A stretch of 64,000 nt of DNA from positions 192,001 to 256,000 of IMG/VR virus record IMGVR_UViG_3300045988_180880, one strand, 5' to 3'. A model generated the notes under the pieces. That model was not told the origin of the DNA. It ran no database searches and saw only the letters and a program-made list of their open reading frames with translations. How positions within the stretch are numbered: position 1 is the first letter of the stretch; each line of letters opens with the position of its first letter. This DNA is from a virus. Made by a program: the position numbers and the translations under genes. Positions 1-64,000 of this stretch are shown one piece after another.

Positions 1-74
1 TCTGTTCTTGAAGAAAAAGAAAAGGATAGCACATATACCACCCTTTTCTCCTAACCGTCTCAAAAATGCTAAAA

Positions 75-90
75 GCCTTATATATGAGAG
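75..90 (+). promoter_or_regulatory. candidate promoter GCCTTATATATGAGAG (CCTTAnnnnTG family)
   Basis: Member of the recurrent upstream motif family. Followed directly by a 10-bp hairpin (88-97/146-155) and a T-run. Confidence 0.35.
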
Positions 91-190
91 AATAGAAATT
101 AAACTATAGAATCCTAAAGTATTGAAAGAAATTGGATATAATAGTTCTATTCTCTAATATTTTTAACTAAAACTCAATTAAATATTTATT

Positions 191-343
191 ATGAACATTG
201 AGATTTTTAACGTAATACTATTCATACTATTCGCTGTAGTATGGATAGCTGGGAGTATCGTAGTGATATCCCTGGTAGCTTCAGTCTTAGTAAAAATATT
301 ACTGAAGGCTTTGATAGCTACTTTCAATTTGGTTATTAATTAA
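191..343 (+). CDS. small hydrophobic membrane protein (50 aa, below ORF-track cutoff)
   Basis: ATG at 191, TAA at 341. Translation MNIEIFNVILFILFAVVWIAGSIVVISLVASVLVKILLKALIATFNLVIN is almost entirely hydrophobic. A terminator follows. Confidence 0.4.
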   Translation: MNIEIFNVILFILFAVVWIAGSIVVISLVASVLVKILLKALIATFNLVIN

Positions 344-352
344 TCAAATACA

Positions 353-381
353 CCCTGGGCAAAATGTGCCTGGGGTTTTTC
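353..381 (+). terminator. rho-independent terminator-like hairpin
   Basis: CCCTGGGCA / TGCCTGGGG 9-bp stem (two G-U pairs), 5-nt loop, then TTTTT. Confidence 0.5.
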
Positions 382-708
382 TTTCATATATTAGAATCTA
401 AAGGACTATAGAGAGCAAAATTGTCCTTAAAGTTCGAAGACAAAGGAGCTTCCCGTTATCTATCCCCTCCGATCGCTACCGCTGAGGGGATCTAAGGAAG
501 AAACTTTGAATAAGATATATAGGAATGATAATAGGTTTTTCTCCGATTATTTAGATTTAAGTATATAGATTTTATTCAGATTTCCGCCTTCAAGAGGCGG
601 ATCTTATTTTAATATTAAAAAGTGTCCTTTTTTTTTCAGATTTAGATTTATTTACTATTTTATATTTTTATGATATCTAAAGTGACAAAACGCATGTATT
701 ATCCTTTT

Positions 709-725
709 AAACTCTAATTAATGAA
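709..725 (+). promoter_or_regulatory. conserved leader motif AAACTCTAATTAATGAA
   Basis: Near-identical 17-mers at 44988-45004 and 47168-47184. Sits exactly 96 nt before the ATG of 821, as the 44988 copy does before 45100. Confidence 0.4.
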
Positions 726-820
726 AAAGGGATCCTCCTGTGTCTTCAATTTAAAAAGACAATTTATTAAAACTGGATTCTGTATTGAATTAAAAATAAC
801 AATTAAAATATTTAATATTT

Positions 821-2899
821 ATGATCAATAAATTACCTGATATCATAGTACCTAGAGGTATTAGATATATTTCAGAAATGGATAGTTTATTTAGATTTTA
901 TAAACTACCTGTAAAGTGTATAATAAATAAGCAACTTCCAGGTTGTGGTTTCACTGAATACTGTATTAATGGTCCTGAGAATGTAATACTTTGTTCTCCT
1001 AGAAAAATGTTACTTAAGAATAAAAAAGATCAACATGAATTTGAAGTTTATCTAGTTGTGAATGAATTAGAAAAAGAAATAGAGGTTGATAAAGATCTCT
1101 CTAAACTAGATAAATCTAGATCATTTATGGAAAAATTAAAAGAGTGTACTGGAGAGGATAAAAATGATATTTATAATCGATTAATGAGAGAAATTAAAGA
1201 TTATATTAATTTCCGAAAGTCTTATGATAAACCTTATAAGATTCTAGTAACATACGATTCATATAGAATTGTAAAGGATATCCTAGAGAGTCTTGGAATA
1301 TTTCAATCATTCTACACTGTAATAGATGAATTTCAGACAATCCTACATGATGCTAGATTTAAGTCAGATACCGAATTAGGATTTCTTTATTATCTTAAAC
1401 AATCTCATAGTGCATTATTTGTATCAGCAACCCCTATGTTAGAGGAATATTTAAATATGTTAGATGAATTTAATGGTCTCCCATACATAGATATGAATTG
1501 GGGAAAAGAAGATCCTAGTCGAATAATTAGACCGAATCTAAAGGTGTTATCTATGATGAGTGTGGGGACTAAGTTACCAGAAATTATTCAATCCTACAAG
1601 GATGGTAATTTTGAGAGAGCTATTAGGATGATTAATGGATATCCTAGGGAAATAATATCAGATGAAGCAGTGCTTTATGTAAACTCTGTTAATCATATAG
1701 TTAGTATTATAAAAAAGTGTGATCTCCAACCTGAAGAAGTAAATATTCTATGTAGTAAAACAGAGGGAAATCTTAAACGTATACAGAAAAAACTAGGAAA
1801 GAGGTTTGTAATAGGAGAAGTACCATTAAAAGGAGTAAAACCTAAAATGTTCACCTTCTGTACAAGGACTGTATATCTAGGAGCCGATTTTTATTCTACA
1901 TGTGCTAGAAGTTTTATATTTAGCGATAGTAATATAGATACTTTAGCTGTAGATATTTCTGATGATCTCCCACAAATCCTAGGTCGTCAGAGATTATTTG
2001 AGAATCCCTGGAAAAATGATGCTGTATTTTATTATAGGTCAATATGCGATTATAGAAAGGTTAGTCAAGAGGAGTTTGATAAAGAACTTGAAAGAAAAAA
2101 GAAGGCTACCAGTGATTTATTAAGATCTTTTGATTCTGCACCAGATGATGCTAAGTTAACTTTAGCAGAAAAATATCAGAAAGATGCTAAGATGTCTAAT
2201 TATAAAGATGATTATGTTTCTGTTAATAAACATCAAGGGTCAAGTTTAATTCCAGTTCTTAATAATCTCGTTCTGGTTAATGAGATTAGAGCTTTCAGAA
2301 TACAACAAATAGATTATAAAGATAGATTTACAGTATTCTCTAGTGTACATTCTGTTTTAGATACAAATGATATTATTAATCAAGAGGTGTCTAATTTCTT
2401 ATATCAGTATGAACAATTAGGAACATATTTTGAGAAAGCTAGATTATTATGTGAATCTGATTTATCCAAAGAGGTTATAGATTTAGTATTAGCTCAGATA
2501 TCAGAGGAAGATGATGTTAAATCTCATTATATAGCAATTGGACCTCAGAAATTTAGAGCTTTAGGATATAAAGCAACTCTAGTCAGAAGAGAATTAGGTA
2601 TAGTAACATTTAGTAAAGAGCTTTTAATAAATACAATATTTTCAAATTTTAGTATTGGAGATAGAATAAGTTCTGCAGAAGCTAAAGAAAGATTAAGATT
2701 TTTATACTCTTCTATTTCTTATACAGCTACTCCTAAAGCAACTGATTTAGATGCATATTTTATTACGAAAGAAGCAAAAGTTAATGAAATTTCAGAAGAT
2801 GGTACGAAGAAAAGAGTAAAAGGATTTGATATTATAGGAGTAAAACCAGAATATCAAGGAACATATAATAACTTAAAAATAATAAATAATCAATTATGA
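821..2899 (+). CDS. SF2 helicase-like protein, paralogue A (atypical Walker A)
   Basis: Ordered motifs: LPGCGFTEY (I, no Lys), LCSPRKML (Ia), VIDEFQ (II), VSATP (III), TRTVYLGADF (V-like), QILGRQR (VI). Clear paralogue of 45100..47124. Confidence 0.7.
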   Translation: MINKLPDIIVPRGIRYISEMDSLFRFYKLPVKCIINKQLPGCGFTEYCINGPENVILCSPRKMLLKNKKDQHEFEVYLVVNELEKEIEVDKDLSKLDKSRSFMEKLKECTGEDKNDIYNRLMREIKDYINFRKSYDKPYKILVTYDSYRIVKDILESLGIFQSFYTVIDEFQTILHDARFKSDTELGFLYYLKQSHSALFVSATPMLEEYLNMLDEFNGLPYIDMNWGKEDPSRIIRPNLKVLSMMSVGTKLPEIIQSYKDGNFERAIRMINGYPREIISDEAVLYVNSVNHIVSIIKKCDLQPEEVNILCSKTEGNLKRIQKKLGKRFVIGEVPLKGVKPKMFTFCTRTVYLGADFYSTCARSFIFSDSNIDTLAVDISDDLPQILGRQRLFENPWKNDAVFYYRSICDYRKVSQEEFDKELERKKKATSDLLRSFDSAPDDAKLTLAEKYQKDAKMSNYKDDYVSVNKHQGSSLIPVLNNLVLVNEIRAFRIQQIDYKDRFTVFSSVHSVLDTNDIINQEVSNFLYQYEQLGTYFEKARLLCESDLSKEVIDLVLAQISEEDDVKSHYIAIGPQKFRALGYKATLVRRELGIVTFSKELLINTIFSNFSIGDRISSAEAKERLRFLYSSISYTATPKATDLDAYFITKEAKVNEISEDGTKKRVKGFDIIGVKPEYQGTYNNLKIINNQL

Positions 2900-3084
2900 T
2901 AACATTTTTATTCTATTATTTTCTTATTGCAATATTTATCGGATTATTCTTTATTCATACTCTAGATAATATAAAAAATATACTCCCTGAAGATGAATAT
3001 AGGAAGATGAGACAGACTATTGTTAATTTTATGCCTTTCTTACCGATTGCATTGTTAGTTGTCTTGTTTTGGAAGAGATTTTAG
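2896..3084 (+). CDS. small membrane protein (2 predicted TM)
   Basis: ATGA overlap with the upstream gene; two hydrophobic stretches. Confidence 0.55.
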   Translation: MITFLFYYFLIAIFIGLFFIHTLDNIKNILPEDEYRKMRQTIVNFMPFLPIALLVVLFWKRF

Positions 3085-3110
3085 CTTTTTCCATATAATA
3101 ATCTTTCAAA

Positions 3111-3125
3111 GCCTTATATATGTAG
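3111..3125 (+). promoter_or_regulatory. candidate promoter GCCTTATATATGTAG
   Basis: Motif family member, 23 nt upstream of the ATG at 3148. Confidence 0.4.
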
Positions 3126-3147
3126 AAATAAACTTAAAAGAGAGATT

Positions 3148-3675
3148 ATGGAAAAGTTAAAATTTTGGTTAGATGAATTAGATCTAATCGCAAAGGAATT
3201 TAATCGTGAATATGAACAATTATGTAAAGAACACCTCACAAGATTGCAAAAAATTAATATGGAGCTAGATGAGGGTAGTCCAGAACATATTTTTGCATGT
3301 GAATATTACTACAATCTACTAGATAATAGATTGGAAAGTTTGAGAAGCCTTGGACAATTTTATATGTTATCAGTTACAAAAATGGACGAGGTGCTTAAGA
3401 AATCAAGAGAAAACGAAAATCCCGTTAAGAAGACTATAAGAAAAACGATAGATAATTTCATGGAATCTATTGAGAACCTAATGAAACTTCAGAACGGACT
3501 TAAAGGTTATTTGATGTCTCATATTGATAGTGTAAAATCTATCAAACCGGAGATGCAAAAAATGATGAATGAGTTCGAGACTAAGAAGTTGGTTAAGATT
3601 CCAGAAGGTTGGGATTTTTTAGAAGTTGATGATGAATATAATGTCATCGTAGCAAGGGAGAAAAAGGGAGCTTAA
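3148..3675 (+). CDS. hypothetical protein (helical/coiled-coil-like)
   Basis: ORF-track ORF with an upstream motif; no recognisable catalytic motif. Confidence 0.6.
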   Translation: MEKLKFWLDELDLIAKEFNREYEQLCKEHLTRLQKINMELDEGSPEHIFACEYYYNLLDNRLESLRSLGQFYMLSVTKMDEVLKKSRENENPVKKTIRKTIDNFMESIENLMKLQNGLKGYLMSHIDSVKSIKPEMQKMMNEFETKKLVKIPEGWDFLEVDDEYNVIVAREKKGA

Positions 3676-3707
3676 TGCTTCCTTCTCTTTTTTCTTCTCC
3701 CTTGAAT

Positions 3708-3722
3708 TCCTTACTAATGTGG
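3708..3722 (+). promoter_or_regulatory. candidate promoter TCCTTACTAATGTGG
   Basis: Motif family member in the 3676-3883 intergenic region; only tiny ORFs lie downstream. Confidence 0.25.
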
Positions 3723-3874
3723 ATTAAAACTATGTGAGAACTAAAACAAAGTAATAATGAATCAAAAATCAAGATCACCCTGAAAAAAGATAAAAGTTAT
3801 TAGGGTTAAAACTATTATGAAAGAACTATGCGATGAGTGTGGTTCTTTCTTTTTGCTTCTCTTAAAAATGCAAA

Positions 3875-3889
3875 ACCTTATAATTGATG
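3875..3889 (+). promoter_or_regulatory. candidate promoter ACCTTATAATTGATG
   Basis: Motif family member. It overlaps the ORF-track start at 3884, which argues the true start is the ATG at 3926. Confidence 0.35.
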
Positions 3890-4654
3890 GAAAGAGAATC
3901 AAAGCTTTCCATCCTAAAAGAAATTATGAAAAATGAACAAGAAAGAGATTTATACTTTTGTGCAGATATTCATGGAAGTTTTCGAGAAATTACATGGATT
4001 ATAACTCAACGTTATAAACTTAAAGATGCTAATATTATTTTTCTTGGAGATGTAGGATTAGGTTTTTCTAAGCCAGGGTATTATAATCAGGAGTTTGAAA
4101 GAATTAATACTAAACTAGAGAAAAATAATATAACATATTATTTTATAAGAGGAAATCATGATAACCTAGAGTACTGGAATGAAAAATTAATAAATGATTT
4201 CCCCAAAATTAAGTTTCTTCAGGATCATGAAGTAGTAGAACTCTCGGGGAAAACAATATATCCGATCGGGGGAGCAACTTCAGTAGATTATAAATGGAGA
4301 ATGAATTATAATGGATTGATGGAGAGAGTTAGTTCGTCTAAAAGAGTATGGTGGGAGACAGAAGATATAATTAAGAAGCCTATTAAAGATCTTCCAGGGA
4401 GGGTTGATATAATAGCTTCTCATACTGCTCCACTATGTTTTGAACCAATTATTACACGTCACGAAGAGGAAGCAGAAGATGTTTACCTCAGAGACTTAGA
4501 AAATCGAAAATACTTAGATCAGGTATTTAGAGGAGTAAGATGTAAGTATTGGTTCTTTGGACATTTTCATACTTCAATCACATCAAGTCTTGAGGATACT
4601 ATATATAAATGTTTAGATATTAATGAATTATATATGTTTAGAAATCATGAGTAG
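3884..4654 (+). CDS. calcineurin-like metallophosphoesterase (start more likely ATG 3926)
   Basis: Motifs CADIHG, FLGDVGLG, IRGNHDN, FGHFH in the order typical of Ser/Thr phosphatase-like phosphoesterases. Confidence 0.75.
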   Translation: MMERESKLSILKEIMKNEQERDLYFCADIHGSFREITWIITQRYKLKDANIIFLGDVGLGFSKPGYYNQEFERINTKLEKNNITYYFIRGNHDNLEYWNEKLINDFPKIKFLQDHEVVELSGKTIYPIGGATSVDYKWRMNYNGLMERVSSSKRVWWETEDIIKKPIKDLPGRVDIIASHTAPLCFEPIITRHEEEAEDVYLRDLENRKYLDQVFRGVRCKYWFFGHFHTSITSSLEDTIYKCLDINELYMFRNHE

Positions 4655-4973
4655 TAGTAAGGGTACAATTTCAAATCCGTTATTAATGCCTATCGGAGAA
4701 GTTTTTTATGTTGATCATACTAAAGCAGTTTTGGATAGTAGTATAAAAATAAATTCAAAAGCTATCTTAGAAGAAATATTGCATTCTAAAGATACTGACC
4801 TTCAAGAGGATTTAAAGCTAATCATTAGATATCTTCAAGGTTGTTTAGAGGAAACTATGGATAATCCTTGGTTTTTGAAAGAGATTAAAGACTTGAGGAA
4901 AAAGCTAGAGGAAACCGAGAAACGATGTGATGACTTAGAGGAAAAGTTAAAACATGTATTACATAATGAATAA
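4623..4973 (+). CDS. hypothetical protein (probable start ATG 4647)
   Basis: ORF-track ORF; the ATG at 4647 overlaps the upstream stop; coiled-coil C-terminus. Confidence 0.55.
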   Translation: MNYICLEIMSSSKGTISNPLLMPIGEVFYVDHTKAVLDSSIKINSKAILEEILHSKDTDLQEDLKLIIRYLQGCLEETMDNPWFLKEIKDLRKKLEETEKRCDDLEEKLKHVLHNE

Positions 4974-5277
4974 TATTAAAAGTAGAATTGAATATATAAC
5001 AGATCTTGAATTTAAAATAGAAGATAAGTATTTAGTTCTGGGAGGATATTATAATTCACTAAAAAGAACAACACCTAGAATTATTGCTAAGAGAATTACT
5101 ACATTTTTCTTATCGGATGGAGGTAAAAGTGTTGTATTCTATGATCAAGCTTATTCAGGATTGTTTGAAGATGAATTTATTAAACCTATACTCCAGAAAA
5201 TATTATCTGAAGCTAAACAATTATTTTCAACTCTCTCAGTAGATTATAAGATAATTCAAGATTACCTAAAAAAGTGA
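4954..5277 (+). CDS. hypothetical protein
   Basis: ORF-track ORF in same-strand operon packing. Confidence 0.55.
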   Translation: MYYIMNNIKSRIEYITDLEFKIEDKYLVLGGYYNSLKRTTPRIIAKRITTFFLSDGGKSVVFYDQAYSGLFEDEFIKPILQKILSEAKQLFSTLSVDYKIIQDYLKK

Positions 5278-5302
5278 ATTTTGCTATTTAAGAGAGGTTA
5301 AA

Positions 5303-5319
5303 GCCTTACAATTGAGAAG
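5303..5319 (+). promoter_or_regulatory. candidate promoter GCCTTACAATTGAGAAG
   Basis: Motif family member. Immediately followed by the hairpin AAGAACATTAG...CTAGTGTTCTT and a T-run. Confidence 0.35.
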
Positions 5320-5496
5320 AACATTAGAAAAATTTATAAAAATATAGATTAATCTAGTGTTCTTTTTAATTTTGAAGTATAATAAATAGCACTTCAGAAA
5401 CCCTCAAAATCTAATAAATGAGGGGATATTATATAGAAACCTCCCCTCAATGATTAAAGTTATAAAGAAAAATAAACAAATTAAAAAGCTAGAAAA

Positions 5497-7017
5497 ATGG
5501 CAAAATCAAAAAATGACAACATTAACATTTCAATTTTTACAGCATTGAAAGTTAGTGAGATTTCAAGAGTACCAGTACTTATTATGTCTAATCCAGGTCT
5601 TGGTAAATCAACTTCAGTAGAAATGTTTGCAGAAGTTCGAGATTATCACCTAGTCCTTCTTAGAGGTAATAGTACAACTGCAGAAGAAGTTATGGGATAT
5701 GATGTGGCTACGAGTGATCAAGAAAACCCCACAACTAGACATCTTAGACCTTTTTGGTATACTGAAATCTTAAAAGTTGCAGAAAAAGGAGGTAAATCAC
5801 TGTTATTTTTGGATGAGATCACTACAGCAAACGAATACGTACAGGCTAGTTTATTGCATTTAGTATTTGAGCGTAAAGTGGGTTCAGAAAGACTTCCAGA
5901 GAATACATTGATTGTTTCTGCAGGTAATTATGCACAGAATCTTTCGAATTCTATGCAAATGCTACCTCCGTTAATGAATCGTTTTATGATTTACAACATT
6001 ACTCCGGATCATACAGACCTGGATACATTCCTTTGTAAATATGACGGAGCTATTGCATCATCAGAAGGTAAGGTTAAAGATTTCATGGGAAGTCTTAGAG
6101 ATACGATGAAAAAACTTGATGCTCAGGAAGTAGAAATTCCGGCTGATCAATATAATAAGATTGGTGAGTATATCGAACGTGGTATTAAACAAACTGCTCG
6201 AGCATTGATGACTTCTGGTGGTAAACCTGTAGACTTAGCAATTACAGAACTTAATGGTATCTATGCTGATGCCGAAAATGAGACTAAGCTTTATGGATTT
6301 ACAACTTTCCGAACTTTGAATTATCTTAGAGACGTTACAATTGCAAGTTTTAAGTGTTTTGGTAAGAGCGGTATTACTTCAGATAACTATCGTAATATGA
6401 TCGATGGTCTTTGTGGTATTGGTATTTCTCGAGATCCAAAAACAAAGAATTTGATTAAGACGCCGATTTCTAAGGACTTCTATGATACTATGGTTAATAT
6501 CGTTAATGATATTGAAAAGATGAAGAATGATAAACTTCCTAAGTATACTAAGTTCTTCAACGAGATCATAGATGGAAAGAAAAAGCTCGAAGTTCCTGAA
6601 ATGCAAGCAATAATCAATAAGTTATCAGAACTTAAATCAGATAAGGACTTAGAACAAATCGAACGTCCGATTGATCCGGCTTGCATCGAGAAATTGTTTA
6701 AATTGAGTAAGGATTCTGGTTCTTCTATTACCAAGATTAAAGTATCTACTACTGATAAATTCTTGGATAAAGTACCAGTAGAGACATTCATCGGATATGT
6801 ATCTTATTGGAATACAATTTCAGATCTTATGACTTCTATTCAAAGTCTGATTACAGATTCTTCTAAGGGTTATAAGGATGATACTTTGGCATTGTTGAAG
6901 AATACTCAAGAAGACCTTAGAACTTCTGGATTTAAACTCAGATCAATTCGTAAGATTATTCTTCAGGAAGATCCGAGCATGGGAAGTATGGTTCCTGATA
7001 TTAGAAGTTTTAAATAA
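5497..7017 (+). CDS. AAA+ ATPase (MoxR/AAA_5-like)
   Basis: Walker A NPGLGKST, Walker B LLFLDEIT, sensor-like SAGNY. Followed by a vWA partner gene. Confidence 0.75.
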   Translation: MAKSKNDNINISIFTALKVSEISRVPVLIMSNPGLGKSTSVEMFAEVRDYHLVLLRGNSTTAEEVMGYDVATSDQENPTTRHLRPFWYTEILKVAEKGGKSLLFLDEITTANEYVQASLLHLVFERKVGSERLPENTLIVSAGNYAQNLSNSMQMLPPLMNRFMIYNITPDHTDLDTFLCKYDGAIASSEGKVKDFMGSLRDTMKKLDAQEVEIPADQYNKIGEYIERGIKQTARALMTSGGKPVDLAITELNGIYADAENETKLYGFTTFRTLNYLRDVTIASFKCFGKSGITSDNYRNMIDGLCGIGISRDPKTKNLIKTPISKDFYDTMVNIVNDIEKMKNDKLPKYTKFFNEIIDGKKKLEVPEMQAIINKLSELKSDKDLEQIERPIDPACIEKLFKLSKDSGSSITKIKVSTTDKFLDKVPVETFIGYVSYWNTISDLMTSIQSLITDSSKGYKDDTLALLKNTQEDLRTSGFKLRSIRKIILQEDPSMGSMVPDIRSFK

Positions 7018-7036
7018 TTATACTATTATATGAGTG

Positions 7037-7090
7037 TTAACCTTAGAGAAAAATATGTAATGATCATGTGGATCTCTAAGGTTAATTTAT
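7037..7090 (+). terminator. hairpin terminator
   Basis: 13-bp perfect stem TTAACCTTAGAGA (7037-7049) / TCTCTAAGGTTAA (7073-7085), followed by TTTATT. Confidence 0.55.
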
Positions 7091-7115
7091 TAGAAAAATA
7101 TCAAAATTTAAAATT

Positions 7116-8861
7116 ATGAGAAATCAGACAGAGTTAGAATTTATTAAAAGATTCATTGACAATACTTATAGTAGATTCGGGAATATGTTGATGGTTAATA
7201 CAGAAAAACCATTTAATCCTGATAATCCTGAACTTGGATATTGTTTTAAATATAAAGATGATATCTCAGGAAATGTTATCTATAAAATTGTCTGCTCAGA
7301 GATTAAGATTCCACGTACTGATTTTCGTATTCTTATGCATGAGTACGGACATATTTACTTAGGACATCTTGATGGTATTCATGAAGAGCTTGATACTCAG
7401 ATTTGTAATACCTTCAGAGATTATCGAGGCGAATTGATTGATCGAATTAATAAAGAGTGTGGAATTGATTTTGCAGAGAAGTTGATTGAGAGAGTAATAG
7501 ATGATCCAGTTCTTAATCACAGTCTTCATAATATTGCTATGGATATGGAAGTAAATTCTAAAATCCTAAGTACTGAAGATGTAGAGGAGATGGAATCAGA
7601 TATTTCATCAGTTCTTCCTAATTATCAACTTGAGCTCTTGAAATATAATAGAGATCACACTGATAATGAAGAAGCAAAACAGGCTCTTGATGATATGATA
7701 AAGAAGATGGAAAATGAGGCTAAAATTAAACTCATTGTTCCAGAAAGATATTATATATCCGAAGGTAACCCTTTCCCGAGTGAACTTAGTTACCCTGAAT
7801 ACTTGATGCTAATTGTTCAACACTTGGATCAGTTTGTTAAGATGTTGGTTTCTATTAAAAAGGGTGGAAACGGTGATACATCTCAAGTTACAAATCAAGA
7901 TATTCAAGATGCACTTCAAGGTAGTGGTTCAGGATCTGGACAAGGTAATCAGCAAGGTGGTGGAATGCAAGGTCTTTCTGATCTTATGCAGGAAATGGGT
8001 ATGACTGATGGTTCTGGTAGTAGTTCAGGATCTGGACAAGGTAATCAGCAAGGTAAAGGTGATCCAAAAGATTGTCCATATAAAGGAAAGAGAGATTCTG
8101 GTTCAGGTGATTTGAACAGTAACGGTATAGATGAGGGTGGAACTCATAAAGATCACAGAACAGACTCTAGAGACGATGCCGATAAAAAACGTGAGCTTGG
8201 ACAAATTCGTTCAGGAGGTGGCGTTGGATGTGGTTCTAGTGGAGCTCCAGATGCAACGAGACTTGTGGATAAGACAGACGAAGTAGATATGGCTCTAGAT
8301 GAAGTAATGTTAAATTATAAATCTAGAGTGGTTAAAGTTGATACAAAGAAAGATCTTATGTATCTTTATAATCGTGGTATTAATCGTTCTGTTATTGCTC
8401 CAACTATTAGAAGAAAGGTAACCATGTCTAATGAACCAACTATTGTATTTTTAATTGATGTTTCGGGATCTATGGATACACGATTGGTTGATAGAATTTT
8501 GAATACTATTGCCAATAAAATGAAAAAGATTGGACGTGGATTAAAGTATAATATTATTTCATGGTCTACACAGCTTGGAGATCATATTAAAGATATCGAC
8601 CCGAGAAAGGGTGTTCCAAGAATCTCTATGGGAGGTGGAACAAGAATGGCTAGAGGTATGGAATATTTCAGACAGAATTATGGACCTGAAGCTATCTTGA
8701 TCTTAATATCAGACTTTGAAGATTACTTGGAAGAATGGCATGAACAAGAACTTAAGATGCCTAACTATACCATGTACGGATTTAATTATGGATATAGTAA
8801 TTATAATCAAGAATTTAAATATTTCAAAGTGAAAAATTTTAAAAACAATGGCAACTATTAA
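7116..8861 (+). CDS. HExxH metallopeptidase-like + vWA domain protein (DUF2201-like partner of the AAA+ ATPase)
   Basis: LMHEYGHIYLGH near the N-terminus; MIDAS-like IDVSGSMD in the C-terminal vWA; central Gly/Ser/Gln low-complexity linker. Confidence 0.7.
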   Translation: MRNQTELEFIKRFIDNTYSRFGNMLMVNTEKPFNPDNPELGYCFKYKDDISGNVIYKIVCSEIKIPRTDFRILMHEYGHIYLGHLDGIHEELDTQICNTFRDYRGELIDRINKECGIDFAEKLIERVIDDPVLNHSLHNIAMDMEVNSKILSTEDVEEMESDISSVLPNYQLELLKYNRDHTDNEEAKQALDDMIKKMENEAKIKLIVPERYYISEGNPFPSELSYPEYLMLIVQHLDQFVKMLVSIKKGGNGDTSQVTNQDIQDALQGSGSGSGQGNQQGGGMQGLSDLMQEMGMTDGSGSSSGSGQGNQQGKGDPKDCPYKGKRDSGSGDLNSNGIDEGGTHKDHRTDSRDDADKKRELGQIRSGGGVGCGSSGAPDATRLVDKTDEVDMALDEVMLNYKSRVVKVDTKKDLMYLYNRGINRSVIAPTIRRKVTMSNEPTIVFLIDVSGSMDTRLVDRILNTIANKMKKIGRGLKYNIISWSTQLGDHIKDIDPRKGVPRISMGGGTRMARGMEYFRQNYGPEAILILISDFEDYLEEWHEQELKMPNYTMYGFNYGYSNYNQEFKYFKVKNFKNNGNY

Positions 8862-9453
8862 TAATGGAAACATAAATAGAGACAAAGTCCATTCATTGGT
8901 TGAAGTATTTTATCAACCATCATTTAAGACTTTCTATGTTAATTCAGTAGATGGAGAGACATTTGTAAAGCCTGTAGGTGTATTTGTAAGTTTAGGAATA
9001 ACTACGTCTTTGAAGGTCTTAGAAGATATCAAGAACATTATTTCCGGAAGTGAAGGTTATAGTGCGACTTTGGCAGAGATTAAATCTAAGAAGGTAGCAG
9101 GTCAGTTCTTAAATACTGTTACATGTACTACCGGACCTAAACAATATAAAATTACAAATCTTTCAGAGGATATTATGGGAGAGGAGGAGTCTAAGGCAGA
9201 ATTGGAGAGAATGAAGAACTTGATGAATCCGTCTCAAGATTTAGATATCCTTAAAGAGTATGCACCTAAGATTTCCAGGTTGCAAGACTTGATAGATAAA
9301 TTAACTTCTACACATGGTTGGGATGCTCATTTGATTCAAAAAGAGGCTTCCGGAGACTATCGAATATTCCATCAATATATTAATTATAAAAAGGAAGGCG
9401 AATTGGAATATCGTGTAGGAATATTCGTAACAGAAGATGTTGGAAACGATTAA
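8848..9453 (+). CDS. hypothetical protein
   Basis: ORF-track ORF overlapping the upstream stop; operon packing. Confidence 0.6.
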   Translation: MATINNGNINRDKVHSLVEVFYQPSFKTFYVNSVDGETFVKPVGVFVSLGITTSLKVLEDIKNIISGSEGYSATLAEIKSKKVAGQFLNTVTCTTGPKQYKITNLSEDIMGEEESKAELERMKNLMNPSQDLDILKEYAPKISRLQDLIDKLTSTHGWDAHLIQKEASGDYRIFHQYINYKKEGELEYRVGIFVTEDVGND

Positions 9454-9772
9454 GAAGGCTGTTTTAATTTCATTACTGTTATTACTTGGGTTTGGATTGG
9501 GGGTATTATATTACTCCCACTCCTCTCAAGATAAATCTAAGGGGGAAACTATATTACCTCCTCCAGAAATTATACAACCTGAAAAAAATAAAATTGATTC
9601 CCTTGAAGTAGAGATAATATCAAGGGATAGTATTATCAGTTATCTCAGAGAAAAGATTCATAGGATAGAATCTACTCGAACTGATAAAGTAGATAGTATT
9701 AGGGAATTACCGACAACAGAAGCGGTAGAATTTCTTAGACTTAAACTTAGAGAATTTGACAGTAAGTATTAA
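9437..9772 (+). CDS. hypothetical membrane-anchored protein
   Basis: N-terminal hydrophobic segment AVLISLLLLLGFGLGVLYY. Confidence 0.55.
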   Translation: MLETIKKAVLISLLLLLGFGLGVLYYSHSSQDKSKGETILPPPEIIQPEKNKIDSLEVEIISRDSIISYLREKIHRIESTRTDKVDSIRELPTTEAVEFLRLKLREFDSKY

Positions 9773-9781
9773 AGAAAATAG

Positions 9782-9850
9782 AACTTAGAGAACTTACTTT
9801 CGTGTTGATAAAAAGCACGATTACTGTCAAGTTCTCTAAGTTTTTTATTT
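9782..9850 (+). terminator. strong hairpin terminator
   Basis: 14-bp perfect stem AACTTAGAGAACTT (9782-9795) / AAGTTCTCTAAGTT (9829-9842), followed by TTTTTTATTTTT. Confidence 0.65.
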
Positions 9851-9927
9851 TTAATATTTAGTTATGATTATTAAAAGAAAATTGAAAAATTTCTCCAGAA
9901 GTAATGGTAGAGATTTAATAGAACACT

Positions 9928-10887
9928 TTGCTGTTAAGAGATTTAATATTATTGAAAAAAGAGCAAAGAGAGTATGGATTAGTTTCAGATTTATATCATT
10001 CTGGACTAGGAAGAACATATAAGAAATATGTTGGAAGAACTAGAAAATCAATAGCGAATAAATTAGAAAAAGATATTGCTTCTGCTAGAGTTAATGGATA
10101 TTTATTAGAAGGTAAGAAATATGATACTGCTGATTTTGGAGTGGAAAATAAGCTAAAAAGTTTAGCGTCTAGAAAATACAATACTAAAGTGTGGGATGGA
10201 AAGTTTACTGGGAGAGAAGAGAGTATGATTCCTACTAAAGATTTAGATATTGAGAAATCTGCAAATCTAATTGTTTTAAATTCTAGAAAGAATAAATATC
10301 CTGATTTACCTTTTACAGTACTTAGAAATACTAAAAAATATCCAAAACAAAAAGATATCAATCGATATAAAGAATATGCATCTAAAGCAAAATATAATAT
10401 TGATCATCATAGAGGAAATACATCTGGTTTAGCTCATGAAATCGGTCATGTTAAGAATTATGAAAGTAAAAACCCTATTACTAAAGTAAATAATAAGGTT
10501 GCTAATAAATATTCGGAGGAAGTAGCTAATTATGATTCTTTTAATGAAAATGGAAGTTTACTTAAAGGGATAAGTAATTACTTTAAGCAAAGAGCATTAA
10601 TAAATGAAGAATCAAATGCTTCCAAAAAAGCAATGAGGTTGCTGAAAAAATCAGGTATGAATAAAGATAAACTTAATAATTCTAAATTAGATTTAGATGA
10701 TAGTTTAAAAACATATAAGTATGGAGGAGAAGTATTTTATAAGACTCCAATAATGAAAAAGATTCAAATACCTTCTAGGAGATCTTCATCTAATAATAGA
10801 ATTAGAAATCATATTGAAAAACTTGGTGGAGATCCTAATTCTCTTCATCCAGATTTGAGACAAAATTTTTTAGAAATGGATTTATAA
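9928..10887 (+). CDS. hypothetical protein with HExxH motif (start uncertain)
   Basis: AHEIGHV motif. The track start is non-ATG. A separate ATG ORF (9864..~10020) lies in another frame. Confidence 0.5.
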   Translation: MLLRDLILLKKEQREYGLVSDLYHSGLGRTYKKYVGRTRKSIANKLEKDIASARVNGYLLEGKKYDTADFGVENKLKSLASRKYNTKVWDGKFTGREESMIPTKDLDIEKSANLIVLNSRKNKYPDLPFTVLRNTKKYPKQKDINRYKEYASKAKYNIDHHRGNTSGLAHEIGHVKNYESKNPITKVNNKVANKYSEEVANYDSFNENGSLLKGISNYFKQRALINEESNASKKAMRLLKKSGMNKDKLNNSKLDLDDSLKTYKYGGEVFYKTPIMKKIQIPSRRSSSNNRIRNHIEKLGGDPNSLHPDLRQNFLEMDL

Positions 10888-11188
10888 ATTCATTAAAGAC
10901 TTCAGATGAGATGTTTTCCTTAATTGATAGTTCGGTTGGAGAAGACCATCGAGATCTTTGTACTTTTGGAAAATATGGAATTTCTATGATAAAATTATTT
11001 TCTAAATTATCATTGTTGTAGTAAAGATCATCCTCTGTAAGTGAGCTTTCTTTTAATAATTGCTGATCATTTATTGAATATTTATCTTTGGGAATTATAG
11101 CAAAGAGTTTATATGTATCTTTTTTATAATCACTAAATCCTCCCAGTGATTTAGTCTTCTTTCTAAGGAAAAATTTAATATCTTTCAT
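10835..11188 (-). CDS. hypothetical protein
   Basis: ORF-track ORF 10835..11200; first ATG at 11188; convergent with 9928..10887. Confidence 0.45.
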   Translation of the reverse strand: MKDIKFFLRKKTKSLGGFSDYKKDTYKLFAIIPKDKYSINDQQLLKESSLTEDDLYYNNDNLENNFIIEIPYFPKVQRSRWSSPTELSIKENISSEVFNEFINPFLKNFVSNLDEEN

Positions 11189-11245
11189 AACTTTATACAA
11201 TTTTTAGATTCACTTATTAGGTTTTATCGTTAAATTAGTAGCAAA

Positions 11246-11638
11246 ATGAAAAAAATAATCTATTGTCTCTTATTATCTCTATTTTTTATCACTAAAGGAT
11301 ATTCACAAGAGATAATAGAGCATCGTGGAGATACAATGATAGTTATATCTCCTGAAAATCTGAAAACAATTAATAGCATAATAGTAGATCTTGAGTCTTC
11401 CGAAAAAATTATAAAACTTCAAGGAGATATAATAAAAGAAGATTCGATTAAGGCAGCGAATCTAGACTCAATTATAATTTATCAGTCTATGATGATGAGG
11501 AAAAAAGATGATTATTATGTTAACTCTATACAAGCTTTAGAAAATAGCTTAAAGAAAGAAAAAAGAAAACGTAAATTATGGGCAGGTGCTTTAGGTTGTG
11601 TAGCAGTAATCCTAGGTGCTCTTGCCATAAGTAATTAA
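11246..11638 (+). CDS. secreted/membrane protein (signal peptide + C-terminal TM)
   Basis: N-terminal MKKIIYCLLLSLFFITKGYSQ and C-terminal LWAGALGCVAVILGALAI. Confidence 0.6.
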   Translation: MKKIIYCLLLSLFFITKGYSQEIIEHRGDTMIVISPENLKTINSIIVDLESSEKIIKLQGDIIKEDSIKAANLDSIIIYQSMMMRKKDDYYVNSIQALENSLKKEKRKRKLWAGALGCVAVILGALAISN

Positions 11639-11644
11639 AAAGTC

Positions 11645-12100
11645 ATGGTAGAAGTAGTTATTAATTATGATCAGTCTACACAAGAATATAAGATCTACGA
11701 ACCTACGACAGATACTCTTTTGATATCTAGTAACCTGACTGAAGCGTTCGTTAATCTTTCTGTATTCTTAACATCAGCTGGATTAATTCAGGGCGACATA
11801 TTGAATTATCCAGAAATATCTTATCATTTCGACAGTCATACAGTAAAGTCGATGATAGAGAGTAATGTAAATCTCCTTAAACGTCTACAAACAGCTCCTT
11901 CAGGATTTATGATTAGTAGTCAGAAGTTTGGCGGCTCTACTACATCTCCTATCAAACCTAAGAAACAAGAAAGTGGGTTTGATAGTAATGGTTTTAATAA
12001 ATCTTATCAAGCAGATAGACGTTTTAGTGGGAAAAAGTCTTCTAGTTTTTCAGGGAAGTCAGGATTTAAGACATCTAATAAAAAATTTGGAGGACAATAA
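11645..12100 (+). CDS. hypothetical protein with basic Ser/Gly-rich tail
   Basis: ORF-track ORF; C-terminus SGKKSSSFSGKSGFKTSNKKFGGQ. Confidence 0.55.
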   Translation: MVEVVINYDQSTQEYKIYEPTTDTLLISSNLTEAFVNLSVFLTSAGLIQGDILNYPEISYHFDSHTVKSMIESNVNLLKRLQTAPSGFMISSQKFGGSTTSPIKPKKQESGFDSNGFNKSYQADRRFSGKKSSSFSGKSGFKTSNKKFGGQ

Positions 12101-12135
12101 ATAAATTTTAAAGTTATTAATAAAACTAAGAAAAA

Positions 12136-12561
12136 ATGGGATACCAATTACAAGTTAAAACATCATTTGTATCTCCGGTAACATTAAAGATATTTACAGA
12201 GAATGGATATTTACCTATTTTTATAATAAGAAATATTAGTAATTCAGAATTAATTGGTAAGTATAATGGAACGGCAGTACATTTTAGAAATTTAGCTCCA
12301 AGTACAGAATTATTTAGAGCAAAGAGAGACGGGCTTATTGATTTTACAGAATTTTCTAAGAGATATATTATTGAGATGTCGAATGTAAATTTTGTAGAGG
12401 TTATTGATAAACTTAATTACTTGGCTGAACTTAGTAATGCAAGAGGAGTTATATTAATGGGTTATGGTTCTGATGATAAAATATGTCACAGATCTATCTT
12501 ATCTAACCTAATTAACAGTATGGGAATATTAAACAGTCATATAACAGAAATAATACTATGA
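12136..12561 (+). CDS. hypothetical protein
   Basis: ORF-track ORF; operon packing. Confidence 0.55.
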   Translation: MGYQLQVKTSFVSPVTLKIFTENGYLPIFIIRNISNSELIGKYNGTAVHFRNLAPSTELFRAKRDGLIDFTEFSKRYIIEMSNVNFVEVIDKLNYLAELSNARGVILMGYGSDDKICHRSILSNLINSMGILNSHITEIIL

Positions 12562-12830
12562 GAAGTAATCCTAGAGAAATTGAAATCCAGGAAGACATAG
12601 TAGCTAAATTAGATAGACTTGACATACATCCTTATTCAATAATATGTTCTTTTGCGATAGGAGAAGGAATTATATCAATTACATTTTACCTGAAACAAGA
12701 TTTATCCGAGTTTCTTGATCTTTTAAGTTATAGAAGTCAATGTGATAAAACGGGATATTTAGTGATGGAAGATAATAATACAATAATTCTTTCAGGGTTG
12801 GCTTTAATTAATTTATATACACTATTATGA
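12558..12830 (+). CDS. hypothetical protein
   Basis: ATGA overlap with the upstream gene. Confidence 0.55.
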   Translation: MRSNPREIEIQEDIVAKLDRLDIHPYSIICSFAIGEGIISITFYLKQDLSEFLDLLSYRSQCDKTGYLVMEDNNTIILSGLALINLYTLL

Positions 12831-13312
12831 AAGATGCCTGGTTTAAAGAAGTATTTACCGAGTTTTACAAATTATCTTATATACGAGAAGGCAAATCTAA
12901 AAGAATCGTTCTAAAAGGACTTAGTGATCATAAGGTTTTAGATTATGTTATCCTAAGAATTACACCTACAGAAGATGTTATTTATTATCTCTATAATGGT
13001 TCTTCGATTCATATTCCAGAAAAGTGGATTGATCTATTTTCAAGTTTTAATACTCATTCAGGGTTTAGAGTCTTGGAGTGTTATGATAGTGATGTAGATG
13101 GATCTTTAAGTCATTTTGGATATCTTATGACAAGGTTAATTTGTCACTTAGATAAAAGTCTATCTAAAATTGAAGGAGAGGAGCTTTTGAATGTTCTTGG
13201 AGAGATAAGTGTAATTGGTACGAAAGAATTTAGAGAATGGTGCCTTGAAGAATTTGGATTAGAACTTGATCCCTTCGAATATCGTTCTTTGGATGAAAAT
13301 TTAGATATTTAA
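12827..13312 (+). CDS. hypothetical protein
   Basis: ATGA overlap with the upstream gene. Confidence 0.55.
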   Translation: MKDAWFKEVFTEFYKLSYIREGKSKRIVLKGLSDHKVLDYVILRITPTEDVIYYLYNGSSIHIPEKWIDLFSSFNTHSGFRVLECYDSDVDGSLSHFGYLMTRLICHLDKSLSKIEGEELLNVLGEISVIGTKEFREWCLEEFGLELDPFEYRSLDENLDI

Positions 13313-13322
13313 AATTGATGAG

Positions 13323-13814
13323 ATGAAACAGTTTGATATTTATACTGACGGATCTCACCTAGACAAACAAAATAATGGAAGACTTGGTATCGGAGGAGTT
13401 CTTATTGACCCTACCGGACCTGGAATGGGAACTATGCTTAATAAATTCTCAATTGAATTAACTCCTGAATATATGAATTTATCTTTTGGAGCTCAGAAGT
13501 GTAGCAATCCTAGTGCGGAGTTAGTAGCAGTTTTACATGCTTTATATGAATTTCGTGGTTCTTGGGGTCCGAATGATATTGTAGTAGTCCATGCAGATTA
13601 TCTTGGTGTTCGAGAATGGATGACTGGTAATTGGAAAGTAAAAGAACCATACATTGCTCGAATTAAAGGTGATATTGATAAAGAAATAATTAAACAGGGT
13701 TTACAAAGAAGAATTGAGTATAAGTGGGTAAAGGGACATCAGAAAAATAATGGTGTTGATGCCGATATATACTGGAATAACTATGTAGATTCTCTAGCTA
13801 AAGGCAAAGGATAA
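13323..13814 (+). CDS. rnh: ribonuclease H (RNase HI-like)
   Basis: DEDD pattern in order: IYTDGS, NPSAELVAVLHAL, VHADYLGV, KGHQ...NNYVDSLAK. Confidence 0.8.
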   Translation: MKQFDIYTDGSHLDKQNNGRLGIGGVLIDPTGPGMGTMLNKFSIELTPEYMNLSFGAQKCSNPSAELVAVLHALYEFRGSWGPNDIVVVHADYLGVREWMTGNWKVKEPYIARIKGDIDKEIIKQGLQRRIEYKWVKGHQKNNGVDADIYWNNYVDSLAKGKG

Positions 13815-13815
13815 A

Positions 13816-14340
13816 ATGTTGAATAGTTGTAGAAACTCAAGAATTGTAGGTCCTTCTGGAATTTGGGAATATGAACAGTTGATCGGTGCTAAGGTAAAAG
13901 TTAGTTCATTACCTGTTAGTAATTTCTTTGGTTGTTTCTCAGGTGGAGGAAGTAATGATCTATTAACTATTAAAGATATTTATTTTAGAATATCTCTTGA
14001 TGGAAAAACTATAACAGTGATCGAATTAACCGAGTATCCAGGGAAAATATTTACTTGGAAAGATTTGGAAATTATCGAGCTTAATGTTATTAGTAAGTTT
14101 AAAGCTGTATGTGGAACTTTCTTATCTAATCAATCAATTTGTGGATATGGAGTTGATACTGAAGCTTCTTGGATAAAAGATATGTCAAATGGAATAGCTT
14201 TTATCGATGAAAAGGGAAATATAATAACTAATCGTATAGTGAGAATCGTTGGAGCAAATGTAGAGGATATTAATACCGATACAAATGAAATTACAGATAT
14301 AGATGTAAACTTCAATGGTGATATACTAGATAAAAGATAA
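13816..14340 (+). CDS. hypothetical protein
   Basis: ORF-track ORF; operon packing. Confidence 0.55.
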   Translation: MLNSCRNSRIVGPSGIWEYEQLIGAKVKVSSLPVSNFFGCFSGGGSNDLLTIKDIYFRISLDGKTITVIELTEYPGKIFTWKDLEIIELNVISKFKAVCGTFLSNQSICGYGVDTEASWIKDMSNGIAFIDEKGNIITNRIVRIVGANVEDINTDTNEITDIDVNFNGDILDKR

Positions 14341-14345
14341 TAAAA

Positions 14346-14924
14346 ATGGCACAATCACAGTTAACAAGATTTGAATGTATTTATGCCAATCGAGATGAAG
14401 CACTTAAGGCTCTCTCATGTGCATCTAGACAATATGCTGAATTAGTTGCTGTAAGATATTATAATGAAGTTGAAGATGTTTGTATTCTTTTAGTAATTTT
14501 TAAGAGTGCAGACTTAGGTGATTTTGACATTGTTTCAGATACTATGGAATTAAGTCAAGGTCCTAGAATATTTACAGCAAAAAAACAGTCAGAGGAACAA
14601 TCAGATCAGGAGTGTATCTTGATTGCGTTGTTTGGTGAAAAACCTAAGAATGGAGATGTAGTAATCCTGACTTCTTATGATGGTACTACTTCCATTACTT
14701 ATACAATGATCGGAGGACAGTGGATAAAAACTGGTGGAACTACTGCAGATGGACTTGGAATTATATTTGAAGATTCTAATACCATCGATTTTACAATGAG
14801 TCCTGGTCCTACTGAATCTAAGAAAACATTAACCGCTGATGTAAAATTGGATAATAATAATTTGATTTATGATGAGAAGGTTGATGGAATTCGTATTAAT
14901 AAAATCTATGGAGGAACATTCTAA
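14346..14924 (+). CDS. hypothetical virion/tail-associated protein
   Basis: Lies at the head of the fibre block. Its N-terminus loosely resembles the N-terminus of the 29829 fibre. Confidence 0.45.
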   Translation: MAQSQLTRFECIYANRDEALKALSCASRQYAELVAVRYYNEVEDVCILLVIFKSADLGDFDIVSDTMELSQGPRIFTAKKQSEEQSDQECILIALFGEKPKNGDVVILTSYDGTTSITYTMIGGQWIKTGGTTADGLGIIFEDSNTIDFTMSPGPTESKKTLTADVKLDNNNLIYDEKVDGIRINKIYGGTF

Positions 14925-15110
14925 ATGAAAAAAGTAAGAAGCCCGAAAGATATAAAAGTGATCTCCGGACGTTCTGCTAGAAATACAGCTCCTTTTGTTG
15001 GAAGACTTGGTAAACCTCTTAATCCGGGGGCTCTAAAATTTAAGCAGAGTAATATTCCAGGAGGAGATATATTTAATGATTATCTCTTAGATTTAATGAA
15101 ATTAAAATAA
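14925..15110 (+). CDS. hypothetical small basic protein
   Basis: ORF-track ORF directly abutting the upstream stop. Confidence 0.5.
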   Translation: MKKVRSPKDIKVISGRSARNTAPFVGRLGKPLNPGALKFKQSNIPGGDIFNDYLLDLMKLK

Positions 15111-15120
15111 GAAAAATATT

Positions 15121-15483
15121 ATGGACTTGCTTGATAGAACTGATGTTAGTAATAAAAATCCTGGGGATTCATTAACTAGTGCTGATATCAATAGTATAAA
15201 TAATACTGTTAATGCTGCAGTTAGTTATATAAATGAAAACTTAAAAGATTTTTGTAATGCTAATGCTGAAATAAATAATTATGAAAGAAAATTAACTCTT
15301 TCGGGAGCAATTAGATTAGTACCTGAAGCAAGACGACGTAGCGGATTGAAAATTAGATTTCTTGGTAGTGAAGGTGCATATTCAGAATATATTTATAAAG
15401 GACCAGATGCTGATGAATCTAATTGGGCTAATGAAGATAATTGGAAATCTCCTTGCAACATTATTGACGGAGGAGAGTGGTAA
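15121..15483 (+). CDS. hypothetical tail-fibre-associated protein
   Basis: ORF-track ORF within the fibre block. Confidence 0.5.
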   Translation: MDLLDRTDVSNKNPGDSLTSADINSINNTVNAAVSYINENLKDFCNANAEINNYERKLTLSGAIRLVPEARRRSGLKIRFLGSEGAYSEYIYKGPDADESNWANEDNWKSPCNIIDGGEW

Positions 15484-15504
15484 GTTTAAATAATAACATA
15501 AATT

Positions 15505-15885
15505 ATGAAAAATAGTTATATAAAAACTACATGGATTGATAATAAAACTCCTGTTAATGCGGCTAATTTAAATAAGATCGAGAGTGCTTTATCAGATCTT
15601 TATACTAACGCTCTTAGTTCTTCTGAGATTTTAGAAGGAGATGGTATTAGAATTACTAATACTAGTTGTCAGTCAGATTGTTACGGTAATACTACAAAAG
15701 GTATTCAATTTTCTGTATCAGATCGTGTAATGCAATCTGATTCTTGTAAAGGTGTTGATATTGTAACAAATACCTTGGATATCCTTCAATTTGAAAAGGA
15801 TAGATTATACCTATTCTTAGATCCAGAGAGAAAAACTTTGGTTAAGATGGTAATAAACGGAGTTACTATTTTTGAAGTGAAATAA
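15505..15885 (+). CDS. hypothetical tail-fibre-associated protein
   Basis: N-terminal TTWIDNKTPVNAANLNKIESAL resembles the N-terminal motif common in phage fibre and baseplate-attached proteins. Confidence 0.5.
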   Translation: MKNSYIKTTWIDNKTPVNAANLNKIESALSDLYTNALSSSEILEGDGIRITNTSCQSDCYGNTTKGIQFSVSDRVMQSDSCKGVDIVTNTLDILQFEKDRLYLFLDPERKTLVKMVINGVTIFEVK

Positions 15886-15887
15886 TA

Positions 15888-16487
15888 ATGAGATGGAACG
15901 ATAAAAACGGATACATCACATATAAACAAGCTCTTCAAAATATTAAATCATGTCTAGGGATAGCTAAGATAGATTATTCTATGAGATGTGAATTAGCTCC
16001 GTATATCACATATATCTTAAAATATATATCAGATAGATTAACTTTACTTCCAGAAGGATCAGATGTCAAAACTTATATTCAAGAGTTTTTTGATATTCGA
16101 GATCATGGTGAAGCTAAGATTGTATTTTATGCTGTAGATGAACTTAGATGTGAACTTGGAATTGATAATGGTGAAATATACGTTGAAGGTTCTGAGATTC
16201 CATACAATGAGGATAGATTTATTTATGCATGGAGTAATGTTTTGACTGCTATGTTAGTTAGAATTTTATTCCAGTATCAAAATCTTCTAGCTCAACCCGA
16301 ATCTAATGACTGCCCTTGTAATAATGAATGTGGAAGAGGACAGACTACAGCGGATTACGAATCTTGGAGTTCTGGTGTTTATCCAGAAGATGAAAGTTAT
16401 TCTTACTATAATTATAAAGAAGTAAACAATACGGAATGGAGAACTAATAATGATGTTCCGGAGTGTACAAAATGTCTAAGACAATGA
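15888..16487 (+). CDS. hypothetical protein (Cys-rich C-terminus)
   Basis: ORF-track ORF; operon packing. Confidence 0.55.
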   Translation: MRWNDKNGYITYKQALQNIKSCLGIAKIDYSMRCELAPYITYILKYISDRLTLLPEGSDVKTYIQEFFDIRDHGEAKIVFYAVDELRCELGIDNGEIYVEGSEIPYNEDRFIYAWSNVLTAMLVRILFQYQNLLAQPESNDCPCNNECGRGQTTADYESWSSGVYPEDESYSYYNYKEVNNTEWRTNNDVPECTKCLRQ

Positions 16488-17944
16488 GTGATATAATTGT
16501 AAAAAATCAACTTCCTGAACCAACCGTAATTATTCTTAAAAATTCGGTAGAACAGGGAAAGATGCCTACTCCAGAACAGCTTGAAGTAGGTGAATTAGGT
16601 TTAGGTCTTCATGCCGGAGAGGAAAGTATATGGGTCAAAAATTCTGATGGTGTAGTTGTAGATCTTAGAGTTCCTAGAGTTGATAATTTTTGGGGTGATT
16701 TTCTCCTTGAATATGAAACTCTTGAGGAATTTAATGCAGATCTAGAAGCCGGAAAAATTAGTGATACTTCGATAGCTTTCATCAAAGGATCTAGACAGGC
16801 TTGGACTAAAGGAACTTTCTTCGCATTATCGGAGGAAGAAATAAATAAACTGATCGATAGTAAAGTATTGTTATTCCCAAGTATGACTTCTGAGTTAACA
16901 TCAGAAAGTACATCTGAAGAAATAGCAGAAATTTTTGGTGGAGCAGAGAATTTTGTTAAGCTTACTGAAAAGATTAAAGATCAGATTTCAATTGCGTCTT
17001 TAAGAGTAGATTCTGGGAAAGCGATAGTTCCTGTATCTATTCAATCTAGTATTATAGAGTGTGAAACTCAGTGTAAAAATGTATTAGTTCTAGAGTGGAT
17101 TTATTCAGGGAAATATTATTCAGAAAAGATTATCCTGAATAGTTTTACATCTGAATTCTCAGTTGAAAGAGAATTTACAGAATCTACTTTTATTGAGGTA
17201 GTAGAAAAAATAGATGAGCTTTTTAATACAAACTTAGAACTTGTAGAACCTAAGATTAATGGAACTTGGGATTTCTATAATAATGCATTCGAACCTATAA
17301 CAATTACTCCAAGTCCAAATAAATATAATCCTGTAATTGAAAATGGATATAAGGCTGTTTTCAAAGGAGTTTATACATGGACAAGTGAAGATGGAAAGAA
17401 AGATCCTACTGGAGTTGTTAAGGGTTCATTCTGGGATACTCTTACAGGTACTGATGTTAGTTCTGATATAGTAACTAGTCCTTATTATACAGAAGATGCT
17501 ACTATTTCTATTAAACTTGAAGCTCCTAAGACTGGTTTTATGGTTAGAGGAGAAGATGTTGTTAGAAGTACTGGCGTTTATGATTATACAGAAGATACTA
17601 GATCAGTAACATTCGCACATAGATTATTCTATGGTGTATCTACTAAGGGAAAAGACTTAGTAGAGTATGATATTAAATCTCTGAAAACATCTGAATTAAT
17701 TACTGAACATCCTAAAAAGACTCTAGAACATTTTTCTACAGAAATGGATGAATATGCTATTTTTGCTTATCCTAAAGTTCTTGGTGAGTTAGATAGTATT
17801 TATCAGGATGGAATTCGTGTAATTAAGGCATTTAACAAAGTAGAATTAGAAATCACTAATGGTGCTGGTGTAGTAATAGATTATATAGTTTATGTTACTA
17901 ATAATCCAGGTGCTTTTACTGATGTTGAGTTAGAATTTAAATAA
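16463..17944 (+). CDS. fibre adaptor/attachment protein, paralogue 1
   Basis: The C-terminal ~200 aa are alignable with 26604..27584 (APKTGFMVRGEDVV / APKKGFMVSGSSVV; ITNGAGVVIDYIVYVTNNPGAFTDVELEFK / VTNGAGVNIVYYVYTSKYKGAFQNVKLDFK). Confidence 0.6.
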   Translation: MYKMSKTMSDIIVKNQLPEPTVIILKNSVEQGKMPTPEQLEVGELGLGLHAGEESIWVKNSDGVVVDLRVPRVDNFWGDFLLEYETLEEFNADLEAGKISDTSIAFIKGSRQAWTKGTFFALSEEEINKLIDSKVLLFPSMTSELTSESTSEEIAEIFGGAENFVKLTEKIKDQISIASLRVDSGKAIVPVSIQSSIIECETQCKNVLVLEWIYSGKYYSEKIILNSFTSEFSVEREFTESTFIEVVEKIDELFNTNLELVEPKINGTWDFYNNAFEPITITPSPNKYNPVIENGYKAVFKGVYTWTSEDGKKDPTGVVKGSFWDTLTGTDVSSDIVTSPYYTEDATISIKLEAPKTGFMVRGEDVVRSTGVYDYTEDTRSVTFAHRLFYGVSTKGKDLVEYDIKSLKTSELITEHPKKTLEHFSTEMDEYAIFAYPKVLGELDSIYQDGIRVIKAFNKVELEITNGAGVVIDYIVYVTNNPGAFTDVELEFK

Positions 17945-17952
17945 ATAGTACA

Positions 17953-20900
17953 ATGGCGTTAAATTTTGCAGATAGATTAGTGTCCAACAATCCTAGTGCA
18001 TATGGAATTGTTAGAGCTATAGAAGTTAGTGGACACAAAACAGTATCTTCTCTTTCAGCATTGTATAAAATTCCCGACTGTATTCTTTCTGATACAGGGG
18101 ATAATTCTGGTAATGATTCTCTTGGACAATTGTGGTATGTAATTGATGCCAGAGAAGTTTATCAGCTTGTTAATTGGGAAAAAAGAAATGAAGCTGGAGG
18201 ATGGAAACCATACTTATCTGGAGTAATTACAGATGAAGCACTGGAAGAGATATTAAAGACTAAGCAAGATAAATTGATAGCCGGAGAAGGGATTAGTATC
18301 AGTGAGGATAATGTAATTTCTTGCACTATAGATACATCACTTTTCAGAATGGTGGATGAGCTACCTTCTTTGGAGGAAGCAGAGACAAATAAAATTTATC
18401 TTCTTAGAAAAGAAAATAATATCGGAGAACTTCAGAGTTATACTGAATATATAGTAACTATTAAGGTTGACGAAGAAGGGAAAGAAATAAAAGAATGGGA
18501 AAAGATCGGTGAATATGATTTATCTATTGAACTTGCTCCCTATCTTAAAATAGAAGATGCAGAAAAGACTTACGTAAAGAAGGAAAACATCGTAGATTCA
18601 TTCGAAGGTGGTGATCCTAAAGAGCAAGTTTTATCTGCTGAAAAAGGAAAAGAACTTAAAGGACTTATTGATTCTCTTGAAGAAAGAAAAGTTGATAGTG
18701 TAACTGCTACTCCTGGAAAAGGAATCATAGTAGAAGGTACTCATAACGATCCTACTATTGGTGTTCTTCGTGATCCTGAGTCTGAAGGATTTTTTACAAT
18801 CGAAGAAACAGGTCTTAAACTTAGTGGTGTTCAGGATGCTATTGATGAAGCAGTTGGTGAATTAACTGATAGAGTAGAACTTGAATCTGATGTAGTCTAT
18901 AATATCAATGAAATATTTCCAGGTGAAGGTAAGGGAGAAAATGGAGATCAGTGGCACATCCAATATGCTGCTGCTAAATTAGATGCTTTCCTTCCAGCTG
19001 AAAAGAAAGTTCCAGGTATAAAAGTTAAGTTTATTAACTTAGACGGTAACTGGAGAACTTTCACTTTCAATGGTGGATATTTCTTGGATGGTAGAAACTG
19101 GAGTTATGATATCACTTCTAATGACTTCACTGAATTAGCTACAGAAAATCTTCCAACAGCTACTCCAGAATCAAATGGAGTAATGTCAAAAGAAGATAAA
19201 GCTAAACTTGATGGAATTAGTGAAACTATCAATAAAGATGTAGATGATAAGATTGCAGAAGTTAAAGAGACAATCGATAACTATACTGTAAATGGTTATA
19301 AAATTTCCACAAATCCATCTTTAGATAGAAATGATATCGGTCTTGGAAATGTTACTAATGACGCTCAGATAAAACGCTCTGAAATGGGTGTTCCTAAGGG
19401 TGTTGCTACTCTTGGAGAAGATGGTAAAGTTCCGGAATCACAACTTCCAGATTCAGTTCTTGGAAATGTTAAATATCAAGGAGTTTGGGATGCAGTTAAT
19501 AATGTTCCTAAACTTGAACTTAACGATTTTGATTCCAATGGTCATTACTATATAGCTATTAATAAAGGCTCTCAATTTGGATATGATTTTGATCCAGGTG
19601 ATTGGGTAATTAATAGTAATGGTAGATGGGTTAAAATTGATAATGTAGATTCAGTTAAGTCTGTAAATGGTCAGATCGGAATTGTTGAATTAGGTATAGA
19701 GGATATTCCTAATCTTAAGGAAACTCTAGATTCTAAAGCAACTAATGATGATTTCAATAGACACTTAACAGACTATAAGAATCCTCACAAGGTTACTAAA
19801 GATCAAGTAGGTCTGGGTAATGTAGATAATACAGCAGATAAGGATAAACCTGTTTCTGATGCTACACAGGCATTAATTGATCAAACAAGAACCGTACTAG
19901 AAAATAAAATTTCTGAATTACAAACTAATACTGAGGCAGACTTAGAAGTATTTAGATCAGAATTTGAGAATAAATTAGCCGAACTTGCTGCTAAAGAAGA
20001 AGCTGATATTGTTGCTGTTAATAATAGTCTGAAGGAAGCAAAGACAGAACTTCAGAATAATATTGATAACTTAGCATCAAAGACAGAAAATGATTTAACA
20101 GTTGCTAAGAAAGAGTTGGATAATAAGATCTCTGAATTATCAACTAAAACAGAATCTGATCTTTCTACTCTTAGAGCTGACTTAGAATCTAGTATTTCTG
20201 TAACTAAAACAGAGCTTGAGAAGAGTATATCTGAATTGGCATCTAAAACAGAAAATGATCTTAATACTGCTAAATCAGAACTTGAAAAAGCTATATCAGA
20301 CCTAACTGCTAAAGAAGAAGCTGATATTGTTGCTGTTAATAATGCTCTTTCTGAAGCTAAGAAAGAATTAGAAAACAGTATCTCTAGTTTAGCATCTAAG
20401 ACAGAAAATGATCTTAGTTTAGCAACAAAAGATTTGAATAATAAGATCTCTGAATTAGCTACTAAAACAGAATCCGATCTTTCTACTCTTAGAGCTGACT
20501 TAGAATCTAGTATTTCCGTAACTAAGACTGATCTAGAATCTAAGATCACTGAATTAGCAACTAAGACTGATGCTAAATTCCAAGCAACTGATTCTAAGAT
20601 TGAAGCAACTAAGACAGAGCTTCAAACTAATATTGATAACCTATCTCATCGTCATGATGATGATATGAAAGATATTAGAAGAGAAATCGAAGAGGCTACT
20701 GCTGGTTCTAATGAAGCACTTAATACACACATCCAAGATAAGAGTAATCCTCATCAAGTAACTAAAGAACAGGTAGGTCTTGGTAATGTTACAGATGATG
20801 CACAGGTTAAGCGTTCCGAAATGGGTATGCCAGAAGGAGTTGCTACACTTGATGCAACCGGAAAAGTGCCTTCATCTCAATTACCTAGTTTCGTAGATGA

Positions 20901-23900
20901 TGTAATCGAAGTAGATTCATTTGACTTACTTCCTGAAACTGGTGAAACTGGTAAGATCTATGTAACTAAGGATACTAACTTGACTTATAGATGGTCAGGC
21001 TCTCAGTATGTAGAAATTTCTGAATCACTTGCACTTGGAGAAACGTCTAGTACAGCTTACCCAGGAGACAAAGGTAAAGCTACTACAGACAAGGTTAATG
21101 CTCATACTTCAGACTACAATAATCCTCATAAAGTAGATAAAGCTCAGGTAGGTCTTGGAAACGTTGATAATACAGCTGACCTCGATAAACCAGTATCTAA
21201 TGCTACACAGGAATTAGTAGATAATACTAAGAAAGAGCTAGAAGAAAAGATTAATAACTCAGGAAACGACTTACAAGATAACATTGATAAGATTGACGAG
21301 AGAGTTACTAATATTGAAGATTCTATTGCTCAGCCTGGTGGTTTAGCTACTCTTGATGATGCCGGAAAAGTACCTCTAGAACAATTGCCAAGTTTAGTAG
21401 ATGATGTAATTGAAGTAGACTCTTTCGAACATCTACCTGAAGCTGGAGAAGTTGGAAAAATCTATGTTACTAAGGATACTAATCTTCTTTATCGTTGGAC
21501 AGGGGTTAAATATGTAGAAGTATCAGAATCTCTCCACTTAGGTGAAACGGCTGATACTGCTTATGCGGGAGATAAAGGCAAGGAGACAACTGATAAGGTT
21601 AATTCTCATATCTCAGACTTCAATAATCCGCATAAAGTTACAGCCGAACAAGTAGGCTTAGGTAATGTTGATAATACTTCTGATATCAATAAACCTGTTT
21701 CTACCGCACAACAAGAAGCTTTAGATGCAGTTAAGACCGAACTTGAGGAGAAAATTAATAACTCTGGTAGTGATCTTCAAGGTAATATTGATAAGATTGA
21801 CGAGAGAGTTACTAATATCGAAAACTCAGTAGGTGCTCCTGATGGTATAGCTACACTTGATTCCGAAGGTAAATTAGAAGTTTCACAGATCCCTAACGAA
21901 GCTCTGAATGTTATCGAAGGTAAGTATATGACTGAAACTCAATTTACTGATTCTGAAGGTGTAGAGTTTATTCCAAGACATAATACTATTTATATTGATA
22001 GTATCGGTGGTTCGAATAAACTTTATCGCTGGGATGGATTCAAGTATGTAGAAGTATCAGATTCAGATAATGTTACAGAAGCTATTGACAATCACATCAA
22101 AGATTTCAATAATCCACATAAAGTAACAGCCGAACAAATTGGGCTTGGAAACGTAGATAATACAGCCGATATTGATAAGCCAATATCTACTGCTGTTCAA
22201 GAAGCTTTAGATACTGTAAACACTAAAGTAACTGAACACACTGAGAATAAAGAAAATCCTCATGGTGTTACAGCAGAACAAATTGGCTTAGGAAATGTAG
22301 ATAATACGGCTGATTATGATAAACCTGTTTCTAAGGCTACTCAAGATGAAATCGATAGAATTGACGGTCGTATTGATACAATCGATAATTCAATTGGTGT
22401 TCCTAGTGGTATTGCAACTCTTGATGGCAATGGTAAATTAACAGATTCTCAAATACCAGACAAGACGATTAATGTTCTTGTAGGTAAACTTATGAGTGAA
22501 ACAGAATTCAAGGACGAAGAAGGTAATACTTATGAACCTAGAACTGGAGTAATTTATATTGATACTGTTTCTGGTACTGAGAAAATATATAGATGGAATA
22601 AATATGAATATGTAGAGATTTCAAATACAGAATTACTTGAAGGTGCATTAAATTCTCACGTTCAGGATAAGAATAATCCTCATCAAGTAACCAAAGAGCA
22701 GATTGGGTTAAGTGAAGTAACAAATGATGCTCAAGTTAAGAGATCAGAAATGGGAACTCCGGAAGGTGTTGCTACTCTTAACGAAAATGGTAAAATTCCT
22801 GTGGAACAACTTCCAGGACAAGTTGATGAAGTATTTGGAATTGATCGTTTCGTATCAACAAAAACAGATATTCCTTCTTCTAGATTAGTAATTGGTTCCA
22901 CTTACTATGTAGAAGATGAGAAGAAAATATATACAGCAATTTCTGAAACGGAATTAGATGAAGGTGCTACTCCTGATAAAGGTGTAATCTATTCTAATCG
23001 AGAAACTAATATAATCTATCGTTGGGATGGTGCTGAATTAGTAGAAATTGGTAACCCTATTCATCTTGGTGAAGTAGCTGGAACTGCATATCCTGGAGAT
23101 AAAGGTAAGGCTACTACAGATAAAGTTAATGCTCATGTGGCTGACTTTGAAAATCCTCACCAAGTAACTAAAGAACAGATCGGTCTTGGAAATGTAGATA
23201 ATACTTCTGATGCTGATAAGCCTATTTCTAGTGCAGTCCAGGAAGCTTTAGATGCTGTTAATAAAGAAGTTTCAGAACATAAAGCTGATAAGAATAATCC
23301 TCATGAGGTAACAAAAGCTCAGGTAGGTTTAGGAAATGTAGATAATACTGCAGACCTTGATAAACCAGTATCTAATGCTACACAGGAATTAGTAGATAAT
23401 ACTAAGAAAGAGCTTGATACTAAGATAGATAATCATACTTCAGACTTTAACAATCCTCATAAGGTAACAAAAGAACAAGTAGGACTAGGGAATGTTGATA
23501 ATACAGCTGATATTAATAAGCCTGTATCTGTAGCACAACAAGCTTTAGTAGATTCTACAAAGGCAGAGTTGAAGAAAGATATTGGTGATATTGAAAAAGA
23601 TGTTACTAATCACATAGCTGACAAGAATAATCCTCATGAAGTAAATAAACTTCAGGTAGGTCTTGGAAATGTTGATAATACATCAGATATCAATAAACCT
23701 GTATCTATTGCACAACAAGCTGCTTTAGATAAACTTAAGAGTGATCTTGAATCTATTATAGGTTCTACAGGAACAGATCTTAGTGCTCACTTGAAAGACT
23801 TTGATAATCCTCATAAGGTTACTAAAGATCAGGTTGGACTTGGTAAGGTGGATAACACTGCTGACCTTGAAAAACCTGTCTCTGTAGCAACTCAAGAGGC

Positions 23901-26604
23901 AATCAATGCTGTTCAGTCTAATCTTGATAAGACCAATATTTCATTAGAGAATCATATTGCAGATAAGAAGAATCCTCATGAAGTAACGAAGGAACAAGTA
24001 GGTCTAGGTAATGTAGATAATACATCTGACTTAGATAAACCTGTTTCTCATTATCAACAGGATGCTCTTGATGAACTTGAAAGAAGACTTCAAGGTTCTA
24101 TTGATGGTTCTGGTTCTGATCTTAGTGCTCATATTTCAGATTTTAATAATCCGCATAAAGTAACTAAGGATCAGGTTGGACTTGGTAATGTAGATAATAC
24201 AGCTGACAAGGATAAACCTATTTCTGATGCTACACAGAAAGCTTTGGATAGTATTAAGACAGAAACTAATACTATTATCGAAACTCATATAGCAGATAAG
24301 AATAATCCTCATGAAGTAACTAAGGAACAGATTGGATTAGGTGAAGTAACAAATGATGCTCAAGTAAAACGTTCAGAGATGGGCGTAGCTGGGGGAGTTG
24401 CTACACTTGACCAAGAAGGCAAAGTTCCTAGTTCTCAATTACCTAGCTTTGTAGACGATGTTATTGAAGTAGATTCTTACGATAACTTGCCTACTACAGG
24501 TGAAGCTGGAAAGATTTACGTAACCAAAGACACTAACCTAACCTATAGATGGTCTGGTTCTCGATATATTGAAATTTCTGCTTCCTTAGCCCTCGGAGAA
24601 ACTAGCTCAACCGCATATCCAGGTGACAAGGGAAAAGAAACAACTGATAAGGTTAATACTCACGTAGCTGATCTTAATAATCCTCACCAAGTAACTAAAG
24701 AACAGGTTGGACTTGGAAATGTAGATAATACATCCGACCTTGATAAGCCTGTTTCTAATGCTACTCAAGAATTAGTAGACAACACTAAGAAAGAACTTGA
24801 GGATCTGATTACTTCTAATGAGGGAGGTCTAGATAATCATATTAAAGATTTCAACAATCCTCATAAGGTAACTAAAGATCAAGTAGGTCTAGGTAACGTT
24901 GATAATACTTCAGATAAAGATAAACCTTTGTCTGATGCAGCTAAAGAAGCTATCAACGAGGTTAAGACTCTAATTACTTCTTCTGGAACTGACTTAAGCA
25001 ATCATATTAAAGATTATACAAATCCTCATAGAGTAACTGCAGAACAAGTAGGTCTCGGAAATGTAAATAATACTTCCGACCTTGACAAACCTATTTCTAA
25101 TGCTACTCAGAAGGAACTTGATAAACTTGACGCTAAGATTGATAAGATTAATACAGATCAGGGAACAGATCTTAGTGCTCACTTGAGAGATTTCAGTAAT
25201 CCTCATAAAGTAACTAAAGAACAAATTGGACTCGGAAATGTAGATAATACTGCAGATCTCGATAAACCAATATCTACTGCTACACAAAAAGCAATTGATG
25301 ATGCCAAAGCAGCTAATAATACTGCTTTAGATAATCATGCTAATCGTACAGATAATCCTCATAAGGTAACTAAGGATCAAGTAGGTTTAGGTAACGTTGA
25401 TAATACAGCCGATATTAATAAACCTGTATCTGTAGCACAGCAGAATGCTCTTGATACTTTATCTAATAGTTTAAATACAGCTATTAATAATCACGTAGGT
25501 AATACTAATAATCCTCATCAAGTAACTAAAGAACAAGTAGGTCTCGGAAAAGTAGATAATACATCTGACTTAGAAAAGCCTATTTCAGTAGCAACTCAAA
25601 ACGCTATTTCTGAAGTTGTTTCTAATCTGGATAAACATATTGCAGATAAGAACAATCCTCATGAAGTAACAAAAGAGCAAATTGGACTTGGTAGAGTTGA
25701 TAATACATCAGACCTCGAGAAACCTATTTCAACAGCTACTCAGGTTGCTCTTGATAAGAAGGCTGAACTTGGACCTGATGGAAAAATACCTGAAAGTCAA
25801 TTACCTGAAAGAACAATGCATAGTTTGTTCTATAAGGGTACTTGGGATGCTGAAAGGAATTTACCAACACTAGCTAATGGAGATAAGGCACAAGATGGTG
25901 ATTACTATTTAGTTAATAATGATGGTGAGTCCTTTGGATATAAATTCATGGTAAATGATATTATATTCAATGCCAGTGGAATTTGGTATAGAATGATGGG
26001 CTCTAATAAGAGAGATAATCCTACTGAATTTAAGATTACTAAATTCACAGCAGATAGAACTTTATTAGAGAGAGGTGAATCAACAGAAATTACTCTTGAA
26101 TGGGAATATCAATTGACCCCAAGTGGACAAATTAATTTCCAATTCATAGATACTCATGATATTCCTGTTGAGGAACGTACTTATAAGATTACTGCCACTG
26201 GAGGACAAACATTCACATTGAGAGGTTCGTATCTAAGTGAAGTTGCAACAGCTACTTTAACGATTGATACAGCTGATAAGGTTTATGTAGGTGCATCAAG
26301 TAATTCTGCTCCTACTGACTCTGACTTTATAGCAATGAATTCTTTCTTCTCCTTCGGTGATAATGAATTCCCATTCACTCCTATTGATTGTTCAGGAGGT
26401 AAGTATATTTACGTAGCAATTCCAACAGAAGAGTATAGTAAGTATAGAATCTATTGTAATAATTATCCTGTTGATGATGTAACAGTATACTCTAGACGTA
26501 TAACTAACATCTTTACTGGATATACTGATTATACAATTACTAAACTTGCTAATCTCTATCATGGAATACTAAATATTGAAGTTAAATTAATTGATAAAAG
26601 ATAA
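17953..26604 (+). CDS. giant tail fibre protein (2883 aa) built from repeats
   Basis: At least 22 copies by eye of NPH(K/Q/E)VT(K/A)(E/D)Q(V/I)GLGNVDNT(A/S)D..KP(V/I)S. Also a coiled-coil tandem duplication and triplicated ~80-aa modules. Confidence 0.85.
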   Translation: MALNFADRLVSNNPSAYGIVRAIEVSGHKTVSSLSALYKIPDCILSDTGDNSGNDSLGQLWYVIDAREVYQLVNWEKRNEAGGWKPYLSGVITDEALEEILKTKQDKLIAGEGISISEDNVISCTIDTSLFRMVDELPSLEEAETNKIYLLRKENNIGELQSYTEYIVTIKVDEEGKEIKEWEKIGEYDLSIELAPYLKIEDAEKTYVKKENIVDSFEGGDPKEQVLSAEKGKELKGLIDSLEERKVDSVTATPGKGIIVEGTHNDPTIGVLRDPESEGFFTIEETGLKLSGVQDAIDEAVGELTDRVELESDVVYNINEIFPGEGKGENGDQWHIQYAAAKLDAFLPAEKKVPGIKVKFINLDGNWRTFTFNGGYFLDGRNWSYDITSNDFTELATENLPTATPESNGVMSKEDKAKLDGISETINKDVDDKIAEVKETIDNYTVNGYKISTNPSLDRNDIGLGNVTNDAQIKRSEMGVPKGVATLGEDGKVPESQLPDSVLGNVKYQGVWDAVNNVPKLELNDFDSNGHYYIAINKGSQFGYDFDPGDWVINSNGRWVKIDNVDSVKSVNGQIGIVELGIEDIPNLKETLDSKATNDDFNRHLTDYKNPHKVTKDQVGLGNVDNTADKDKPVSDATQALIDQTRTVLENKISELQTNTEADLEVFRSEFENKLAELAAKEEADIVAVNNSLKEAKTELQNNIDNLASKTENDLTVAKKELDNKISELSTKTESDLSTLRADLESSISVTKTELEKSISELASKTENDLNTAKSELEKAISDLTAKEEADIVAVNNALSEAKKELENSISSLASKTENDLSLATKDLNNKISELATKTESDLSTLRADLESSISVTKTDLESKITELATKTDAKFQATDSKIEATKTELQTNIDNLSHRHDDDMKDIRREIEEATAGSNEALNTHIQDKSNPHQVTKEQVGLGNVTDDAQVKRSEMGMPEGVATLDATGKVPSSQLPSFVDDVIEVDSFDLLPETGETGKIYVTKDTNLTYRWSGSQYVEISESLALGETSSTAYPGDKGKATTDKVNAHTSDYNNPHKVDKAQVGLGNVDNTADLDKPVSNATQELVDNTKKELEEKINNSGNDLQDNIDKIDERVTNIEDSIAQPGGLATLDDAGKVPLEQLPSLVDDVIEVDSFEHLPEAGEVGKIYVTKDTNLLYRWTGVKYVEVSESLHLGETADTAYAGDKGKETTDKVNSHISDFNNPHKVTAEQVGLGNVDNTSDINKPVSTAQQEALDAVKTELEEKINNSGSDLQGNIDKIDERVTNIENSVGAPDGIATLDSEGKLEVSQIPNEALNVIEGKYMTETQFTDSEGVEFIPRHNTIYIDSIGGSNKLYRWDGFKYVEVSDSDNVTEAIDNHIKDFNNPHKVTAEQIGLGNVDNTADIDKPISTAVQEALDTVNTKVTEHTENKENPHGVTAEQIGLGNVDNTADYDKPVSKATQDEIDRIDGRIDTIDNSIGVPSGIATLDGNGKLTDSQIPDKTINVLVGKLMSETEFKDEEGNTYEPRTGVIYIDTVSGTEKIYRWNKYEYVEISNTELLEGALNSHVQDKNNPHQVTKEQIGLSEVTNDAQVKRSEMGTPEGVATLNENGKIPVEQLPGQVDEVFGIDRFVSTKTDIPSSRLVIGSTYYVEDEKKIYTAISETELDEGATPDKGVIYSNRETNIIYRWDGAELVEIGNPIHLGEVAGTAYPGDKGKATTDKVNAHVADFENPHQVTKEQIGLGNVDNTSDADKPISSAVQEALDAVNKEVSEHKADKNNPHEVTKAQVGLGNVDNTADLDKPVSNATQELVDNTKKELDTKIDNHTSDFNNPHKVTKEQVGLGNVDNTADINKPVSVAQQALVDSTKAELKKDIGDIEKDVTNHIADKNNPHEVNKLQVGLGNVDNTSDINKPVSIAQQAALDKLKSDLESIIGSTGTDLSAHLKDFDNPHKVTKDQVGLGKVDNTADLEKPVSVATQEAINAVQSNLDKTNISLENHIADKKNPHEVTKEQVGLGNVDNTSDLDKPVSHYQQDALDELERRLQGSIDGSGSDLSAHISDFNNPHKVTKDQVGLGNVDNTADKDKPISDATQKALDSIKTETNTIIETHIADKNNPHEVTKEQIGLGEVTNDAQVKRSEMGVAGGVATLDQEGKVPSSQLPSFVDDVIEVDSYDNLPTTGEAGKIYVTKDTNLTYRWSGSRYIEISASLALGETSSTAYPGDKGKETTDKVNTHVADLNNPHQVTKEQVGLGNVDNTSDLDKPVSNATQELVDNTKKELEDLITSNEGGLDNHIKDFNNPHKVTKDQVGLGNVDNTSDKDKPLSDAAKEAINEVKTLITSSGTDLSNHIKDYTNPHRVTAEQVGLGNVNNTSDLDKPISNATQKELDKLDAKIDKINTDQGTDLSAHLRDFSNPHKVTKEQIGLGNVDNTADLDKPISTATQKAIDDAKAANNTALDNHANRTDNPHKVTKDQVGLGNVDNTADINKPVSVAQQNALDTLSNSLNTAINNHVGNTNNPHQVTKEQVGLGKVDNTSDLEKPISVATQNAISEVVSNLDKHIADKNNPHEVTKEQIGLGRVDNTSDLEKPISTATQVALDKKAELGPDGKIPESQLPERTMHSLFYKGTWDAERNLPTLANGDKAQDGDYYLVNNDGESFGYKFMVNDIIFNASGIWYRMMGSNKRDNPTEFKITKFTADRTLLERGESTEITLEWEYQLTPSGQINFQFIDTHDIPVEERTYKITATGGQTFTLRGSYLSEVATATLTIDTADKVYVGASSNSAPTDSDFIAMNSFFSFGDNEFPFTPIDCSGGKYIYVAIPTEEYSKYRIYCNNYPVDDVTVYSRRITNIFTGYTDYTITKLANLYHGILNIEVKLIDKR

Positions 26605-27584
26605 TGCCAGAAAATAATTTAAAAGGAACGGTACTCTATTCGGGTATCGTTCCCACCAATACTTCTGACGTATATCCAACACATTCAGCCATTTATGGTA
26701 TGGGAGGCTTCCGTTCAGTTAAAACAATAGCTGAGCGGGATGCTATTCCTGTAGAGCGACTAGAAGTAGGAGCTAAAGTATTGGTATCTGAACAAGAAAC
26801 TGGATATTACGTTGAATCAATAGTAGATGGAAAAGTAAATTGGCAACTTGATACTTATTTATTTGCTGATAAACTCTTAGCATCTCCAGTTATCTCTGGT
26901 ACTTGGAGTTTTAAAAATAATGCTGGTACAGAGGTTACAAATACAGAAGTTGGTGTTAGTAACGTAAATGCTAGTTCTATTACTATCGAACGAGGATATA
27001 AAGCAAAATTTGTTGGAAGTTTTAAATGGACTAAGACAACTACAAATAAAGCCCCTACTTCATGTAGTGGTGACTTAGGGACAACTTTACCTTCTAGTGA
27101 TGTTGCTTCTCCAACAACTACTATTGATAATATTGCTGCTTCCAGAGTAATTAAAGAAACCTTAAGTGCACCTAAAAAAGGATTCATGGTTTCTGGTAGT
27201 TCTGTAGTTGTTGCATCTGGAAATGATACGACATCTGCACAATTTAGTATCAATGTATGGTCTAGACAGAGATATGGTGTAACTACTTCAGCTACTCCTA
27301 CACAAGATGATATTAAAGCTATGACTGGAACAAAATTAGTCAATGCTAGAACTTTATCAGTTTCTGGAGTTACTGCTGATGGAACTCAATATTACAGTTA
27401 TGCTTACCCAAAAGACTTAGGAGCTCTTACATCAATTGTTCAGAATGGAGCAGCACCTGTTTTGGAAGACTTTAATAGAACTGAAGTGACTGTAACAAAT
27501 GGTGCAGGTGTAAATATCGTTTATTATGTATACACCTCTAAATATAAAGGTGCATTTCAAAATGTTAAACTAGATTTTAAATAA
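26604..27584 (+). CDS. fibre adaptor/attachment protein, paralogue 2
   Basis: C-terminal similarity to 16463..17944; its ATG overlaps the stop of the giant fibre. Confidence 0.6.
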   Translation: MPENNLKGTVLYSGIVPTNTSDVYPTHSAIYGMGGFRSVKTIAERDAIPVERLEVGAKVLVSEQETGYYVESIVDGKVNWQLDTYLFADKLLASPVISGTWSFKNNAGTEVTNTEVGVSNVNASSITIERGYKAKFVGSFKWTKTTTNKAPTSCSGDLGTTLPSSDVASPTTTIDNIAASRVIKETLSAPKKGFMVSGSSVVVASGNDTTSAQFSINVWSRQRYGVTTSATPTQDDIKAMTGTKLVNARTLSVSGVTADGTQYYSYAYPKDLGALTSIVQNGAAPVLEDFNRTEVTVTNGAGVNIVYYVYTSKYKGAFQNVKLDFK

Positions 27585-27601
27585 TTAAAGATTAGAATAC
27601 A

Positions 27602-29761
27602 ATGGCTCGTTACCCGGCGCAGTTACAATCTGCGAATCTTAATGAATTTGGTATTGTCTATGCCGACGAAATACAAGGCCATAAAACAGTTGCTACTCTG
27701 AATGCACTTTATGCTATCACAGATCCTATTCTTAGTAAATCCGTAGTAAATACTAATAATGATGCTATCGGACAAGAGTGGTTTGTTGTATCAGAGGATT
27801 GTTATTACAGATTAGACAACTGGGCCAATAGACATGCAGCTTCTGGATGGACTAAACTTCAAGTAGTAGATACAGAGTTTAATAGTCTTTCTACACATGG
27901 AGCTGATAAGATAAAAAATTTCACAACATCACCATCGACAGTAACTCTCAACTATAATACGTGGAGATCATCTACTGTAAATGCTGATGGAACCGCTGTA
28001 ATAAACGCTGCTACACAATCTGCAGCGGGTGTTCTAAGCGCAGCGGATAAAACTAAATTAGATGGATTAAATACAGATTCTATTAATGATATATCTGTAA
28101 CATCTAATGCTAATAAAGCTACTATTACATTTGTATCTGATAATGGTAATAAGGAAGATATAAGTACTACTATAGATTTTCCTATATCTACTACTACCGC
28201 AGCAGGTACAATGAGCGCCAAAGATAAAACAGAATTAGATAGAATTAATACTGCTAACTTTGCTCTTGGCGCTGTAACTCCTGCTGCGTCTACTGTAGGA
28301 ATAGCTGCTTCTAAAACAAATGTAACTGATGGTACTACCGCTGCGAATAATATTACGCTGCCTGCTGCTACACAATCTGCAGCGGGTGTTCTAAGCGCAG
28401 CGGATAAAACTAAAGTTGACCGAATCACAGGTACTAATCATGTTATCTCTCAGCCTACTACAACAGCTACCTCAAGAGTAATTACTATAACGGGTATAAA
28501 TCCTACAGATAATAAAGCAGTTTCTAGTTCTATCACTCTTCCAGAAGTATCAGAAACTCAGGCAGGTCTCGCAAGTGCATCTGATAAGAAAACTCTCAAT
28601 GCTATTAAAACTCTTGGGAATTCTTCTCACTTGAAAGATGAAGGTTGCTGGACTAGAACAGCTTCTAATGTAGCTATAAACTTCACTTGTACTAATGTTA
28701 GTGGTAATTCTACAGATACTAACGCAAAAAATGAACATTCAGTTAATATTGGAGCTGCATCATCTACTCTTGCAGGGGTAATGACTTCAACCGATAAGAC
28801 AGAACTTGATAGAATAACCACAGCGAATTTTGCTTTAGGTGCAGTTACGCCAGCAGCTTCAAGTGTAGCTATCGCAGCAACAAAAACAACTATTTCTACA
28901 GGAGTTAGTGCAGCAAACAATATAACTCTTCCCGCTGCAACTGCTAGTGTAGCTGGTGTTATGACTGCTGCAGATAAAGTAAAGCTTGATACTACTCTTC
29001 CTAACTTAATTAACTCTAATAAAACAACTATTGATAATTATACTGTAAATGGAATTAAAATTTCTACTAATCCCGTTGTAACAGGAGCAAATACTAAAGT
29101 AACTGGGTATTCAAAACCAACTACGACTGGAGCTATTGCAGCAACTGATAGTATCAATGGAGCTCTTGGAAAATTAGAGAAAAAGTTAGATGATGAAGTA
29201 ACTAATAGAACTAATGCTGTTTCAAATCTAACTAATACAGTAAATAATAATAAGACTACAATAGATAACTATACTGTTGGAGGAATAAAAATTTCTGCTA
29301 ATCCTAAAGTGGCAAATGGAACAAATACTACAGTATCTACTGCTAATAGTACGATTACTTGGTCTCTAAACTCTACTATATCACTTACTAGAGTTAATGC
29401 TTCTAGTGGATTCTATCAGACTTCAGATAAACGTTTGAAATCAGATATTAAACCTTTGGAACATACACTTGAGGAGATTTGTTCTATTCCGACAGATTCA
29501 TTTATTTTAGGTGGGAAAAAAGACCTTGGAACTATAGCACAAGAACTTGAACCAACTTTCCCTGAACTAGTAACAGACGCCGAACTTAAACAATCCGATG
29601 TACCTAACCCTGAAAACTTTGAAACCATTGAGAAAGATGGTGAAACTTATGTTCTAGTTAAAGAAGTTGATTATGCTAAAATGAGTGTTCTAGCAATCGA
29701 AGGTATTAAATTACTTAAGGCCGAAATAGATGAACTTAAAAAGCAGTTATTAGATAAATAA
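27602..29761 (+). CDS. tail fibre with C-terminal S74 intramolecular chaperone (auto-cleaving) domain
   Basis: N-terminus homologous to that of the giant fibre. Internal AAGVLSAADKTKLD / AAGTMSAKDKTELDRI repeats. C-terminal SDKRLKSDIKPL...GTIAQELEPTFPELV...VDYAKMSVLAIEGIK is typical of the endosialidase-type chaperone. Confidence 0.8.
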   Translation: MARYPAQLQSANLNEFGIVYADEIQGHKTVATLNALYAITDPILSKSVVNTNNDAIGQEWFVVSEDCYYRLDNWANRHAASGWTKLQVVDTEFNSLSTHGADKIKNFTTSPSTVTLNYNTWRSSTVNADGTAVINAATQSAAGVLSAADKTKLDGLNTDSINDISVTSNANKATITFVSDNGNKEDISTTIDFPISTTTAAGTMSAKDKTELDRINTANFALGAVTPAASTVGIAASKTNVTDGTTAANNITLPAATQSAAGVLSAADKTKVDRITGTNHVISQPTTTATSRVITITGINPTDNKAVSSSITLPEVSETQAGLASASDKKTLNAIKTLGNSSHLKDEGCWTRTASNVAINFTCTNVSGNSTDTNAKNEHSVNIGAASSTLAGVMTSTDKTELDRITTANFALGAVTPAASSVAIAATKTTISTGVSAANNITLPAATASVAGVMTAADKVKLDTTLPNLINSNKTTIDNYTVNGIKISTNPVVTGANTKVTGYSKPTTTGAIAATDSINGALGKLEKKLDDEVTNRTNAVSNLTNTVNNNKTTIDNYTVGGIKISANPKVANGTNTTVSTANSTITWSLNSTISLTRVNASSGFYQTSDKRLKSDIKPLEHTLEEICSIPTDSFILGGKKDLGTIAQELEPTFPELVTDAELKQSDVPNPENFETIEKDGETYVLVKEVDYAKMSVLAIEGIKLLKAEIDELKKQLLDK

Positions 29762-29768
29762 AATAAAG

Positions 29769-29808
29769 GGAGGTTGATCAAGAGTAAAAACTTGATTGCC
29801 TCCTTTTA
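29769..29808 (+). terminator. hairpin terminator after fibre gene
   Basis: GGAGG..ATCAAG / CTTGAT..CCTCC interrupted stem, then TTTT. Confidence 0.45.
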
Positions 29809-29828
29809 AATTTAAAAGTAGGAATGAA

Positions 29829-32447
29829 ATGGATCAAATAATTAATTTTAAAATAAATACAGAACTATTTACAAGTAGATCTGAAGCGATCCTAGCCTTA
29901 GAAAACATTATATTTACTCAAGGAGAGCCAGTTATTGCAATTTATGGAACTACTTCTCAAAATGCTAAAATTATTCTAGCCGTCGGAAAAAGAAATGGAG
30001 CTGGAAAAAATGCATTTGAAATAATTTCCACTAAAGAAGATATGTCTGAAACTTTGAATATTATTAATTCTTTGAATAATGAGTTCACAGAACATATCAA
30101 AGCAGAAGCAGGTGATAAGCTTGGACATGTAATAACAGGAGGAGATATTGTTTTCTCTGGAGGTATAGGAACTGTAGTTTCGGCTGGAAAGGTAAAAAAT
30201 AAACTCACTTTTACTGGTGGAACTTTTGAAGGAACAGATAAAACTACATTTGATGGTTCTGAGGCTGTAACGATAAAAATTCCTAGCCCCTCATTTACTG
30301 TTCCTAAACCATTAGGACATGCAATAGCTGGAGAATCTAAGGAGTGGGCTAGAGCTGACCATGTGCATGAAGCTCCTAAATCAGTCTCTGGAAATGCTGG
30401 TAGTGCTGATAAATTAAGTTCTAAAAGAAATATAACTTTAACCGGAGCTGTTACTGGAGGTGTAGTAACTGATTTTTCAGGAGATATTACAATTAATACT
30501 TCCAAAAACCATACACATGATATTTCAGAGGTTACTGGTCTACGAGGTGAGTTGAACACCTTAGAAGCAACTAAAGCTCCCATTGAAAGTCCTATCTTCA
30601 CAGGAACTCCAGAGGCTCCAACAGCTCCACAAGGAACTAATACTAATCAGTTAGCTACTACTGCATTTGTTATCAAGGAAATTGGAGAAAAAATAGAAGC
30701 TGCTGTAGCCTTGAAATTTAAAGGAACTCTCGGAACAACTGGAACTGTTAAGAGTCTTCCTGCTCAACATACAACAGGTGACGTCTATGTTGCCACTACT
30801 GGAGCTCCGAATGTATCAGGACTTAGACTTGAACCTGGTGATATAATAATTTGTATCAAAGATGGTTCAACTGCTAATGATTCTGATTGGACAGTTGTAC
30901 AAACTAATATAGATGGAGCTGTAACAGGACCTGGAAATGCAGTTTCTGGGAATTTAGTGCTTTTTAATGGAACTACAGGAAAAGTTATATCAGATTCTGG
31001 TCTTTCATTAGCAGACCTAGCAAAAGTAACAACTACTATTTCTGCAGGCCCTGGTTTAACTGGAGGTGGATCTATTGGAGGAAATCAAGTAATATCACAT
31101 GCTTCTCAACCAACTACAGGAACTAATGCAGGGGGTAATTCTGGAGCTTTTGTCACCAACATTAAGATCGATTCCTTTGGACATGTTGTAGAAGCCTTAA
31201 AAGGAGACTTAACTGGATCATATCTAGCACCCTCCGGAGAATATATTTCAGGAATTACACTCTCAGGGAATACACTATCAGGAAATTCTAAACCATTCCC
31301 TAATATTGAAATTGAAAATGGAGAAGTAGGTGGATCGGAAGAATTTGTTACTGGAATCTCTGTAAATACTGTTTTAAATAATCATAGAATTCAAGTTAAT
31401 AAAGGAACAATCCCTGGAATAATAGTAACTGGAGATGGTGGTGAAGGAAATCCTAGAAAATATGTTTCAGGAATAGAATCAGATGGACATCATGGAATAT
31501 CTTTTACTACTTCTGAAGAATCTGGAATGGTTAAAGTTTCAAAAGATGGTTCAGCTGATTACTTAGGAAATAAAGTTCTCTCTGGAATTAGTTCTGGAAA
31601 TACTTATGCAACTACCGTAACTCAAGATACTGATGCTCTAAGATTAACTACTACAATTTCAGAGATAGATGGTGGAGATGATCAAGGAAGCCAAGGAAAA
31701 CGTCAAGTAATTAGAGTAAAAAGATATACTACAGGTGGAATTCTTCCTAGTGGGTTAGCTTCAGGGGAAATAGCTATAAACTTGGTTGATAATTATCTTT
31801 ATGTTGGAAATGAAAAAGGTGGAGTTCAAAGAGTCTATCCGAATGCTACACCACAAGTAGATGGTCTTTTATCAGCCGAAGATAAATCACGCCTCGAAAA
31901 AGCTATATCTGATATCGCTGATCATGCTTCAAGTCTGGGAACGATAAATACTGAGCTTGATGTTCTTGAGGAAGATTTGAAAGACACGAAGGAAAAATTA
32001 ACTGAAAAAATTTCTCAAGAATCCGAGGCGAGAAAAACGGCTGATCAAGATTTTAAGGAAAACTTGAATACTGAAACTCAAGAAAGAACTACCGAAGATA
32101 TTGCTATAAGAGAATATATAGACTCTACAAAATCAGAGTTAAATGAAAAGATAGATAAACTTATTGGTTCAGGAGGAGAGACTGAAGGAGGATTAGCTGC
32201 AGAAGTGGAAGCTAGAAAACAAGGAGATAAATATAACTTCGATCTCTTAAAATTTGCAATTCAGAGAGTAAATTCATCTGCTGGTTTTGAAGATCCTGAT
32301 CCCGATGATGACAGTATTTATAGTAATTTCCCAGATCTTTCAGATACACATTACCTAAGAGGGCAGAGCAATTTAGTAGGATGTCTTAAGGTTCTTGACC
32401 AGAAAATTTATGAACTAGAACAAGCATTAACCATTAAAACACTCTAA
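29829..32447 (+). CDS. tail fibre protein 3
   Basis: The track ORF starts at a TTG inside the terminator; first in-frame ATG is at 29829. Gly/Thr-rich beta-type sequence, ARADHVHEAP motif, C-terminal coiled coil. Confidence 0.7.
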   Translation: MDQIINFKINTELFTSRSEAILALENIIFTQGEPVIAIYGTTSQNAKIILAVGKRNGAGKNAFEIISTKEDMSETLNIINSLNNEFTEHIKAEAGDKLGHVITGGDIVFSGGIGTVVSAGKVKNKLTFTGGTFEGTDKTTFDGSEAVTIKIPSPSFTVPKPLGHAIAGESKEWARADHVHEAPKSVSGNAGSADKLSSKRNITLTGAVTGGVVTDFSGDITINTSKNHTHDISEVTGLRGELNTLEATKAPIESPIFTGTPEAPTAPQGTNTNQLATTAFVIKEIGEKIEAAVALKFKGTLGTTGTVKSLPAQHTTGDVYVATTGAPNVSGLRLEPGDIIICIKDGSTANDSDWTVVQTNIDGAVTGPGNAVSGNLVLFNGTTGKVISDSGLSLADLAKVTTTISAGPGLTGGGSIGGNQVISHASQPTTGTNAGGNSGAFVTNIKIDSFGHVVEALKGDLTGSYLAPSGEYISGITLSGNTLSGNSKPFPNIEIENGEVGGSEEFVTGISVNTVLNNHRIQVNKGTIPGIIVTGDGGEGNPRKYVSGIESDGHHGISFTTSEESGMVKVSKDGSADYLGNKVLSGISSGNTYATTVTQDTDALRLTTTISEIDGGDDQGSQGKRQVIRVKRYTTGGILPSGLASGEIAINLVDNYLYVGNEKGGVQRVYPNATPQVDGLLSAEDKSRLEKAISDIADHASSLGTINTELDVLEEDLKDTKEKLTEKISQESEARKTADQDFKENLNTETQERTTEDIAIREYIDSTKSELNEKIDKLIGSGGETEGGLAAEVEARKQGDKYNFDLLKFAIQRVNSSAGFEDPDPDDDSIYSNFPDLSDTHYLRGQSNLVGCLKVLDQKIYELEQALTIKTL

Positions 32448-32450
32448 TAT

Positions 32451-32663
32451 ATGGCATTAACTAATTTTTATAAAGGACCTGAAGCTGAATATTCTAGAGA
32501 GAAACATATTAATGGTATCTATATGAGCACTGATTCTAGAAAGCTTTGGATATTCGGACAACCAACACAAGAATTATCAGATATTATAGAAAAAACTGAT
32601 TATGATGCTCTTGAATCTAAAGATCCGAATTTAATATATATCGTAAAATTATCAGAAGAATGA
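32451..32663 (+). CDS. hypothetical small protein
   Basis: ORF-track ORF; operon packing. Confidence 0.5.
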   Translation: MALTNFYKGPEAEYSREKHINGIYMSTDSRKLWIFGQPTQELSDIIEKTDYDALESKDPNLIYIVKLSEE

Positions 32664-32974
32664 AAAAATTAATTCTAACCCTGATCACTACTCTATTAAT
32701 TATTTCTTGTGGTACTACTCGAAAATTTAATACTACTTTTTATGAAGGCTTTTCGATAGAACCACAAAGAATAGTAGATAGTATAACTACAGCAAATTTA
32801 CTTCCAGCGTCTATAGAATATCAAGAATGGCCTAAGTTGATGTACTTTACTAGTGATTCAGTTATAACTACACAGTATACGACTATAACCACTAAAGAAG
32901 ATACGACTTATATATTCTCGATAACTGAATCCGCTGGAGATAGTATATACTTAATTAAATTTAGAAAAGAATAA
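32660..32974 (+). CDS. lipoprotein (possible spanin-type or exclusion lipoprotein)
   Basis: Signal peptide with lipobox: MKKLILTLITTLLIISC|GTT. Sits just before the holin-like gene. Confidence 0.55.
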   Translation: MKKLILTLITTLLIISCGTTRKFNTTFYEGFSIEPQRIVDSITTANLLPASIEYQEWPKLMYFTSDSVITTQYTTITTKEDTTYIFSITESAGDSIYLIKFRKE

Positions 32975-32979
32975 TAGTT

Positions 32980-33285
32980 ATGGATTTTGTATCAGTATTT
33001 TCAACATTAGCTGCTTTAGTGGCTGGTGTTCCTGTTGTTACACAGGCAATTAAGAAACTTATAGGTAAAGAACTTCCAGGGTGGGCTAATCAATTAATTT
33101 CTTGGATAGTTGCCATTGGATTATGTATGTTCGGTTGGTTTTTCGATCTTGGATGTCTTGCTGAAGCTTCTTGGTGGCAATCTCTCATAGTAGGCGCTGG
33201 TGTTGGATTAGCTAGTAACGGTGTATTTGATATCGCTCTAGTTCAGGGAATACTTGAACTTATATTCGGAAAAATAAAAAAGTAA
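32980..33285 (+). CDS. holin-like membrane protein
   Basis: 101 aa with about three hydrophobic segments and a charged C-terminus (GKIKK), directly upstream of a peptidase gene. Confidence 0.5.
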   Translation: MDFVSVFSTLAALVAGVPVVTQAIKKLIGKELPGWANQLISWIVAIGLCMFGWFFDLGCLAEASWWQSLIVGAGVGLASNGVFDIALVQGILELIFGKIKK

Positions 33286-33287
33286 TT

Positions 33288-33869
33288 ATGAGATCTTACG
33301 GTTATATTAAAACAGAAAACCTAGAAAGTTACTCAGAATATAAACCACAACCTATCACACTTCCGGCCGAATATAAACTCAAAGATATCGGCAAAGTGTG
33401 GGATCAAGGTAGTGTCGGAAGCTGTGTTAGTCATTCAATAGCAGAAATGTATAATTTTTATCAGCTAAGTCATGGAAAAACTCTAGAGAAAAAGCCTGAT
33501 TGGTTATACTATCTTAGAGCTGATAAAACAATAGATGGAATGATGCCTGCTGAAGGTTTCGAGTTAATGAAAACGGCCGGAGAAATAAAAATCTTCTCAA
33601 GAATATCAACTATCGAAGGAATTAAACATGCAGTAATAACAAATGGACCTGCACTTATAGCTGTTATTGTAAGAAACGGAGAACGTGATGATTTCTGGAA
33701 TGGTTCTGAAAACTTAGGAGGACATGCGATAAGTATTGTTGGTTTCTCTAGAGATGGATTTATGATAAAAAATTCTTGGGGTTATGGATATGCAGAGTCC
33801 GGTTTTTCTGAGATGAGCTATGAAGATGCTGGAAAAGTAATTCGAGAAGCTTGGACTATAATAGAATAA
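33288..33869 (+). CDS. papain-family (C1-like) cysteine peptidase, candidate endolysin
   Basis: DQGSVGSCVSHS (catalytic Cys context), GGHAISIVGF (His) and IKNSWG (Asn-Ser-Trp) in canonical order. Confidence 0.65.
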   Translation: MRSYGYIKTENLESYSEYKPQPITLPAEYKLKDIGKVWDQGSVGSCVSHSIAEMYNFYQLSHGKTLEKKPDWLYYLRADKTIDGMMPAEGFELMKTAGEIKIFSRISTIEGIKHAVITNGPALIAVIVRNGERDDFWNGSENLGGHAISIVGFSRDGFMIKNSWGYGYAESGFSEMSYEDAGKVIREAWTIIE

Positions 33870-33875
33870 AAAAAG

Positions 33876-33912
33876 AGACTAGTAAAGGGTTTAATTTTCC
33901 CAATACTAGTCT
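33876..33912. terminator. bidirectional hairpin terminator between convergent genes
   Basis: AGACTAGTA (33876-33884) / TACTAGTCT (33904-33912), with A-run and T-run flanks. Confidence 0.55.
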
Positions 33913-33922
33913 TTTATTTTCT

Positions 33923-34603
33923 TTATATCCTCTCTATAAATACCTCATAATCATCTTTACAATACCAACTTGGACATGTATGAGGATTTCCATGTCTATT
34001 TCCTTTTCCTCGGTTTATATAACTTTTCCATCTATATATTGTATCAGATTTCTTAAGAGCTTTCCACCAAACATCAAGTGTCGTTTTTATCCATGAACCT
34101 TTCTCGGCTATTATGTCTGATGGATTAACTAAAGGTTTATTATTATCGTAGTCTCTCAAGTGATGCCAAATATAAGGTCCAGTATATACAAATTTCTTCG
34201 GCCTTGGAGAATATACGGCGATGAATTTTTGGTCGTCAGAATAATCATCATCTCCTGTGTAACAAAAATCTACTTGAATCTCTTTTATCCCGACCCTCCT
34301 TAGTATCGCCGTTTTTTCATCAGGCCGTAAATTATAATACTCATCTCTTATTATCTTTTTCCCAGTCAAATCTCTAAGATAAAAGAATCTACCATTACCT
34401 TCTTTCCCAGGGATCATATCTTTAGGAGACTTACCTAATAAAAAAGTTTCAATATAACCTTTGGGAAATGCATAAAATCCCTTCCTAACTGGAGCTGTAT
34501 GAAATCCTCGAAAAGGTGAATCCCCAGGGAGTGATCCCTCTTTATGATCCTGTGGAGATAAAGTACCCCACCTAAAAAATTCATAACTATTCCTCTTTTT
34601 CAT
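33923..34603 (-). CDS. hypothetical protein
   Basis: ORF-track ORF with a complex Trp/Tyr-rich sequence; no recombinase motifs. Confidence 0.6.
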   Translation of the reverse strand: MKKRNSYEFFRWGTLSPQDHKEGSLPGDSPFRGFHTAPVRKGFYAFPKGYIETFLLGKSPKDMIPGKEGNGRFFYLRDLTGKKIIRDEYYNLRPDEKTAILRRVGIKEIQVDFCYTGDDDYSDDQKFIAVYSPRPKKFVYTGPYIWHHLRDYDNNKPLVNPSDIIAEKGSWIKTTLDVWWKALKKSDTIYRWKSYINRGKGNRHGNPHTCPSWYCKDDYEVFIERI

Positions 34604-34910
34604 AAACTCTATTTTTAAAAGTTACAGCCGAAAATCTCTTCTTTACTACTTTTAAGACTTTTTTCTCCAAAGATCGATACTCATTAGAAGAATAATCACG
34701 TTTTAATTCAATATATTCCCAAGGCTCGTCATAAATAAATTCCCAATCAGATGTGCACTTAATTAATTCAGCTGTCCATGGATCTGAATGTCTCCACCTA
34801 AGATAAATACAATAACCTTGAGATGAAATCGGATCAAGAAAATAATAATAACATTGACTTGGACACCATATTAAATCCTCTATCCAATAACCTAATAATT
34901 GTTCGTTCAT
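34587..34910 (-). CDS. hypothetical protein
   Basis: ORF-track ORF. A CCTTATATATG motif lies 25 nt upstream on the minus strand. Confidence 0.6.
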   Translation of the reverse strand: MNEQLLGYWIEDLIWCPSQCYYYFLDPISSQGYCIYLRWRHSDPWTAELIKCTSDWEFIYDEPWEYIELKRDYSSNEYRSLEKKVLKVVKKRFSAVTFKNRVYEKEE

Positions 34911-34935
34911 ATATAATATACTGTTTTTTCATTAA

Positions 34936-34946
34936 CATATATAAGG
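34936..34946 (-). promoter_or_regulatory. candidate promoter CCTTATATATG for 34587..34910
   Basis: Perfect motif family core on the minus strand, 25 nt before the ATG at 34910. Abuts inverted repeat A. Confidence 0.4.
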
Positions 34947-34969
34947 AAATAAACGTTCCTTTAAATCAG
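34945..34969 (+). repeat. inverted repeat A (GGAAATAAACGTTCCTTTAAATCAG)
   Basis: Its perfect 25-bp reverse complement is at 35614-35638. The core TAAACGTTCCTTTAA is shared with 39628-39648 and 40315-40335. Confidence 0.9.
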
Positions 34970-35272
34970 GATGGTAGTCACAGAACTGTACAAATATCTT
35001 TAACTCCAGTATCTGCTTCAGATTGGATATTATCCGGAAATGTTAATGGAATCTTATTCACTATAAATTCTCCCGAAATATCTACCTCTGTAGATTTATC
35101 AAACACTATACCAAAGGAAATTAATGTACGTGTAATTGCAACCTATTCTTACAGAAGTAATTCTGGTGGGATAGGTAAATGGATGGTAGGTTCTGCTGAG
35201 TCAAATAGTGTATCATTTTCTCAAGGGGAAACAGGAAGTAAAACGATTTCAGTTATTGGAAGACCTTATTAA
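34946..35272 (+). other. start-less coding cassette 1L (EINVPLNQ + ~100 aa beta-rich domain)
   Basis: Open frame from the IR to TAA at 35270-35272. The track ORF 34823..35272 gains its Met only by running antisense through 34587..34910. Confidence 0.55.
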
Positions 35273-35289
35273 ATTAATTTCCTTCTATT

Positions 35290-35637
35290 CTATAATACTT
35301 TTTCAGTTCTAATATTAATTGTTGTTTCTTTATCTTTAAATATTGTAAAAGTACTATTAATATTTGTAATAATATATTTATTAGGACTTTCTACTGATCC
35401 TCCATCTATTATTCTATAAGTTCCAACTCTTAATGTATGGGTACTAGAGTAACTAGAAGAACCCTCTTCATTAGTGATTGGTGTAGTAATTTCAGATTGT
35501 ATGCCATCATCTTCATTTTTTATAATAATAAATAGATGAATGTATTCTTCTATATCTATATTAAACCATTTCCAGTCTATATTTAAAGTTCCTAAATTTA
35601 AAATCTTACCACTCTGATTTAAAGGAACGTTTATTTC
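35290..35637 (-). other. start-less coding cassette 1R (EINVPLNQ + ~107 aa)
   Basis: Minus-strand frame is open from the IR to TAG at 35290-35292 (115 codons). There is an in-frame TGA two codons upstream of the IR, no ATG, and the ORF is absent from the ORF track. Confidence 0.55.
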
Positions 35638-35638
35638 C
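35614..35638 (-). repeat. inverted repeat B
   Basis: Perfect reverse complement of 34945-34969. Confidence 0.9.
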
Positions 35639-35645
35639 GATCAAT

Positions 35646-35660
35646 TCCTTATTAATGTAT
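35646..35660 (+). promoter_or_regulatory. candidate promoter TCCTTATTAATGTAT
   Basis: Motif family member, 25 nt upstream of the ATG at 35685. Confidence 0.4.
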
Positions 35661-35684
35661 ATTAAAATTAAATAAATTAATCAT

Positions 35685-36413
35685 ATGAAGACAGGAATTG
35701 AAACATTAATTTCAGAGGTTGGAAAAAGAATTACTAACAAAACCCAAGTAGAAGGAGGAATTATTTCTGGTTTAGGAATAAATAAAACTAATGGAAAAGA
35801 ATACGTTATTATAAGCGTTTGTGGATCATCGAACATGACGAAAGATCAACTTAATGATCTTTGCGATATTAAAATTATTACTGAAAAACTTATTACAGAG
35901 ACATTCGATTCTAATGGAATTCCAATGTTTTCTTATTGTACAATAGACGAATTCTTTAATTATTGGAATATCGTTAATGATGAAGAAATTAAAAGTTCGA
36001 TAAATTTAACTTTTAAAGAAGCAAAAGAATTATTTTCCTCAACAATATCTTGGGATATAAAAGAGAAGATCTTAAAAATTTATTCAAGAAGACAACTTGA
36101 AGGTCTTCCAGAAAAAATAGAATATCCAAAAGTACCACAAGATTATCCAGCTGAAAAATTTAGAGATAGTGCTAGAGCTTTTAAGGAACTAATTTGGTTA
36201 GTTAAAGAATATACCAAAGCATCAGCTCTTCAAGAACCTAACTGGAATGATTACTCACAAAATAAATTTGCTATTGTGAGATGTGGTGAAGCAGTAATGA
36301 TTTCGAAAGAAAAAACTTTCTTTCCAATAGCCTTTCTCTCTAAAGAAGTTGCTCAAGTATTCTTAGAAGATCATAAAGAGTTATTAGAAGAATATTATAT
36401 GATTGGAAAATGA
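35685..36413 (+). CDS. hypothetical protein
   Basis: ORF-track ORF with an upstream motif. Confidence 0.6.
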   Translation: MKTGIETLISEVGKRITNKTQVEGGIISGLGINKTNGKEYVIISVCGSSNMTKDQLNDLCDIKIITEKLITETFDSNGIPMFSYCTIDEFFNYWNIVNDEEIKSSINLTFKEAKELFSSTISWDIKEKILKIYSRRQLEGLPEKIEYPKVPQDYPAEKFRDSARAFKELIWLVKEYTKASALQEPNWNDYSQNKFAIVRCGEAVMISKEKTFFPIAFLSKEVAQVFLEDHKELLEEYYMIGK

Positions 36414-36625
36414 AAAAATTATTGATTATCCTAATTTTAATATTAGTTTCCAGTTGTGAAGTAGATCTAGAAGAGTATTCTGGATGGATTATTAAAGAAA
36501 AACGTCGAGAACCTTTAGGACTTAATTTTATTATTAGTGATCCAAACAATAATAAAAATTGGAAAATTTTAATAGTTCAAAATTATACATATAAAAAATA
36601 TAATATTGGAGATACAATAAAATGA
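36410..36625 (+). CDS. small lipoprotein
   Basis: MKKLLIILILILVSSC lipobox; ATGA overlap with the upstream gene. Confidence 0.55.
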   Translation: MKKLLIILILILVSSCEVDLEEYSGWIIKEKRREPLGLNFIISDPNNNKNWKILIVQNYTYKKYNIGDTIK

Positions 36626-37467
36626 AAGAATTAAAAACAGCTTCCCTCTCAGAAATTCCAGAGAGATTAGAAAAATCATTAACTCCGGAAAATGGGTATT
36701 CACGAAAAACAAAGAATATCCTAGTAAGATATGCTAGATGGTCGTTAACTTATAATAAGATAATGATGAAGTCTGATACTAAGTATATAAATTTTGAATA
36801 TAGTGTTGTTGGAGTTTATCCGTATATTTATCTTATCCCAATTATTAAAGTATATAAGTTAGATCGAATAATTGGAAATAACCTAGTTTATTCAGTTATC
36901 GATACTATAAAAGATCCGAAAGTTTGTTTTGATATCCCGGCTCTTATAGAATTAGGAGAAAAGCATGGAGTAGAGTTTAGACAATATCGTGGAAAAGGTC
37001 CAAATAAAAAACCCATGGCGAGAGTAATGCTAAGAAAATTCACGGATATAGAGAGCTCGTATTTTTACCTTGAAGATTACATTTCAACAGATGATATAAT
37101 AATTGAAACTTTCGATGGACTTAAGAGCTCAGAACAACGTGATATATTCTTAGAACTAGGAACGCCATGTTTTTGTATGACGTTAGATTCTGAAACAAAA
37201 GAATGGATTTTTTCTCTTAATCCTACTATTGGATCCTTTCCTGAAGATATAAATTTTCAAGGATATCCAGATGATTGGTCAAACGAGGGAATAATTCAGA
37301 GATATCAAGAATTTTCCGAAGATCTTCAGAAACCACGTCAAAAAGTAACTCCAGAATCGGTAGCTGAAGAAAAACGATTGGAGATGGAGAGAAGAAAAGA
37401 ACAGAAACGTACTAAAAATAGGAATAATGATAGATCTAAGAAAATATGCAATATTTCCGGAAAGTAA
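36622..37467 (+). CDS. hypothetical protein (basic C-terminus)
   Basis: ORF-track ORF; ATGA overlap with the upstream gene. Confidence 0.6.
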   Translation: MKELKTASLSEIPERLEKSLTPENGYSRKTKNILVRYARWSLTYNKIMMKSDTKYINFEYSVVGVYPYIYLIPIIKVYKLDRIIGNNLVYSVIDTIKDPKVCFDIPALIELGEKHGVEFRQYRGKGPNKKPMARVMLRKFTDIESSYFYLEDYISTDDIIIETFDGLKSSEQRDIFLELGTPCFCMTLDSETKEWIFSLNPTIGSFPEDINFQGYPDDWSNEGIIQRYQEFSEDLQKPRQKVTPESVAEEKRLEMERRKEQKRTKNRNNDRSKKICNISGK

Positions 37468-37609
37468 TAATTTTTTGGATAGTAGTACTCCAGGGTTAGA
37501 AGAATTAGAAAGATTTAATAAGATCATGGAAGAAACGCAGAAAAATTTGAATATAAAATCAGGATCAAGAAATGATATAATTTATGAAAAAGAAGCTGAC
37601 AAAAAATAA
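37427..37609 (+). CDS. hypothetical small protein (start uncertain)
   Basis: ORF-track ORF that overlaps both neighbours. Confidence 0.35.
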   Translation: MIDLRKYAIFPESNNFLDSSTPGLEELERFNKIMEETQKNLNIKSGSRNDIIYEKEADKK

Positions 37610-38123
37610 ATGGATAACTTCAAAAGGTGAGGAATTATCTTTAGAAGAAATGAACAGTTCTCATATATTAAATGCAATCAGAAAAATAAAATCTTCAACA
37701 GGATGGAGAGAAGATTGGCTTCCTATCTTAGAAGCAGAACTAACTAGAAGAAGTATGATAGCAAGAACAGATGATTATGAGAAAAAGATCATAACTGATG
37801 AGGAAAAAATGTATTTCTTATGTACTTCATGTGAATACCAAATGTTATCTGTTGAAGGTGGTAGTTTATCTGATATACTGAATATTACTATTAATGATCA
37901 AGTAAAAAGTTATATAAGAGATAATATTTTTTGTATACCTCTTGAACAATCTAAGGAAAATTTTATTTCGGAGATGGATAAATTAATAAGAAAAACTAGA
38001 AGTAATTCTAAAGAAGATGCTGAGAAATTTATGAGTTATTATGAAAAATATCTTCTAATTAATGTCTTTTCAAAAGAATGGAGTAATTTTATGAACTTAA
38101 TGTTAGGTCGTCATGGAAAGTAG
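37584..38123 (+). CDS. hypothetical protein
   Basis: ORF-track ORF; operon packing. Confidence 0.55.
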   Translation: MKKKLTKNKWITSKGEELSLEEMNSSHILNAIRKIKSSTGWREDWLPILEAELTRRSMIARTDDYEKKIITDEEKMYFLCTSCEYQMLSVEGGSLSDILNITINDQVKSYIRDNIFCIPLEQSKENFISEMDKLIRKTRSNSKEDAEKFMSYYEKYLLINVFSKEWSNFMNLMLGRHGK

Positions 38124-38349
38124 AATCAAAGAATCAATTATTAAACACTTAGAGTATCAAAAAAGTATTGCTAAAGATCCCGAAGGACCGTTTATATGTT
38201 GTCCTATGCCTGGTAAAAATTCATGGACCATTTCTGAAATAATAGAGGAAGTAAGAAAAGAGACAGAATTTGGAGAGGAATTTGCAGATGATGTTATAGG
38301 ATTAGCTATTGATATTTTATGTCGAAAGAATCAATCAATGAATGGATAA
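38113..38349 (+). CDS. hypothetical protein
   Basis: ORF-track ORF; operon packing. Confidence 0.5.
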   Translation: MESRIKESIIKHLEYQKSIAKDPEGPFICCPMPGKNSWTISEIIEEVRKETEFGEEFADDVIGLAIDILCRKNQSMNG

Positions 38350-38534
38350 ACTCTCAAGAACTAACAACCGAAGATCTTGATTTTATGTGGGATTTTTGTA
38401 TAGTTTTCGGTCATCCTGTAATATCTAAACTTGGAATGGCTTCTTGGAAAGATTTACGTCCAGACTTAATTAAACAAATTCCGAACGAATATGAGAAGAT
38501 GGTAGAAAAAGTAATATATAATAATAAGGAATAA
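38319..38534 (+). CDS. hypothetical protein
   Basis: ORF-track ORF; operon packing. Confidence 0.5.
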   Translation: MSKESINEWINSQELTTEDLDFMWDFCIVFGHPVISKLGMASWKDLRPDLIKQIPNEYEKMVEKVIYNNKE

Positions 38535-38992
38535 TGAAATTATTGAATTTAGAGGAATATTTAACTCCAGAAAGTATAAAAGTACATGATATTAATCAAT
38601 GGGATTCATTTTTATTTAACTTACTTGAAGAAGAAAATATATATCCACCTAAACTTACTGGACAATGGATAACAGATAAAAATAGATTTTATGAAAAGTT
38701 TGTATGTTTGAAAGAAGTAACTGAGAATACTTATTATCCTATGTATTGTAGACAATATAATCCAATTGAAATTACTATATATCATGAAAAGAATGGATTA
38801 TATGATTTTAAATGTATGTTAATAAGTATTGACGATACAGCTTTTGGGTTTGGATGGGAAAATTTAGAAAGACTTAGCATAGATAAATATGTTCTAGAAA
38901 TTATATCTTGGATTGATAAAGTAGATAAATTAGATCATGAAGAATTAATTAAATATGGACTTTCTTTAGGTGCAGAAGATTTAAGTTGGTAA
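38534..38992 (+). CDS. hypothetical protein
   Basis: ORF-track ORF; its ATG overlaps the upstream stop. Confidence 0.55.
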   Translation: MKLLNLEEYLTPESIKVHDINQWDSFLFNLLEEENIYPPKLTGQWITDKNRFYEKFVCLKEVTENTYYPMYCRQYNPIEITIYHEKNGLYDFKCMLISIDDTAFGFGWENLERLSIDKYVLEIISWIDKVDKLDHEELIKYGLSLGAEDLSW

Positions 38993-39004
38993 TTAAATAT
39001 AAAC

Positions 39005-39118
39005 ATGAATGATTTTAAAATAAAAGATATAGTAAAAGGATTAATGATTTGTACTTTTATTTCAGGGTTTTTAATAGGTATCTTATCAGTTTTAATTTTA
39101 ATTTATTCAACAATATGA
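39005..39118 (+). CDS. small membrane protein (37 aa, below track cutoff)
   Basis: ATG at 39005. Sequence MNDFKIKDIVKGLMICTFISGFLIGILSVLILIYSTI. ATGA overlap with the next gene. Confidence 0.4.
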   Translation: MNDFKIKDIVKGLMICTFISGFLIGILSVLILIYSTI

Positions 39119-39576
39119 AGAAAGAATTATATGATGAGTATGTAAAAGCTTGGGATATTTGGAAGAAAAGAACTGATGAATATTTTCAAAAAAGAGTTGA
39201 AATAATTAAAGATAAAACTCTCTCCGAAGAATCTCAATCAAAACTTTTAGACACATTAGCAGAGAATTTTGATAGAAAAGGTTTTACAGAAGAATATTTT
39301 GGACCTTGGACGGAAATAAGAGATGTTACTGATCTATTAAATCCTGACTTCATTTTACCAGGAATAGGCAAGAATTATTCAGAACTTCAAATAGCGAAAG
39401 ATGATGTTCCAGGAAATTGGGGTAAGATTGCTAGAGATTGTTATGATCCTAAAAGATATGGAAAAATAATTGGACTTGGATATGATTCCGGAGATTATTA
39501 TCTTATTATAGAAAACCCTGATACTGGAGAAGAATCAACAATCTTAATGAATACTAAGTATACTATTGATTCATAA
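39115..39576 (+). CDS. hypothetical protein (track ORF 39049..39576 trimmed to first ATG)
   Basis: In-frame ATG at 39115 (MKKELYDEY...). The upstream part of the track ORF starts at TTG and overlaps the small TM ORF. Confidence 0.55.
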   Translation: MKKELYDEYVKAWDIWKKRTDEYFQKRVEIIKDKTLSEESQSKLLDTLAENFDRKGFTEEYFGPWTEIRDVTDLLNPDFILPGIGKNYSELQIAKDDVPGNWGKIARDCYDPKRYGKIIGLGYDSGDYYLIIENPDTGEESTILMNTKYTIDS

Positions 39577-39584
39577 AAGAATAT

Positions 39585-39620
39585 AAGACTAGGATTTTAT
39601 TTTCCTAGTCTTATTTTTCT
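39585..39620 (+). terminator. hairpin terminator
   Basis: 10-bp perfect stem AAGACTAGGA (39585-39594) / TCCTAGTCTT (39603-39612), then ATTTTTCT. Confidence 0.6.
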
Positions 39621-39627
39621 CTTACCA

Positions 39628-39648
39628 TTAAACGTTCCTTTAAGTCAA
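39628..39648 (+). repeat. inverted repeat C (TTAAACGTTCCTTTAAGTCAA)
   Basis: Its reverse complement at 40315-40335 has one mismatch. An imperfect extension outward includes the flanking hairpins. Confidence 0.85.
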
Positions 39649-39963
39649 TATGCAAAAGCTGTTTATGTTAATCTCATTGTTACTTGGAGTGGAGATCCAA
39701 GTAGACCTTATGGAGCACACTTTACTTTAACTAGTAATGGTTTTGTACACGGTTTTCAAGAAATATCTAGTTCCGGTGTTCTTCCAGGAGATACAGAAAC
39801 TTTCTCAATACAAATAATAAATGATTATAATGTTTTTTCGTGGAGTTCTTCTGGTGTTTGGTATGCATATCACGATGATCTAAAACAAATACAATCTACA
39901 ATTAGTCCTAGTTCTGGAAATTTTAGCGCTAATAATGACATATACATAACTTTTAATACATAA
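39628..39963 (+). other. start-less coding cassette 2L (LNVPLSQ + ~104 aa)
   Basis: Frame is open from 39577 to TAA at 39961-39963, with no in-frame ATG. It is in frame with 39115..39576 across that gene's TAA. Confidence 0.5.
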
Positions 39964-39984
39964 AATTAAAGATAAAAATAATTT

Positions 39985-40335
39985 TTAATTGTTCTCTGGA
40001 AGTATTGGAAGACGAATATCTATATAAAAAACTTGTTCAGACTCTGAAAGAGTTATATTACTAGGAGTACATACTCCCAATTGACTATATAGACTTCCAG
40101 CCGAGTATAAAAATTCAAGATAATTTGATCCAAAAAATTCTGAATCTATTTTTTGAATTTTAGTATCCGTATATGCACTTCCCATTCCAGATCCTTTAAA
40201 TTCAAAAGAAGGTATTCCAACTTTTCTTAAAGTTAACATCCAATTAATTTGTCTTCCATTACTAGAAGAAGGTATATTTATTTTAAATGTCCAGTATTTA
40301 ATTCTTTCACCCTCTTGATTTAAAGGAACGTTTAA
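39985..40335 (-). other. start-less coding cassette 2R (LNVPLNQ + ~109 aa)
   Basis: The track ORF 39985..40239 extends upstream, without a stop, to the IR. An in-frame TAA lies 10 codons upstream of the IR. Confidence 0.5.
40315..40335 (-). repeat. inverted repeat D
   Basis: Reverse complement TTAAACGTTCCTTTAAATCAA; 20/21 match to repeat C. Confidence 0.85.
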
Positions 40336-40339
40336 AGTA

Positions 40340-40377
40340 AAAGAAAAATAAGAGATAGGATTTTATTTCCTATCTCT
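40340..40377 (-). terminator. hairpin terminator of 40370..40876
   Basis: 10-bp perfect stem AGAGATAGGA (40351-40360) / TCCTATCTCT (40368-40377). Loop and arms resemble the 39585 hairpin. Confidence 0.55.
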
Positions 40378-40876
40378 TTTTCACACTCTCCGAAATAACC
40401 TCTTCTAATTCACCTTCTGTAATATAATCCATTAAAGTTTCTTCGAATTCTACATTTATCCAAGCTTGCAACATAGCTGTATTTTCAAAATCTTCATAAC
40501 TCAGATTTCTTAACTTAACTATCTGATCTACGGCATGTCTTGTTTCGTGATAAAATGTAGTTTTGATATTCTTAACCAAACTTTTATAATCCTTTTTGGC
40601 AATAAAAGGTCTATTTCTTCTAGAGTCAATGTTTACTATTACTACTACTTGATCGAATCCTGTTGTTTTATTAATAATTCTATAAGTAGATGTTCCGGAT
40701 GTTGAACTTATTGTTTCTATAAGTTCTTCTGCTCTTGAATTTTTCTTTACCGGAATTTCCATTTTATGATTCTTTACAAACTTAGTAGTAAACCACCTCG
40801 TCATTTCTTTCTGTGTTCCAATTCCAAAATTAATTTCTACTCTATAAGAATCATGTTTTAATTTACTTATTTTCAT
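40370..40876 (-). CDS. hypothetical protein with HExxH motif
   Basis: FYHETRHAVDQ; otherwise no recognisable family. Confidence 0.55.
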   Translation of the reverse strand: MKISKLKHDSYRVEINFGIGTQKEMTRWFTTKFVKNHKMEIPVKKNSRAEELIETISSTSGTSTYRIINKTTGFDQVVVIVNIDSRRNRPFIAKKDYKSLVKNIKTTFYHETRHAVDQIVKLRNLSYEDFENTAMLQAWINVEFEETLMDYITEGELEEVISESVKKR

Positions 40877-40950
40877 ATTCTTAAAAATTTAAACTCCTTA
40901 AGCTTTTTATTATTGCTTAAGGAGTATTGTTTTACATTATTTATTTTCTC

Positions 40951-41367
40951 TCATGTATAAGGCTTTAAAGCTCTCTGAAAACGACTATACAAATAAATAT
41001 ATAGTTCATCAGCTAAATTAAATCTACTTAAGTCAGCTTCTATATTCTTTTGAATCTTAACTAAATAATAGATCAGATCAAGCCGAGTACGAGTTTCCTG
41101 AAGTTGAAATCTAAGTATATCTCTAAAAGTGAAGATACTTATATAATCGATCTTAATTCCATATAAATCTTTAAACTTATCAACAGTCATAGTTCCTCTT
41201 TTTATTCCAGAGTTATTAATAAAATCAACTACTTCTGGGATATAATAAGAAATTACAAAGTTTGATAAATTATCTATAGGAAGTTTCGAAGTAAATGCTA
41301 TAAATGTATGAAGAACTAAACCTCTTAGACTTATAGTATTATATATTACCTTATCTTCATAATCCAT
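40951..41367 (-). CDS. hypothetical protein
   Basis: ORF-track ORF, followed by a 10-bp hairpin (CTCCTTAAGC/GCTTAAGGAG, ~40886-40925). Confidence 0.55.
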   Translation of the reverse strand: MDYEDKVIYNTISLRGLVLHTFIAFTSKLPIDNLSNFVISYYIPEVVDFINNSGIKRGTMTVDKFKDLYGIKIDYISIFTFRDILRFQLQETRTRLDLIYYLVKIQKNIEADLSRFNLADELYIYLYSRFQRALKPYT

Positions 41368-41368
41368 C

Positions 41369-43270
41369 TTAACTTACTGTAGTATGTTTTGTTTTTATTA
41401 CTTTGGTTTTCACTATTTCATTCAAAAGTTTCGGCATTTCCTCTAAGTTATATCCGATATCTATATAAGTATCAAACATATCTTCAACACCGTAAACAGC
41501 ATCTATACTAATCTGAATTATTCCGAATCCAAGTTTTTCTGCTTCTTTTACTTTTGCGGCAGTATCTTTTATTGCTGGAATTCCTCCATATCCATTTGCA
41601 CAAGGGCTACCATCAGATATCACAAACATAATACAATTCTCTTTTGTGAACTTTCTAACTCTCTTTGCTACTTCTAGAATTGCATCTCCATCTCGATTTT
41701 GGGATTTTGCACAACTCTTAGATAATGAAAACTTAGGATTATAATGACTTCCTTCTCGATACACACTCAGATTTATATATCCGATCGAACCAATATCTGC
41801 AGTATGTCCATAAATATATAGATCAACTCCCAAACTTTTTCCGAAGGTTTCATTTAGAAGTATTGCAGCCTGTCTCGCTAGGATTTCCTTTTTTCCACCC
41901 ATAGATCCAGACTCATCAATAAGAACACATATAGTTGATTTATTGGTTCTAACATGTCCCTGTCTTAGGTAAACTTGTGGAACTCCTTGATATGCTTCTG
42001 CAAGTTTTGTCGTATCTAGAATTCCAGACCTACAACCTTGGATATTAAAATCATAGTTCTTATCTGTTCCTGTCAATATCTTTTTTAATCTAGGAACATA
42101 TTTTTGAACTGCTCTCACATCACATAAATAACTATTTCTATCCCCTTTTGGTTTTTCAAAGAATACCTTATCAGAATCACCACGTTCTACTGTTCCCTCT
42201 AAGATTTTCATTGTTAGGCTGTCCTTTAATGATAATAACCTAGATACTTTAGACTTATCTATCTTTCTTCCAGAATCTAAGTCAACTCCATACATTATAC
42301 TAGTTATAGATTCAGTATCATTAATTAAGAATAATATTTTTTTTAATTCCGCCGGATCTATATCAGATAATTTCTTCTCCTTAATTATCTTAAATATACT
42401 TTCAGAAACACTACAAATATCTTTAAGATTTTCTGGATATGGAGTTATCTTTTCTTGAACTTCTTTGTATACCTCAGAATACTCCTCAAGAATCTCCTCT
42501 TCTATTAATCCAGGAAATCTAAGTATCCCTATTAATGTTTTAAAGAAAAGAATCAACTTCCTCTCCCTCATCATATTAAGTCTTCCCTCTAGAGTCTTAG
42601 AATTATAACTTTTCGCACAATCAATAAAATCTTGAAATCCTGGTCGTTCTGTTAGTAATAAATCCTCAACTCTATTATCCTCAAGAAGATTTATGAAAAT
42701 TTTAATAATCTCTCCTTCTTCAGAAGTATATTTTCCACTTATAAAACTAAGAAAATTCAAATAAACTCTTAAGTAGGTATATCTTAAGTGTGCAGCCTCA
42801 TGAAGACCAAATCCACAGAAGGCATTTATTTTTGTTTCATTATCTTCGGTGGAGTCAAATATCTTAGAAGGGACTGCTATTCTTCTTTCGGAATTATCTC
42901 TTTTCTCTTCTGAAAAATAATCTGAATACGAACTACTTTCATCACTACTCTCATTTAAATTTACTTTAATCGGGAAAGGAAAATCCATTATAGTTATCAT
43001 ATCTTTTACAGAACTATAAGCCTTTTCAATTAACTTAGATAATTGTGCATCCTCTTCCTTTCCAACAGATGAATATGAATAATAACTTTCTCCATACCAA
43101 GAGCTTCTATTTATAGTTCTACTTAGCTCTCCAGAATTTCCGACAGATGATTTATAGGATTTTCTAAATATACTCCTACCCCATCTACCATCATCTTCGT
43201 CATCATAGTAATCATCATAATCCTTTCTTTTCCACCAAGGATAATATGAGGTTGAAAAATGTTTACTCAT
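41369..43270 (-). CDS. HExxH + vWA domain protein (CobT-like)
   Basis: GLHEAAHLRY in the N-terminal half; MIDAS-like VLIDESGSMGG and a vWA-like C-terminus. Adjacent to an AAA+ ATPase gene. Confidence 0.7.
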   Translation of the reverse strand: MSKHFSTSYYPWWKRKDYDDYYDDEDDGRWGRSIFRKSYKSSVGNSGELSRTINRSSWYGESYYSYSSVGKEEDAQLSKLIEKAYSSVKDMITIMDFPFPIKVNLNESSDESSSYSDYFSEEKRDNSERRIAVPSKIFDSTEDNETKINAFCGFGLHEAAHLRYTYLRVYLNFLSFISGKYTSEEGEIIKIFINLLEDNRVEDLLLTERPGFQDFIDCAKSYNSKTLEGRLNMMRERKLILFFKTLIGILRFPGLIEEEILEEYSEVYKEVQEKITPYPENLKDICSVSESIFKIIKEKKLSDIDPAELKKILFLINDTESITSIMYGVDLDSGRKIDKSKVSRLLSLKDSLTMKILEGTVERGDSDKVFFEKPKGDRNSYLCDVRAVQKYVPRLKKILTGTDKNYDFNIQGCRSGILDTTKLAEAYQGVPQVYLRQGHVRTNKSTICVLIDESGSMGGKKEILARQAAILLNETFGKSLGVDLYIYGHTADIGSIGYINLSVYREGSHYNPKFSLSKSCAKSQNRDGDAILEVAKRVRKFTKENCIMFVISDGSPCANGYGGIPAIKDTAAKVKEAEKLGFGIIQISIDAVYGVEDMFDTYIDIGYNLEEMPKLLNEIVKTKVIKTKHTTVS

Positions 43271-43276
43271 AGTCTA

Positions 43277-44431
43277 TTAATAAGATAATATTGTTTTATA
43301 TACTGTACTTCTTTCTCCTTCCAAATTAGTTCCTTCATAGATTGGAAGATATACCATTTCCATAGCACTTTTCACACTCCAACCATCTGATACTAACTCT
43401 GAGATCATTAGTGTTTCTCGAATTGATATAGAAGTTGAGATCTCCTGTTTCTTTGAGAGTGATCTAATATTATTCGCTATCTTCACAATTGATCTAGCTA
43501 CTTCTTCATCAATTCCCGTTCTATTAACCAAAACATTTACTTCTTCTGTATCTGGTATAATATTAAGTTCAAGAGGAAAAAATCGATTAAGAAGTGCTCG
43601 GTCTATCATATTAGTTCCAGTATATTCAGAACCTATATTAGCTGTTGCAATAAATGTTACCTCTGGATGAATTTTAATACTTCTAACTCCTTTCCCACAA
43701 GCTATTTCAACATTCAATTCCCGTCTATCATCTAAACAAGGAAACAATACATTATTAGCCCCAAGAGAAGAACGATTTAACTCATCTAAGAGAATTACAC
43801 ACGGTTCTTGAATTACTTTAGTGAACTTAGCATAATCAAATATACTTTTTCCATCTTCTAAGCGATGAACTCCAAGTAAATTTGAAATAGGATCAATCAT
43901 AGAACCCATATCAAACACATGAAGAGGTATACCCATTCTAGAACAAACTTCTTTTACACAACTTGTCTTTCCAGAACCTGTAGGCCCTATAATCATCGTA
44001 TTAACATGTTTTTTTATATTTCTCACTAAGATTCTCCAATTATCAGGGGTCATATAAAATCCATCCTTTGTAGAACTTGGAGAAATTAGTGATGCATCTT
44101 TAAGAATTGTTTCGAGAATCGTATCTTTCTTTAAGGGATCTACGAAATCAATTCCAGTCAGAGTTTTATATTCTTTTTTAGCTTCTTCATCTTTATATGT
44201 TAATCTTTGAAATCCCTTTTGTGTATAAAACTTTCCACCTGAAGAACTAAGATTAAGAAAAGTTGAGATAAATATAGTACCTTCTGAATAAACATCTCTT
44301 ATCTTCTTAGGGCATTGTACATAAAGACTTGTAGATACATTAGAACCATCCTTCAATTTTTGTCCAGGGAGTGCTTTTACTTTCAAATTTCCTTTAACTA
44401 ATACTGTCTCTAAAAAATAATACTTACTCAT
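43277..44431 (-). CDS. AAA+ ATPase (CobS/MoxR, AAA_5-like)
   Basis: Walker A GPTGSGKTS, Walker B ILLDELNRS, FIATANIG, LLNRF. Confidence 0.8.
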   Translation of the reverse strand: MSKYYFLETVLVKGNLKVKALPGQKLKDGSNVSTSLYVQCPKKIRDVYSEGTIFISTFLNLSSSGGKFYTQKGFQRLTYKDEEAKKEYKTLTGIDFVDPLKKDTILETILKDASLISPSSTKDGFYMTPDNWRILVRNIKKHVNTMIIGPTGSGKTSCVKEVCSRMGIPLHVFDMGSMIDPISNLLGVHRLEDGKSIFDYAKFTKVIQEPCVILLDELNRSSLGANNVLFPCLDDRRELNVEIACGKGVRSIKIHPEVTFIATANIGSEYTGTNMIDRALLNRFFPLELNIIPDTEEVNVLVNRTGIDEEVARSIVKIANNIRSLSKKQEISTSISIRETLMISELVSDGWSVKSAMEMVYLPIYEGTNLEGERSTVYKTILSY

Positions 44432-44502
44432 AATAATTTTTTCTTATAATAAATTAATATTTCTTTTATAATGAGATCAAGAACTACACAATAAAAATTC
44501 TT

Positions 44503-44517
44503 GATCATTAATAAGGA
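44503..44517 (-). promoter_or_regulatory. candidate promoter TCCTTATTAATGATC
   Basis: Motif family member on the minus strand. Immediately followed by a 9-bp hairpin (GATCAAGAA/TTCTTGATC, 44474-44506). Lies 72 nt before the ATG at 44431. Confidence 0.35.
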
Positions 44518-44987
44518 TTATAGGGTTCGAAATATTTTCTTGAGGACTAAGGAACCTGGATTGAACAAGAGAGTAATTGAAAAAACCTATAGGAAGTATA
44601 AATAGAAAATAAAAAGATAATATAGAATAAGAATTGAATAAAGAGATATTAGGATTTTTAAAGAAGGATTGAAAGGAGAGATAGTGGTTCTTAAAAAGTA
44701 TCTAGTCCTAGCTCTTCCGAGTGTGAACGAGGTAAAGAGCGTTATGGACGATATCTTTTTAAGGTTCACGATAAATATGAATATAATATTAGGTTTAAAT
44801 TTTAATCTATCGTGAACCTCCTATAAGAGACGGCTTTTACGCCTTTCCCTAACGGGAGGCGAAGCCTCTCACTATGTTCGCTCTTATAGAAGAACCACTA
44901 CAGAACTTTTTTAATAGATTAAATACTACTTTATGTTTGTATGTCATATTTCCTTTTAAAGTTCTGTTTTGCTCTTCTTATCCTTTC

Positions 44988-45004
44988 AAACTCTAATAAA
45001 TGAA
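44988..45004 (+). promoter_or_regulatory. conserved leader motif AAACTCTAATAAATGAA
   Basis: Sits 96 nt before the ATG of 45100, the same spacing as 709-725 before 821. The flanking ~110 nt are alignable between the two leaders. Confidence 0.4.
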
Positions 45005-45099
45005 GTTAAGGTATCCTTAGTCTTCGATTTTATGTAACTGAACTCTGTATTGATGAGTTTAATAATTAGTTTAGTATAATAATAAAAAAATTAAATAAC

Positions 45100-47124
45100 A
45101 TGAATAATAAAATGTATAGGGAAAAAGTAATAGTTCCTAGAGGTATTAGATTTATTTCAGAATGGAGTGAATTTAATTTTAGCAAATTTCCAGGGAAGTG
45201 TATAATAAATAAGCAATTACCTGGTTGTGGATTTACTGAATACTGTATTAGAAGTGGTGAAAATATTATTCTATGTAGTCCAAGAAAAATGTTACTTAAG
45301 AATAAATGGAGTCAACATAAGAATGAAGTTTACTTAGTAGTAAATGAAATGGATAAAGATTCTAATATTGATAAAGATTTATCCAAAATCGATAAGAGCG
45401 TAGTAATAGATAATTTAGTTAAGGAAGAAATATCTACTAATTCTGAAATCTATAAAAGATTATATCATGAAATAGAAGAATATTGTATGAATAGACCTTA
45501 TGGATTAGGTAAGAAGATATTAGTTACTTACGATTCTTATAGGATAGTGAAGGATATCTTAGAAAAGTTAGGATGGTTTAATAGATTTATTACAGTTATA
45601 GATGAATTTCAGAGTATCTTACATGATGCTAGATTCAAAAGTGATACTGAATTAAAATTTATGGAATACCTTAAACAGTCCCCCACTGCATATTTTGTAT
45701 CTGCTACTCCAATGATGGATGAGTACCTAGAAATGTTAGATGAATTTAAAGATTTACCTTATTATGAATTAGATTGGGGAAGTGAAGACACAACAAGAAT
45801 TATTAAGCCTGATTTAGATGTATATTTAATGAGAACGGTTGGTGAAAAGGCGTCTGAAATTATTCAAAAATATCTTAATAATGATTTTGAAAGTGTAGTA
45901 GTTCTTAGAAATGGTATTCCAACTAGGATAATATCAGATGAGGCTGTATTTTATGTAAACAGTGTGAATCATATTACATCTATTATAAAAAAGAATAACC
46001 TTACCCCTGAACAATGTAATATATTATGTTCAGATACAGAAGATAATAAAAAGAAAATTCAGAGAAGACTTGGAAAATCTTTTACAATAGGAGAAGTACC
46101 GTTGAAAGGAGTTAAACCTAAGATGTTTACATTCTGTACTAGGACTGTATATCTTGGGGCTGATTTTTATAGTTTATGTGCAAGGAGTTTCATATTCTCA
46201 GATTCTAATATAGACAGTTTAGCTGTTGATATTAGTGAAGATCTTCCCCAAATACTAGGTCGTCAAAGACTTTTCGAAAATCCTTGGAGTAATAGTGCAA
46301 TATTCTATTATAGATCTACTGCTAACTATAGAGAGATGAAGGAAGAAGATTTTAAAAATATAATAGAATCTAAGAAAAAATCTACTGAAAATCTATTATT
46401 AGCATACAATACTACCTTAGACACTGTTAAGTATGATTTAGCAAAGAATTATCAAAAAGTTGCTAAATCTTATAACTACAAAGATGATTATGTAGCAGTA
46501 AATAAAATTCAAACACGGGATGGAAATATAATACTTAAACCTGTTCTTAACAATTTAGTATTAGTAAATGAGATTAGGGCATTTAAAATACAACAAATAG
46601 ATTATAAAGATAGATTTAGTGTATTTTCCACTATTCATAATACTTTATCTCCAGATGATATAGTTAATCAGGAGGTATCAGAATTTCTTAGAGTATATAC
46701 TAAATTAAGTACTATACATGATAAACTAAAAATGCTGTGTGAGTATGGTTTATCTAGTGATGCAATTGATATAGTTCTTGGACAGATAGCTGATTCTGAT
46801 GAAATTAAGTCTTATTATACTACATTGGGCTCTAGTAAGCTTAAATCACTATCTTATAATAGTGCTAAAATAAAAAATCATCTAGGGGTAGTAACATTTA
46901 GTCAAGAACTTCTAGAATCTAGTATTTATTCGGAATTTAAAGTAGGGGATAAAATAACACTATCTGATATAAAATCTAGACTTGAGGTGTTATATAAGTC
47001 CATTAATTACGACAAAGTAGCCAAAGCAAAGGATTTAGAAAACTATTTTGAAGTTAAGAATTCTAGTATTTATGAAAATGGAAAGAAAGTAAAATGTTAT
47101 ATTATTATTAAAAAGAAAGAATAA
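45100..47124 (+). CDS. SF2 helicase-like protein, paralogue B (atypical Walker A)
   Basis: Same motif set as 821..2899 (LPGCGFTEY, VIDEFQ, VSATP, QILGRQR), with long stretches of identity. Confidence 0.7.
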   Translation: MNNKMYREKVIVPRGIRFISEWSEFNFSKFPGKCIINKQLPGCGFTEYCIRSGENIILCSPRKMLLKNKWSQHKNEVYLVVNEMDKDSNIDKDLSKIDKSVVIDNLVKEEISTNSEIYKRLYHEIEEYCMNRPYGLGKKILVTYDSYRIVKDILEKLGWFNRFITVIDEFQSILHDARFKSDTELKFMEYLKQSPTAYFVSATPMMDEYLEMLDEFKDLPYYELDWGSEDTTRIIKPDLDVYLMRTVGEKASEIIQKYLNNDFESVVVLRNGIPTRIISDEAVFYVNSVNHITSIIKKNNLTPEQCNILCSDTEDNKKKIQRRLGKSFTIGEVPLKGVKPKMFTFCTRTVYLGADFYSLCARSFIFSDSNIDSLAVDISEDLPQILGRQRLFENPWSNSAIFYYRSTANYREMKEEDFKNIIESKKKSTENLLLAYNTTLDTVKYDLAKNYQKVAKSYNYKDDYVAVNKIQTRDGNIILKPVLNNLVLVNEIRAFKIQQIDYKDRFSVFSTIHNTLSPDDIVNQEVSEFLRVYTKLSTIHDKLKMLCEYGLSSDAIDIVLGQIADSDEIKSYYTTLGSSKLKSLSYNSAKIKNHLGVVTFSQELLESSIYSEFKVGDKITLSDIKSRLEVLYKSINYDKVAKAKDLENYFEVKNSSIYENGKKVKCYIIIKKKE

Positions 47125-47167
47125 TTAATCAATGAAATATATAAAAATATTCAATTATTTTTCACTT

Positions 47168-47184
47168 AAAACTCTAATAAATGA
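47168..47184 (+). promoter_or_regulatory. conserved motif AAACTCTAATAAATGAA
   Basis: Identical to the 17-mer at 44988-45004; 18 nt before the ATG at 47202. Confidence 0.35.
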
Positions 47185-47201
47185 ATAAAAAATAAATAAT
47201 T

Positions 47202-47684
47202 ATGGAGAATATAATAAATAGCTTTTTTATTAAGCAGAGCAGGATTACGGAACTTACTTTTGAATTTACAGAGAGATTATGGATTCAGTCAGTTCAATAT
47301 GAAGTTAGTACAGTAGAGCATATTCCTTACATAGTAACAACAGGAGGACGAAATAAACTTTACAAACTAGAAGAAAATCCGGATGTTACAAAATATGGAG
47401 AGGATTTATATCATATTAGAAGTATTATGAAAGATTCTATAACGGCCGAAGATGTAGAGATAAACGTTATGTACCAGATTGATAAAGCAACGAGAAATGT
47501 TTTTAAGGTTTCTCACTTATACGTTGCTTTTGAAGATGGTACAAAGAAAATACTCTACAATGAAACGGCCGAAACTTATATGTGTATCTTGAGAACTCTT
47601 CAAACTAGATTTCCAGAGTTAGTTTCAGGATTATTTGTTAAGATTGGAAATGATTATAAGTATTTCTTAGATATTGAACTATGA
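47202..47684 (+). CDS. hypothetical protein
   Basis: ORF-track ORF. Confidence 0.55.
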   Translation: MENIINSFFIKQSRITELTFEFTERLWIQSVQYEVSTVEHIPYIVTTGGRNKLYKLEENPDVTKYGEDLYHIRSIMKDSITAEDVEINVMYQIDKATRNVFKVSHLYVAFEDGTKKILYNETAETYMCILRTLQTRFPELVSGLFVKIGNDYKYFLDIEL

Positions 47685-48208
47685 AAGTAATATTATCTAG
47701 TCATCTTCCTGGAGTTATTGATATCCTAATTCCGATTGCATTGCCTTTTAGAAATGTAGTAGAATTAGCAGGAGATTTACAGACAACCATGAAATATATA
47801 GAAGAGAGGGATTGGTTAGCTCAAGGATATTATCTTAGTTTATCAGATAAGACTTGGAAGTGTTCTGATAGAGATAGAGTACTGTTTGTTCAGAATAATA
47901 AACTTCCTGATATAGCTTGTAAGAAGATAGGAATTAAACGATTATCAGATCTATTGTATGATAAATTTCTAGATAAACGTGGTCTTGATATTACTACAGT
48001 TGATAATCCTATGACTATTGAAAGTCTCTCTAAAAAAGAATATCACATCGGAAAATATAACCTCAAGAATGCAGATATAATGAGAGATTATCGTAGTGAT
48101 ATTTCCAGAGAAGAATTCGAAACTAGATCTATAACTGATAAACTTATTATAACTATAATATTAAAGGTTATAGATAAACATGGAGTAGATAAATTCTTTG
48201 TAGGGTAG
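47681..48208 (+). CDS. hypothetical protein
   Basis: ATGA overlap with the upstream gene. Confidence 0.55.
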   Translation: MKVILSSHLPGVIDILIPIALPFRNVVELAGDLQTTMKYIEERDWLAQGYYLSLSDKTWKCSDRDRVLFVQNNKLPDIACKKIGIKRLSDLLYDKFLDKRGLDITTVDNPMTIESLSKKEYHIGKYNLKNADIMRDYRSDISREEFETRSITDKLIITIILKVIDKHGVDKFFVG

Positions 48209-48237
48209 AAAAACGATGGGTTTGAAAAGACGTTAAA

Positions 48238-48252
48238 TTCTTATATATGAGA
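48238..48252 (+). promoter_or_regulatory. candidate promoter TTCTTATATATGAGA
   Basis: Motif family member in the 48209-48435 intergenic region. Confidence 0.3.
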
Positions 48253-48435
48253 AAATAAATTCTTTAAGATCAAAATTCATACACAAATACAACTATACAA
48301 AAACAAAGAAAATAATGAATTTTGATCATTAATTTTTCGCCGTTAAAAATCGAATGGTTTAGAAAACGGTAAAAGCCTTATAAGAGATAAGATAACAAAA
48401 ATATTAACAAATTATTTTTCTAAAGAACAAGAATT

Positions 48436-48780
48436 ATGGAAAAAGAAGAAACTAAAAAAGAAAAAAAATCTGGTTGGTTTAGTAGAAATAAATACACAAT
48501 CGGAGGAGTTGCCGTTGGAATGGTACTTGGTGGAATAATAGTTAAATACCACAAACCAATAATATCCACTGGCAAGGGTATAGGAAATGCAGCTATAGGT
48601 CTTTTAAAGAGAAAGAAATCAGTTGCAACAACAGTTACCGGTATAGGAGAATCGGATATGATTCCTGAAGTAAAGCCGGAAATAACATCAGCCCCTACAA
48701 ATGGAGGCAATGGTGGTTACAAGAACGGTGGTTACAGAAGTCTCAACAGCCACCAAAGAGTAAATAATGTTAACTTATAA
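48436..48780 (+). CDS. membrane-anchored protein with Gly-rich basic tail
   Basis: TM segment IGGVAVGMVLGGIIV; C-terminus NGGNGGYKNGGYRS. Preferred over the antisense ORF 48420..48710. Confidence 0.5.
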   Translation: MEKEETKKEKKSGWFSRNKYTIGGVAVGMVLGGIIVKYHKPIISTGKGIGNAAIGLLKRKKSVATTVTGIGESDMIPEVKPEITSAPTNGGNGGYKNGGYRSLNSHQRVNNVNL

Positions 48781-48796
48781 GAAGGAGGATAAGAAA

Positions 48797-48970
48797 ATGA
48801 AATTGACAAATTTTTTATATCTTGCAGTAGGATTTGGAACCGGAATAGCAGCAGTTAAGCTAGAACAGAAGTACGGTTACTGTGAAAAATTGATTGGAGA
48901 CGTCAAAAAGAAGATCACTGGTGACGGTATTGAAGAAGTCGAAGAAATTCCCGCTGAGGAAAAGAAATAA
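48797..48970 (+). CDS. small membrane protein (track ORF trimmed to ATG 48797)
   Basis: MKLTNFLYLAVGFGTGIAAV, preceded by GAAGGAGG with an 8-nt spacer. This is a rare Shine-Dalgarno-like site in this window. Confidence 0.5.
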   Translation: MKLTNFLYLAVGFGTGIAAVKLEQKYGYCEKLIGDVKKKITGDGIEEVEEIPAEEKK

Positions 48971-49287
48971 ATTTTCCTTCTTTTAAGTTTAGAGTATAGA
49001 GGTATTGAATTGCTTCTATACTCTTTTTCTTTATTTAGGTTATGAAAAACACAATGATGAAAATAGAAGATGATGAAGAAAAAGAAGTAGAAGTAGAAAT
49101 AGAACAAAAACATAATTCTTGTTTATTGTTATCTCAGGGGAGGGTTCTGGAGGTCCATCCAGTTCCCTTCTTATAAAGAGATATTAAACAAGACAGATGA
49201 GTCAGCATCTATAAATAGCATATTAAGCTGACTGCGTTAAATAAAGAATTATAAACTTAAATATTAACAATAAAACTTAAAAGAAAA

Positions 49288-49467
49288 ATGGACATTAAAA
49301 AAAGAGAAAAAATAGCGATGGGGAGTTACTCAGTAGCTAATGTATGTCTCCGTGGTATAAAGATAGGTAGTCAAATTATAGCTCTTATATACGTAATAGG
49401 ATTCGGAGCTTCACTTATTGGAGACTTTCAAACAAAGAAAATTAGAAAAATTAATTCAAAAAGATAA
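49288..49467 (+). CDS. small membrane protein (59 aa, below track cutoff)
   Basis: ATG at 49288, TAA at 49465; hydrophobic core GSQIIALIYVIGFGASLIG. Confidence 0.4.
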   Translation: MDIKKREKIAMGSYSVANVCLRGIKIGSQIIALIYVIGFGASLIGDFQTKKIRKINSKR

Positions 49468-49471
49468 AAAT

Positions 49472-49753
49472 ATGATAAATATTGGTTCGTTACTTGGTGT
49501 ACAGAAAACAAGTACTACATTTTTAAAAGATAATAATAGTACTAAAACAATAACAGCTGAGTATTCAGAAAAAAGTTCTAAGATAATGATAGGAGTTGCG
49601 ATGCTTAGCATTTTAGGAGTAACATTATTAGGTGTAGGAAGTGCACTATTTTCTAAAAACGGATCTATTGGTAAACCTCAGGGAGGAGGAAATAATAGAC
49701 CCCCCAAAAAAGGAGGAATGGTTCGTGGGATTAGCAGTGGACAAAGGGGATAA
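49472..49753 (+). CDS. membrane-anchored protein with Gly-rich basic tail (track ORF trimmed to ATG)
   Basis: TM segment IMIGVAMLSILGVTLLGVGSALF; tail PQGGGNNRPPKKGGMVRGISSGQRG. Confidence 0.5.
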   Translation: MINIGSLLGVQKTSTTFLKDNNSTKTITAEYSEKSSKIMIGVAMLSILGVTLLGVGSALFSKNGSIGKPQGGGNNRPPKKGGMVRGISSGQRG

Positions 49754-49791
49754 AAAGAAGAATAAACAAACTTAAAAGAAAAGAAAAAGAA

Positions 49792-51099
49792 ATGAAACCT
49801 AAAAAATTAATACTAATTGGTTTAGGATTAGCCCTTGGTGGTTATCTGCTAGCCAGAGAAACAAAAAAAGAAATAAAAAAATTAGAAAAACAGAAAAAAC
49901 AAGTCGATGATGCACTTGAAGGTCTTGGAATTTCTTCAGATATATTAAGAGAAAAATCTAATGAAATTGTCAATTCCTTCGAAGAATATAGCGAAGTCGA
50001 CGAAGAAAATGACGAAAGTGATAACTTAGTACTAGCAATGTATAACGTTATCCAATTCGGCGATAGAAAGGGAAAGGTCAGTCCATGGGATCTTGATCTT
50101 ATTCGTATTCGCAATATAGTAGAAGAAGATAGATGGGGTAAAAAAAGGATAGTTAAGCAGGGATTATTGGATTGCGAGAACATCATTCACGTAAGTCAAT
50201 CTGACACTAGGTTTGGAAAAAGGAAATTAGAATTTATTTTCGAAATTCCAACAACTGCTTATAATAGAAATCTATCTGGTTATCCAAAGATAAATGATTA
50301 TAAAGATACGTTTAGTGAATTAGGAGATACCTTAAATCAAGAGTTTATAGGTACAGAAGATGAAAACATTGACCGTTTCTTTGTTGGATATTATATACTT
50401 TCTTATAAAATAAAGGGAGTAACGTATACAAAAGTAGTAAATGAAGAGACTGATGAAACTCGTACTTATGAAAAAGTATTTCAGGCAGCAGTGGAGATTC
50501 CTAAGAGAGATTATGAATCTTATAATGTTTATTGGCCTGATGGAAGACTTAAATATAATGGTTTTTCAGAGTTTATGCAAGACTTATTCGATTATACAGA
50601 TGGACGTAAGAGTCTGAGTAAAAAACTTACAGGTCATATTTTCGAGAATATTGCATTTTTCAGTAAGGAACTAAATGATCTTGGAAAAACTCAAGAAGAT
50701 GTATATGATGTAAAAATAGCATCTACATTTTTAGGGTATAAATTAAGATTTCCGATGAAGGATGAAATTGACGATGAACCTGGAGTAGATTTATATACAG
50801 CTCTTGATATGCTTCATTATGTAACTATTCCTGAAAACTTAACAATCTATAAGAGAAGGAGTAATTTGCATGGAACATATTCAACAAAATATAATCACGT
50901 AATGTTTCAAGCAAGAGATACAAATCCAGTGTATAAAGATCTTGGGTTTGATATCATGCTTTACTATACTGTGGATATAGAAGATGAGGATAAGAAGGAT
51001 TTTGTAAATCGAAAGATAGATATCGAATCCATGGAGTATGAACTTGGAGAAGAAAAGTCCCTGGAAGAAAAAGCCGAAGATGAGGAAAAGAAAAAATAA
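49792..51099 (+). CDS. hypothetical membrane-anchored acidic protein
   Basis: N-terminal TM segment LILIGLGLALGGYLLA; acidic C-terminus. Confidence 0.6.
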   Translation: MKPKKLILIGLGLALGGYLLARETKKEIKKLEKQKKQVDDALEGLGISSDILREKSNEIVNSFEEYSEVDEENDESDNLVLAMYNVIQFGDRKGKVSPWDLDLIRIRNIVEEDRWGKKRIVKQGLLDCENIIHVSQSDTRFGKRKLEFIFEIPTTAYNRNLSGYPKINDYKDTFSELGDTLNQEFIGTEDENIDRFFVGYYILSYKIKGVTYTKVVNEETDETRTYEKVFQAAVEIPKRDYESYNVYWPDGRLKYNGFSEFMQDLFDYTDGRKSLSKKLTGHIFENIAFFSKELNDLGKTQEDVYDVKIASTFLGYKLRFPMKDEIDDEPGVDLYTALDMLHYVTIPENLTIYKRRSNLHGTYSTKYNHVMFQARDTNPVYKDLGFDIMLYYTVDIEDEDKKDFVNRKIDIESMEYELGEEKSLEEKAEDEEKKK

Positions 51100-51110
51100 A
51101 ATAAAAATTA

Positions 51111-51146
51111 AACTAGATAGAGGTAAAATTCTATCTAGTTTTTTAT
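51111..51146. terminator. bidirectional hairpin terminator
   Basis: AACTAGATAG (51111-51120) / CTATCTAGTT (51131-51140) followed by TTTTTTATT, between convergent genes. Confidence 0.6.
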
Positions 51147-51162
51147 TCTATAACTGAGAAAA

Positions 51163-51792
51163 TCAATTATCAAAAGAGATCTCATTTATTTTATTATCAC
51201 TTTCTTCTTTTAGTCTTTCTCCTGGATCCTTTAATTCTTCTTTTATATACTGATTATCTATAAAAGAGAATACATCAAGAGGATATTTTCCAACAGATCC
51301 ACTATCTTTATATTCTTTGATAGCATTACTTAGAGAATAAAGTGGATCTTCTTTCTTTTTGTTCCTAATATTTTCAAAAAATTTAGATATAATTTTCCTT
51401 AGAGTTCTTACTTCTTTATGAAATCTAAAATCTTGTTTCTTCTCTTGGACTATTATTTCTATGATTTTATTAATAATTACTATAACAGAATCTCCTGCAG
51501 TTAACTTTTTATTTCTAAGTCTTTTGAATTCTTTCTTAAGAAATGGTTTATAAAGGTATAATATTCTTCCATAAATTTCTATATCTTCAGGTCGAACAGA
51601 TTGATCTATCCTTTCAATAGTTAACTTAACAGTATGAATATAGGATTTAGTAATACCTATATACCGATGTTCATTTTCTAGAAATTGTGTTAACTCACTA
51701 AATAAAAATCCAGTTATATCAAGTAATCCTTCTAAGTACATATCCTCAGGAACTTGGATATTCTCAGCTATTCTTTTTTCAATATCTTTCAT
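51163..51792 (-). CDS. hypothetical protein
   Basis: ORF-track ORF. CTTAATTATGTAA motif at 51811-51823 on the minus strand, 19 nt upstream. Confidence 0.55.
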   Translation of the reverse strand: MKDIEKRIAENIQVPEDMYLEGLLDITGFLFSELTQFLENEHRYIGITKSYIHTVKLTIERIDQSVRPEDIEIYGRILYLYKPFLKKEFKRLRNKKLTAGDSVIVIINKIIEIIVQEKKQDFRFHKEVRTLRKIISKFFENIRNKKKEDPLYSLSNAIKEYKDSGSVGKYPLDVFSFIDNQYIKEELKDPGERLKEESDNKINEISFDN

Positions 51793-51849
51793 ATTAGTAT
51801 AATTTTAGTTTTACATAATTAAGATTTAGGACCTTTTATAGTAGCAAAA

Positions 51850-51867
51850 TCCTTATTAATGTAGTAA
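51850..51867 (+). promoter_or_regulatory. candidate promoter TCCTTATTAATGTAGTAA
   Basis: Motif family member 20 nt upstream of the ATG at 51887. Nearly identical to the minus-strand site at 57372-57389. Confidence 0.4.
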
Positions 51868-51886
51868 TGTAAAAAATAAAACGATT

Positions 51887-52438
51887 ATGGCATTAACTAG
51901 AAGTCAGAGAGAAATAATAATTAATGAAGTAAAAAAATTGTATATTAAAGAGTTTGATGAAAGTAAAAAACTACATAATGAATTAGTAGATTTTATTTTT
52001 GATGCGATCTTAGAATGTTTAACTCCAGAAGAAAAAGAGTTTACATTGAAGTATCAAGATTATTTAAATAGTGTTCAAGTATTTGATTTTACAGGAGATG
52101 GAGTATTAAAAAAAGAATTTCCTGAAGAAAATATAAACTGTTTAAATTGGGGGGATAATCTTTATTATTTTTCTAAAGGAATAAGAATTGAAAAACGAAT
52201 AGATGGGAATTTGATTTCTGCTCCTAGTCTATTTAAAGGTAATGAGTGGAGTAGTTTTAAACATCAAAGTCCTGAATTATATAAAGAAGCTTTGGAAAAA
52301 CTTAGAGAATATGTAGTAGTTTCTAAAAGAGCATGTAATAAGTTATTCGAGTTAGAAGAAACTTTGGAAAATAAAAACTTAACTCTAACTGCTTTGAAAA
52401 CTAATTTTATAGAACTTTATAATATATTAAAATCATGA
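51887..52438 (+). CDS. hypothetical protein
   Basis: ORF-track ORF. Confidence 0.55.
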   Translation: MALTRSQREIIINEVKKLYIKEFDESKKLHNELVDFIFDAILECLTPEEKEFTLKYQDYLNSVQVFDFTGDGVLKKEFPEENINCLNWGDNLYYFSKGIRIEKRIDGNLISAPSLFKGNEWSSFKHQSPELYKEALEKLREYVVVSKRACNKLFELEETLENKNLTLTALKTNFIELYNILKS

Positions 52439-53136
52439 TTCTAGATAAAGACAAAAGTAAATTAATTTCGAGAGATATCTTATTATCAACTTATAAAGAA
52501 CTTTTAGATAACTCAGGTCTTAAGAAAAAATTAGCAAGATTAGAAAAACTAATTAAAGAATTAGTAGTTGAACTTTATAGAAAGTATGTATTTTCCGACG
52601 AGTTATTACAGTTATTTGATAAATCTAAGAAAATTGCAAAAACTATGAGATCTATTGATGTAAATTTTCAAGTTCTAGGATTATGTGACTCTCCTCAAGG
52701 TTACTATCCTAATAAGATATTAACATTAGATTCTGGAACACCTATTGGATTTGTTGTAAGTATAAACAGGTGGGTAAATATAGAAGATGATTATTTAGAG
52801 AGTTTGCCTATGTGTGGTGATGATACTTATAAGTTAATGAATGTTATAGATAAGTTTACACCAGAAGAAGTAGATGTTCTTAAAAATGCTTATATAGATC
52901 TCTTTAAAGCAACTTATGCAATAAGAAACTTTAAAGGTGGGCAAGATAAATACCTTCCAGAAAATATAAAAACTTATGGACAACTACATGATTATGATCT
53001 AGAAATTTTTGAAATAGCTTATAATAAATTCATACAACAAAGGGATGAATTAAAAGTAAAAAATAATGAATCACACTTAGATAGAAATGATATTCCTGGA
53101 AGTTTACAACGACTTAAAAGAATACTTGAACTCTAA
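52435..53136 (+). CDS. hypothetical protein
   Basis: ATGA overlap with the upstream gene. Confidence 0.55.
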   Translation: MILDKDKSKLISRDILLSTYKELLDNSGLKKKLARLEKLIKELVVELYRKYVFSDELLQLFDKSKKIAKTMRSIDVNFQVLGLCDSPQGYYPNKILTLDSGTPIGFVVSINRWVNIEDDYLESLPMCGDDTYKLMNVIDKFTPEEVDVLKNAYIDLFKATYAIRNFKGGQDKYLPENIKTYGQLHDYDLEIFEIAYNKFIQQRDELKVKNNESHLDRNDIPGSLQRLKRILEL

Positions 53137-53185
53137 GAAGAAAATAAAAAGAGAGAAACCTATTAAGGCCTCTCTTTATTTTTTT

Positions 53186-53503
53186 TTAATCTAGACTATT
53201 ACTACTAAGTATGACTCTAGTAATCGCTTCATCATCTACATCTCTATCAATTCTTGGATAATGAATTACTTCTACTGCATAAAAGTACATAGTCCCTGAG
53301 TTTTTGTCTAATGACATGGATATAATATCTGCATATTCTTCTGCATTCTCCACATCATTTGTCATATTTTCTCTTACATACTCTGCAATGTTTCTGCTGA
53401 GTACTACCTTATCCCCTTTTCTTGGGATGTTTTCAAATTCTAGGGTGATGTGGATAAAACATTCTCCACTAATTCCCATAAATGAACAGTCTATTCTTTT
53501 CAT
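53186..53503 (-). CDS. hypothetical protein
   Basis: ORF-track ORF. GCCTTATTATTGAGAA motif on the minus strand at 53516-53531. Confidence 0.55.
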   Translation of the reverse strand: MKRIDCSFMGISGECFIHITLEFENIPRKGDKVVLSRNIAEYVRENMTNDVENAEEYADIISMSLDKNSGTMYFYAVEVIHYPRIDRDVDDEAITRVILSSNSLD

Positions 53504-53544
53504 AATTTCTTGTTTTTCTCAATAATAAGGCTTTGAAGGTAAAA

Positions 53545-53559
53545 CTCTTATAGATGTAA
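53545..53559 (+). promoter_or_regulatory. candidate promoter CTCTTATAGATGTAA
   Basis: Motif family member 16 nt upstream of the ATG at 53575. Back-to-back with the minus-strand motif at 53516-53531. Confidence 0.3.
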
Positions 53560-53574
53560 TAAAAATTAAAGAAT

Positions 53575-53934
53575 ATGAATGAAAACTATGTATTAGTAAG
53601 ATGGCCAGAATCACAAGAATTTATGGAATGTGATTGGTTTAGAGATGAAGCAATTTTAGCTTTGGGACATGAAGATCAGACTGGAAGTAGTGCATATTTT
53701 ATTCCAGAATCTAGAATCTTAACTAAAGAGTATGTTCAACAAAGAGTAGCAGAACTTTGTAGAGATTATGAAGTTACACCAGAAGAAGAGGATTATTCTA
53801 GTAAACAATGGTGTGATGAGGCTTTCCCATATGAAGGTGGAATGTCTTTAAAAGAATTAATTGTAGAAATTGCTCTATTAGTAAGAAAAAGATCAACTCT
53901 TCAAGACGATAAAAAATACGACGGAGAGATGTAA
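53575..53934 (+). CDS. hypothetical protein
   Basis: ORF-track ORF, followed by the hairpin GAGAGGA..TCCTCTC and a T-run. Confidence 0.55.
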   Translation: MNENYVLVRWPESQEFMECDWFRDEAILALGHEDQTGSSAYFIPESRILTKEYVQQRVAELCRDYEVTPEEEDYSSKQWCDEAFPYEGGMSLKELIVEIALLVRKRSTLQDDKKYDGEM

Positions 53935-53979
53935 AAAAAATTGAGAGGAACCTATTTGAATGGTATCCTCTCTTTATTT

Positions 53980-54186
53980 TTATCCTACTTTTCCAGTTCT
54001 AAATGCTCTGGACTTTAAAATTTTACAACCTTTCTCTCCATGATAAACAATTAAATCGAATTTATCAAGATCCGGTCCAGTAAAATTTGTATGACTCAGG
54101 TTCATCATAGACAAAGTTACTTCACCTGTCTTACAATGTAGGTCATCATCTCCTAAAATTAATGTGTTAAGTACAAATTTATTCAT
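53980..54186 (-). CDS. hypothetical small protein
   Basis: ORF-track ORF; overlaps the stop of the thioredoxin-like gene. Confidence 0.45.
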   Translation of the reverse strand: MNKFVLNTLILGDDDLHCKTGEVTLSMMNLSHTNFTGPDLDKFDLIVYHGEKGCKILKSRAFRTGKVG

Positions 54187-54502
54187 TTCCTGATTCTGAT
54201 ATTAGTAAATCTAGATTTTCTCTAATTGTTTTCTCTGGATGTGAACCTACTAATCGATTCTGAAGTACTCCATCTTTAAAGAATAGTAGTGTTGGAATGT
54301 TTCTTATACCAAATTCTGATGTAAGTTCTGCACATTCATCAACATCACATCCGTAAATATTAACTTTCCCTTCATATTCGGTTGCTAATTTTTCAACGAT
54401 TGGTTTAATTACTTGACAACCACCACACCATTCAGCAGAATAATCTACTACTACAAGTCCTTCATTAATCAGGTTTCTTTCACTGTCTTTTAACTCTTTC
54501 AT
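54179..54502 (-). CDS. thioredoxin-like protein (CGGC active site)
   Basis: VVVDYSAEWCGGCQVIKP...IRNIPTLLFFKDG matches the thioredoxin fold pattern. The dithiol is WCGGC rather than WCGPC. Confidence 0.8.
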   Translation of the reverse strand: MKELKDSERNLINEGLVVVDYSAEWCGGCQVIKPIVEKLATEYEGKVNIYGCDVDECAELTSEFGIRNIPTLLFFKDGVLQNRLVGSHPEKTIRENLDLLISESGNE

Positions 54503-54819
54503 AACTCTAGTTTATATAATAATTCTAATTGTAATCTAGTTAATACAAATACTTTAGTTTCGTTCTCTACCTCTCTACATATTAAGTCTTTTTTTGAACC
54601 TAATCTGATAAGAGGAGATGTACCTGTGGAATCTATAATCTCTACTCCACCTGTACTAGTATCATGAGTTTCTAATGTTACATTACCAAGACCATCTATA
54701 AATGTAACTTTACTCTTATCTGAAATCCAATCAGGCACAGATCCAACTCCATATTCCCAAACTTCTATATATTCTGGATAAGCTGAATTTCTTCCTGATT
54801 GTTTATATCTTTTAGTCAT
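54499..54819 (-). CDS. hypothetical protein
   Basis: ATGA-type overlaps with both neighbours. Confidence 0.55.
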   Translation of the reverse strand: MTKRYKQSGRNSAYPEYIEVWEYGVGSVPDWISDKSKVTFIDGLGNVTLETHDTSTGGVEIIDSTGTSPLIRLGSKKDLICREVENETKVFVLTRLQLELLYKLEL

Positions 54820-55622
54820 AATTTTCCAATATCTAAATCCTCTATATTATAATCTAAACAATCTATTCCATTTTTCTTAACTAATCCAGCAAAAAGATAT
54901 CTAGGATCCGGATCAGTAAAAGTATCAATAAATTCTTTATCTACTTTTTCCAAGAATATTCCGATTGTTGTGTTTCTGAAATAAAGTACTGAAGAGTTAG
55001 ATCCCCAAGTACAATATCTACAATCTATATAATCGGCAGGATCAGGAACATCTACTCTAGTCCATGGAAAAATAACAGACTTCAGAATATGTCTATGATA
55101 AAAATATAAACATTCATCAAAAATACATTTCCATTTCTTCTTTCTTTTTTCTTCAGACGGTGTATAGTAGAAGTTATATAGTTCTGTTGATGATAATCTA
55201 CGAATCTTAAACACTGGCTTAATAATTCTAGACTGATTTATTTTTTCTAGGTTTTCAAAAAGTTTAGGTGTAGATTCTTGTAAATCCTGACATCTAGATA
55301 TTGTTATTCCGATGTGCTTCCCAAATATTTCTTTATCATATTGTAGAGCCTTAAATATAGTTCTCGGTAAATTTTCAGAACTATCTATAAAAGCACAAGC
55401 CTGATAAAGAGTTGTTATCTTTTCTTTACTAATTTTAGAGTTGTCGAAATGGGAATCAGAGAATATGAATACTATATCACTAATCTCAGAAAGTTTACAT
55501 AATCCAGTATGTATATTATCTGGAAGAGGGTAGTAATCATAATCCATTAATATAATTGATATCATAAGATGACGTGGCTGATTAACTACGTACATCTCTT
55601 CTTTTGTTGGTTTCTTAATCAT
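54816..55622 (-). CDS. hypothetical protein
   Basis: ORF-track ORF; operon packing. Confidence 0.55.
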   Translation of the reverse strand: MIKKPTKEEMYVVNQPRHLMISIILMDYDYYPLPDNIHTGLCKLSEISDIVFIFSDSHFDNSKISKEKITTLYQACAFIDSSENLPRTIFKALQYDKEIFGKHIGITISRCQDLQESTPKLFENLEKINQSRIIKPVFKIRRLSSTELYNFYYTPSEEKRKKKWKCIFDECLYFYHRHILKSVIFPWTRVDVPDPADYIDCRYCTWGSNSSVLYFRNTTIGIFLEKVDKEFIDTFTDPDPRYLFAGLVKKNGIDCLDYNIEDLDIGKL

Positions 55623-55977
55623 AAAATACTTGTCTAACTTTTTCCCAATCTACATAAGGTCTATCACTAAAATCTGGATTATATATAAGAGGACATCCAA
55701 GAGCAGCATCATCTATATAAAGATCTGCATGTACTTTTGGAGAACTAGTCCATCTTCTTTGTCCAGGATCTTGATTAACTCCATATAAAGGGATATCATT
55801 TTCTTTAAACCATTCAACTGCATCTTCGAGTTCTTTCCCTGATCTCATAGTATTTAAGATCAATTTATGACCTCTTTCTACTAGCTCTTTAAGAACAGGA
55901 ACCGCACCAATATCCTTTCCAATTCTAGGATAATCATGAGTAACACAGGTTCCATCAAAATCTACTGCTAATTTCAT
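55615..55977 (-). CDS. HAD-superfamily phosphatase-like protein
   Basis: Motif I VDFDGTC near the N-terminus; LNTMRSG and YIDDAA resemble later HAD motifs. Confidence 0.55.
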   Translation of the reverse strand: MKLAVDFDGTCVTHDYPRIGKDIGAVPVLKELVERGHKLILNTMRSGKELEDAVEWFKENDIPLYGVNQDPGQRRWTSSPKVHADLYIDDAALGCPLIYNPDFSDRPYVDWEKVRQVFYD

Positions 55978-56654
55978 AATAATTCTTTTATAGTTTGTTC
56001 ATTAATATCTAGAATAAAACATTTTCTACAATCAAGACATGCAAAGGTAGTTCCAAAATACTCCTTTGATAATTGAGTATGACCGAATATCTGATGAACT
56101 CCGGAGTACTGATTTACAAACTCTCGTACATCTGACCATACACAAGATCCATATTGACAGTATCCTCCCCTAATTGTAGATATATCCCAAAGATGATCAT
56201 AGGCTAAATCTTGGTTTCGAAGTAATGCACTTAGGACTACACAATCACATTCCTTTACCATCCAATCTCTAATTACTCCTGCATGAGAGAATAAATATTT
56301 ATCAGTTTTATATAATAACTGGAAAAGATCTTTATTATCTTTAAAAATCTCTTCTATTCTCTTAGCATTTCTATGGTCATATCTACTACAAGGAGTTATA
56401 TGTATTGATAAATCTGAGTAGTGACAATCATGATTCCCGTAGAGAAGAATAACTTTATCATTATAATTTTTCTTAAACTCTATTATTTCTTCGAACTCCT
56501 TAATAGCATCTTCAGTTGTTATTCCCTCGGCCGGATAAGGATCTAAATAATCCCCTAAGAATACAATTTTATCTACTTCATCTACTTTTTCTTTAGCTAA
56601 TCTCCAAAATGTTCGGCCGTGAACATCTGGAACTATTATTACTTTATTTATCAT
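55974..56654 (-). CDS. metallophosphoesterase (Ser/Thr phosphatase-like)
   Basis: PDVHGR, FLGDYLDPY, YGNHD, FSHAG, GHT in canonical order. Confidence 0.8.
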   Translation of the reverse strand: MINKVIIVPDVHGRTFWRLAKEKVDEVDKIVFLGDYLDPYPAEGITTEDAIKEFEEIIEFKKNYNDKVILLYGNHDCHYSDLSIHITPCSRYDHRNAKRIEEIFKDNKDLFQLLYKTDKYLFSHAGVIRDWMVKECDCVVLSALLRNQDLAYDHLWDISTIRGGYCQYGSCVWSDVREFVNQYSGVHQIFGHTQLSKEYFGTTFACLDCRKCFILDINEQTIKELL

Positions 56655-57358
56655 AACTTATTAATTAAACTCCAAATCCAATATTTTCCATTCTCAGTCC
56701 ACTTCTTTTTATTAGATACATGCTTATTTCCGTGTTTATCAATTACTACTACGGAGACTAATTTAGTATAACCTAATTTATCATAAGGACTGGATAAGAA
56801 CCAACCTTTAGCCCCACGTCTTCTATAAATAAACTTATTATCCTCTAATTTCTTAAGAAGGGTTTTTGCACTATACCCTAAATTCATATCCTTACAGATC
56901 TGTTCAGTAGAGTATAGATTTTTAGAATAAGTTAGAACCTCATCACAATAATTAGCTTGAGGTAGAAGAGAGTTATATCTATCTCTTTCTTCCTGAAGAG
57001 CAGTAGTAAATCCTGTTCTTAAGAGCTCATCGATTTTCATATTACACCAGATAGCAAATCCAGGATCTAACCATCTAGCAAATTCTAAAGCTACCCATCT
57101 ATGCATCCATGTTCCCTGTCTAGTACCATCTGAATAATTACCTTTAACTGTTAGTACAGGAGTGATACCTGAAAATCTGGTATCACTTTTAAATGCTTCT
57201 AGATAAGATTTAGTACTAGGAAGTGAAAACCAGTCGTTGGGTCTTTTTCTAAATAGTTTTGCCATTTCTGTAGCATTAATCATAGTATCAAATCCATCTG
57301 ATTGAGTAAGTTGAATAAATGCTCCATTAAATTCTAATTCACTAATAATTGTTTTCAT
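56651..57358 (-). CDS. KilA-N domain protein (Bro/antirepressor-like)
   Basis: INATEMAKLF...GTWMHRWVALEFARWLDPGFAIWCN matches the KilA-N core pattern. Confidence 0.65.
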   Translation of the reverse strand: MKTIISELEFNGAFIQLTQSDGFDTMINATEMAKLFRKRPNDWFSLPSTKSYLEAFKSDTRFSGITPVLTVKGNYSDGTRQGTWMHRWVALEFARWLDPGFAIWCNMKIDELLRTGFTTALQEERDRYNSLLPQANYCDEVLTYSKNLYSTEQICKDMNLGYSAKTLLKKLEDNKFIYRRRGAKGWFLSSPYDKLGYTKLVSVVVIDKHGNKHVSNKKKWTENGKYWIWSLINKL

Positions 57359-57371
57359 TTTTAATTGTTTT

Positions 57372-57389
57372 TTACTACATTATTAAGGA
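57372..57389 (-). promoter_or_regulatory. candidate promoter TCCTTAATAATGTAGTAA
   Basis: Motif family member on the minus strand, 14 nt before the ATG at 57358. Confidence 0.35.
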
Positions 57390-57455
57390 AATCGAATTAA
57401 CAGGACAGAAAAATAAGACCCTAAGGAATTCTCACTCCCTAGGATCTTTTTTTAT

Positions 57456-57947
57456 TTAATCTAATCTTTCATCATTATATTTACTCTTTATTAGATTACC
57501 ATTAATATTATGCCATATAGTTTGATTAGAAGATCCTCTAAATCTAAGTTTTCTATCTTTTAATTCATCTATATATCTTCCATCAACTATATAATCACAC
57601 AAATTAATAACTTTCATTTGTTCTTCAGTTAATTCAGAAATATAAAATCCAGTCCATAACCAAATCTCTTTTTCTGGCCAAGTTTCCTTTATTTCTTTTA
57701 ATAATTCACTAAGTTCTGTAGCTTGAAGTAAAGGTTCTCCACCTAAAATAGAAACTCTCTTTACTCCTTCTATTAATTCAAAAAATTCTTTTTTTTCTTT
57801 CTCAGTAAATTCTTTTCCTCCATCCAAAGGCCAAGCTACTTGATTGAAACAATTCTTACAATGGAATAAACATCCTTGTAAAAATAATGAAACTCCAATG
57901 TAAGGTCCATTAGATATATCTATTTTTCTAATAGTTGCGTATCTCAT
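57456..57947 (-). CDS. nrdG: anaerobic ribonucleotide reductase activating protein (radical SAM)
   Basis: CxxxCxxC cluster GCLFHCKNCFN, GGEPL motif, ~160 aa, directly downstream of nrdD. Confidence 0.85.
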   Translation of the reverse strand: MRYATIRKIDISNGPYIGVSLFLQGCLFHCKNCFNQVAWPLDGGKEFTEKEKKEFFELIEGVKRVSILGGEPLLQATELSELLKEIKETWPEKEIWLWTGFYISELTEEQMKVINLCDYIVDGRYIDELKDRKLRFRGSSNQTIWHNINGNLIKSKYNDERLD

Positions 57948-57961
57948 AGTTTTCAGGGATT

Positions 57962-58044
57962 TTATAATTCATGATCATCTAGATGAGTGTATCTATCTCG
58001 TATCTCGGCTGTACGCCCTTGATTCCAAAAATTGGAACCAATAT
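57962..58044 (-). CDS. nrdD: nrdD exon 5 (glycyl-radical tail)
   Basis: Completes RRTCG|YIGSNFWNQGRTAEIRDRYTHLDDHEL*. Not in the ORF track because it has no Met. Confidence 0.75.
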
Positions 58045-58204
58045 CAATAATTACTATATTATTTATATAGTTTAAGACTATATCTTTTAATAAAATTTTT
58101 ATTAATTATTATACTTAGTCGTTGAACAAGTTTATTTTTACTTGATGCCGATTTATATTAATATCTTTCCGGCAATTTTAATAATTTAACGTGAGCTAAA
58201 TTTA
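58045..58204 (-). ncRNA. group I intron 4 (ORF-less, ~160 nt)
   Basis: On the minus strand: P-like AAATTGCCGGAAAG (58165-58178), Q-like AATCGGCATCAAG (58141-58153), R-like GTTCAACGACTAAG (58114-58127), S-like AAAGATATAGTCTTAA (58072-58087). 5' exon ends in U; intron ends in G. Confidence 0.65.
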
Positions 58205-59103
58205 ACCCACACGTACGTCTAGATACATGAAGTTTGTGTTGATCTTCACAGCCACATTGAGGACACCTCCAAGACAATTTATTATCCTCATCTATAATTT
58301 CTATCTCACCATCATATCCACAGTTAGAACAATAATCTGATTTTGTATTTAACTCTGCATAAGAAATATTATCATAGATGAACTTTATAACTTCTAAAAC
58401 TGCTTCGATGTTAGTACTGATATCTGCAGACTCTATGTAAGATATCATACCACCAGAACTATATGGTTGAAGTTCTGCCTCAAATTTTAACTTATCAAGA
58501 GGATTAATTTCTTCTTTTACATTAATATGATAACTGTTAGTAATATAAGATTCATCAGTTATGTTCGGTATAACTCCGAATCTATTCTTAAGACACTTTG
58601 CAAATTTATAAGTTGTACTTTCAATTGGAGATCCGTATACACTATATCCAAGACCATTCTCCTCAGATTTCCACTTATTACAAGCATCATTTAATCTTTG
58701 CATAATTTGTTTTGCAAGATCGATATGTTTTGTATGAGATTCCCCAGTTAATGCCATAACGCACTCATATAAACCAGCATAACCTAGAGAAATTGTACTA
58801 TACCCACCAAATAATAATGGATCAATCACTTCTCCTGGTTTTAATCTTGCAAAAGCTCCATGTTGCCATAATATAGGAGCTACATCTGATTTAATTCCAA
58901 GTAAACGTTTATGTCTAATTTGTAATGCTTTATGACATAATTCCAAACGTTCATCTAGAATTTCCCAGAACTTATCAATATCTCCTTCTGCAGATAATCC
59001 TGCATCAGGAAGTGATACTGTTACAACACCTTGATTTAGACGACCATAGAATTTATAATTTCCATTTTCATCTTTCCAAGGTGATAAGAAACTGCGACAT
59101 CCC
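58205..59103 (-). CDS. nrdD: nrdD exon 4
   Basis: (M)GCRSFLSPWKDENGNYKFYGR...ELCHKAL...CPQCG...RRTCG. Extends the track ORF 58158..58946 upstream, in frame. Confidence 0.8.
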
Positions 59104-59885
59104 CAAAGTTAATAATTATTAACTTTTAGACTATATCATATTCTTATTGCTATTACCACAAATAAGAACCCTACCATTTCAGAATTTATTATTAATAATA
59201 AATTCTTACGATACTCATTTCCATATTAGTATTTCTCTAATATTTATTTTCTCTAGTCGTTAGGCTTTTATATTAAATATAATAAATATCTTTTATTTTA
59301 TACTTACGAAAACCTTTATTTTTCTTTTGTAACCAGTACTTAACAGTTACTCTAGAAATTCCTAGTAATTTTGATAAGTCTTCTTTAAAATTATAAATTT
59401 CTTCAAGTCCATTATCATAAATTATCTTAAAAGGTTTATAATTTTTATGTTTAGATCCACCAACTTTATAAGAATGACGTTCGTTTTGTTTTCTAGTACA
59501 CCACTCTAAGTTATTTACATTACTATTTAATTTATTTCCATCGATATGATTAACTTCAAGATAATTATTTGGATTAGGTATGAATAATAAAGCTACTAAT
59601 CTATGTCTAAAGAATCTTTCCTTCTTTATAGAATTATTTTTATTATATAGATAAATTCTTGGATAACCTGCATTATTAGTATCTCCAATGATTAGTTTCT
59701 TTGTTATTTTATTTCTAACTTCTCCAAGTTCATTTATTTCATAATAATTTTCCCAATTAGGTATATCTTTCCACATAAAAATATTTTATATTTAATAATT
59801 TAGCACGGTAAGTTAGCAATTAATGCCTTCTCCGTTTAAGTAGGTTTTTCGAGTAACATCACTGTTACAAGGCACAGGATACTCT
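59104..59885 (-). ncRNA. group I intron 3 carrying an HNH homing endonuclease ORF
   Basis: R-like CCTAACGACTAGAG (59251-59264) and S-like ATGATATAGTCTAAAA (59124-59139). Splits the conserved CFPS|MGCRS. Confidence 0.65.
59273..59776 (-). CDS. HNH homing endonuclease (NUMOD4 + HNH_3-like)
   Basis: NYYEINELGEVRN (NUMOD4-like); EVNHIDGNKLNSNVNNLEWCTRKQNERHS (HNH). Lies inside the intron. Confidence 0.75.
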   Translation of the reverse strand: MWKDIPNWENYYEINELGEVRNKITKKLIIGDTNNAGYPRIYLYNKNNSIKKERFFRHRLVALLFIPNPNNYLEVNHIDGNKLNSNVNNLEWCTRKQNERHSYKVGGSKHKNYKPFKIIYDNGLEEIYNFKEDLSKLLGISRVTVKYWLQKKNKGFRKYKIKDIYYI

Positions 59886-60193
59886 ATGCTCGGGAAACAG
59901 TTTCCTTCTTTAAGTTCCTTCATTTTCTTTTCAGAAATATAATCAGGAACTAATCGTTTAGCTGAACACTTAGCAGCGAGTTTAGTAAGATACCAATATT
60001 TACTATTTTCATGTATATTATCTTCCTCAAGAGCATATATCAATTTAGGAAATGCAGGAGTTACAAATACTCCATCTTCATTAGGCATTCCTTGGATACG
60101 TTGTTCTAGGAATTCTTGAATTAACATGGCTAATTCTTCTTTATATTCTGAAGTTTCGCCTAGATACATAAATACTGTTAAAAATGGGGACTG
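59886..60193 (-). CDS. nrdD: nrdD exon 3
   Basis: QSPFLTVFMYLGE...KELKEGNCFPS. The track ORF 59813..60196 runs on into the intron. Confidence 0.8.
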
Positions 60194-60486
60194 CATTTCC
60201 CCCGAATTAGACTATATCATCAACCACTATTAAATGGTTGGAGAGCGCTTCGGAATAAGGAATTTCGCCTTAAACCTACTCCTTTCGGATAGTCGTTTGA
60301 CCTTCTAGAAACTTATTCATTTTCTAGCTTGGCACAGGATTAGATTTTAATCTTTCCCTGTTAGCAAAATTTTAAACTATCATTTCCTATAGTTCCGTAT
60401 TATTTACGTAAATTTTACACCTAAGATTTCTTAGTTCACTCTCTACATTGAAAAATATTACTACTTTCCCGGGCCAGTAAAATTCG
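60194..60486 (-). ncRNA. group I intron 2 (ORF-less, ~293 nt)
   Basis: P/Q-like TTGCTAACAGGGAAAG...AATCCTGTGCC; R-like TCAAACGACTATCC (60287-60300); S-like GATGATATAGTCTAAT (60206-60221). Splits TNG|QSPF. Confidence 0.7.
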
Positions 60487-60681
60487 ACCATTTGTGTTTG
60501 TCATACTATTAATTTGATAATTAAAAGTTTGAACTGAGTCTTTAACTTCTTTTTTCAAATCAATAGTTGCTAATTTCTCGCTAAGTTCTTCATCTAATCC
60601 AGCATCTTTATATTTTTTCAGATAACCATTATAACTATCTCTTACAAAAGGTGCTAGATGTGTTAATGTTATTGTACATCC
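60487..60681 (-). CDS. nrdD: nrdD exon 2
   Basis: GCTITLTHLAPFVRDSY...QTFNYQINSMTNTNG. Both flanks of the track ORF 60436..60708 are intron sequence. Confidence 0.75.
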
Positions 60682-61862
60682 CAAATATATGAAATTTGTA
60701 TTTTTCATATAACTAGACTATTTCTTATTGAGTTTATGTTCTCAATCAACCCGTTTCAATAATTAGGAATTTCACCAAATTATTTACGTCAAAATGACTA
60801 GTCGTTACAATTAATAAATAAATTTAAATGTATGATCTGAACAATTAGTTTCTCCATTTATGTATCTACTTATTTGAGTTTCAGATTTACCCAAAAATTT
60901 CGCTAAGGCAACTATTGTTTTAAATTCATACTTATCATCTAGAATTATTTTTCTCCATTTACCTCTTTTAGTAAATGCTTTGGATTTTGCTTTCCCTTTT
61001 TTATAAGCTAATTTATTATTATCTCCCATAGACACCCACATAAGATTTGATGCTTTATTATTAGTTACATCATTATCAATATGCTCTATAGTATTTTTTT
61101 CCTCACTATGGCCATCCAGAAAAGCAAAACCAACTAACCTAGACACTTGAAGTCCTTTTTCCTTAATTTTAATATAAACTCTGCCAGTTTTCGAATTTAT
61201 ATTTAAAGATAATAGTACATACTTATCATATGTTTTTATATATCTTTTAACACGTCCCATATTTGAAATATAATAACTGGAGTATCCCAAAATCTCTTTC
61301 CATTCTTCATCAGGTAATTCTTCCCAATCATAATTTAATGAGGATTTTTCTACTAACTGATTTTTTCTTTCTTGAGCATTTATTTTCTGTCTATTAATAT
61401 AATCAATTTTGTGCTCATTTAATTCAGGAACTTTCTTTATTATATTACTCAAATATTCTGAGGTTACTTTTAATTCATTAGCTATTTCTGAAATTGAAAT
61501 ATCATTATCAAGTTTACTAATAATTAGATTTTTATTTTTATTAGCAAATTTTTGATTAGATGGTGTTAAGTAAGATACATTACCTTTTTCTAATTTCCAG
61601 TCTTCGTTGATAGCTTTTATTAAAGTTTTCCTATCTACTTCTAGTAATCTAGATATATAACTCTTAGATCTTCCTTCGTTACAATACAATTTAATAATTG
61701 TATTTTTTAATAATTCAATTTTTTCTCTTTCAGTCATTTCCAAACTTTTTTATTTATTAATCACGAGATCAGACTTTTCCATTCCTTCCTCGTTAGCCTT
61801 GATAAGCAAGACACCCACTTTTGTGGTTAGGGTTGTTTTAATACGGCAGATATATTTTATAA
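60682..61862 (-). ncRNA. group I intron 1 carrying an HNH homing endonuclease ORF
   Basis: R-like GTAACGACTAGTC (60796-60808) and S-like AAGAAATAGTCTAG (60713-60726). Splits SSSQYG|GCT. Confidence 0.65.
60811..61743 (-). CDS. HNH homing endonuclease with HTH modules
   Basis: YYISNMGRVKR (NUMOD4-like); IEHIDNDVTNNKASNLMWVSMGDNN (HNH); N- and C-terminal HTH-like segments (ISRLLEVDRKT, LAKFLGKSETQISRYING). Confidence 0.75.
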   Translation of the reverse strand: MEMTEREKIELLKNTIIKLYCNEGRSKSYISRLLEVDRKTLIKAINEDWKLEKGNVSYLTPSNQKFANKNKNLIISKLDNDISISEIANELKVTSEYLSNIIKKVPELNEHKIDYINRQKINAQERKNQLVEKSSLNYDWEELPDEEWKEILGYSSYYISNMGRVKRYIKTYDKYVLLSLNINSKTGRVYIKIKEKGLQVSRLVGFAFLDGHSEEKNTIEHIDNDVTNNKASNLMWVSMGDNNKLAYKKGKAKSKAFTKRGKWRKIILDDKYEFKTIVALAKFLGKSETQISRYINGETNCSDHTFKFIY

Positions 61863-62546
61863 ACCGTATTGACTGCTTGATACTGCAGTAATTATCTGCG
61901 TTGCAATTGTAGTAGCTGTAATTAATTTATGAGGTTTAAATATTTTTGTCTTATTTATACATGTTCCATTTTGAAGCATGTCCTCAAGATTAATCAAACA
62001 GCAATTATTCATCGCAAGTTGGCCTATATAGTCAAGATCGTGTATGTGAATCAGGCCTTCATCATGAGCTTGGATAATTTCAGGAGGGAATATTTTTCGT
62101 CTAGCCATATCTATACTAACAATTCCAGCCATATAGTCTCTCTGAACTGTTAAGAGCATAGAATCTTTATTAGAATTTTCAGACTTCCAATATTCACTAT
62201 CTCCTGCTAATAATTCATTTATTTGTTCATCGATAGTATTAGATTGTCGTTGAAATTCTCTAACACTTCGATATCCTTCATAAGCTTTTGCAGTTAACTT
62301 ATGTCCTTTCTTTATTAACTTGTCATATACTAAATTTTCAATCTCATCAATAGTACATGAACCTTTTTCTTTTAATTCTTCTTCAATTTCTTTAGAGATA
62401 TTAAAAGCTACTTTTGGACTTTTAATACCACTAGATTTCATTGCATTAAGAATTGCTTTTTCTATTTTTTCAGAATTAAATTTTTCAGATTTACCATTCC
62501 TTTTAGCAACTAGTAAATCTGATACTGTATTTACATCTTCACTCAT
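61863..62546 (-). CDS. nrdD: nrdD exon 1 (ATP-cone + N-terminal part of class III ribonucleotide reductase)
   Basis: VAKRNGKSEKFNSEKIEKAILNA is ATP-cone-like; the exon ends AVSSSQYG. Confidence 0.8.
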
Positions 62547-62569
62547 ATGTTTTTATTTTTCTTTATTTG

Positions 62570-63178
62570 TTATTTCTTACTAGGATCAAATTCAAATCCC
62601 AAGTCATTTACATATTTTTCTGCATCTTTAATATTAATAACTTCATCAATTTTATTATACTTTTGTGTAAATTCAACATATGCATCTTGATGTTCCATAT
62701 ATTCTTGAACCCCTCCTGGAAATTCTTTTGCTCGGGTAGGTTCTCTAAGAATAACATCTCTAACAAAATCAAAATCTTTCTGAACTAATAATATTCTCCT
62801 TGGTGTATAGTACGAATTTTGCTCACATAAGATATCTTCTTCATGAACTACATCCTTAATCCATTTCGAATTTTCACCGATTTCTCTATTATTCTTGTAG
62901 TAATAATAAAGCATATCGGATACTCCCCTTTCTACTAAGAGGTTATTCACTCCAGGAGGCCAGTTATTTTTTATAGCATTCCTCAAGTTACAAAGATGAA
63001 GAATAGCATAATTTCGATCATCTTGCTGTGTTCCTAAGATATTTTCCCAACGTTTCCAAGGTTTAATATCAGACCACATAACATTATACAGTCCAGGGCA
63101 TCTTGTTAATATTGATTCTATGGTTGTTGCTTTAAATGTACCAGAACATCCATAATACATAGTTATAAATCTAAACAT
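62570..63178 (-). CDS. hypothetical protein, possible P-loop kinase-like (dNMP/deoxynucleoside kinase?)
   Basis: Degenerate P-loop YGCSGTFKAT and ERGVSD-like segment; the functional assignment is weak. Confidence 0.5.
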   Translation of the reverse strand: MFRFITMYYGCSGTFKATTIESILTRCPGLYNVMWSDIKPWKRWENILGTQQDDRNYAILHLCNLRNAIKNNWPPGVNNLLVERGVSDMLYYYYKNNREIGENSKWIKDVVHEEDILCEQNSYYTPRRILLVQKDFDFVRDVILREPTRAKEFPGGVQEYMEHQDAYVEFTQKYNKIDEVINIKDAEKYVNDLGFEFDPSKK

Positions 63179-63531
63179 AACGTAAATTTTCTTAAAAAAT
63201 CTTTCTTTTCTCTTACAAATATTTTTCTTTCACTCTCAGGAACTTCTACATAACCTTCAGGAGTACAGTGTTTATACTCTTGATAGATAATACAGTTTTC
63301 CCATTCTCTTGTTTCTGGATTTTTCATTATCGCATTTTCTTGAAGTACTATATAATGATTCTTAGTACCTTCATATTCTACTATTTTTTCCATATTTACT
63401 ATTTGTTTTAGAAATAAATTGGGAACCCACACAACACGAATCCCCTTTGCATAAATAAGGAAGTCACGGGTCGAGAGATCACTTTTCATCGATTTGGAGG
63501 AAAGATAAAAAAGAGACTGGATTTTCTCCAA
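63163..63531 (-). CDS. hypothetical protein
   Basis: ORF-track ORF; overlaps the downstream gene start. Confidence 0.5.
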   Translation of the reverse strand: MEKIQSLFYLSSKSMKSDLSTRDFLIYAKGIRVVWVPNLFLKQIVNMEKIVEYEGTKNHYIVLQENAIMKNPETREWENCIIYQEYKHCTPEGYVEVPESERKIFVREKKDFLRKFTLCLDL

Positions 63532-63552
63532 TCTCTTAATGTATAGTATATA

Positions 63553-63996
63553 TTAACTTTCATATTTAAGAATATAATAACCTCTTATAGATTTCGCGCC
63601 GTACAATTTAGCTCCCGATCTGGATAGCTTTTGTGTTACGTGAAAATATGTGCTACCTCCTCCCGAACTAACTCTTACTTTCTTAGGTTGATTCGGCGCG
63701 GGAGTCACAAGGTCTTTTTTCTGATACCCTGGCGCTACTACATTCCAAGGTCCATTCTTAAATACATTATAGTAACCTTTATTATGATTTTCATTTTTGA
63801 ATTCATAGACACCTGGAACTGGTACATTTAGTTCAGTTCTCTTGCCTTTCATCATATTCCCAACAAATTTACTGTCTGGGAGTGAATTATAAGCTTTATC
63901 TCTTCGGTATATTGCATATCCTGCTGCAACACCAAGAGATAATACTGTTATGATTTTTAATCCAAAAATCAATCTATCTTTTGTTTTCTTTTTCAT
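63553..63996 (-). CDS. hypothetical membrane-anchored protein
   Basis: N-terminal TM segment LIFGLKIITVLSLGVAAGYAIY. Confidence 0.55.
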   Translation of the reverse strand: MKKKTKDRLIFGLKIITVLSLGVAAGYAIYRRDKAYNSLPDSKFVGNMMKGKRTELNVPVPGVYEFKNENHNKGYYNVFKNGPWNVVAPGYQKKDLVTPAPNQPKKVRVSSGGGSTYFHVTQKLSRSGAKLYGAKSIRGYYILKYES

Positions 63997-64000
63997 TCAT

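Follow-up and report, generated by a model that had tools for sequence, protein, structure and literature searches.

A start-less two-cassette segment as a probable silent store of a dispersed multiple-inversion system in a large human-gut phage

The 64,000-nt stretch of phage DNA analyzed here (the window) contains a 694-bp segment at 34945-35638, designated Module 1, that is bounded by a 32-nt inverted repeat, 25 nt of which are perfect. The perfect part, GGAAATAAACGTTCCTTTAAATCAG at 34945-34969, returns as an exact reverse complement at 35614-35638, in agreement with the original prediction. With two mismatches allowed, the repeat extends to 32 nt (94%; 34945-34976 and 35607-35638) and ranks first among the inverted repeats of the 12 kb examined. 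Each arm carries a copy of a 15-nt core from which an open frame runs inward. The locus and its surroundings comprise the following features.

34587..34944, minus strand: right end of conserved block A (tail-fiber and lysis genes); last gene 34587-34910, 107 aa; outer flank ACATATATAAGGAAA
34945..34976, plus strand: left inverted-repeat arm, with core copy 1, TAAACGTTCCTTTAA, at 34950-34964
34956-34957, plus strand: putative crossover dinucleotide TT of the left arm, placed by linkage analysis and the host-site palindrome
34952..35272, plus strand: left cassette K13, probably silent; NVPLNQ followed by a 100-aa beta-sandwich domain; lacks a usable start codon
35273..35289, no strand: spacer of 17 bp separating the convergent stop codons
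35290..35631, minus strand: right cassette K14, probably silent; NVPLNQ plus 107 aa; lacks Met; TGA two codons upstream of the repeat
35607..35638, minus strand: right inverted-repeat arm, with core copy 2 at 35619-35633 on the minus strand
35639..39628, plus strand: block B, which separates Module 1 from Module 2; nine ordinary genes of unknown function, inverting as a unit in relatives; outer flanks GGAATTGATCGGAAA (left) and TTTTTCTCTTACCAT (right)
39615..40348, no strand: Module 2, a sister segment with cores at 39629-39643 (plus) and 40320-40334 (minus)
39631-39963, plus strand: Module 2 cassette K0, convergent with K5
40332-39985, minus strand: Module 2 cassette K5, convergent with K0

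Translation bore out most of the predicted architecture. Read inward, both repeat copies encode E-I-N-V-P-L-N-Q; the frames converge on stops at 35270-35272 and 35292-35290, 17 bp apart; the TGA upstream of the right repeat lies at 35643-35641; and the left frame has only one Met upstream, at 34823, which overlaps the minus-strand gene 34587-34910 at that gene's 5′ end. Counted from the Asn codon, the frames of Module 1 comprise 106 and 113 codons, and all four cores of the window open in-frame, start-less ORFs of 106-115 codons. The statement that neither cassette contains an in-frame ATG holds for K14 and had to be corrected for K13, which has one (..GKWMVGS..); a start there, 29 codons ahead of the stop, would come too late to yield the domain.

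A reading of K13 and K14 as ordinary small genes with non-canonical starts, sharing the repeat as a promoter, operator or terminator, is highly improbable. It could draw on the intergenic position of both repeat copies beside divergent gene starts and on the short ATG leaders that gene callers assign to cassettes elsewhere (P0001-P0010). These leaders, however, vary by genome and represent read-through of whichever flank is present, while in the window K14 is devoid of a start codon and the only one available to K13 lies antisense to a gene. The same motif is, moreover, an in-frame internal linker in proteins of 866-969 aa, as described below. Promoter-like sites are also fewer than in shuffled controls, and promoter and terminator scans show none at the repeats.

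The search for further core copies beyond Module 1 yielded four exact 15-mers in the window (34950+, 35619-, 39629+ and 40320-), which form two inverted pairs corresponding to Modules 1 and 2. At up to two mismatches, 0.42 copies are expected, and four were reached in 0 of 100 shuffles. Module 2 is bordered by terminator-like hairpins of the adjoining convergent genes. A second segment with the same termini and the short, perfect terminal inverted repeats would also suit a MITE or an IS remnant, an origin that we regard as scarcely credible. The outer flanks, TATAA up to the left end and GATCA from the right end, show no target-site duplication, the interiors of the copies are unrelated coding cassettes and not one element, and the termini are in frame with these cassettes. 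The segments further occupy fixed slots between conserved blocks in place of new insertion sites, and Pfam detected no transposase family in the window ORFs. A diversity-generating retroelement was ruled out separately, as neither a reverse transcriptase nor a template/variable repeat pair was present.

Annotation searches returned little for the cassettes themselves. PHROGs and Pfam gave no match for the four cassettes and their neighbors, nor did an IMG/VR protein-pattern search with K13 and K14 or a GenBank phage DNA search with 33000-40900. Because tblastn of a constant protein (see below) and the DNA polymerase against GenBank phages produced remote matches only, the phage has no annotated relative there. 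Literature searches for the core sequence, for jumbo-phage shufflons and for the ARACGTWCGT motif matched no papers. Structure prediction, proposed earlier for the cassettes, was informative in part: K13 was modeled with AlphaFold2 as an eight-stranded beta-sandwich (pLDDT 83.8) with a disordered NVPLNQ linker, but assignment to a fold failed, with Foldseek against PDB and BFVD giving weak, generic beta-sandwich matches (best E = 0.011, to CBM20, and 0.0035), and no fold is claimed.

Evidence for rearrangement comes from between-sample comparison of assembled contigs in IMG/VR and ENA. Such contigs match blocks A, B and C of the window at 96-99% identity; the alignments stop at the cores, and block order and orientation vary. 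At least 20 related loci show the same site layout, with 14 or more sites per genome distributed over about 45 kb in both orientations. Block A is 97-99% identical in five loci (L015, L034, L049, L058 and L114), its identity ends at the core, and across relatives its flank carries eight or more different cassettes. Two loci (L034 and L049) carry block B in reverse relative to block A; in L094 it is reversed relative to block C, and in L162 relative to Module 1. In this last locus, from another gut metagenome, a 690-bp module 99.4% identical to Module 1 is flipped relative to its right-hand neighbor, block B, which substantiates the prediction of an invertible segment.

Cassettes and flanks are similarly reassorted. 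We distinguished 26 cassette types in 17 loci and more in later loci, for a total of at least 30, and one type can be joined to up to five different flanks. For example, 10 contigs of 207-402 kb share one flank beside an identical 168-aa protein, yet continue with eight different cassettes and with different blocks. K13 and K14 were found with three or four other flanks: K13 (92-97% identity) on other flanks in P0003-P0005 and on the block-B flank in L162, and K14 (94-97% identity) on other flanks in P0001, P0002 and L162.

In relatives, the core also lies in frame inside two long BACON/fn3-repeat genes whose constant part ends ...NINVPL(S/N/D)Q and is followed by a cassette. These are the genes sought on the expectation that a 5′ part ending ...NVPLNQ should exist; their products measure 969 aa in L025 and 866 aa in L069, and in L034 755 codons are open upstream of the core. 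The junction of ...NINVPL(S/N/D)Q with a cassette was seen in L025, L069, L114, P0012, P0018 and P0022. The two genes, which we call expression genes, are divergent and encode Ser/Thr-rich BACON/fn3-repeat proteins. They are absent from the 64,000-nt window, and in L114 both are located between blocks A and B, in the slot that Module 1 occupies here. K0 from Module 2 is fused to the constant part in P0012 and is present in an expression gene also in L114, while in P0011 and P0022 the second constant gene carries, fused to it, a relative of K13 with 51-56% identity; K13 and K14 themselves were not seen at an expression site among the loci compared. The constant proteins had no PHROG or PDB match, and an AlphaFold2 model of the P0022 protein, computed without an alignment, was unusable (pLDDT 42). 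The switched protein is a BACON/fn3-repeat protein and not any recognizable tail fiber of the window. It may sit on the virion surface.

The core encodes NVPL in frame and shows an internal symmetry that differs from the one first proposed. It had been described as TTAAA-CGTTCC-TTTAA, with short arms around a 6-bp spacer, but the TTAAA left arm is not conserved, as the base preceding TAAACG differs among core copies. Its sequence is better read as inverted half-sites of 6-7 bp flanking a central TT (TAAACG-TT-CCTTTAA). Linkage was examined over 70 sites. Core positions 3-5 and everything upstream track the flank class, positions 20 onward track the cassette class, the GTTC at positions 6-9 is common to both classes and linkage at positions 10-17 is mixed; the crossover point is therefore bounded, not pinned. 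The flank-to-cassette switch spans GTTC 6-9, which suggests that crossovers fall around the central TT.

This organization closely resembles that of Bacteroidales promoter invertons. Their repeat, TTAAACG-TT-CGTTTAA, likewise consists of inverted half-sites around a central dinucleotide TT and matches the phage TAAACG-TT-CCTTTAA at 14 of 15 bases, so that the one-base distance proposed earlier holds for the Mpi-type inverton repeat. The published Mpi site consensus is ARACGTTCGTN / GTTCGTTTAA (PMC8375218). At core position 10, where the mismatch falls, G occupies 66 of 68 host half-sites, whereas the phage has C and a minority of its sites share the host base. Invertons with the C-type core and 170-200-bp spacing numbered 0 in 185,579 bacterial species genomes. 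As in the Mpi-type invertons of B. fragilis and the capsule promoters of B. intestinalis, the repeats of the phage are oriented inward, and just as Mpi of B. fragilis, a master serine invertase, serves 13 distant regions, the phage sites are dispersed and would be served in trans. By contrast, host invertons flip non-coding promoter segments of 171-195 bp, whereas the phage sites are in frame in coding DNA and delimit segments of 0.7 kb to tens of kb. No Mpi homolog was found for the phage in the window, 10 kb beyond its ends or related loci.

The earlier statement that the window holds no recombinase gene was upheld by Pfam, which detected no Resolvase, Recombinase or Phage_integrase family among 61 window ORFs; the same families were missing from 24 further ORF families from related loci. 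Gene tables listed no recombinase genes within 10 kb of either window end, serine-recombinase motif scans of the DNA compared were negative, and an IMG/VR scan with Mu Gin retrieved only enterobacterial Gin relatives and none for the present phage. This search covered the window, 10 kb past its ends and the related shufflon loci, with ~270 kb or more of the phage genome lying outside it. The recombinase may act in trans and may be encoded by phage or host. From the form of the site, we infer an Mpi-type serine invertase cutting at the central TT. It is conceivable, although we give the idea limited credence, that the phage lacks an invertase of its own and borrows the Mpi of its Bacteroidales host to shuffle surface-protein tips at one-base-variant Mpi sites. 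If so, one host enzyme would diversify both attack and defense, and whole blocks of essential phage genes would regularly change orientation as a side effect.

Could the junctions instead reflect slow modular evolution and not a programmed switch, with co-infecting relatives exchanging DNA at a conserved linker by ordinary homologous or microhomology recombination? The unsuccessful search for a recombinase gene in the window, 10 kb beyond its ends and related loci would agree with this, as would the mixed linkage at positions 10-17, which looks as if crossovers were spread over a ~20-bp conserved block, and the between-sample origin of all rearrangement evidence. Nevertheless, we judge it improbable. 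The exact shared block is only 15 bp, which is too short for efficient homologous exchange by the known minimal homology lengths. Rearrangement was also faster than point mutation: a 3057-nt flank is the same in two assemblies, with zero substitutions, although the cassettes at the junction differ. Furthermore, the core is kept at synonymous positions over 30 or more otherwise unrelated cassettes, and its palindromic half-sites with central TT are near-identical to known invertase substrates. Lastly, 7 of the 10 long contigs (207-402 kb) end within 2-12 kb of the region, which is consistent with mixed junctions within samples but not proof of them.

Flanks and cassettes reassort at the cores, the module occurs flipped and relatives carry cores in frame; Module 1 is therefore very probably a silent store of two cassettes belonging to a dispersed multiple-inversion system, or shufflon, in a human-gut phage of ~370-400 kb. 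The predicted principle of recombination sites within a gene that swap alternative C-termini is supported by the cores inside the 866-969-aa genes, where cassettes are interchangeable, and by reassortment exactly at the core. Each cassette opens with the in-frame 15-bp site TAAACG-TT-CCTTTAA and continues into a different beta-sandwich domain of ~100-150 aa. Two sites lie near the 3′ ends of the two divergent expression genes, and only the cassettes joined there would be translated. In the proposed mechanism, recombination of two inversely oriented sites would invert all DNA between them, either a 0.7-kb module alone or many kb including the DNA polymerase and other ordinary genes, and would thereby re-pair cassettes with flanks and provide the expressed protein with a new C-terminal domain. 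In the window, K13 and K14 are parked between non-coding flanks, with the expression genes elsewhere in the genome; long-range inversions, which would also turn around the intervening ordinary genes, would bring the two cassettes to these genes. The likely purpose is to vary a virion-surface adhesin or receptor-binding tip against phase-variable host surfaces.

Among characterized systems, Mu G with Gin, P1 C with Cin and p15B with Min (six crossover sites) are compact at 3-4 kb, lie directly beside the gene that is expressed and are accompanied by their invertase gene. The phage system shares with them short inverted crossover sites in coding sequence, a constant 5′ part with alternative 3′ cassettes, convergent cassette pairs in one invertible segment and, probably, a serine invertase. 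It departs from them in having at least 14 sites over about 45 kb, ordinary genes such as the DNA polymerase inside invertible segments, two expression genes, and a BACON/fn3-repeat protein in place of a Mu S-type fiber as the switched product. While a Hin-family invertase gene adjoins the Gin, Cin and Min segments, Pfam and motif scans found none beside the present modules. The originally proposed Mu G, P1 C or R64-like geometry is supported as regards C-termini swapped at in-frame sites and needs correction as regards position, as Module 1 does not abut the gene it serves. In the R64/IncI1 shufflon, which acts on pilV, the tyrosine recombinase Rci is encoded beside a contiguous 2-kb shufflon. 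There, too, several segments with many sites reassort the C-termini of one surface protein, and site conservation is asymmetric, with one side kept with the cassette and the other variable. The present segments, however, are non-contiguous, with blocks of ordinary genes between them; no Phage_integrase was detected in the window or related loci, and the site resembles a serine-invertase palindrome. Context for comparing phage multiple-inversion systems is given by Milman et al. 2023 (PMC9881135).

A further parallel is the shufflon of a BV01-like Phocaeicola phage, where cassette inversion varies a carbohydrate-binding tail protein at its distal end and for which countering of capsule phase variation has been proposed as the purpose (2026 preprint, PMC13596623). 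That system comprises a 1.7-kb window with three cassettes, six variants, the motif TGGGAGAACT and an adjacent recombinase, in a temperate, Bacteroidaceae-associated phage of ordinary size (PMC13596623). The present system, in contrast, is dispersed over the genome, has a pan-genome repertoire of at least 30 cassette types, relies on another site and has no adjacent recombinase.

With 14 or more interchangeable tips in each genome, and at least 30 population-wide, available to two surface proteins, the store would strongly shape host range and persistence, and programmed inversion would here reorganize tens of kb of a viral genome, beyond a small switch region. The near-identity of its sites to Bacteroidales capsule-switch sites offers a direct way to test whether phage counter-variation is linked to host phase variation and would be a strong hint of the host clade. 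Annotation pipelines miss the cassettes because these have no start codons, and the shufflon would explain why phage assemblies break at this region. The phage family is among the most often assembled large phages of human-gut metagenomes: individual window proteins have index entries in about 2,500 blocks of the sequence collection, on contigs of up to 402 kb.

The segment at 34945-35638 (Module 1) is bounded by inverted repeats that reach 32 nt if two mismatches are allowed and rank first among the inverted repeats of the surrounding 12 kb. Within the repeats lies a 15-bp core, present in four exact copies in the 64-kb window, for which the chance expectation is 0.42 copies (at up to two mismatches); four copies were reached in none of 100 shuffles. 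The copies pair into two modules of similar layout, Module 1 (cassettes K13 and K14) and Module 2 at 39615-40348 (K0 and K5). The features are as follows.

34945-34969: left arm of Module 1, perfect inverted repeat GGAAATAAACGTTCCTTTAAATCAG, by sequence inspection
35614-35638: right arm of Module 1, exact reverse complement of GGAAATAAACGTTCCTTTAAATCAG, by sequence inspection
34950, plus strand: core TAAACGTTCCTTTAA, Module 1 left
35619, minus strand: core, Module 1 right
39629, plus strand: core, Module 2 left
40320, minus strand: core, Module 2 right

Read inward in the frame AAC GTT CCT TTA, the cores open ORFs of 106, 113, 110 and 115 codons, all lacking a usable start codon, and the two Module 1 stop codons are separated by 17 bp. 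The original prediction of perfect 25-bp inverted repeats opening start-less, convergent frames was thus confirmed, with two corrections: the left cassette does contain an in-frame ATG, 29 codons before its stop, and TTAAA is not a conserved left arm, as the base before TAAACG varies. The Module 2 cores are directly bordered on the outside by a pair of similar hairpins, TAGGATTTTATTT(T)CCTA.. (39577-39613 and 40350-40381), that resemble terminators for the convergent genes on either side, which would make Module 2 an insertion between two terminators.

Most IMG/VR matches to the core were single and due to chance, but the scan also brought up contigs of up to 375 kb carrying two to five copies in inverted pairs. 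We divided the window into blocks A (up to 34976), B (35615-39651) and C (from 40305). All three are 96-99% identical to related contigs, and each alignment ends at a core, beyond which the blocks are joined differently: B forward and then A reversed in L034 and L049, B reversed and then C in L094. A site catalogue yielded 26 cassette types from 17 loci, with further types in later loci; they are mostly 98-152 aa long and mutually unrelated or weakly related. The unrelated interiors, together with missing target duplications, contradict an explanation of the modules as MITEs. Flanks and cassettes reassort at the site: a common cassette type has up to five distinct outer flanks in five contigs, and the block-C flank, beside a 168-aa protein of identical sequence, meets eight different cassettes across ten contigs (207-402 kb). 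Past those cassettes lie a DNA polymerase or a TerD block (each in either orientation), a P-type ATPase, block B or a long fn3-repeat gene. Between samples ERZ27279498 and ERZ27279492, the block-C flank shows no substitutions over 3057 nt and the cassettes differ, so that rearrangement is faster than point mutation.

Module 1 itself occurs in both orientations. The human-gut contig OPDE01002305 (L162) matches 34945-35634 at 99.4% identity, but its block-B flank GGAATTGATCGGAAA is abutted by K13 rather than K14, and K14 abuts the flank of the DNA-polymerase block. This arrangement requires a flip of Module 1 plus one further inversion and is the decisive case for the proposed invertible segment. 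Intervening gene blocks invert as well. Those carrying a P-type cation ATPase, TerD, a family-A DNA polymerase and an RlaP-like nucleotidyltransferase (L025 8640-10934, L094 2201-2848, L025 4038-7577 and L013 675-2868) sit between shufflon sites and so invert along with them. Near-empty slots, with facing cores only ~50 bp apart (L034 8346-8413; 27 and 23 codons) or a core followed by a seven-codon stub (L114 15478), indicate that a slot can lose its cassettes. The shufflon region seems to be where assemblies of this phage break: seven of ten long block-C carriers (L153, L155-L157 and L159-L161; 218-402 kb) end 2-12 kb from it, the sole hint that arrangements coexist within one sample.

Searches of IMG/VR found neither K13 nor K14. 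A large protein collection contains both at 92-97% identity, attached at NVPL to different leaders, which are read-through of other flanks, and K13 adjoins a TerD block in three Logan contigs. Structure prediction folded K13 with confidence (pLDDT 83.8) into a beta sandwich of eight strands and left the NVPLNQ linker disordered; a structural search with this model returned no convincing relative.

The proposed swapping of C-termini at sites within a gene is borne out in related genomes, where long genes contain the core in frame (L025, L069, L034, L018 and L114). The first encodes a protein of 866-969 aa that begins MADLLIATKAFCNTLKAG..., carries Ser/Thr-rich repeats matching BACON and fn3_6, and ends in ...DSSNINVPLSQ plus a cassette, which varies by genome (K12, K2, K9 or K0). 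The second, a paralogue in divergent orientation, reads ...SPSNINVPL(S/N/D)Q and then K4, K16, K20, K10 or K11 (for example, P0011, P0018 and P0022). Cassettes of the window and their relatives take part: in P0012 and L114 the first constant part continues into K0, the left Module 2 cassette, and in P0011 and P0022 the second is joined to K20, a 51-56% relative of K13. The window itself lacks both constant genes; in L114, they are found between blocks A and B, where Module 1 sits here. These in-frame fusions and the missing start codons contradict a reading of the cassettes as independent small genes sharing a regulatory repeat. Parked cassettes would be silent, and the BACON/fn3-repeat proteins may serve at the virion surface in receptor or glycan binding, with switching as a putative counter-adaptation to phase-variable host surfaces.

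Linkage analysis covered 70 sites. Core positions 3-5 and all upstream positions follow the flank class, position 10 goes mostly with the cassette and positions 20 onward follow the cassette class. Positions 6-9 (GTTC) are common to all 70 sites, for which the filter demanded GTTC, and also to every plausible site of the cassette catalogue. Flank linkage before GTTC and cassette linkage after it place the exchange in or beside this motif. Long-term homologous exchange at a conserved linker, the only serious rival to site-specific inversion, is disfavoured because only 15 bp are identical, synonymous core positions are conserved among unrelated cassettes and the site is built like an invertase substrate. 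Three contigs also carry back-to-back divergent sites (L018 11295/11353, L050 4327/4385 and L069 5431/5487) with degenerate left half-sites (TATATG or TAAYTG versus TAAACG); the variant always goes with its flank, and such sites may be weaker or inactive.

Capsule promoters of Bacteroides intestinalis are reported to be flanked by the inverted repeat GTTCGTTTAA, which overlaps the ARACGTTCGTN repeats found at the B. fragilis regions that the serine recombinase Mpi inverts (PMC8375218); the targets of Mpi are 13 dispersed regions (PMC4747536). Across 185,579 species, each represented by a single genome, a scan for AACGTTCNTTTAA-N170-200-TTAAANGAACGTT gave 34 invertons, almost all of them from Bacteroides, Mediterranea and Tannerellaceae. 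Their consensus, TTAAACG-TT-CGTTTAA, consists of a central TT between 7-bp half-sites that are perfect inverted repeats; this TT coincides with the linkage-mapped interval. The phage core TAAACG-TT-CCTTTAA has the same inward orientation and differs by one base, in agreement with the Mpi-like core originally proposed; at a few phage sites the base is the host's G. From this likeness we infer an Mpi-type serine invertase, which would catalyse exchange at the central TT, and a Bacteroidales host. C-type invertons with 170-200-bp spacing were absent from the 185,579 genomes, a hint of either a dedicated enzyme, perhaps encoded by the phage, or a host enzyme that tolerates C. A 32% identity between the N-terminal part (residues 25-214) of the first constant protein (L025) and a 'lipocalin-like protein' of crAss-like phage cr115_1 is a second hint of a Bacteroidales-associated lineage.

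Consistent with the recombinase reported missing from the window, searches for resolvase, recombinase and integrase families were negative in its 61 ORFs, in 24 further ORF families from relatives' loci spanning the shufflon region and among genes within 10 kb of either window end, as were recombinase motif scans over all retrieved DNA. Phage surface proteins with a C-terminus switched by site-specific inversion are classical (Mu, P1 and p15B). Such switching was recently described in a BV01-like Phocaeicola phage (PMC13596623), and programmed gene-altering inversions are widespread in bacteria (PMC9881135). Mu, P1, p15B, R64 and the BV01-like phage carry the enzyme gene beside the switch, whereas this shufflon region has none; the invertase would therefore have to work in trans, encoded either by the host or by another part of the ~380-kb genome. 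Our literature search found no paper describing this dispersed phage shufflon. New are its scale and dispersion (at least 14 sites across ~45 kb and invertible segments that include housekeeping genes), the presence of two expression genes, a repertoire that reaches at least 30 cassette types across the population, the apparent lack of a neighbouring recombinase, a site that is a one-base variant of the capsule-switch site of the putative Bacteroidales host clade, and its setting in a highly prevalent gut phage.

The window is phage DNA of 31% G+C. Metagenome contigs of 370-402 kb encode proteins identical to its own, and the index of the assembly collection lists these in ~2,500 blocks, which identifies the source as a human-gut phage of some 380 kb that is very common; no relative was found among GenBank phage records. 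Tail-fibre genes (Peptidase_S74 and tail-fibre PHROGs) stop at 32447, followed by a papain-like protein, and the remainder comprises mainly small genes of unknown function, two MoxR-AAA/VWA modules and a split nrdD. Paralogous genes at 821-2899 (692 aa) and 45100-47124 (674 aa) share 62% identity, and each lies near its own pair of MoxR-type AAA ATPase and VWA-domain genes (5497-8861 and 41369-44431), so the module appears to have been duplicated inside the genome. The anaerobic ribonucleotide reductase gene nrdD (~58100-62600, minus strand) is broken up into several ORFs, with ORFs resembling HNH/NUMOD4 homing endonucleases in between, and its inserts vary in number and position among assemblies L110-L113. 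A 2883-aa ORF (17953-26604) contains internal repeats at ~22.1-25.8 kb that give many staggered self-like matches to L058.

Follow-up and report, generated by a model that had tools for sequence, protein, structure and literature searches.

In Mu (Gin, G segment), P1 (Cin, C segment), e14 (Pin) and plasmid p15B (the multiple-inversion system Min), serine invertases act on 26-bp dyad sites and thereby exchange alternative cassettes at the 3′ end of a phage fibre gene, and in these systems the invertase gene adjoins an invertible region of 3-4 kb with 2-6 sites. The R64 shufflon forms one uninterrupted, compact stretch of ~2 kb next to rci, and its sfx sites have a conserved right arm, variation in the left arm being tolerated. 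BV01-like phages of Phocaeicola vulgatus carry a tail-fibre shufflon in which three cassettes within 1.7 kb, with the motif TGGGAGAACT, yield six isoforms with alternative C-termini of a carbohydrate-binding fibre, and its authors propose that it counters capsule phase variation (PMC13596623). In Bifidobacterium prophages, the multiple-inversion system Rin acts on a receptor-binding gene (PMC6109161). The capsule inverton repeat of B. uniformis is CGTCCATTAAACGAACGTTTAAAAAAC (PMC12691588), and in B. fragilis the serine recombinase Mpi is required for the PS promoter inversions, serving in trans as the master invertase of numerous scattered sites (PMC4747536).

The DNA analysed here, a window of 64 kb, is from a Jug phage, a jumbo phage of ~400 kb that is common in the human gut and has a Bacteroides/Phocaeicola host. 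These genera are also the published predicted hosts of Jug phages (PMC12880540), and the Jug phage paper makes no mention of a shuffling system. We hold it to be quite probable that four short cores in this window are crossover sites of a Jug-phage multiple-inversion system (shufflon), the enzyme of which is most likely an Mpi-family serine invertase.

A search of both strands of the window with the 19-mer TAAACGTTCCTTTAAATCA at up to three mismatches returned exactly four matches, the chance expectation being 0.06, and four matches were reached in none of 100 shuffles; a fifth copy of the core, which has the general form TAAACGTTCCTTTAA(A/G)TCA, was sought across the whole 64 kb and is absent. 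The core of site A (TAAACGTTCCTTTAAATCA; 34950-34968, +) and that of site B (35615-35633, -) lie in the left and right arms, respectively, of the inverted repeat of module 1 (34945..34976, + and 35607..35638, -; 32 nt, 94% identity). Likewise, the cores of site C (TAAACGTTCCTTTAAGTCA, one mismatch; 39629-39647, +) and site D (40316-40334, -) lie in the left and right arms of module 2 (39615..39648, + and 40315..40348, -; 34 nt, 79% identity). The modules measure 694-734 bp each. The cores had originally been predicted to sit at strand switches, and this is true of module 1, between 34587-34910 (-) and 35685 (+), and of module 2, between 39576 (+) and 40370 (-). The block between the modules, S1 (35685..39576, +), was counted as ten + strand genes in the same prediction; nine were called, and none of them belongs to a recognisable family.

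All four cores open a start-less ORF of 106-115 codons in one shared frame, NVPL[NS]Q. Cassette A (34952..35272, +; NVPLNQDGSHRT..., cluster C25) has 106 codons and a stop and converges with cassette B (35290..35631, -; 113 codons and a stop, NVPLNQSGKILN..., cluster C24); cassettes C (39631..39963, +; 110 codons and a stop, NVPLSQYAKAVY..., cluster C1) and D (39985..40332, -; 115 codons and a stop, NVPLNQEGERIK..., cluster C4) are likewise convergent. From base composition, the probability of a stop-free run of 106 codons at 31% G+C is estimated at ~2e-4 for each. The right half of the site doubles as the first cassette codons, and N-V-P-L is spelt AAC GTT CCT TTA without exception. Under the codon usage of the window, in which AAC makes up 14% of the Asn codons, this spelling would arise with a probability of 0.012, so that it is the DNA and not the protein that is constrained.

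None of the four cassettes has a constant gene in the window. Upstream of site A the frame runs for 50 codons before a stop and has an ATG at 41 codons, and upstream of site C it runs for 18 codons; at B and D a stop closes it at 3 and 10 codons, respectively, much as had been predicted. The open frames are incidental. Site A is a silent site with the upstream context TATAAGGAAATA, a type found again at 30 sites in relatives and always with at most 50 open codons upstream. Site C directly follows the intrinsic terminator of the last S1 gene (39583..39614, +), which keeps cassette C silent. Site B has the upstream context GATCGGAAATA with an in-frame stop three codons upstream, and directly upstream of site D lies the intrinsic terminator (40350..40378, -) of the gene at 40370-40876 (-). 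The order of hairpin, T-run and core recurs at most silent sites in relatives.

In relatives, the same flanks as in the window enclose a far larger array of ~29 kb, with at least 16 sites, eight two-cassette modules (0.65-2.7 kb of coding cassettes) and seven passenger blocks, in which DNA polymerase A and a P-type ATPase are encoded. The fixed left flank (33923..34910, -), two genes of unknown function at the tail-gene side end, borders the shufflon in all relatives, and the fixed right flank (40370..44431, -) encodes 168-aa, 138-aa and VWA/CobT-like proteins and a MoxR-type AAA ATPase. Thirty-eight viral loci carry the core 18-mer, one contig having ~16 sites, and in complete relatives site orientation (> <) alternates strictly along the whole array. 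The four-site arrangement of the window is found in no other assembly, and the window is without both the expression genes described below and the DNA polymerase block; for these reasons it probably arose as a short cut in assembly or by deletion.

The order and orientation of the blocks differ in nearly every assembly, and the breakpoints between relatives fall inside the core, where sequence identity ends, which supports the original prediction that the cores are recombination sites. Comparison of gene order across relatives, which had been suggested as a check, also found the 35685-39576 block facing either way with respect to the left flank (L011, L008), and likewise with respect to the right flank (L302, L304), in line with the predicted inversion. 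With at least six different left and at least five different right neighbours in other assemblies, S1 inverts and relocates as one unit. At site D, ten assemblies share an identical neighbouring gene and each has a different block beyond the site. Many assemblies break ~360 nt from the 226-aa gene of the left flank, i.e. at site A, and at least 17 contig ends lie no more than ~100 nt from a core. Over 23923-35634 the window and scaffold L049 share 100.000% identity; L049 then diverges at core B, with cassette B fused to a 479-codon constant gene, the shorter of the two expression genes described below. These contig breaks, and this single case of two alternative junctions in otherwise identical sequence, point to heterogeneity within single samples, and one of the two junctions could be a mis-join. 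Bases at or before -3 track the upstream context and those at or after +7 track the cassette, which places the crossover around the central TT.

The cassettes are shared among upstream contexts, as the predicted exchange of C-termini entails. The 123 complete cassettes (~100-225 codons) fall into 38 families, a single family occurring behind up to nine contexts. The family of cassette C is found behind nine, one of them an expression context, and has a dN/dS of 0.14; cassette D is fused to the longer constant gene in another assembly (L025). Shuffling of the shufflon kind was thus correctly foreseen, but four alternative C-termini fall short of the scale, which is ~6-fold larger: ~29 kb hold at least 16 sites, and the population has 38 cassette families. 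The expression locus had been sought at site A, at site C or elsewhere. It is at neither A nor C: two BACON-repeat genes, absent from the window, serve as expression sites in relatives, with 748-869 (~750-870) and 474-480 (~480) open codons upstream of the core, respectively, and with fn3_6 and BACON matches. Weak domain matches and the adjoining tail genes suggest that these constant genes may be BACON/Ig-repeat fibre-like proteins. The fold of cassette C is predicted to be an eight-strand beta sandwich, and a PDB fold search gave generic Ig-like matches only. The swapped distal tip presumably contacts the host surface and would thereby have a receptor-binding role.

The site itself is a hix-like 12-2-12 dyad, TTTAAACG-TT-C(C/G)TTTAAA, with the consensus TTAATATAAACG-TT-CCTTTAAATCAA and arms agreeing at 9-10 of 12 positions. 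It is thus a 26-bp site with imperfect half-sites and an asymmetric 2-bp centre, and the interval from -3 to +7 to which the crossover maps contains the central TT. In gut metagenome contigs, TTTAAACGTTCGTTTAA occurs as ~60 inverted pairs with a spacing of 189-216 nt, directly upstream of UpxY, UpxZ and polysaccharide genes. The inverton core AAACGTTCGT within this repeat (TTTAAACGTTCGTTTAA) and the phage core are one base apart (CCT in the phage for CGT), and phage site variants with CGT match it at 18 of 18 positions. The core of the Bacteroidales capsule invertons, TTTAAACGTTC(G/C)TTTAA, is nearly identical and has the same polarity relative to the invertible DNA. However, host invertons are single promoter segments of ~200 bp under ON/OFF control, whereas the phage has 0.65-2.7 kb coding modules that swap a domain, and its sites, at least 16, lie in coding sequence and recombine across kilobases.

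The window, 10 kb on each side of it and related loci totalling ~630 kb yielded no recombinase of any family, and none was found within ~84 kb; there was no match to Resolvase or Phage_integrase in the window, its flanks or these 630 kb, and no similarity to Hin, gamma-delta, XerD or FimB. The same search gave no dedicated recombinase gene beside the invertible DNA, as a shufflon would have, and in the sequences searched the element was not found to encode a small serine recombinase with a C-terminal HTH, as in Hin, Gin and Cin. The enzyme is nevertheless most likely an Mpi-family serine invertase, a family assigned from the appearance of the site: near identity with the inverton repeat and a hix-like dyad with an asymmetric central TT. 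Such an enzyme could be supplied by the host, Bacteroides/Phocaeicola, or by a homologue elsewhere in the 400-kb genome. Mpi is not known to act on sites tens of kb apart, its known substrates being local invertons of ~200 bp, and no enhancer consensus is known for Bacteroidales systems.

The array resembles the systems of Mu, P1, e14 and p15B in its oppositely oriented dyads with a 2-bp centre and its convergent cassette pairs, and p15B also in having several sites and many permutations, but it differs in its number of sites, at least 16 spread along ~29 kb, in its seven passenger blocks of several genes each, which are unrelated to one another and include the DNA polymerase gene, and in that no invertase was found within ~84 kb. 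With the R64/IncI shufflon (Rci, sfx, PilV) it shares many sites, inversions only, a conserved arm in coding sequence and one constant N-terminal part with alternative C-terminal segments. The phage sites are, however, unrelated in sequence, being symmetric dyads such as serine invertases use, and gene blocks separate the modules from one another; the core does not resemble the sfx consensus, and no Rci-family enzyme was found in the sequences searched. The BV01-like shufflon belongs to phages of the same host family and also gives alternative fibre C-termini, but there a recombinase gene flanks the shufflon, the phage is temperate and the motif is different. Rin is likewise a phage-borne multiple-inversion system of a gut bacterium that acts on a receptor-binding gene, but is a compact prophage locus with its own adjacent invertase.

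The same shufflon might instead be driven by an Rci-type tyrosine recombinase encoded elsewhere in the Jug genome, acting on sites with a conserved right and a variable left arm. The conserved sequence is indeed asymmetric, the cassette-side arm being invariant and the upstream arm variable, and only inversions seem to occur, the sites alternating everywhere, which is also a property of Rci. Tyrosine invertases such as Tsr0667 are moreover used for shufflon-type inversions in Bacteroides (PMC4747536). We nonetheless judge such an enzyme unlikely, as the site fits a 12-2-12 dyad well, with a centre of 2 bp and arms matching at 9-10 of 12 positions, and matches the repeats of capsule invertons, on which a serine enzyme acts; the sequences searched gave no tyrosine recombinase, although single-sequence searches are insensitive for this family. 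It is a good deal less probable that no dedicated recombinase is involved, and that the 19-32 bp encode a linker motif common to the cassettes, which general or microhomology recombination, through phage annealing proteins or template switching, would swap. Jumbo phages reach a high copy number in replication and are prone to recombine, the repeats are part of coding sequence and no recombinase gene was found nearby. Against this, synonymous positions of the core are invariant in the face of the codon bias of the window, crossovers are confined to only 15-19 bp of homology, the dyad matches a known class of invertase substrates, and the sites keep their strict alternation, with deletions between direct repeats not dominant.

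The evidence is wholly from assembled metagenomes, the cores are frequent points of contig breakage and the path of the window is probably a short cut, so that one fixed gene order made into chimeras by short repeats should be considered. The chance of this is very small: at 19-34 nt the repeats fall well below the k-mer lengths in the contig names (k99-k141), and real reads must therefore span every junction; dozens of independent assemblies have different junctions that are all exactly in frame, and start-less cassettes under purifying selection behind terminators would be senseless without exchange. Hardly credible at all is the reading of the two modules, each 694-734 bp with 32-34 nt inverted repeats, as non-autonomous MITE-like elements of ~0.7 kb between gene blocks. 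Their interiors are mutually unrelated and hold two ORFs each, which converge and begin precisely at the repeats, the outer module ends lack a target-site duplication, and the modules do not have the characters of a MITE or IS. The breakpoints of relatives, moreover, are inside the core and not at the outer edge of the repeat, and the cassettes are fused in frame to long genes.

Under the multiple-inversion system that we favour, convergent pairs of cassettes, each a beta-sandwich domain, would form modules between inverted sites and alternate with gene blocks that are insulated by a promoter and terminator of their own. The recombinase would join any two oppositely oriented sites and invert all DNA between them, reshuffling the passenger blocks and setting a new cassette in frame behind one of the two constant genes, which would thus gain a new distal tip domain. 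Displaced cassettes would be parked behind terminators or in-frame stops. This would be a very large system in which the tip of a long fibre-like protein may be swapped among many silent cassettes, and it operates at a recombination sequence common to the phage sites and the capsule switches of the Bacteroides hosts.

The 19-mer TAAACGTTCCTTTAAATCA matches the 64-kb window at four places, core A (34950-68, +), core B (35615-33, -), core C (39629-47, +, with one mismatch) and core D (40316-34, -), and nowhere else in it with up to three mismatches, while shuffled sequences gave a chance expectation of 0.06 matches; searches with shorter cores and at the protein level found no fifth site in the window. 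Inverted repeats surround cores A and B (34945-34976/35607-35638) and cores C and D (39615-39648/40315-40348), and the cores sit, as the original prediction had it, exactly at both strand switches bounding the plus-strand block 35685-39576. All four encode N-V-P-L-(N/S)-Q in a single common frame and open reading frames of 106, 113, 110 and 115 codons, every one without a start codon. These cassettes, A and B in module 1 and C and D in module 2, have no mutual sequence relationship and are arranged as two convergent pairs. In-frame stops lie 3 codons upstream of site B and 10 codons upstream of site D, and an intrinsic terminator of the neighbouring gene precedes site C and likewise site D. 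The spelling of NVPL is constant (AAC GTT CCT TTA; p = 0.012 from the codon usage of the window, where only 14% of Asn codons are AAC), indicating that the constraint acts on the DNA itself. No Rfam family was matched in window 32000-43000.

The 18-mer core was found in 38 IMG/VR loci. On long contigs the two flanks of the window, S0 (33923-34910) and S2 (40370-44431), enclose about 29 kb, as opposed to 5.4 kb in the window. The order of blocks in L004 (contig 3300045988_180568) is S2, PolA, gene1-gene2, NADAR-radical SAM, RlaP, P-type ATPase, TerD, S1 (the passenger block 35685-39576) and S0, with a module of two facing cassettes between each neighbouring pair and strict alternation of sites. 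Gene order compared across relatives bore out the predicted rearrangement, since the order and orientation of the seven blocks vary in almost every assembly. Ten assemblies with an identical neighbour gene at site D continue into at least six different next blocks, and eight with an identical first S1 gene have at least six left and at least five right neighbours, all different. The inversion proposed for the 35685-39576 block is likewise seen, S1 occurring in both orientations relative to S0 (L011, L008) and relative to S2 (L302, L304). BLAST alignments of relatives to the window end at the cores, and in at least 17 cases a contig breaks off no further than about 100 nt from a core.

Modules of unusual composition were also observed. 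All that is left of one in L008 (8348-8411) is a pair of facing cores separated by 63 nt and followed by open frames of just 27 and 23 codons, and this collapse is evidence that cassettes can be lost. A large module with extra cassettes lies between PolA and the long constant gene in L004 (52695-53888); the sites of the extra cassettes keep the right half GTTCCTTTAA and carry altered left halves, with AAC replaced by ATT, TAT or ACT, and they may have decayed or may belong to a second class of site.

The system is very probably an active shufflon that swaps the tips of proteins. From 150 sites, 123 complete cassettes were obtained, which fall into 38 families at 80% identity, and a single family was met behind up to nine different upstream contexts. 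Most contexts are silent: either a terminator precedes them, or they lie where a block has its promoter, with no more than 50 open codons upstream. The context reading ...SDSSNI before NVPL terminates a gene with 748-869 open codons, and that reading ...SWPSPSNI before NVPL one with 474-480. These long and short constant genes, which receive cassettes as C-termini, are both strings of BACON/Ig-like repeats (fn3_6 and BACON matches) laid out head to head with 37% mutual identity. Cassettes B, C and D of the window are each fused to a constant gene in other assemblies. Scaffold_62 of ERZ28664562 (109,786 bp) is 100.000% identical to the window over the two stretches compared (1-12899 and 23923-35634), so that the window comes from that strain; the identity stops at 35634, at core B, past which the scaffold runs into a 479-codon gene with cassette B as its C-terminus. 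The suggestion that the expression locus might be site A or site C was abandoned, since their upstream frames are short and overlap an opposite-strand gene or lie behind a terminator, and none of the relatives has a long open frame in these contexts. The family of cassette C has a dN/dS of 0.14 at a dS of 0.37; the AlphaFold2 model of cassette C, of moderate confidence (pLDDT 70), is an eight-strand beta sandwich matching only generic Ig-like folds in the PDB, and homologues of the cassette were found in only 11 clusters, all in Jug phages.

A further context, GATATGAAAATA followed by AACG, gives an ATG two codons ahead of the core (M-K-I-N-V-P-L; e.g. L007 8897, L012 5284 and L023 6397), and many 113-aa 'proteins' in the databases are thus free-standing, putatively translated cassettes (P0001, P0003, P0006). 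The short constant gene is without an N-terminus of its own, has a nonsense codon between WGN and QTAS in several strains (L005 1740, L016 4642, L031 553) and in L008 has its frame broken by a stop (3566); it may therefore not be a second expressed gene, but a 'body' copy that is silent or dispensable. A 49-nt perfect inverted repeat encoding YGKSSSASSANVSQAEN is present in relatives only (L049 6594-6642 and 7567-7615; also c179253, L008, L016, L042, L044 and L046), with one arm in the long constant gene, at about codon 270, and the other at the 5′ end of the short one, and the two arms co-vary within genomes. Flipping of the roughly 1 kb between them would carry the promoter and the N-terminal 270 aa to the other gene body, and the repeat might thus be a second-tier switch of the fibre's N-terminal head between two alternative bodies. 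None of the nine loci carrying the repeat is in the flipped state, and a junction-specific scan of IMG/VR for that state gave 0 matches.

With the first A of AAC as position 0, polymorphic positions at or before -3 are wholly set by the upstream block and those at or after +7 track the cassette family, which places the crossover within TAAACGTTC. The consensus around the TT at +4/+5 is a 12-2-12 dyad, TTAATATAAACG-TT-CCTTTAAATCAA, whose arms agree at 9-10 of 12 positions. This layout is that of the sites of Hin/Gin-type serine invertases (hix, gix). The promoter inverton of the B. uniformis capsule locus upcY has the inverted repeat CGTCCATTAAACGAACGTTTAAAAAAC (PMC12691588), and its reverse complement includes TTTAAACGTTCGTTTAA, from which the phage core differs by one base; phage sites with CGT, belonging to NVRL-starting cassettes, match the host core 18/18. 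A metagenome scan for the host 17-mer found at least 119 loci, with about 60 inverted pairs 189-216 nt apart among the loci listed. At the two loci examined the pair is followed directly by genes for a NusG-like UpxY, for UpxZ and for polysaccharide synthesis, and such pairs are classic Bacteroidales capsule invertons. Host invertons and phage sites also agree in how the central TT is oriented with respect to the invertible DNA. Mpi, the Bacteroidales serine invertase, has the consensus ARACGTWCGT, strings of which found no match in literature text searches; the link to host invertons is drawn from the upcY repeat and the metagenomic inverted pairs, not from this consensus. A genome scan with the phage 17-mer, a pattern that is too phage-specific, gave only single chance matches among the matches listed.

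The enzyme acting on these sites is probably a serine invertase of the Mpi type, a tyrosine recombinase being the lesser possibility. Both kinds were represented in phmmer searches with Hin, gamma-delta resolvase, XerD and FimB, which gave no match in all ORFs of the window or in all ORFs of 58 loci totalling 630 kb. Pfam revealed no recombinase among 30 window ORFs and 10 ORFs of relatives, window ORFs 821-14924 being covered by phmmer and Pfam columns only; none was present in Pfam columns for the 10 kb beyond either window end, nor among called genes inside the shufflon of relatives. A serine recombinase beside a host-type core in L255 scores far below the cut-off of the Mpi family; it is the resolvase of a clostridial plasmid, and its adjacency is coincidental. 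Promoter inversions in B. fragilis need Mpi, a trans-acting enzyme with many scattered target sites (PMC4747536). That the host supplies the enzyme is possible rather than probable, and we give about the same weight to the host's own Mpi as to a phage copy encoded far away. We tentatively propose that a lytic 400-kb phage without an invertase of its own has copied the site of host capsule invertons, and that host Mpi would scramble about 30 kb and deal out fibre tips, countering capsule phase variation.

The path of the window, S0-module-S1-module-S2 with four sites, was not seen in any other assembly and is without the polymerase, ATPase or expression genes. Each of its junctions is present in other assemblies, and on the other scaffold of the same strain gene2, gene1 and PolA adjoin module 1. 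Since inversions cannot remove DNA, two explanations are left for the window: a short cut taken by the assembler or a curator through a heterogeneous region, which we favour, or a rare deletion between directly oriented sites. In assemblies of about 370 kb the sequence stops at sites A and D, whereas those of about 400 kb hold the whole shufflon; the shufflon is the reason for these breaks and sizes, and assemblies missing it may account for part of the published genome range of 360-402 kb. Apparently 'complete' genomes with a short shufflon, probably including the window, are likely to be without about 24 kb bearing the DNA polymerase gene.

The window shares with the Jug phages a P-type ATPase, a TerD protein and an nrdD split by an HNH element. 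It has no relatives by DNA among GenBank phages, where the closest polymerase similarity is only about 22% identity, and thousands of human-gut assemblies contain exact copies of its proteins, the contigs concerned being 370-402 kb long. Jug phages, with genomes of 360-402 kb and hosts predicted to be Bacteroides/Phocaeicola, reportedly make up about 1.1% of human gut metagenome reads (PMC12880540). An intron-split nrdD was reported for them (PMC12880540), and the anaerobic ribonucleotide reductase gene of the window (58158-62546, -) agrees with this, its pieces at 58158-58946 and 61857-62546 being separated by an HNH/NUMOD4 endonuclease ORF (60811-61743). A tail-fibre-like gene with Peptidase_S74 (endosialidase chaperone) at 27602-29761 (+) encodes 719 aa in the window and 266, 326, 376, 516, 529 and 838 aa in assemblies with an identical 226-aa flank protein, a further copy of 458 aa being cut by a contig end; fibre variation has a second hot spot in this gene, independent of the first. 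The end of L013 aligns at many staggered positions in window 23150-25750 (66-72% identity), inside the 2883-aa ORF 17953-26604, which, judged from these alignments, indicates a long internal tandem repeat in the putative giant protein, for which weak Apolipoprotein-like matches were also found.

In function the system resembles those of Mu/P1/p15B and R64, being a shufflon of the same kind. Among published systems of Bacteroidaceae phages, the closest is that of BV01-like phages, a 1.7-kb shufflon with another motif and with its recombinase gene alongside (PMC13596623). The Jug system differs from all of these in its scale (about 29 kb with at least 16 sites), in modules scattered among insulated gene blocks that include replication genes, in having two expression genes, in that no recombinase was found nearby and in a site matching the host's capsule invertons. 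The text of the paper on Jug phages (PMC12880540) is silent on inversions, recombinases, shufflons and tail fibres, and on the evidence available the shufflon is undescribed, in a very prevalent phage. Drawing on 38 cassette families in the population and on at least 16 tip cassettes in each genome, it would strongly shape the host range and persistence of one of the commonest gut phages, and with essential genes as passengers, their order and orientation are not fixed. The match of the site to the host capsule switch provides a testable link between phase variation of the host and counter-variation of the phage; if host Mpi does act on the phage sites, the phage would counter capsule phase variation with the very enzyme behind it.

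Follow-up and report, generated by a model that had tools for sequence, protein, structure and literature searches.

A reading-frame pair without start codons

What purpose can two convergent reading frames serve that lie between inverted copies of a short sequence and have no start codons? This question is raised by module 2 in the 64-kb stretch of phage DNA analysed here (the window), where an earlier note had recognised the pattern expected of silent donor cassettes. We conclude that module 2 is very probably part of a multiple-inversion shufflon in a very common human-gut phage of about 400 kb, and that the frames are parked tips which are swapped onto two fibre genes. The phage host is probably a Bacteroidales bacterium. 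Module 2 comprises the following elements.

39628..39963, + strand: cassette M2L, beginning LNVPLSQ..., 111 codons, TAA at 39961-39963
39629..39647, + strand: crossover site s3, TAAACGTTCCTTTAAGTCA, coding for (L)NVPLSQ
39964..39984, no strand: spacer of 21 bp between the two convergent stop codons
39985..40335, - strand: cassette M2R, beginning LNVPLNQ..., 116 codons, stop at 39985-39987
40316..40334, - strand: crossover site s4, TAAACGTTCCTTTAAATCA on the - strand

The inverted repeat bounding these frames was described in the earlier note, and its coordinates, the stop codons and the single mismatch were all reproduced: TTAAACGTTCCTTTAAGTCAA is located at 39628-39648 and its reverse complement at 40315-40335, with A for G at one position. 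A repeat finder reports inverted arms of 34 nt (39615-39648 and 40315-40348) that are 79% complementary. The M2L frame does not contain a single ATG, GTG or TTG. In the M2R frame no start codon is found before codon 33, which makes 41 start-free codons when counted from the preceding in-frame stop. The in-frame stops expected ahead of the cassettes are present, 17 codons upstream of the M2L frame and 9 codons upstream of the M2R frame.

Exactly four copies of the 19-mer TAAACGTTCCTTTAA(A/G)TCA are present in the window; they start at 34950 (+), 35615 (-), 39629 (+) and 40316 (-). Four zero-mismatch copies of TAAACGTTCCTTTAARTCA in the window compare with none in 100 dinucleotide-preserving shuffles. 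The copies are confined to modules 1 and 2, without scattered copies elsewhere in the window, and each forms the opening of a start-less frame of 107-116 codons. Module 1 and the block that separates it from module 2 are made up as follows.

34949..35272, + strand: cassette M1L, 107 codons plus stop
34950..34968, + strand: crossover site s1, left side of module 1, exact 19-mer
35290..35634, - strand: cassette M1R, 114 codons plus stop, without start codon
35615..35633, - strand: crossover site s2, right side of module 1, exact 19-mer
35634..39628, + strand: passenger block B1, about 4 kb, nine small genes of unknown function between s2 and s3

As had been noticed before, the cassettes of both modules are of matching size and the four sequences are unrelated past the leader; outside it their mutual similarity is not significant. 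No homology was found between the cassettes and the window's tail-fibre genes, and no second copy of M1L in the sampled relatives. For M2L an AF2 model of only moderate confidence (pLDDT 68) predicts an all-beta domain. When the cassette model was compared with the PDB using Foldseek, nothing was found at E <= 0.001 and only generic beta-domain matches (pilin, CBM20/41, TssJ-like) were returned. The motif ACATATATAAG was considered as a promoter ahead of the parked cassettes and was rejected for lack of enrichment (8 matches, 3.95 expected).

Terminators flanking module 2

On both sides module 2 is bordered by a gene that converges on it and by the terminator of this gene.

39049..39576, + strand: last gene of block B1, 175 aa, function unknown, ending 52 nt ahead of the site
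39583..39614, + strand: intrinsic terminator hairpin of the preceding gene, 12 pairs, dG -19.5 kcal/mol, z = -6.9
40350..40378, - strand: intrinsic terminator hairpin of the 168-aa gene, 11 pairs, dG -16.3 kcal/mol, z = -5.0
40370..40876, - strand: 168-aa gene, context U00, forming the constant flank on the right of the shufflon; the DNA past its site varies among relatives

The earlier note had taken two mirrored terminator hairpins as belonging to the repeat. The hairpins are real; each is followed by a T-run, both were called by the terminator scan, and the right one overlaps the stop codon of the 168-aa gene. However, they simply terminate the two neighbour genes that converge on the module and are not part of the exchanged unit, since site positions up to 5 and everything upstream of them segregate with the flank. 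The likeness between the two hairpins is that of a family of related block-end terminators (contexts U00, U05, U09, U19, U21 and U25-28). The same hairpin and terminator analysis detected no terminator hairpins at module 1.

The hairpin at 39583-39614 would bar transcription from entering the parked M2L cassette. The TAA of gene 39049-39576 shares its frame with M2L, and ribosomal bypass or stop read-through from this gene into the cassette was considered. Apart from the shared frame this idea is unsupported, and the other three cassettes are arranged differently; it was rejected.

Rearrangement among related phages

The locus was compared with human-gut phage contigs of about 370-400 kb, all of them assemblies from different samples. 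Synteny between the window and these relatives is broken precisely at the sites, namely at 34976, 35603-15, 39629-47 and 40302-36, and the blocks in between are reordered or inverted. Block B1 is found in either orientation and with differing neighbours, in one contig (L038) module 2 has turned round in place with respect to the block next to it, and past the 168-aa gene ten different neighbourhoods are seen. The 171 site instances collected fall into about 44 cassette types and about 30 upstream contexts, one of which (U00) was found joined to 21 different cassettes. The same cassettes, in turn, stand behind many different flanks.

The possibility that cassettes are swapped or inverted between isolates is borne out by these flanks, as blocks are reordered, inverted and re-paired. 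The two findings named in advance as refuting it were not made: the four ORFs are not fixed in the relatives and the core is not scattered. The proposal of silent donor cassettes holds insofar as the frames are start-less, parked and swapped among genomes, but the exchange is a reciprocal site-specific inversion and not a gene-conversion-like copying.

The contig IMGVR_UViG_3300045988_180568 contains, at 47608-76349, 20 sites over 28.7 kb in strict +/- alternation (20/20). Among 105 genome pairs with 97-99.7% identity over a 4.1 kb flank the adjacent cassette differs in 104. Contigs L055 and L056 show 2 differences in 11,545 bases and then diverge exactly at a site. Contig termini are situated within 130 nt of a site in 21 of 29 cases. 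In the window just 5.4 kb lie between flanks that stand 28.7 kb apart in the contiguous relative; consequently the window either has lost DNA by deletion or follows a chimeric path of the assembly. As the path skips 23 kb, either two isomers were present in one sample or a deletion has occurred. Switching within one phage population is only inferred, on the basis of the assembly breaks and the near-identical genomes; there are no read-level data. One exact 19-mer was also encountered in a 150-kb phage (L015). No cassette-like frame belongs to it, and it was treated as a chance match.

Probable fibre genes as expression sites

The expression sites lie outside the window, from which the two fibre genes are absent. 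In contig L053 two genes, 12684-15638 (984 aa) and 10877-12247 (456 aa), read through a site into a cassette, and the same holds for L055. In L053, L055, L057 and L025 the site marks, in frame, the border between a constant 5' body and a variable 3' end.

Both cassettes of module 2 were found in such a position. M2L is fused to the short fibre gene in L057 and in P0005, where the fibre sequence ...NSWPSPSN is continued by INVPL. In L057 475 open codons precede M2L; P0005, a cluster of 63 member sequences, consists of M2L joined to the short-fibre C-end. M2R is fused to the long fibre gene in L025, where ...FTSDDSS is continued by LNVPL, with 0/90 mismatches and at least 689 open codons ahead of it. 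M2R is also 39% identical to the cassette now located on the long fibre of L053.

That the two long S/T-rich proteins are receptor-binding fibres and not, for example, capsid decoration proteins is an inference. That the variable domains determine binding specificity is likewise an inference without direct demonstration. As to their annotation, the fibre proteins, like the cassettes, have no match in PHROGs, and the Pfam matches of the two long proteins (BACON/fn3) are weak and below threshold throughout.

The crossover site

The site has a consensus of 19-21 bp, (A/T)TAAACG-TT-C(C>G,T)TTTAA(A/G)TCA, and is in frame at (I/L)-N-V-P-L-(N/S)-Q. Site positions up to 5 segregate with the flank and positions from 10 onwards with the cassette; for each of the two, 0/500 permutations reached the observed value. 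The exchange therefore maps to G6-C9, centred on TT, at a resolution of 4 bp, not 2, and without biochemistry. Within s3 we infer that it takes place at G-T-T-C, 39634-39637. The dyad TTAAACG-TT-CGTTTAA is perfect in the G variant of the site.

The Asn codon of the site is AAC 153 times and AAT once, at a genome-wide AAT usage of 85%, and the Pro codon varies to Arg or Leu. The leader is constrained as DNA rather than as protein. Conservation around the site is asymmetric, with nothing conserved upstream and about 10 nt downstream. The intervals between sites are either cassette pairs of 0.6-1.1 kb or gene blocks of 1.5-4 kb.

We propose the following arrangement. The site would join the constant body of two S/T-rich surface proteins to their variable C-terminal domains, which are about 100-230 aa long, and a full copy of the system would have about 20 sites of strictly alternating orientation. 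Each interval from a + site to a - site would represent two convergent start-less cassettes, each interval from a - site to a + site a block with both ends facing cassettes. One block would hold both fibre genes, reading outward and serving as two expression sites; among the passengers of the other blocks are unrelated genes such as those for DNA polymerase A, a cation ATPase, TerD and RlaP. Cassettes adjoining these other blocks would be silent because they face either a terminator or the start of a divergent gene. Recombination of any + site with any - site, by strand exchange inside the central G-T-T-C, would invert the DNA in between and would therefore place new cassettes behind the fibre genes. 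In the state captured by the window, M2L and M2R are parked, with the terminator of gene 39049-39576 on one side and that of gene 40370-40876 on the other.

Likeness to capsule-promoter invertons of Bacteroidales

PMC8375218, in which Coyne et al. 2003 is quoted, gives the inverted repeats GTTCGTTTAA for the capsular polysaccharide (CPS) promoters of B. intestinalis and ARACGTTCGTN for Mpi of B. fragilis. The host consensus ARACGTWCGT / GTTCGTTTAA is matched exactly by 15/136 non-redundant phage sites, which are of the G variant. Most other phage sites have one mismatch (C or T for G), and 14-15 sites with a degenerate left half differ further. In 84% of the phage sites C is found where all host repeats, from the literature and from a genome scan, show G; in the scan this G was fixed by the search pattern itself.

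At least 120 pairs of AAACGWWCGTTT with a spacing of 165-195 bp were found, almost all in Bacteroidales. In 53/58 of the pairs with a TT or AA centre the left repeat carries TT and the right one AA, like the phage modules. The exact 15-mer of the phage G variant, TAAACGTTCGTTTAA, was found at 25 loci, and inverted-repeat pairs of TAAACGTTCGTTTAA occur verbatim in genomes of Bacteroides, Mediterranea and Tannerellaceae. One host inverton with this 15-mer is located upstream of a UpxY gene. One with the same core lies 300 nt from a recombinase of the Mpi family (NF009949, 216 bits, below the cutoff of 272 bits).

The phage sites and the Mpi-type promoter invertons have the core sequence and the TT-left/AA-right configuration in common. 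In the host invertons a promoter segment of about 170-230 bp is flipped between two sites, turning transcription ON or OFF, whereas the phage has about 20 sites, placed in frame inside coding DNA, with longer intervals and mostly C for G.

Which recombinase acts on the sites?

Since the site equals the Bacteroidales inverton repeat and the exchange maps to the dyad centre, we infer from the site that the enzyme may be a serine invertase of the Mpi family; this is not demonstrated, and whether it is encoded by the host or by the phage is unresolved.

No recombinase gene was detected in the window, in 10 kb past each end, in the 28.7-kb shufflon or in the other phage loci examined, about 110 kb of unique sequence out of about 400 kb. 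Pfam and PHROGs searches of the genes around both modules, Pfam searches of the passenger-block genes, Pfam tables for the window from 42 to 64 kb and for 10 kb past both its ends, and a regular-expression search for catalytic motifs were all negative for recombinases. The same is true for phmmer against six-frame translations of 730 kb of phage DNA, with an Mpi-like protein, a second serine recombinase, Hin and XerD as queries. A scan of IMG/VR with the Mpi protein yielded no phage candidate, and a scan with an Mpi alignment carrying two invariant motifs matched 25 contigs, none of them jumbo contigs. In a protein-database search with Mpi only bacterial-looking clusters appear among the 120 matches listed.

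A shufflon of the same kind could still be driven by a recombinase encoded in the unread 290 kb or so of the phage genome, either a divergent serine invertase or an Rci-like tyrosine recombinase; the likeness to the host repeats would then reflect common descent of the enzyme and not the use of a host enzyme. We hold this to be only a little short of an even prospect. In every classical tail-fibre inversion system, as in the R64 shufflon, the recombinase is encoded by the system itself; moreover, the genes examined cover only about a quarter of the phage genome, and the one-sided conservation of the site resembles the one-armed sfx sites of Rci. Against it stand the failure to find such a gene next to the shufflon, its usual place, and the lack of jumbo contigs in the motif-based IMG/VR scan. 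For an enzyme of the tyrosine type in particular, the exchange interval of at most 4 bp at the dyad centre is unfavourable, as it better fits a 2-bp serine stagger than a spacer of 6-8 bp.

Tentatively, and with somewhat greater reserve, we suggest that the phage has no invertase at all and that the Mpi enzyme of the host shuffles the fibre tips at about 20 mimic sites during each infection. If so, one enzyme would drive both the surface variation of the host and the counter-variation of the phage: the same Mpi invertase phase-varies the capsule, thereby blocking phage adsorption.

Programmed switching or fixed arrangements

We considered two alternatives to a switching system. First, each strain could have its own fixed arrangement, the product of illegitimate or homologous recombination that over evolutionary time now and then took place at a conserved linker, as in tail-fibre mosaicism. 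Evidence for heterogeneity at read level is missing, and assemblies that all stem from different samples are compatible with this explanation, but we regard it as very unlikely. The exchange interval of about 4 bp in a core of 19 bp is too short for homologous recombination, and neither the alternation of all 20 site orientations nor the codon-level constraint on the DNA despite amino acid variation would be expected. Moreover, arrangements differ between genomes with 2 differences per 11.5 kb and in 104/105 close pairs, and assemblies break at the sites, with the window skipping 23 kb.

Second, the four frames could be ordinary small genes with non-canonical or internal starts behind an inverted repeat that is a shared regulatory or leader element, for which the 84 aa called by gene callers from an internal ATG in M2R and the 113-aa "MKINVPL..." forms behind one block end supplying an ATG could be cited, yet this can practically be dismissed given that M2L is without any start codon, that the same cassettes elsewhere end, in frame, long ORFs (about 475 codons in one case, at least 689 in the other), and that the leader is kept as DNA, not as protein.

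Comparison with known inversion systems

With a shufflon as the preferred explanation, the locus can be set beside known systems. Switching of cassettes by inversion is already known from Mu Gin, p15B Min and the R64 shufflon. In Mu (G segment, Gin), P1 (C segment, Cin) and p15B Min, alternative start-less 3' parts of a fibre gene are exchanged by inversion while its 5' part stays constant. In these systems the crossover site is situated inside the coding sequence, where constant and variable part meet, and takes the form of a short dyad whose central dinucleotide is asymmetric; p15B Min has several sites and many isomers. The phage described here likewise swaps start-less 3' parts at a dyad site within coding sequence. 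In contrast to the 2-6 sites over 3-4 kb in Mu, P1 and p15B, it has about 20 sites over 29 kb, two outward-facing expression genes issuing from one block, and passenger blocks whose genes are unrelated and in part even essential (DNA polymerase). Neither a fibre-assembly chaperone gene accompanies the cassettes nor does an invertase gene adjoin them, and the site is of the Bacteroidales Mpi inverton type, not gix, cix or mix.

With the R64/IncI shufflon the phage locus shares the clustered multiple inversions, the choice of one among many adhesin C-termini, the fact that inversions alone are productive, and the asymmetric conservation around the core. The R64 shufflon differs in being plasmid-borne, with a single expression site at one end and without passenger blocks. 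Its pilV C-termini are selected by Rci, a tyrosine recombinase encoded beside the shufflon, whereas no XerD-like match was found in the phage DNA. The sfx sequence is unrelated to the phage site. We know of no larger fibre-switching inversion system than this one appears to be: each genome has about 20 cassettes, and a small sample already yielded more than 40 types.

Shufflons of SusC/SusD genes that depend on Tsr0667 are mentioned for Bacteroides fragilis in PMC4747536. They also alter the coding sequence of surface proteins by multiple inversions, in the same bacterial order as the presumed host, but by a tyrosine invertase, on a bacterial chromosome and with different sites and targets. 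In the literature we found no phage shufflon of the present type and no description of the site sequence beyond the host invertons.

Such a system could explain how one phage lineage keeps pace with Bacteroidales that phase-vary their capsules, and why the assemblies of this phage almost always break in one place. A crossover site that is the capsule-inverton repeat of the host ties variation in the host range of the phage directly to phase variation of the host, in a way that can be tested. The site can also be used as a sequence tag for finding such systems, and it helps in assembly and in annotating start-less cassettes, which are at present miscalled as small ORFs by gene callers.

As to the wider relationships of the phage, a megablast search with the window from 33 to 45 kb gave no match among GenBank phages, and no record of the protein encoded at 9928-10887 was present in the collection. 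The best relative at the protein level is Bacteroides phage BS162P1, with 48% identity on an AAA protein. The genes of this phage are found in thousands of assembly blocks of the collection, one flanking gene in 2,476 and another in 2,568.

Architecture of module 2

According to the earlier note, the second module of the window lies at 39585-40377 and is bounded by an inverted repeat with one mismatch, from which two convergent frames without start codons run inward. Every detail of this description was confirmed in the sequence, and the frame lengths as well as the 21 bp between the convergent stops were reproduced.

Features of module 2
39628-39648, + strand: inverted-repeat core TTAAACGTTCCTTTAA(G/A)TCAA, left copy
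40315-40335, - strand: inverted-repeat core TTAAACGTTCCTTTAA(G/A)TCAA, right copy, one mismatch to the left copy
TAA at 39961-39963, + strand: cassette M2L (LNVPLSQ...), 111 codons, running inward from the core copy
Stop at 39985-39987, - strand: cassette M2R (LNVPLNQ...), 116 codons, running inward from the core copy
39583-39614: hairpin followed by a T-run, dG -19.5 kcal/mol, z -6.9, positive in the terminator scan
40350-40378: hairpin followed by a T-run, dG -16.3, z -5.0, positive in the terminator scan

The M2L frame contains no ATG, GTG or TTG over its whole length, and in M2R these codons are absent from the first 32 codons. Both terminator-like hairpins that had been noticed outside the repeats were recovered by the terminator scan; they terminate the two genes that converge on the module, 39049-39576 (+) and 40370-40876 (-), the latter encoding a protein of 168 aa. 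The TAA of gene 39049-39576 is in frame with M2L, and the intervening 17 sense codons extend across the terminator hairpin (39574-39630). This shared frame is probably a coincidence (1 in 3), and no other evidence supports read-through or bypass from this gene into M2L.

In the 64-kb window there are exactly four copies of the 19-mer TAAACGTTCCTTTAARTCA, at 34950 (+), 35615 (-), 39629 (+) and 40316 (-); 100 shuffles gave none. The first two copies are the sites of module 1 (34945-35638), which has the same architecture, its two convergent cassettes being 107 and 114 codons long. The genes that flank module 1 are divergent, with gene starts on both sides and no terminator hairpins; those that flank module 2 are convergent. 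Neither module-1 cassette was found in any other fetched genome. The four cassettes had been described as unrelated after their leader, and indeed no similarity among them extends beyond these seven residues. The modules are separated by a 4-kb block (35.6-39.6 kb) whose genes are all on the + strand. The two outer flanks have - strand orientation, so that the block itself looks inverted.

Rearrangement in related phages

An exact-match scan of IMG/VR with the 19-mer yielded 37 loci, nearly all from one phage group and several on contigs of 230-378 kb. A single exact copy on an unrelated 150-kb viral contig (L015, 5853-5871) came without a cassette-like frame and was taken as a chance match. 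The 168-aa gene is 92-100% identical on 12 contigs of the same phage group and is indexed in 2,476 assembly-collection blocks, on human-gut contigs of 370-402 kb.

The proposal that cassettes are swapped or inverted between related genomes was borne out by megablast comparison. Collinearity with the relatives ends at 34976, 35603-35615, 39629-39647 and 40302-40336, which are the four sites, and the pieces between these breakpoints are changed in order or orientation. In one relative (L038) the inter-module block is forward and module 2 reversed; in another (L008) the block is inverted and adjoins the left flank. Past the site at the 168-aa gene the neighbours differ in eight assemblies, the alternatives being a DNA polymerase A, TerD, cation-ATPase, NADAR or fibre block.

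The tempo of rearrangement was assessed in 15 genomes over 4.1 kb of constant flank (105 pairs, all 97-100% identical). The adjacent cassette differs in 104 of the 105 pairs. The sole concordant pair, L055 and L056 from different samples, shows two mismatches and one gap over 11,545 bp and diverges directly after the next site. Contig termini lie within 130 nt of a site in 21 of 29 cases among the fetched loci, and one 375-kb contig has both termini at sites. As the exact repeat, at about 19-21 bp, is shorter than assembler k-mers, we infer from these breaks, without read-level evidence, that individual samples are structurally heterogeneous.

Mapping of the crossover

Flank and cassette clusters were defined outside the 19-mer, and for each polymorphic site position we tested which cluster predicts the base. 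Positions -2 to 5 segregate with the upstream flank (H|U 0.03-0.07; 0/500 permutations), positions 10 and from 16 onwards with the cassette (0/500 permutations; position 17, 2/500). For position 15 neither association was significant. Positions 6-9 (G-T-T-C) are invariant; exchange therefore takes place within these 4 bp, and the isomers demonstrably have their breakpoints inside this interval.

Conservation around the site is asymmetric, being zero upstream and extending about 10 nt downstream (CA-R-GAT-GGT-AAA). The Asn codon at the site is AAC in 153 instances and AAT in one, at a genome-wide AAT use of 85%; in place of the Pro codon CCT, 26 instances have CGT (Arg) or CTT (Leu). The site regex fixes GTT and TTA, so these two codons are uninformative. 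By these patterns, the constraint on the site acts at the DNA level.

Cassettes fused to putative fibre genes

In the relative L053, two ORFs that diverge from each other, of 984 and 456 aa, each traverse a site and end about 100-120 aa further on, with the junctions ...SDSSSLNVRLNQ and ...PSPSNINVPLNQ; L055 and L057 show the same arrangement. Both proteins are S/T-rich with repeated units Y-x-F-S-V-S-P-T-S-L-x-F and have sub-threshold BACON and fn3_6 matches in Pfam; no PHROG match was obtained. Their role as fibres is inferred.

M2L is fused after 475 open codons in L057 (7/90 mismatches) and M2R after at least 689 open codons in L025 (0/90 mismatches). The short-fibre C-end joined to M2L also forms a protein-database cluster with 63 member sequences (P0005), and the current long-fibre tip of L053 is 39% identical to M2R. 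The same cassettes are thus seen both in parked positions and as parts of the two fibre genes. The window has no fibre gene body (tblastn matches the cassette part only), and hence all four of its cassettes are in silent positions. The earlier suggestion of silent cassettes is supported by the in-frame fusions elsewhere. One cassette was modelled with AF2 (nine strands, pLDDT 68); no specific fold match was obtained.

The end of the cation-ATPase block (context U04; L007 8872, L012, L023 6372 and L050) provides AAAGGATATGAAAA immediately before the site. With any cassette placed there, this yields a frame of about 113 aa that begins "MKINVPL..." and is gene-called in many assemblies (P0001, P0003, P0006 and P0008). 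This block end could be a third, free-standing expression site.

Full arrangement and proposed mechanism

Over all loci, 171 site instances were collected, with upstream contexts of about 30 kinds and cassettes of about 44 types; these counts rest on simple Hamming thresholds, and the sites of greatest degeneracy escape the site regex. There are 21 different cassettes at the context beside the 168-aa gene and 16 at that left of module 1; the M2L-type cassette occurs behind 10 contexts.

A full copy is present on the contiguous record IMGVR_UViG_3300045988_180568 (47,608-76,349; 28.7 kb). Its 20 sites alternate perfectly between + and -, giving ten two-cassette modules and nine blocks between the same outer flanks as in the window. 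We have shown in this way multiple in-frame sites in alternating orientation, and this alternation is exactly what a pure-inversion system conserves. Two of the blocks (52698-52754 and 53831-53885) are of about 57 bp and consist only of a bidirectional terminator hairpin; such blocks are also found at L003 9864 and L004 12451. Their bordering sites have a degenerate left half (TAATTG, TATATG or TAACTG in place of TAAACG) and nonetheless several cassette partners. An "empty" module, with opposed sites 31 bp apart and both cassettes missing, is found at L008 8345-8413.

The window has only 5.4 kb between the flanks (34950-40334), with two modules and one block, versus ten modules and nine blocks, including DNA polymerase A and fibre genes, in the relative. 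Two explanations are considered for this difference. Either the DNA between two directly oriented sites, with the DNA polymerase and fibre genes, was deleted, or a chimeric assembly path was short-circuited through junctions of different isomers.

For the full arrangement we propose that inversion between any + and any - site would place new cassettes after the two fibre genes, which read outward. The remaining 18 cassettes would stay silent, being start-less and facing terminators or divergent gene starts, and module 2 of the window would be such a parked pair. The recombinase is inferred to be of the Mpi/serine type, and the variable domains may be small, rich in beta structure and responsible for binding specificity.

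The principle is shared with Mu G, P1 C, p15B Min and the R64 shufflon. Compared with these, the phage system is larger (about 20 sites over 29 kb), has two expression genes and passenger blocks including essential genes, lacks an adjacent invertase or chaperone, and uses a crossover site identical to a host capsule-inverton repeat. Our literature search found no match for a phage shufflon of such kind, nor for the site sequence.

Identity of the site and the recombinase

The site forms a perfect dyad, TTAAACG-TT-CGTTTAA, when position 10 is G. Capsule promoters of B. intestinalis are flanked by the inverted repeat GTTCGTTTAA, which overlaps ARACGTTCGTN, the repeat at those B. fragilis promoters that the serine recombinase Mpi inverts (Shkoporov et al., PMC8375218). 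A search of 185,579 species genomes with the pattern AAACGWWCGTTT-N165-195-AAACGWWCGTTT gave at least 120 pairs, the matches listed being nearly all from Parabacteroides, Bacteroides, Mediterranea, Tannerellaceae and Odoribacter. Among these listed matches, 53 of the 58 TT- or AA-centred pairs have TT left and AA right, the configuration of the phage modules. Pairs of the exact 15-mer TAAACGTTCGTTTAA were found at 25 loci. One of them, in B. salyersiae, is directly upstream of an UpxY antiterminator gene (NF033644, 178 bits), which makes it a capsule locus promoter. In the AAACGWWCGTTT scan, a further inverton, which has the 12-mer core, is 300 nt away from the gene for a 202-aa protein. Of the NCBIfam families, Mpi (NF009949) matches this protein best, at 216 bits, which is short of the equivalog cutoff (272). 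On sequence grounds, then, the phage site is a Bacteroidales Mpi-type inverton repeat. Position 10 is C in 114 of 136 phage copies; this variant was absent from the fetched host loci, but the scan pattern required G.

No serine or tyrosine recombinase was found, with Hin and XerD among the query sequences, in the window, 10 kb past each end, in the whole shufflon or in the other phage loci, which together give about 110 kb of unique sequence and leave some three quarters of the phage genome unread. Scanning IMG/VR with two invariant Mpi motifs gave 25 contigs, each of at most 107 kb and none a jumbo contig; divergent enzymes would escape this motif scan. The failure to find a phage recombinase fits the use of host Mpi, a possibility that we put forward only tentatively with so much of the genome unread. 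If true, it would be a conceptually new coupling of phage and host.

Other features of the window

The window is phage DNA of 31% G+C with a tail-fibre cluster at 16-32 kb. A 2,883-aa ORF (17953-26604) is composed of numerous diverged repeats 144-177 nt long, and the motif G-x-A-T-L-D-x-x-G-K-(V/I)-P-x-x-Q-L-P recurs in it. The K-V-P-x-x-Q part of this motif resembles the shufflon junction N-V-P-L-N-Q; the crossover site is absent from this ORF. Gene sets at 821-2899 and 45100-47124 as well as at 5497-8861 and 41369-44431 are paralogous, the 692-aa and 674-aa paralogues having 74-78% nucleotide identity, and two pairs of AAA-ATPase and vWA/CobT-like genes are on opposite strands. NrdD (58158-61743, -) is split into three ORFs of 310, 127 and 262 aa, which looks like an interruption by an intron or intein. 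Two of the pieces are separated by an HNH_3/NUMOD4 homing-endonuclease ORF (59273-59776; Pfam), and a second NUMOD4 ORF is present in some relatives.
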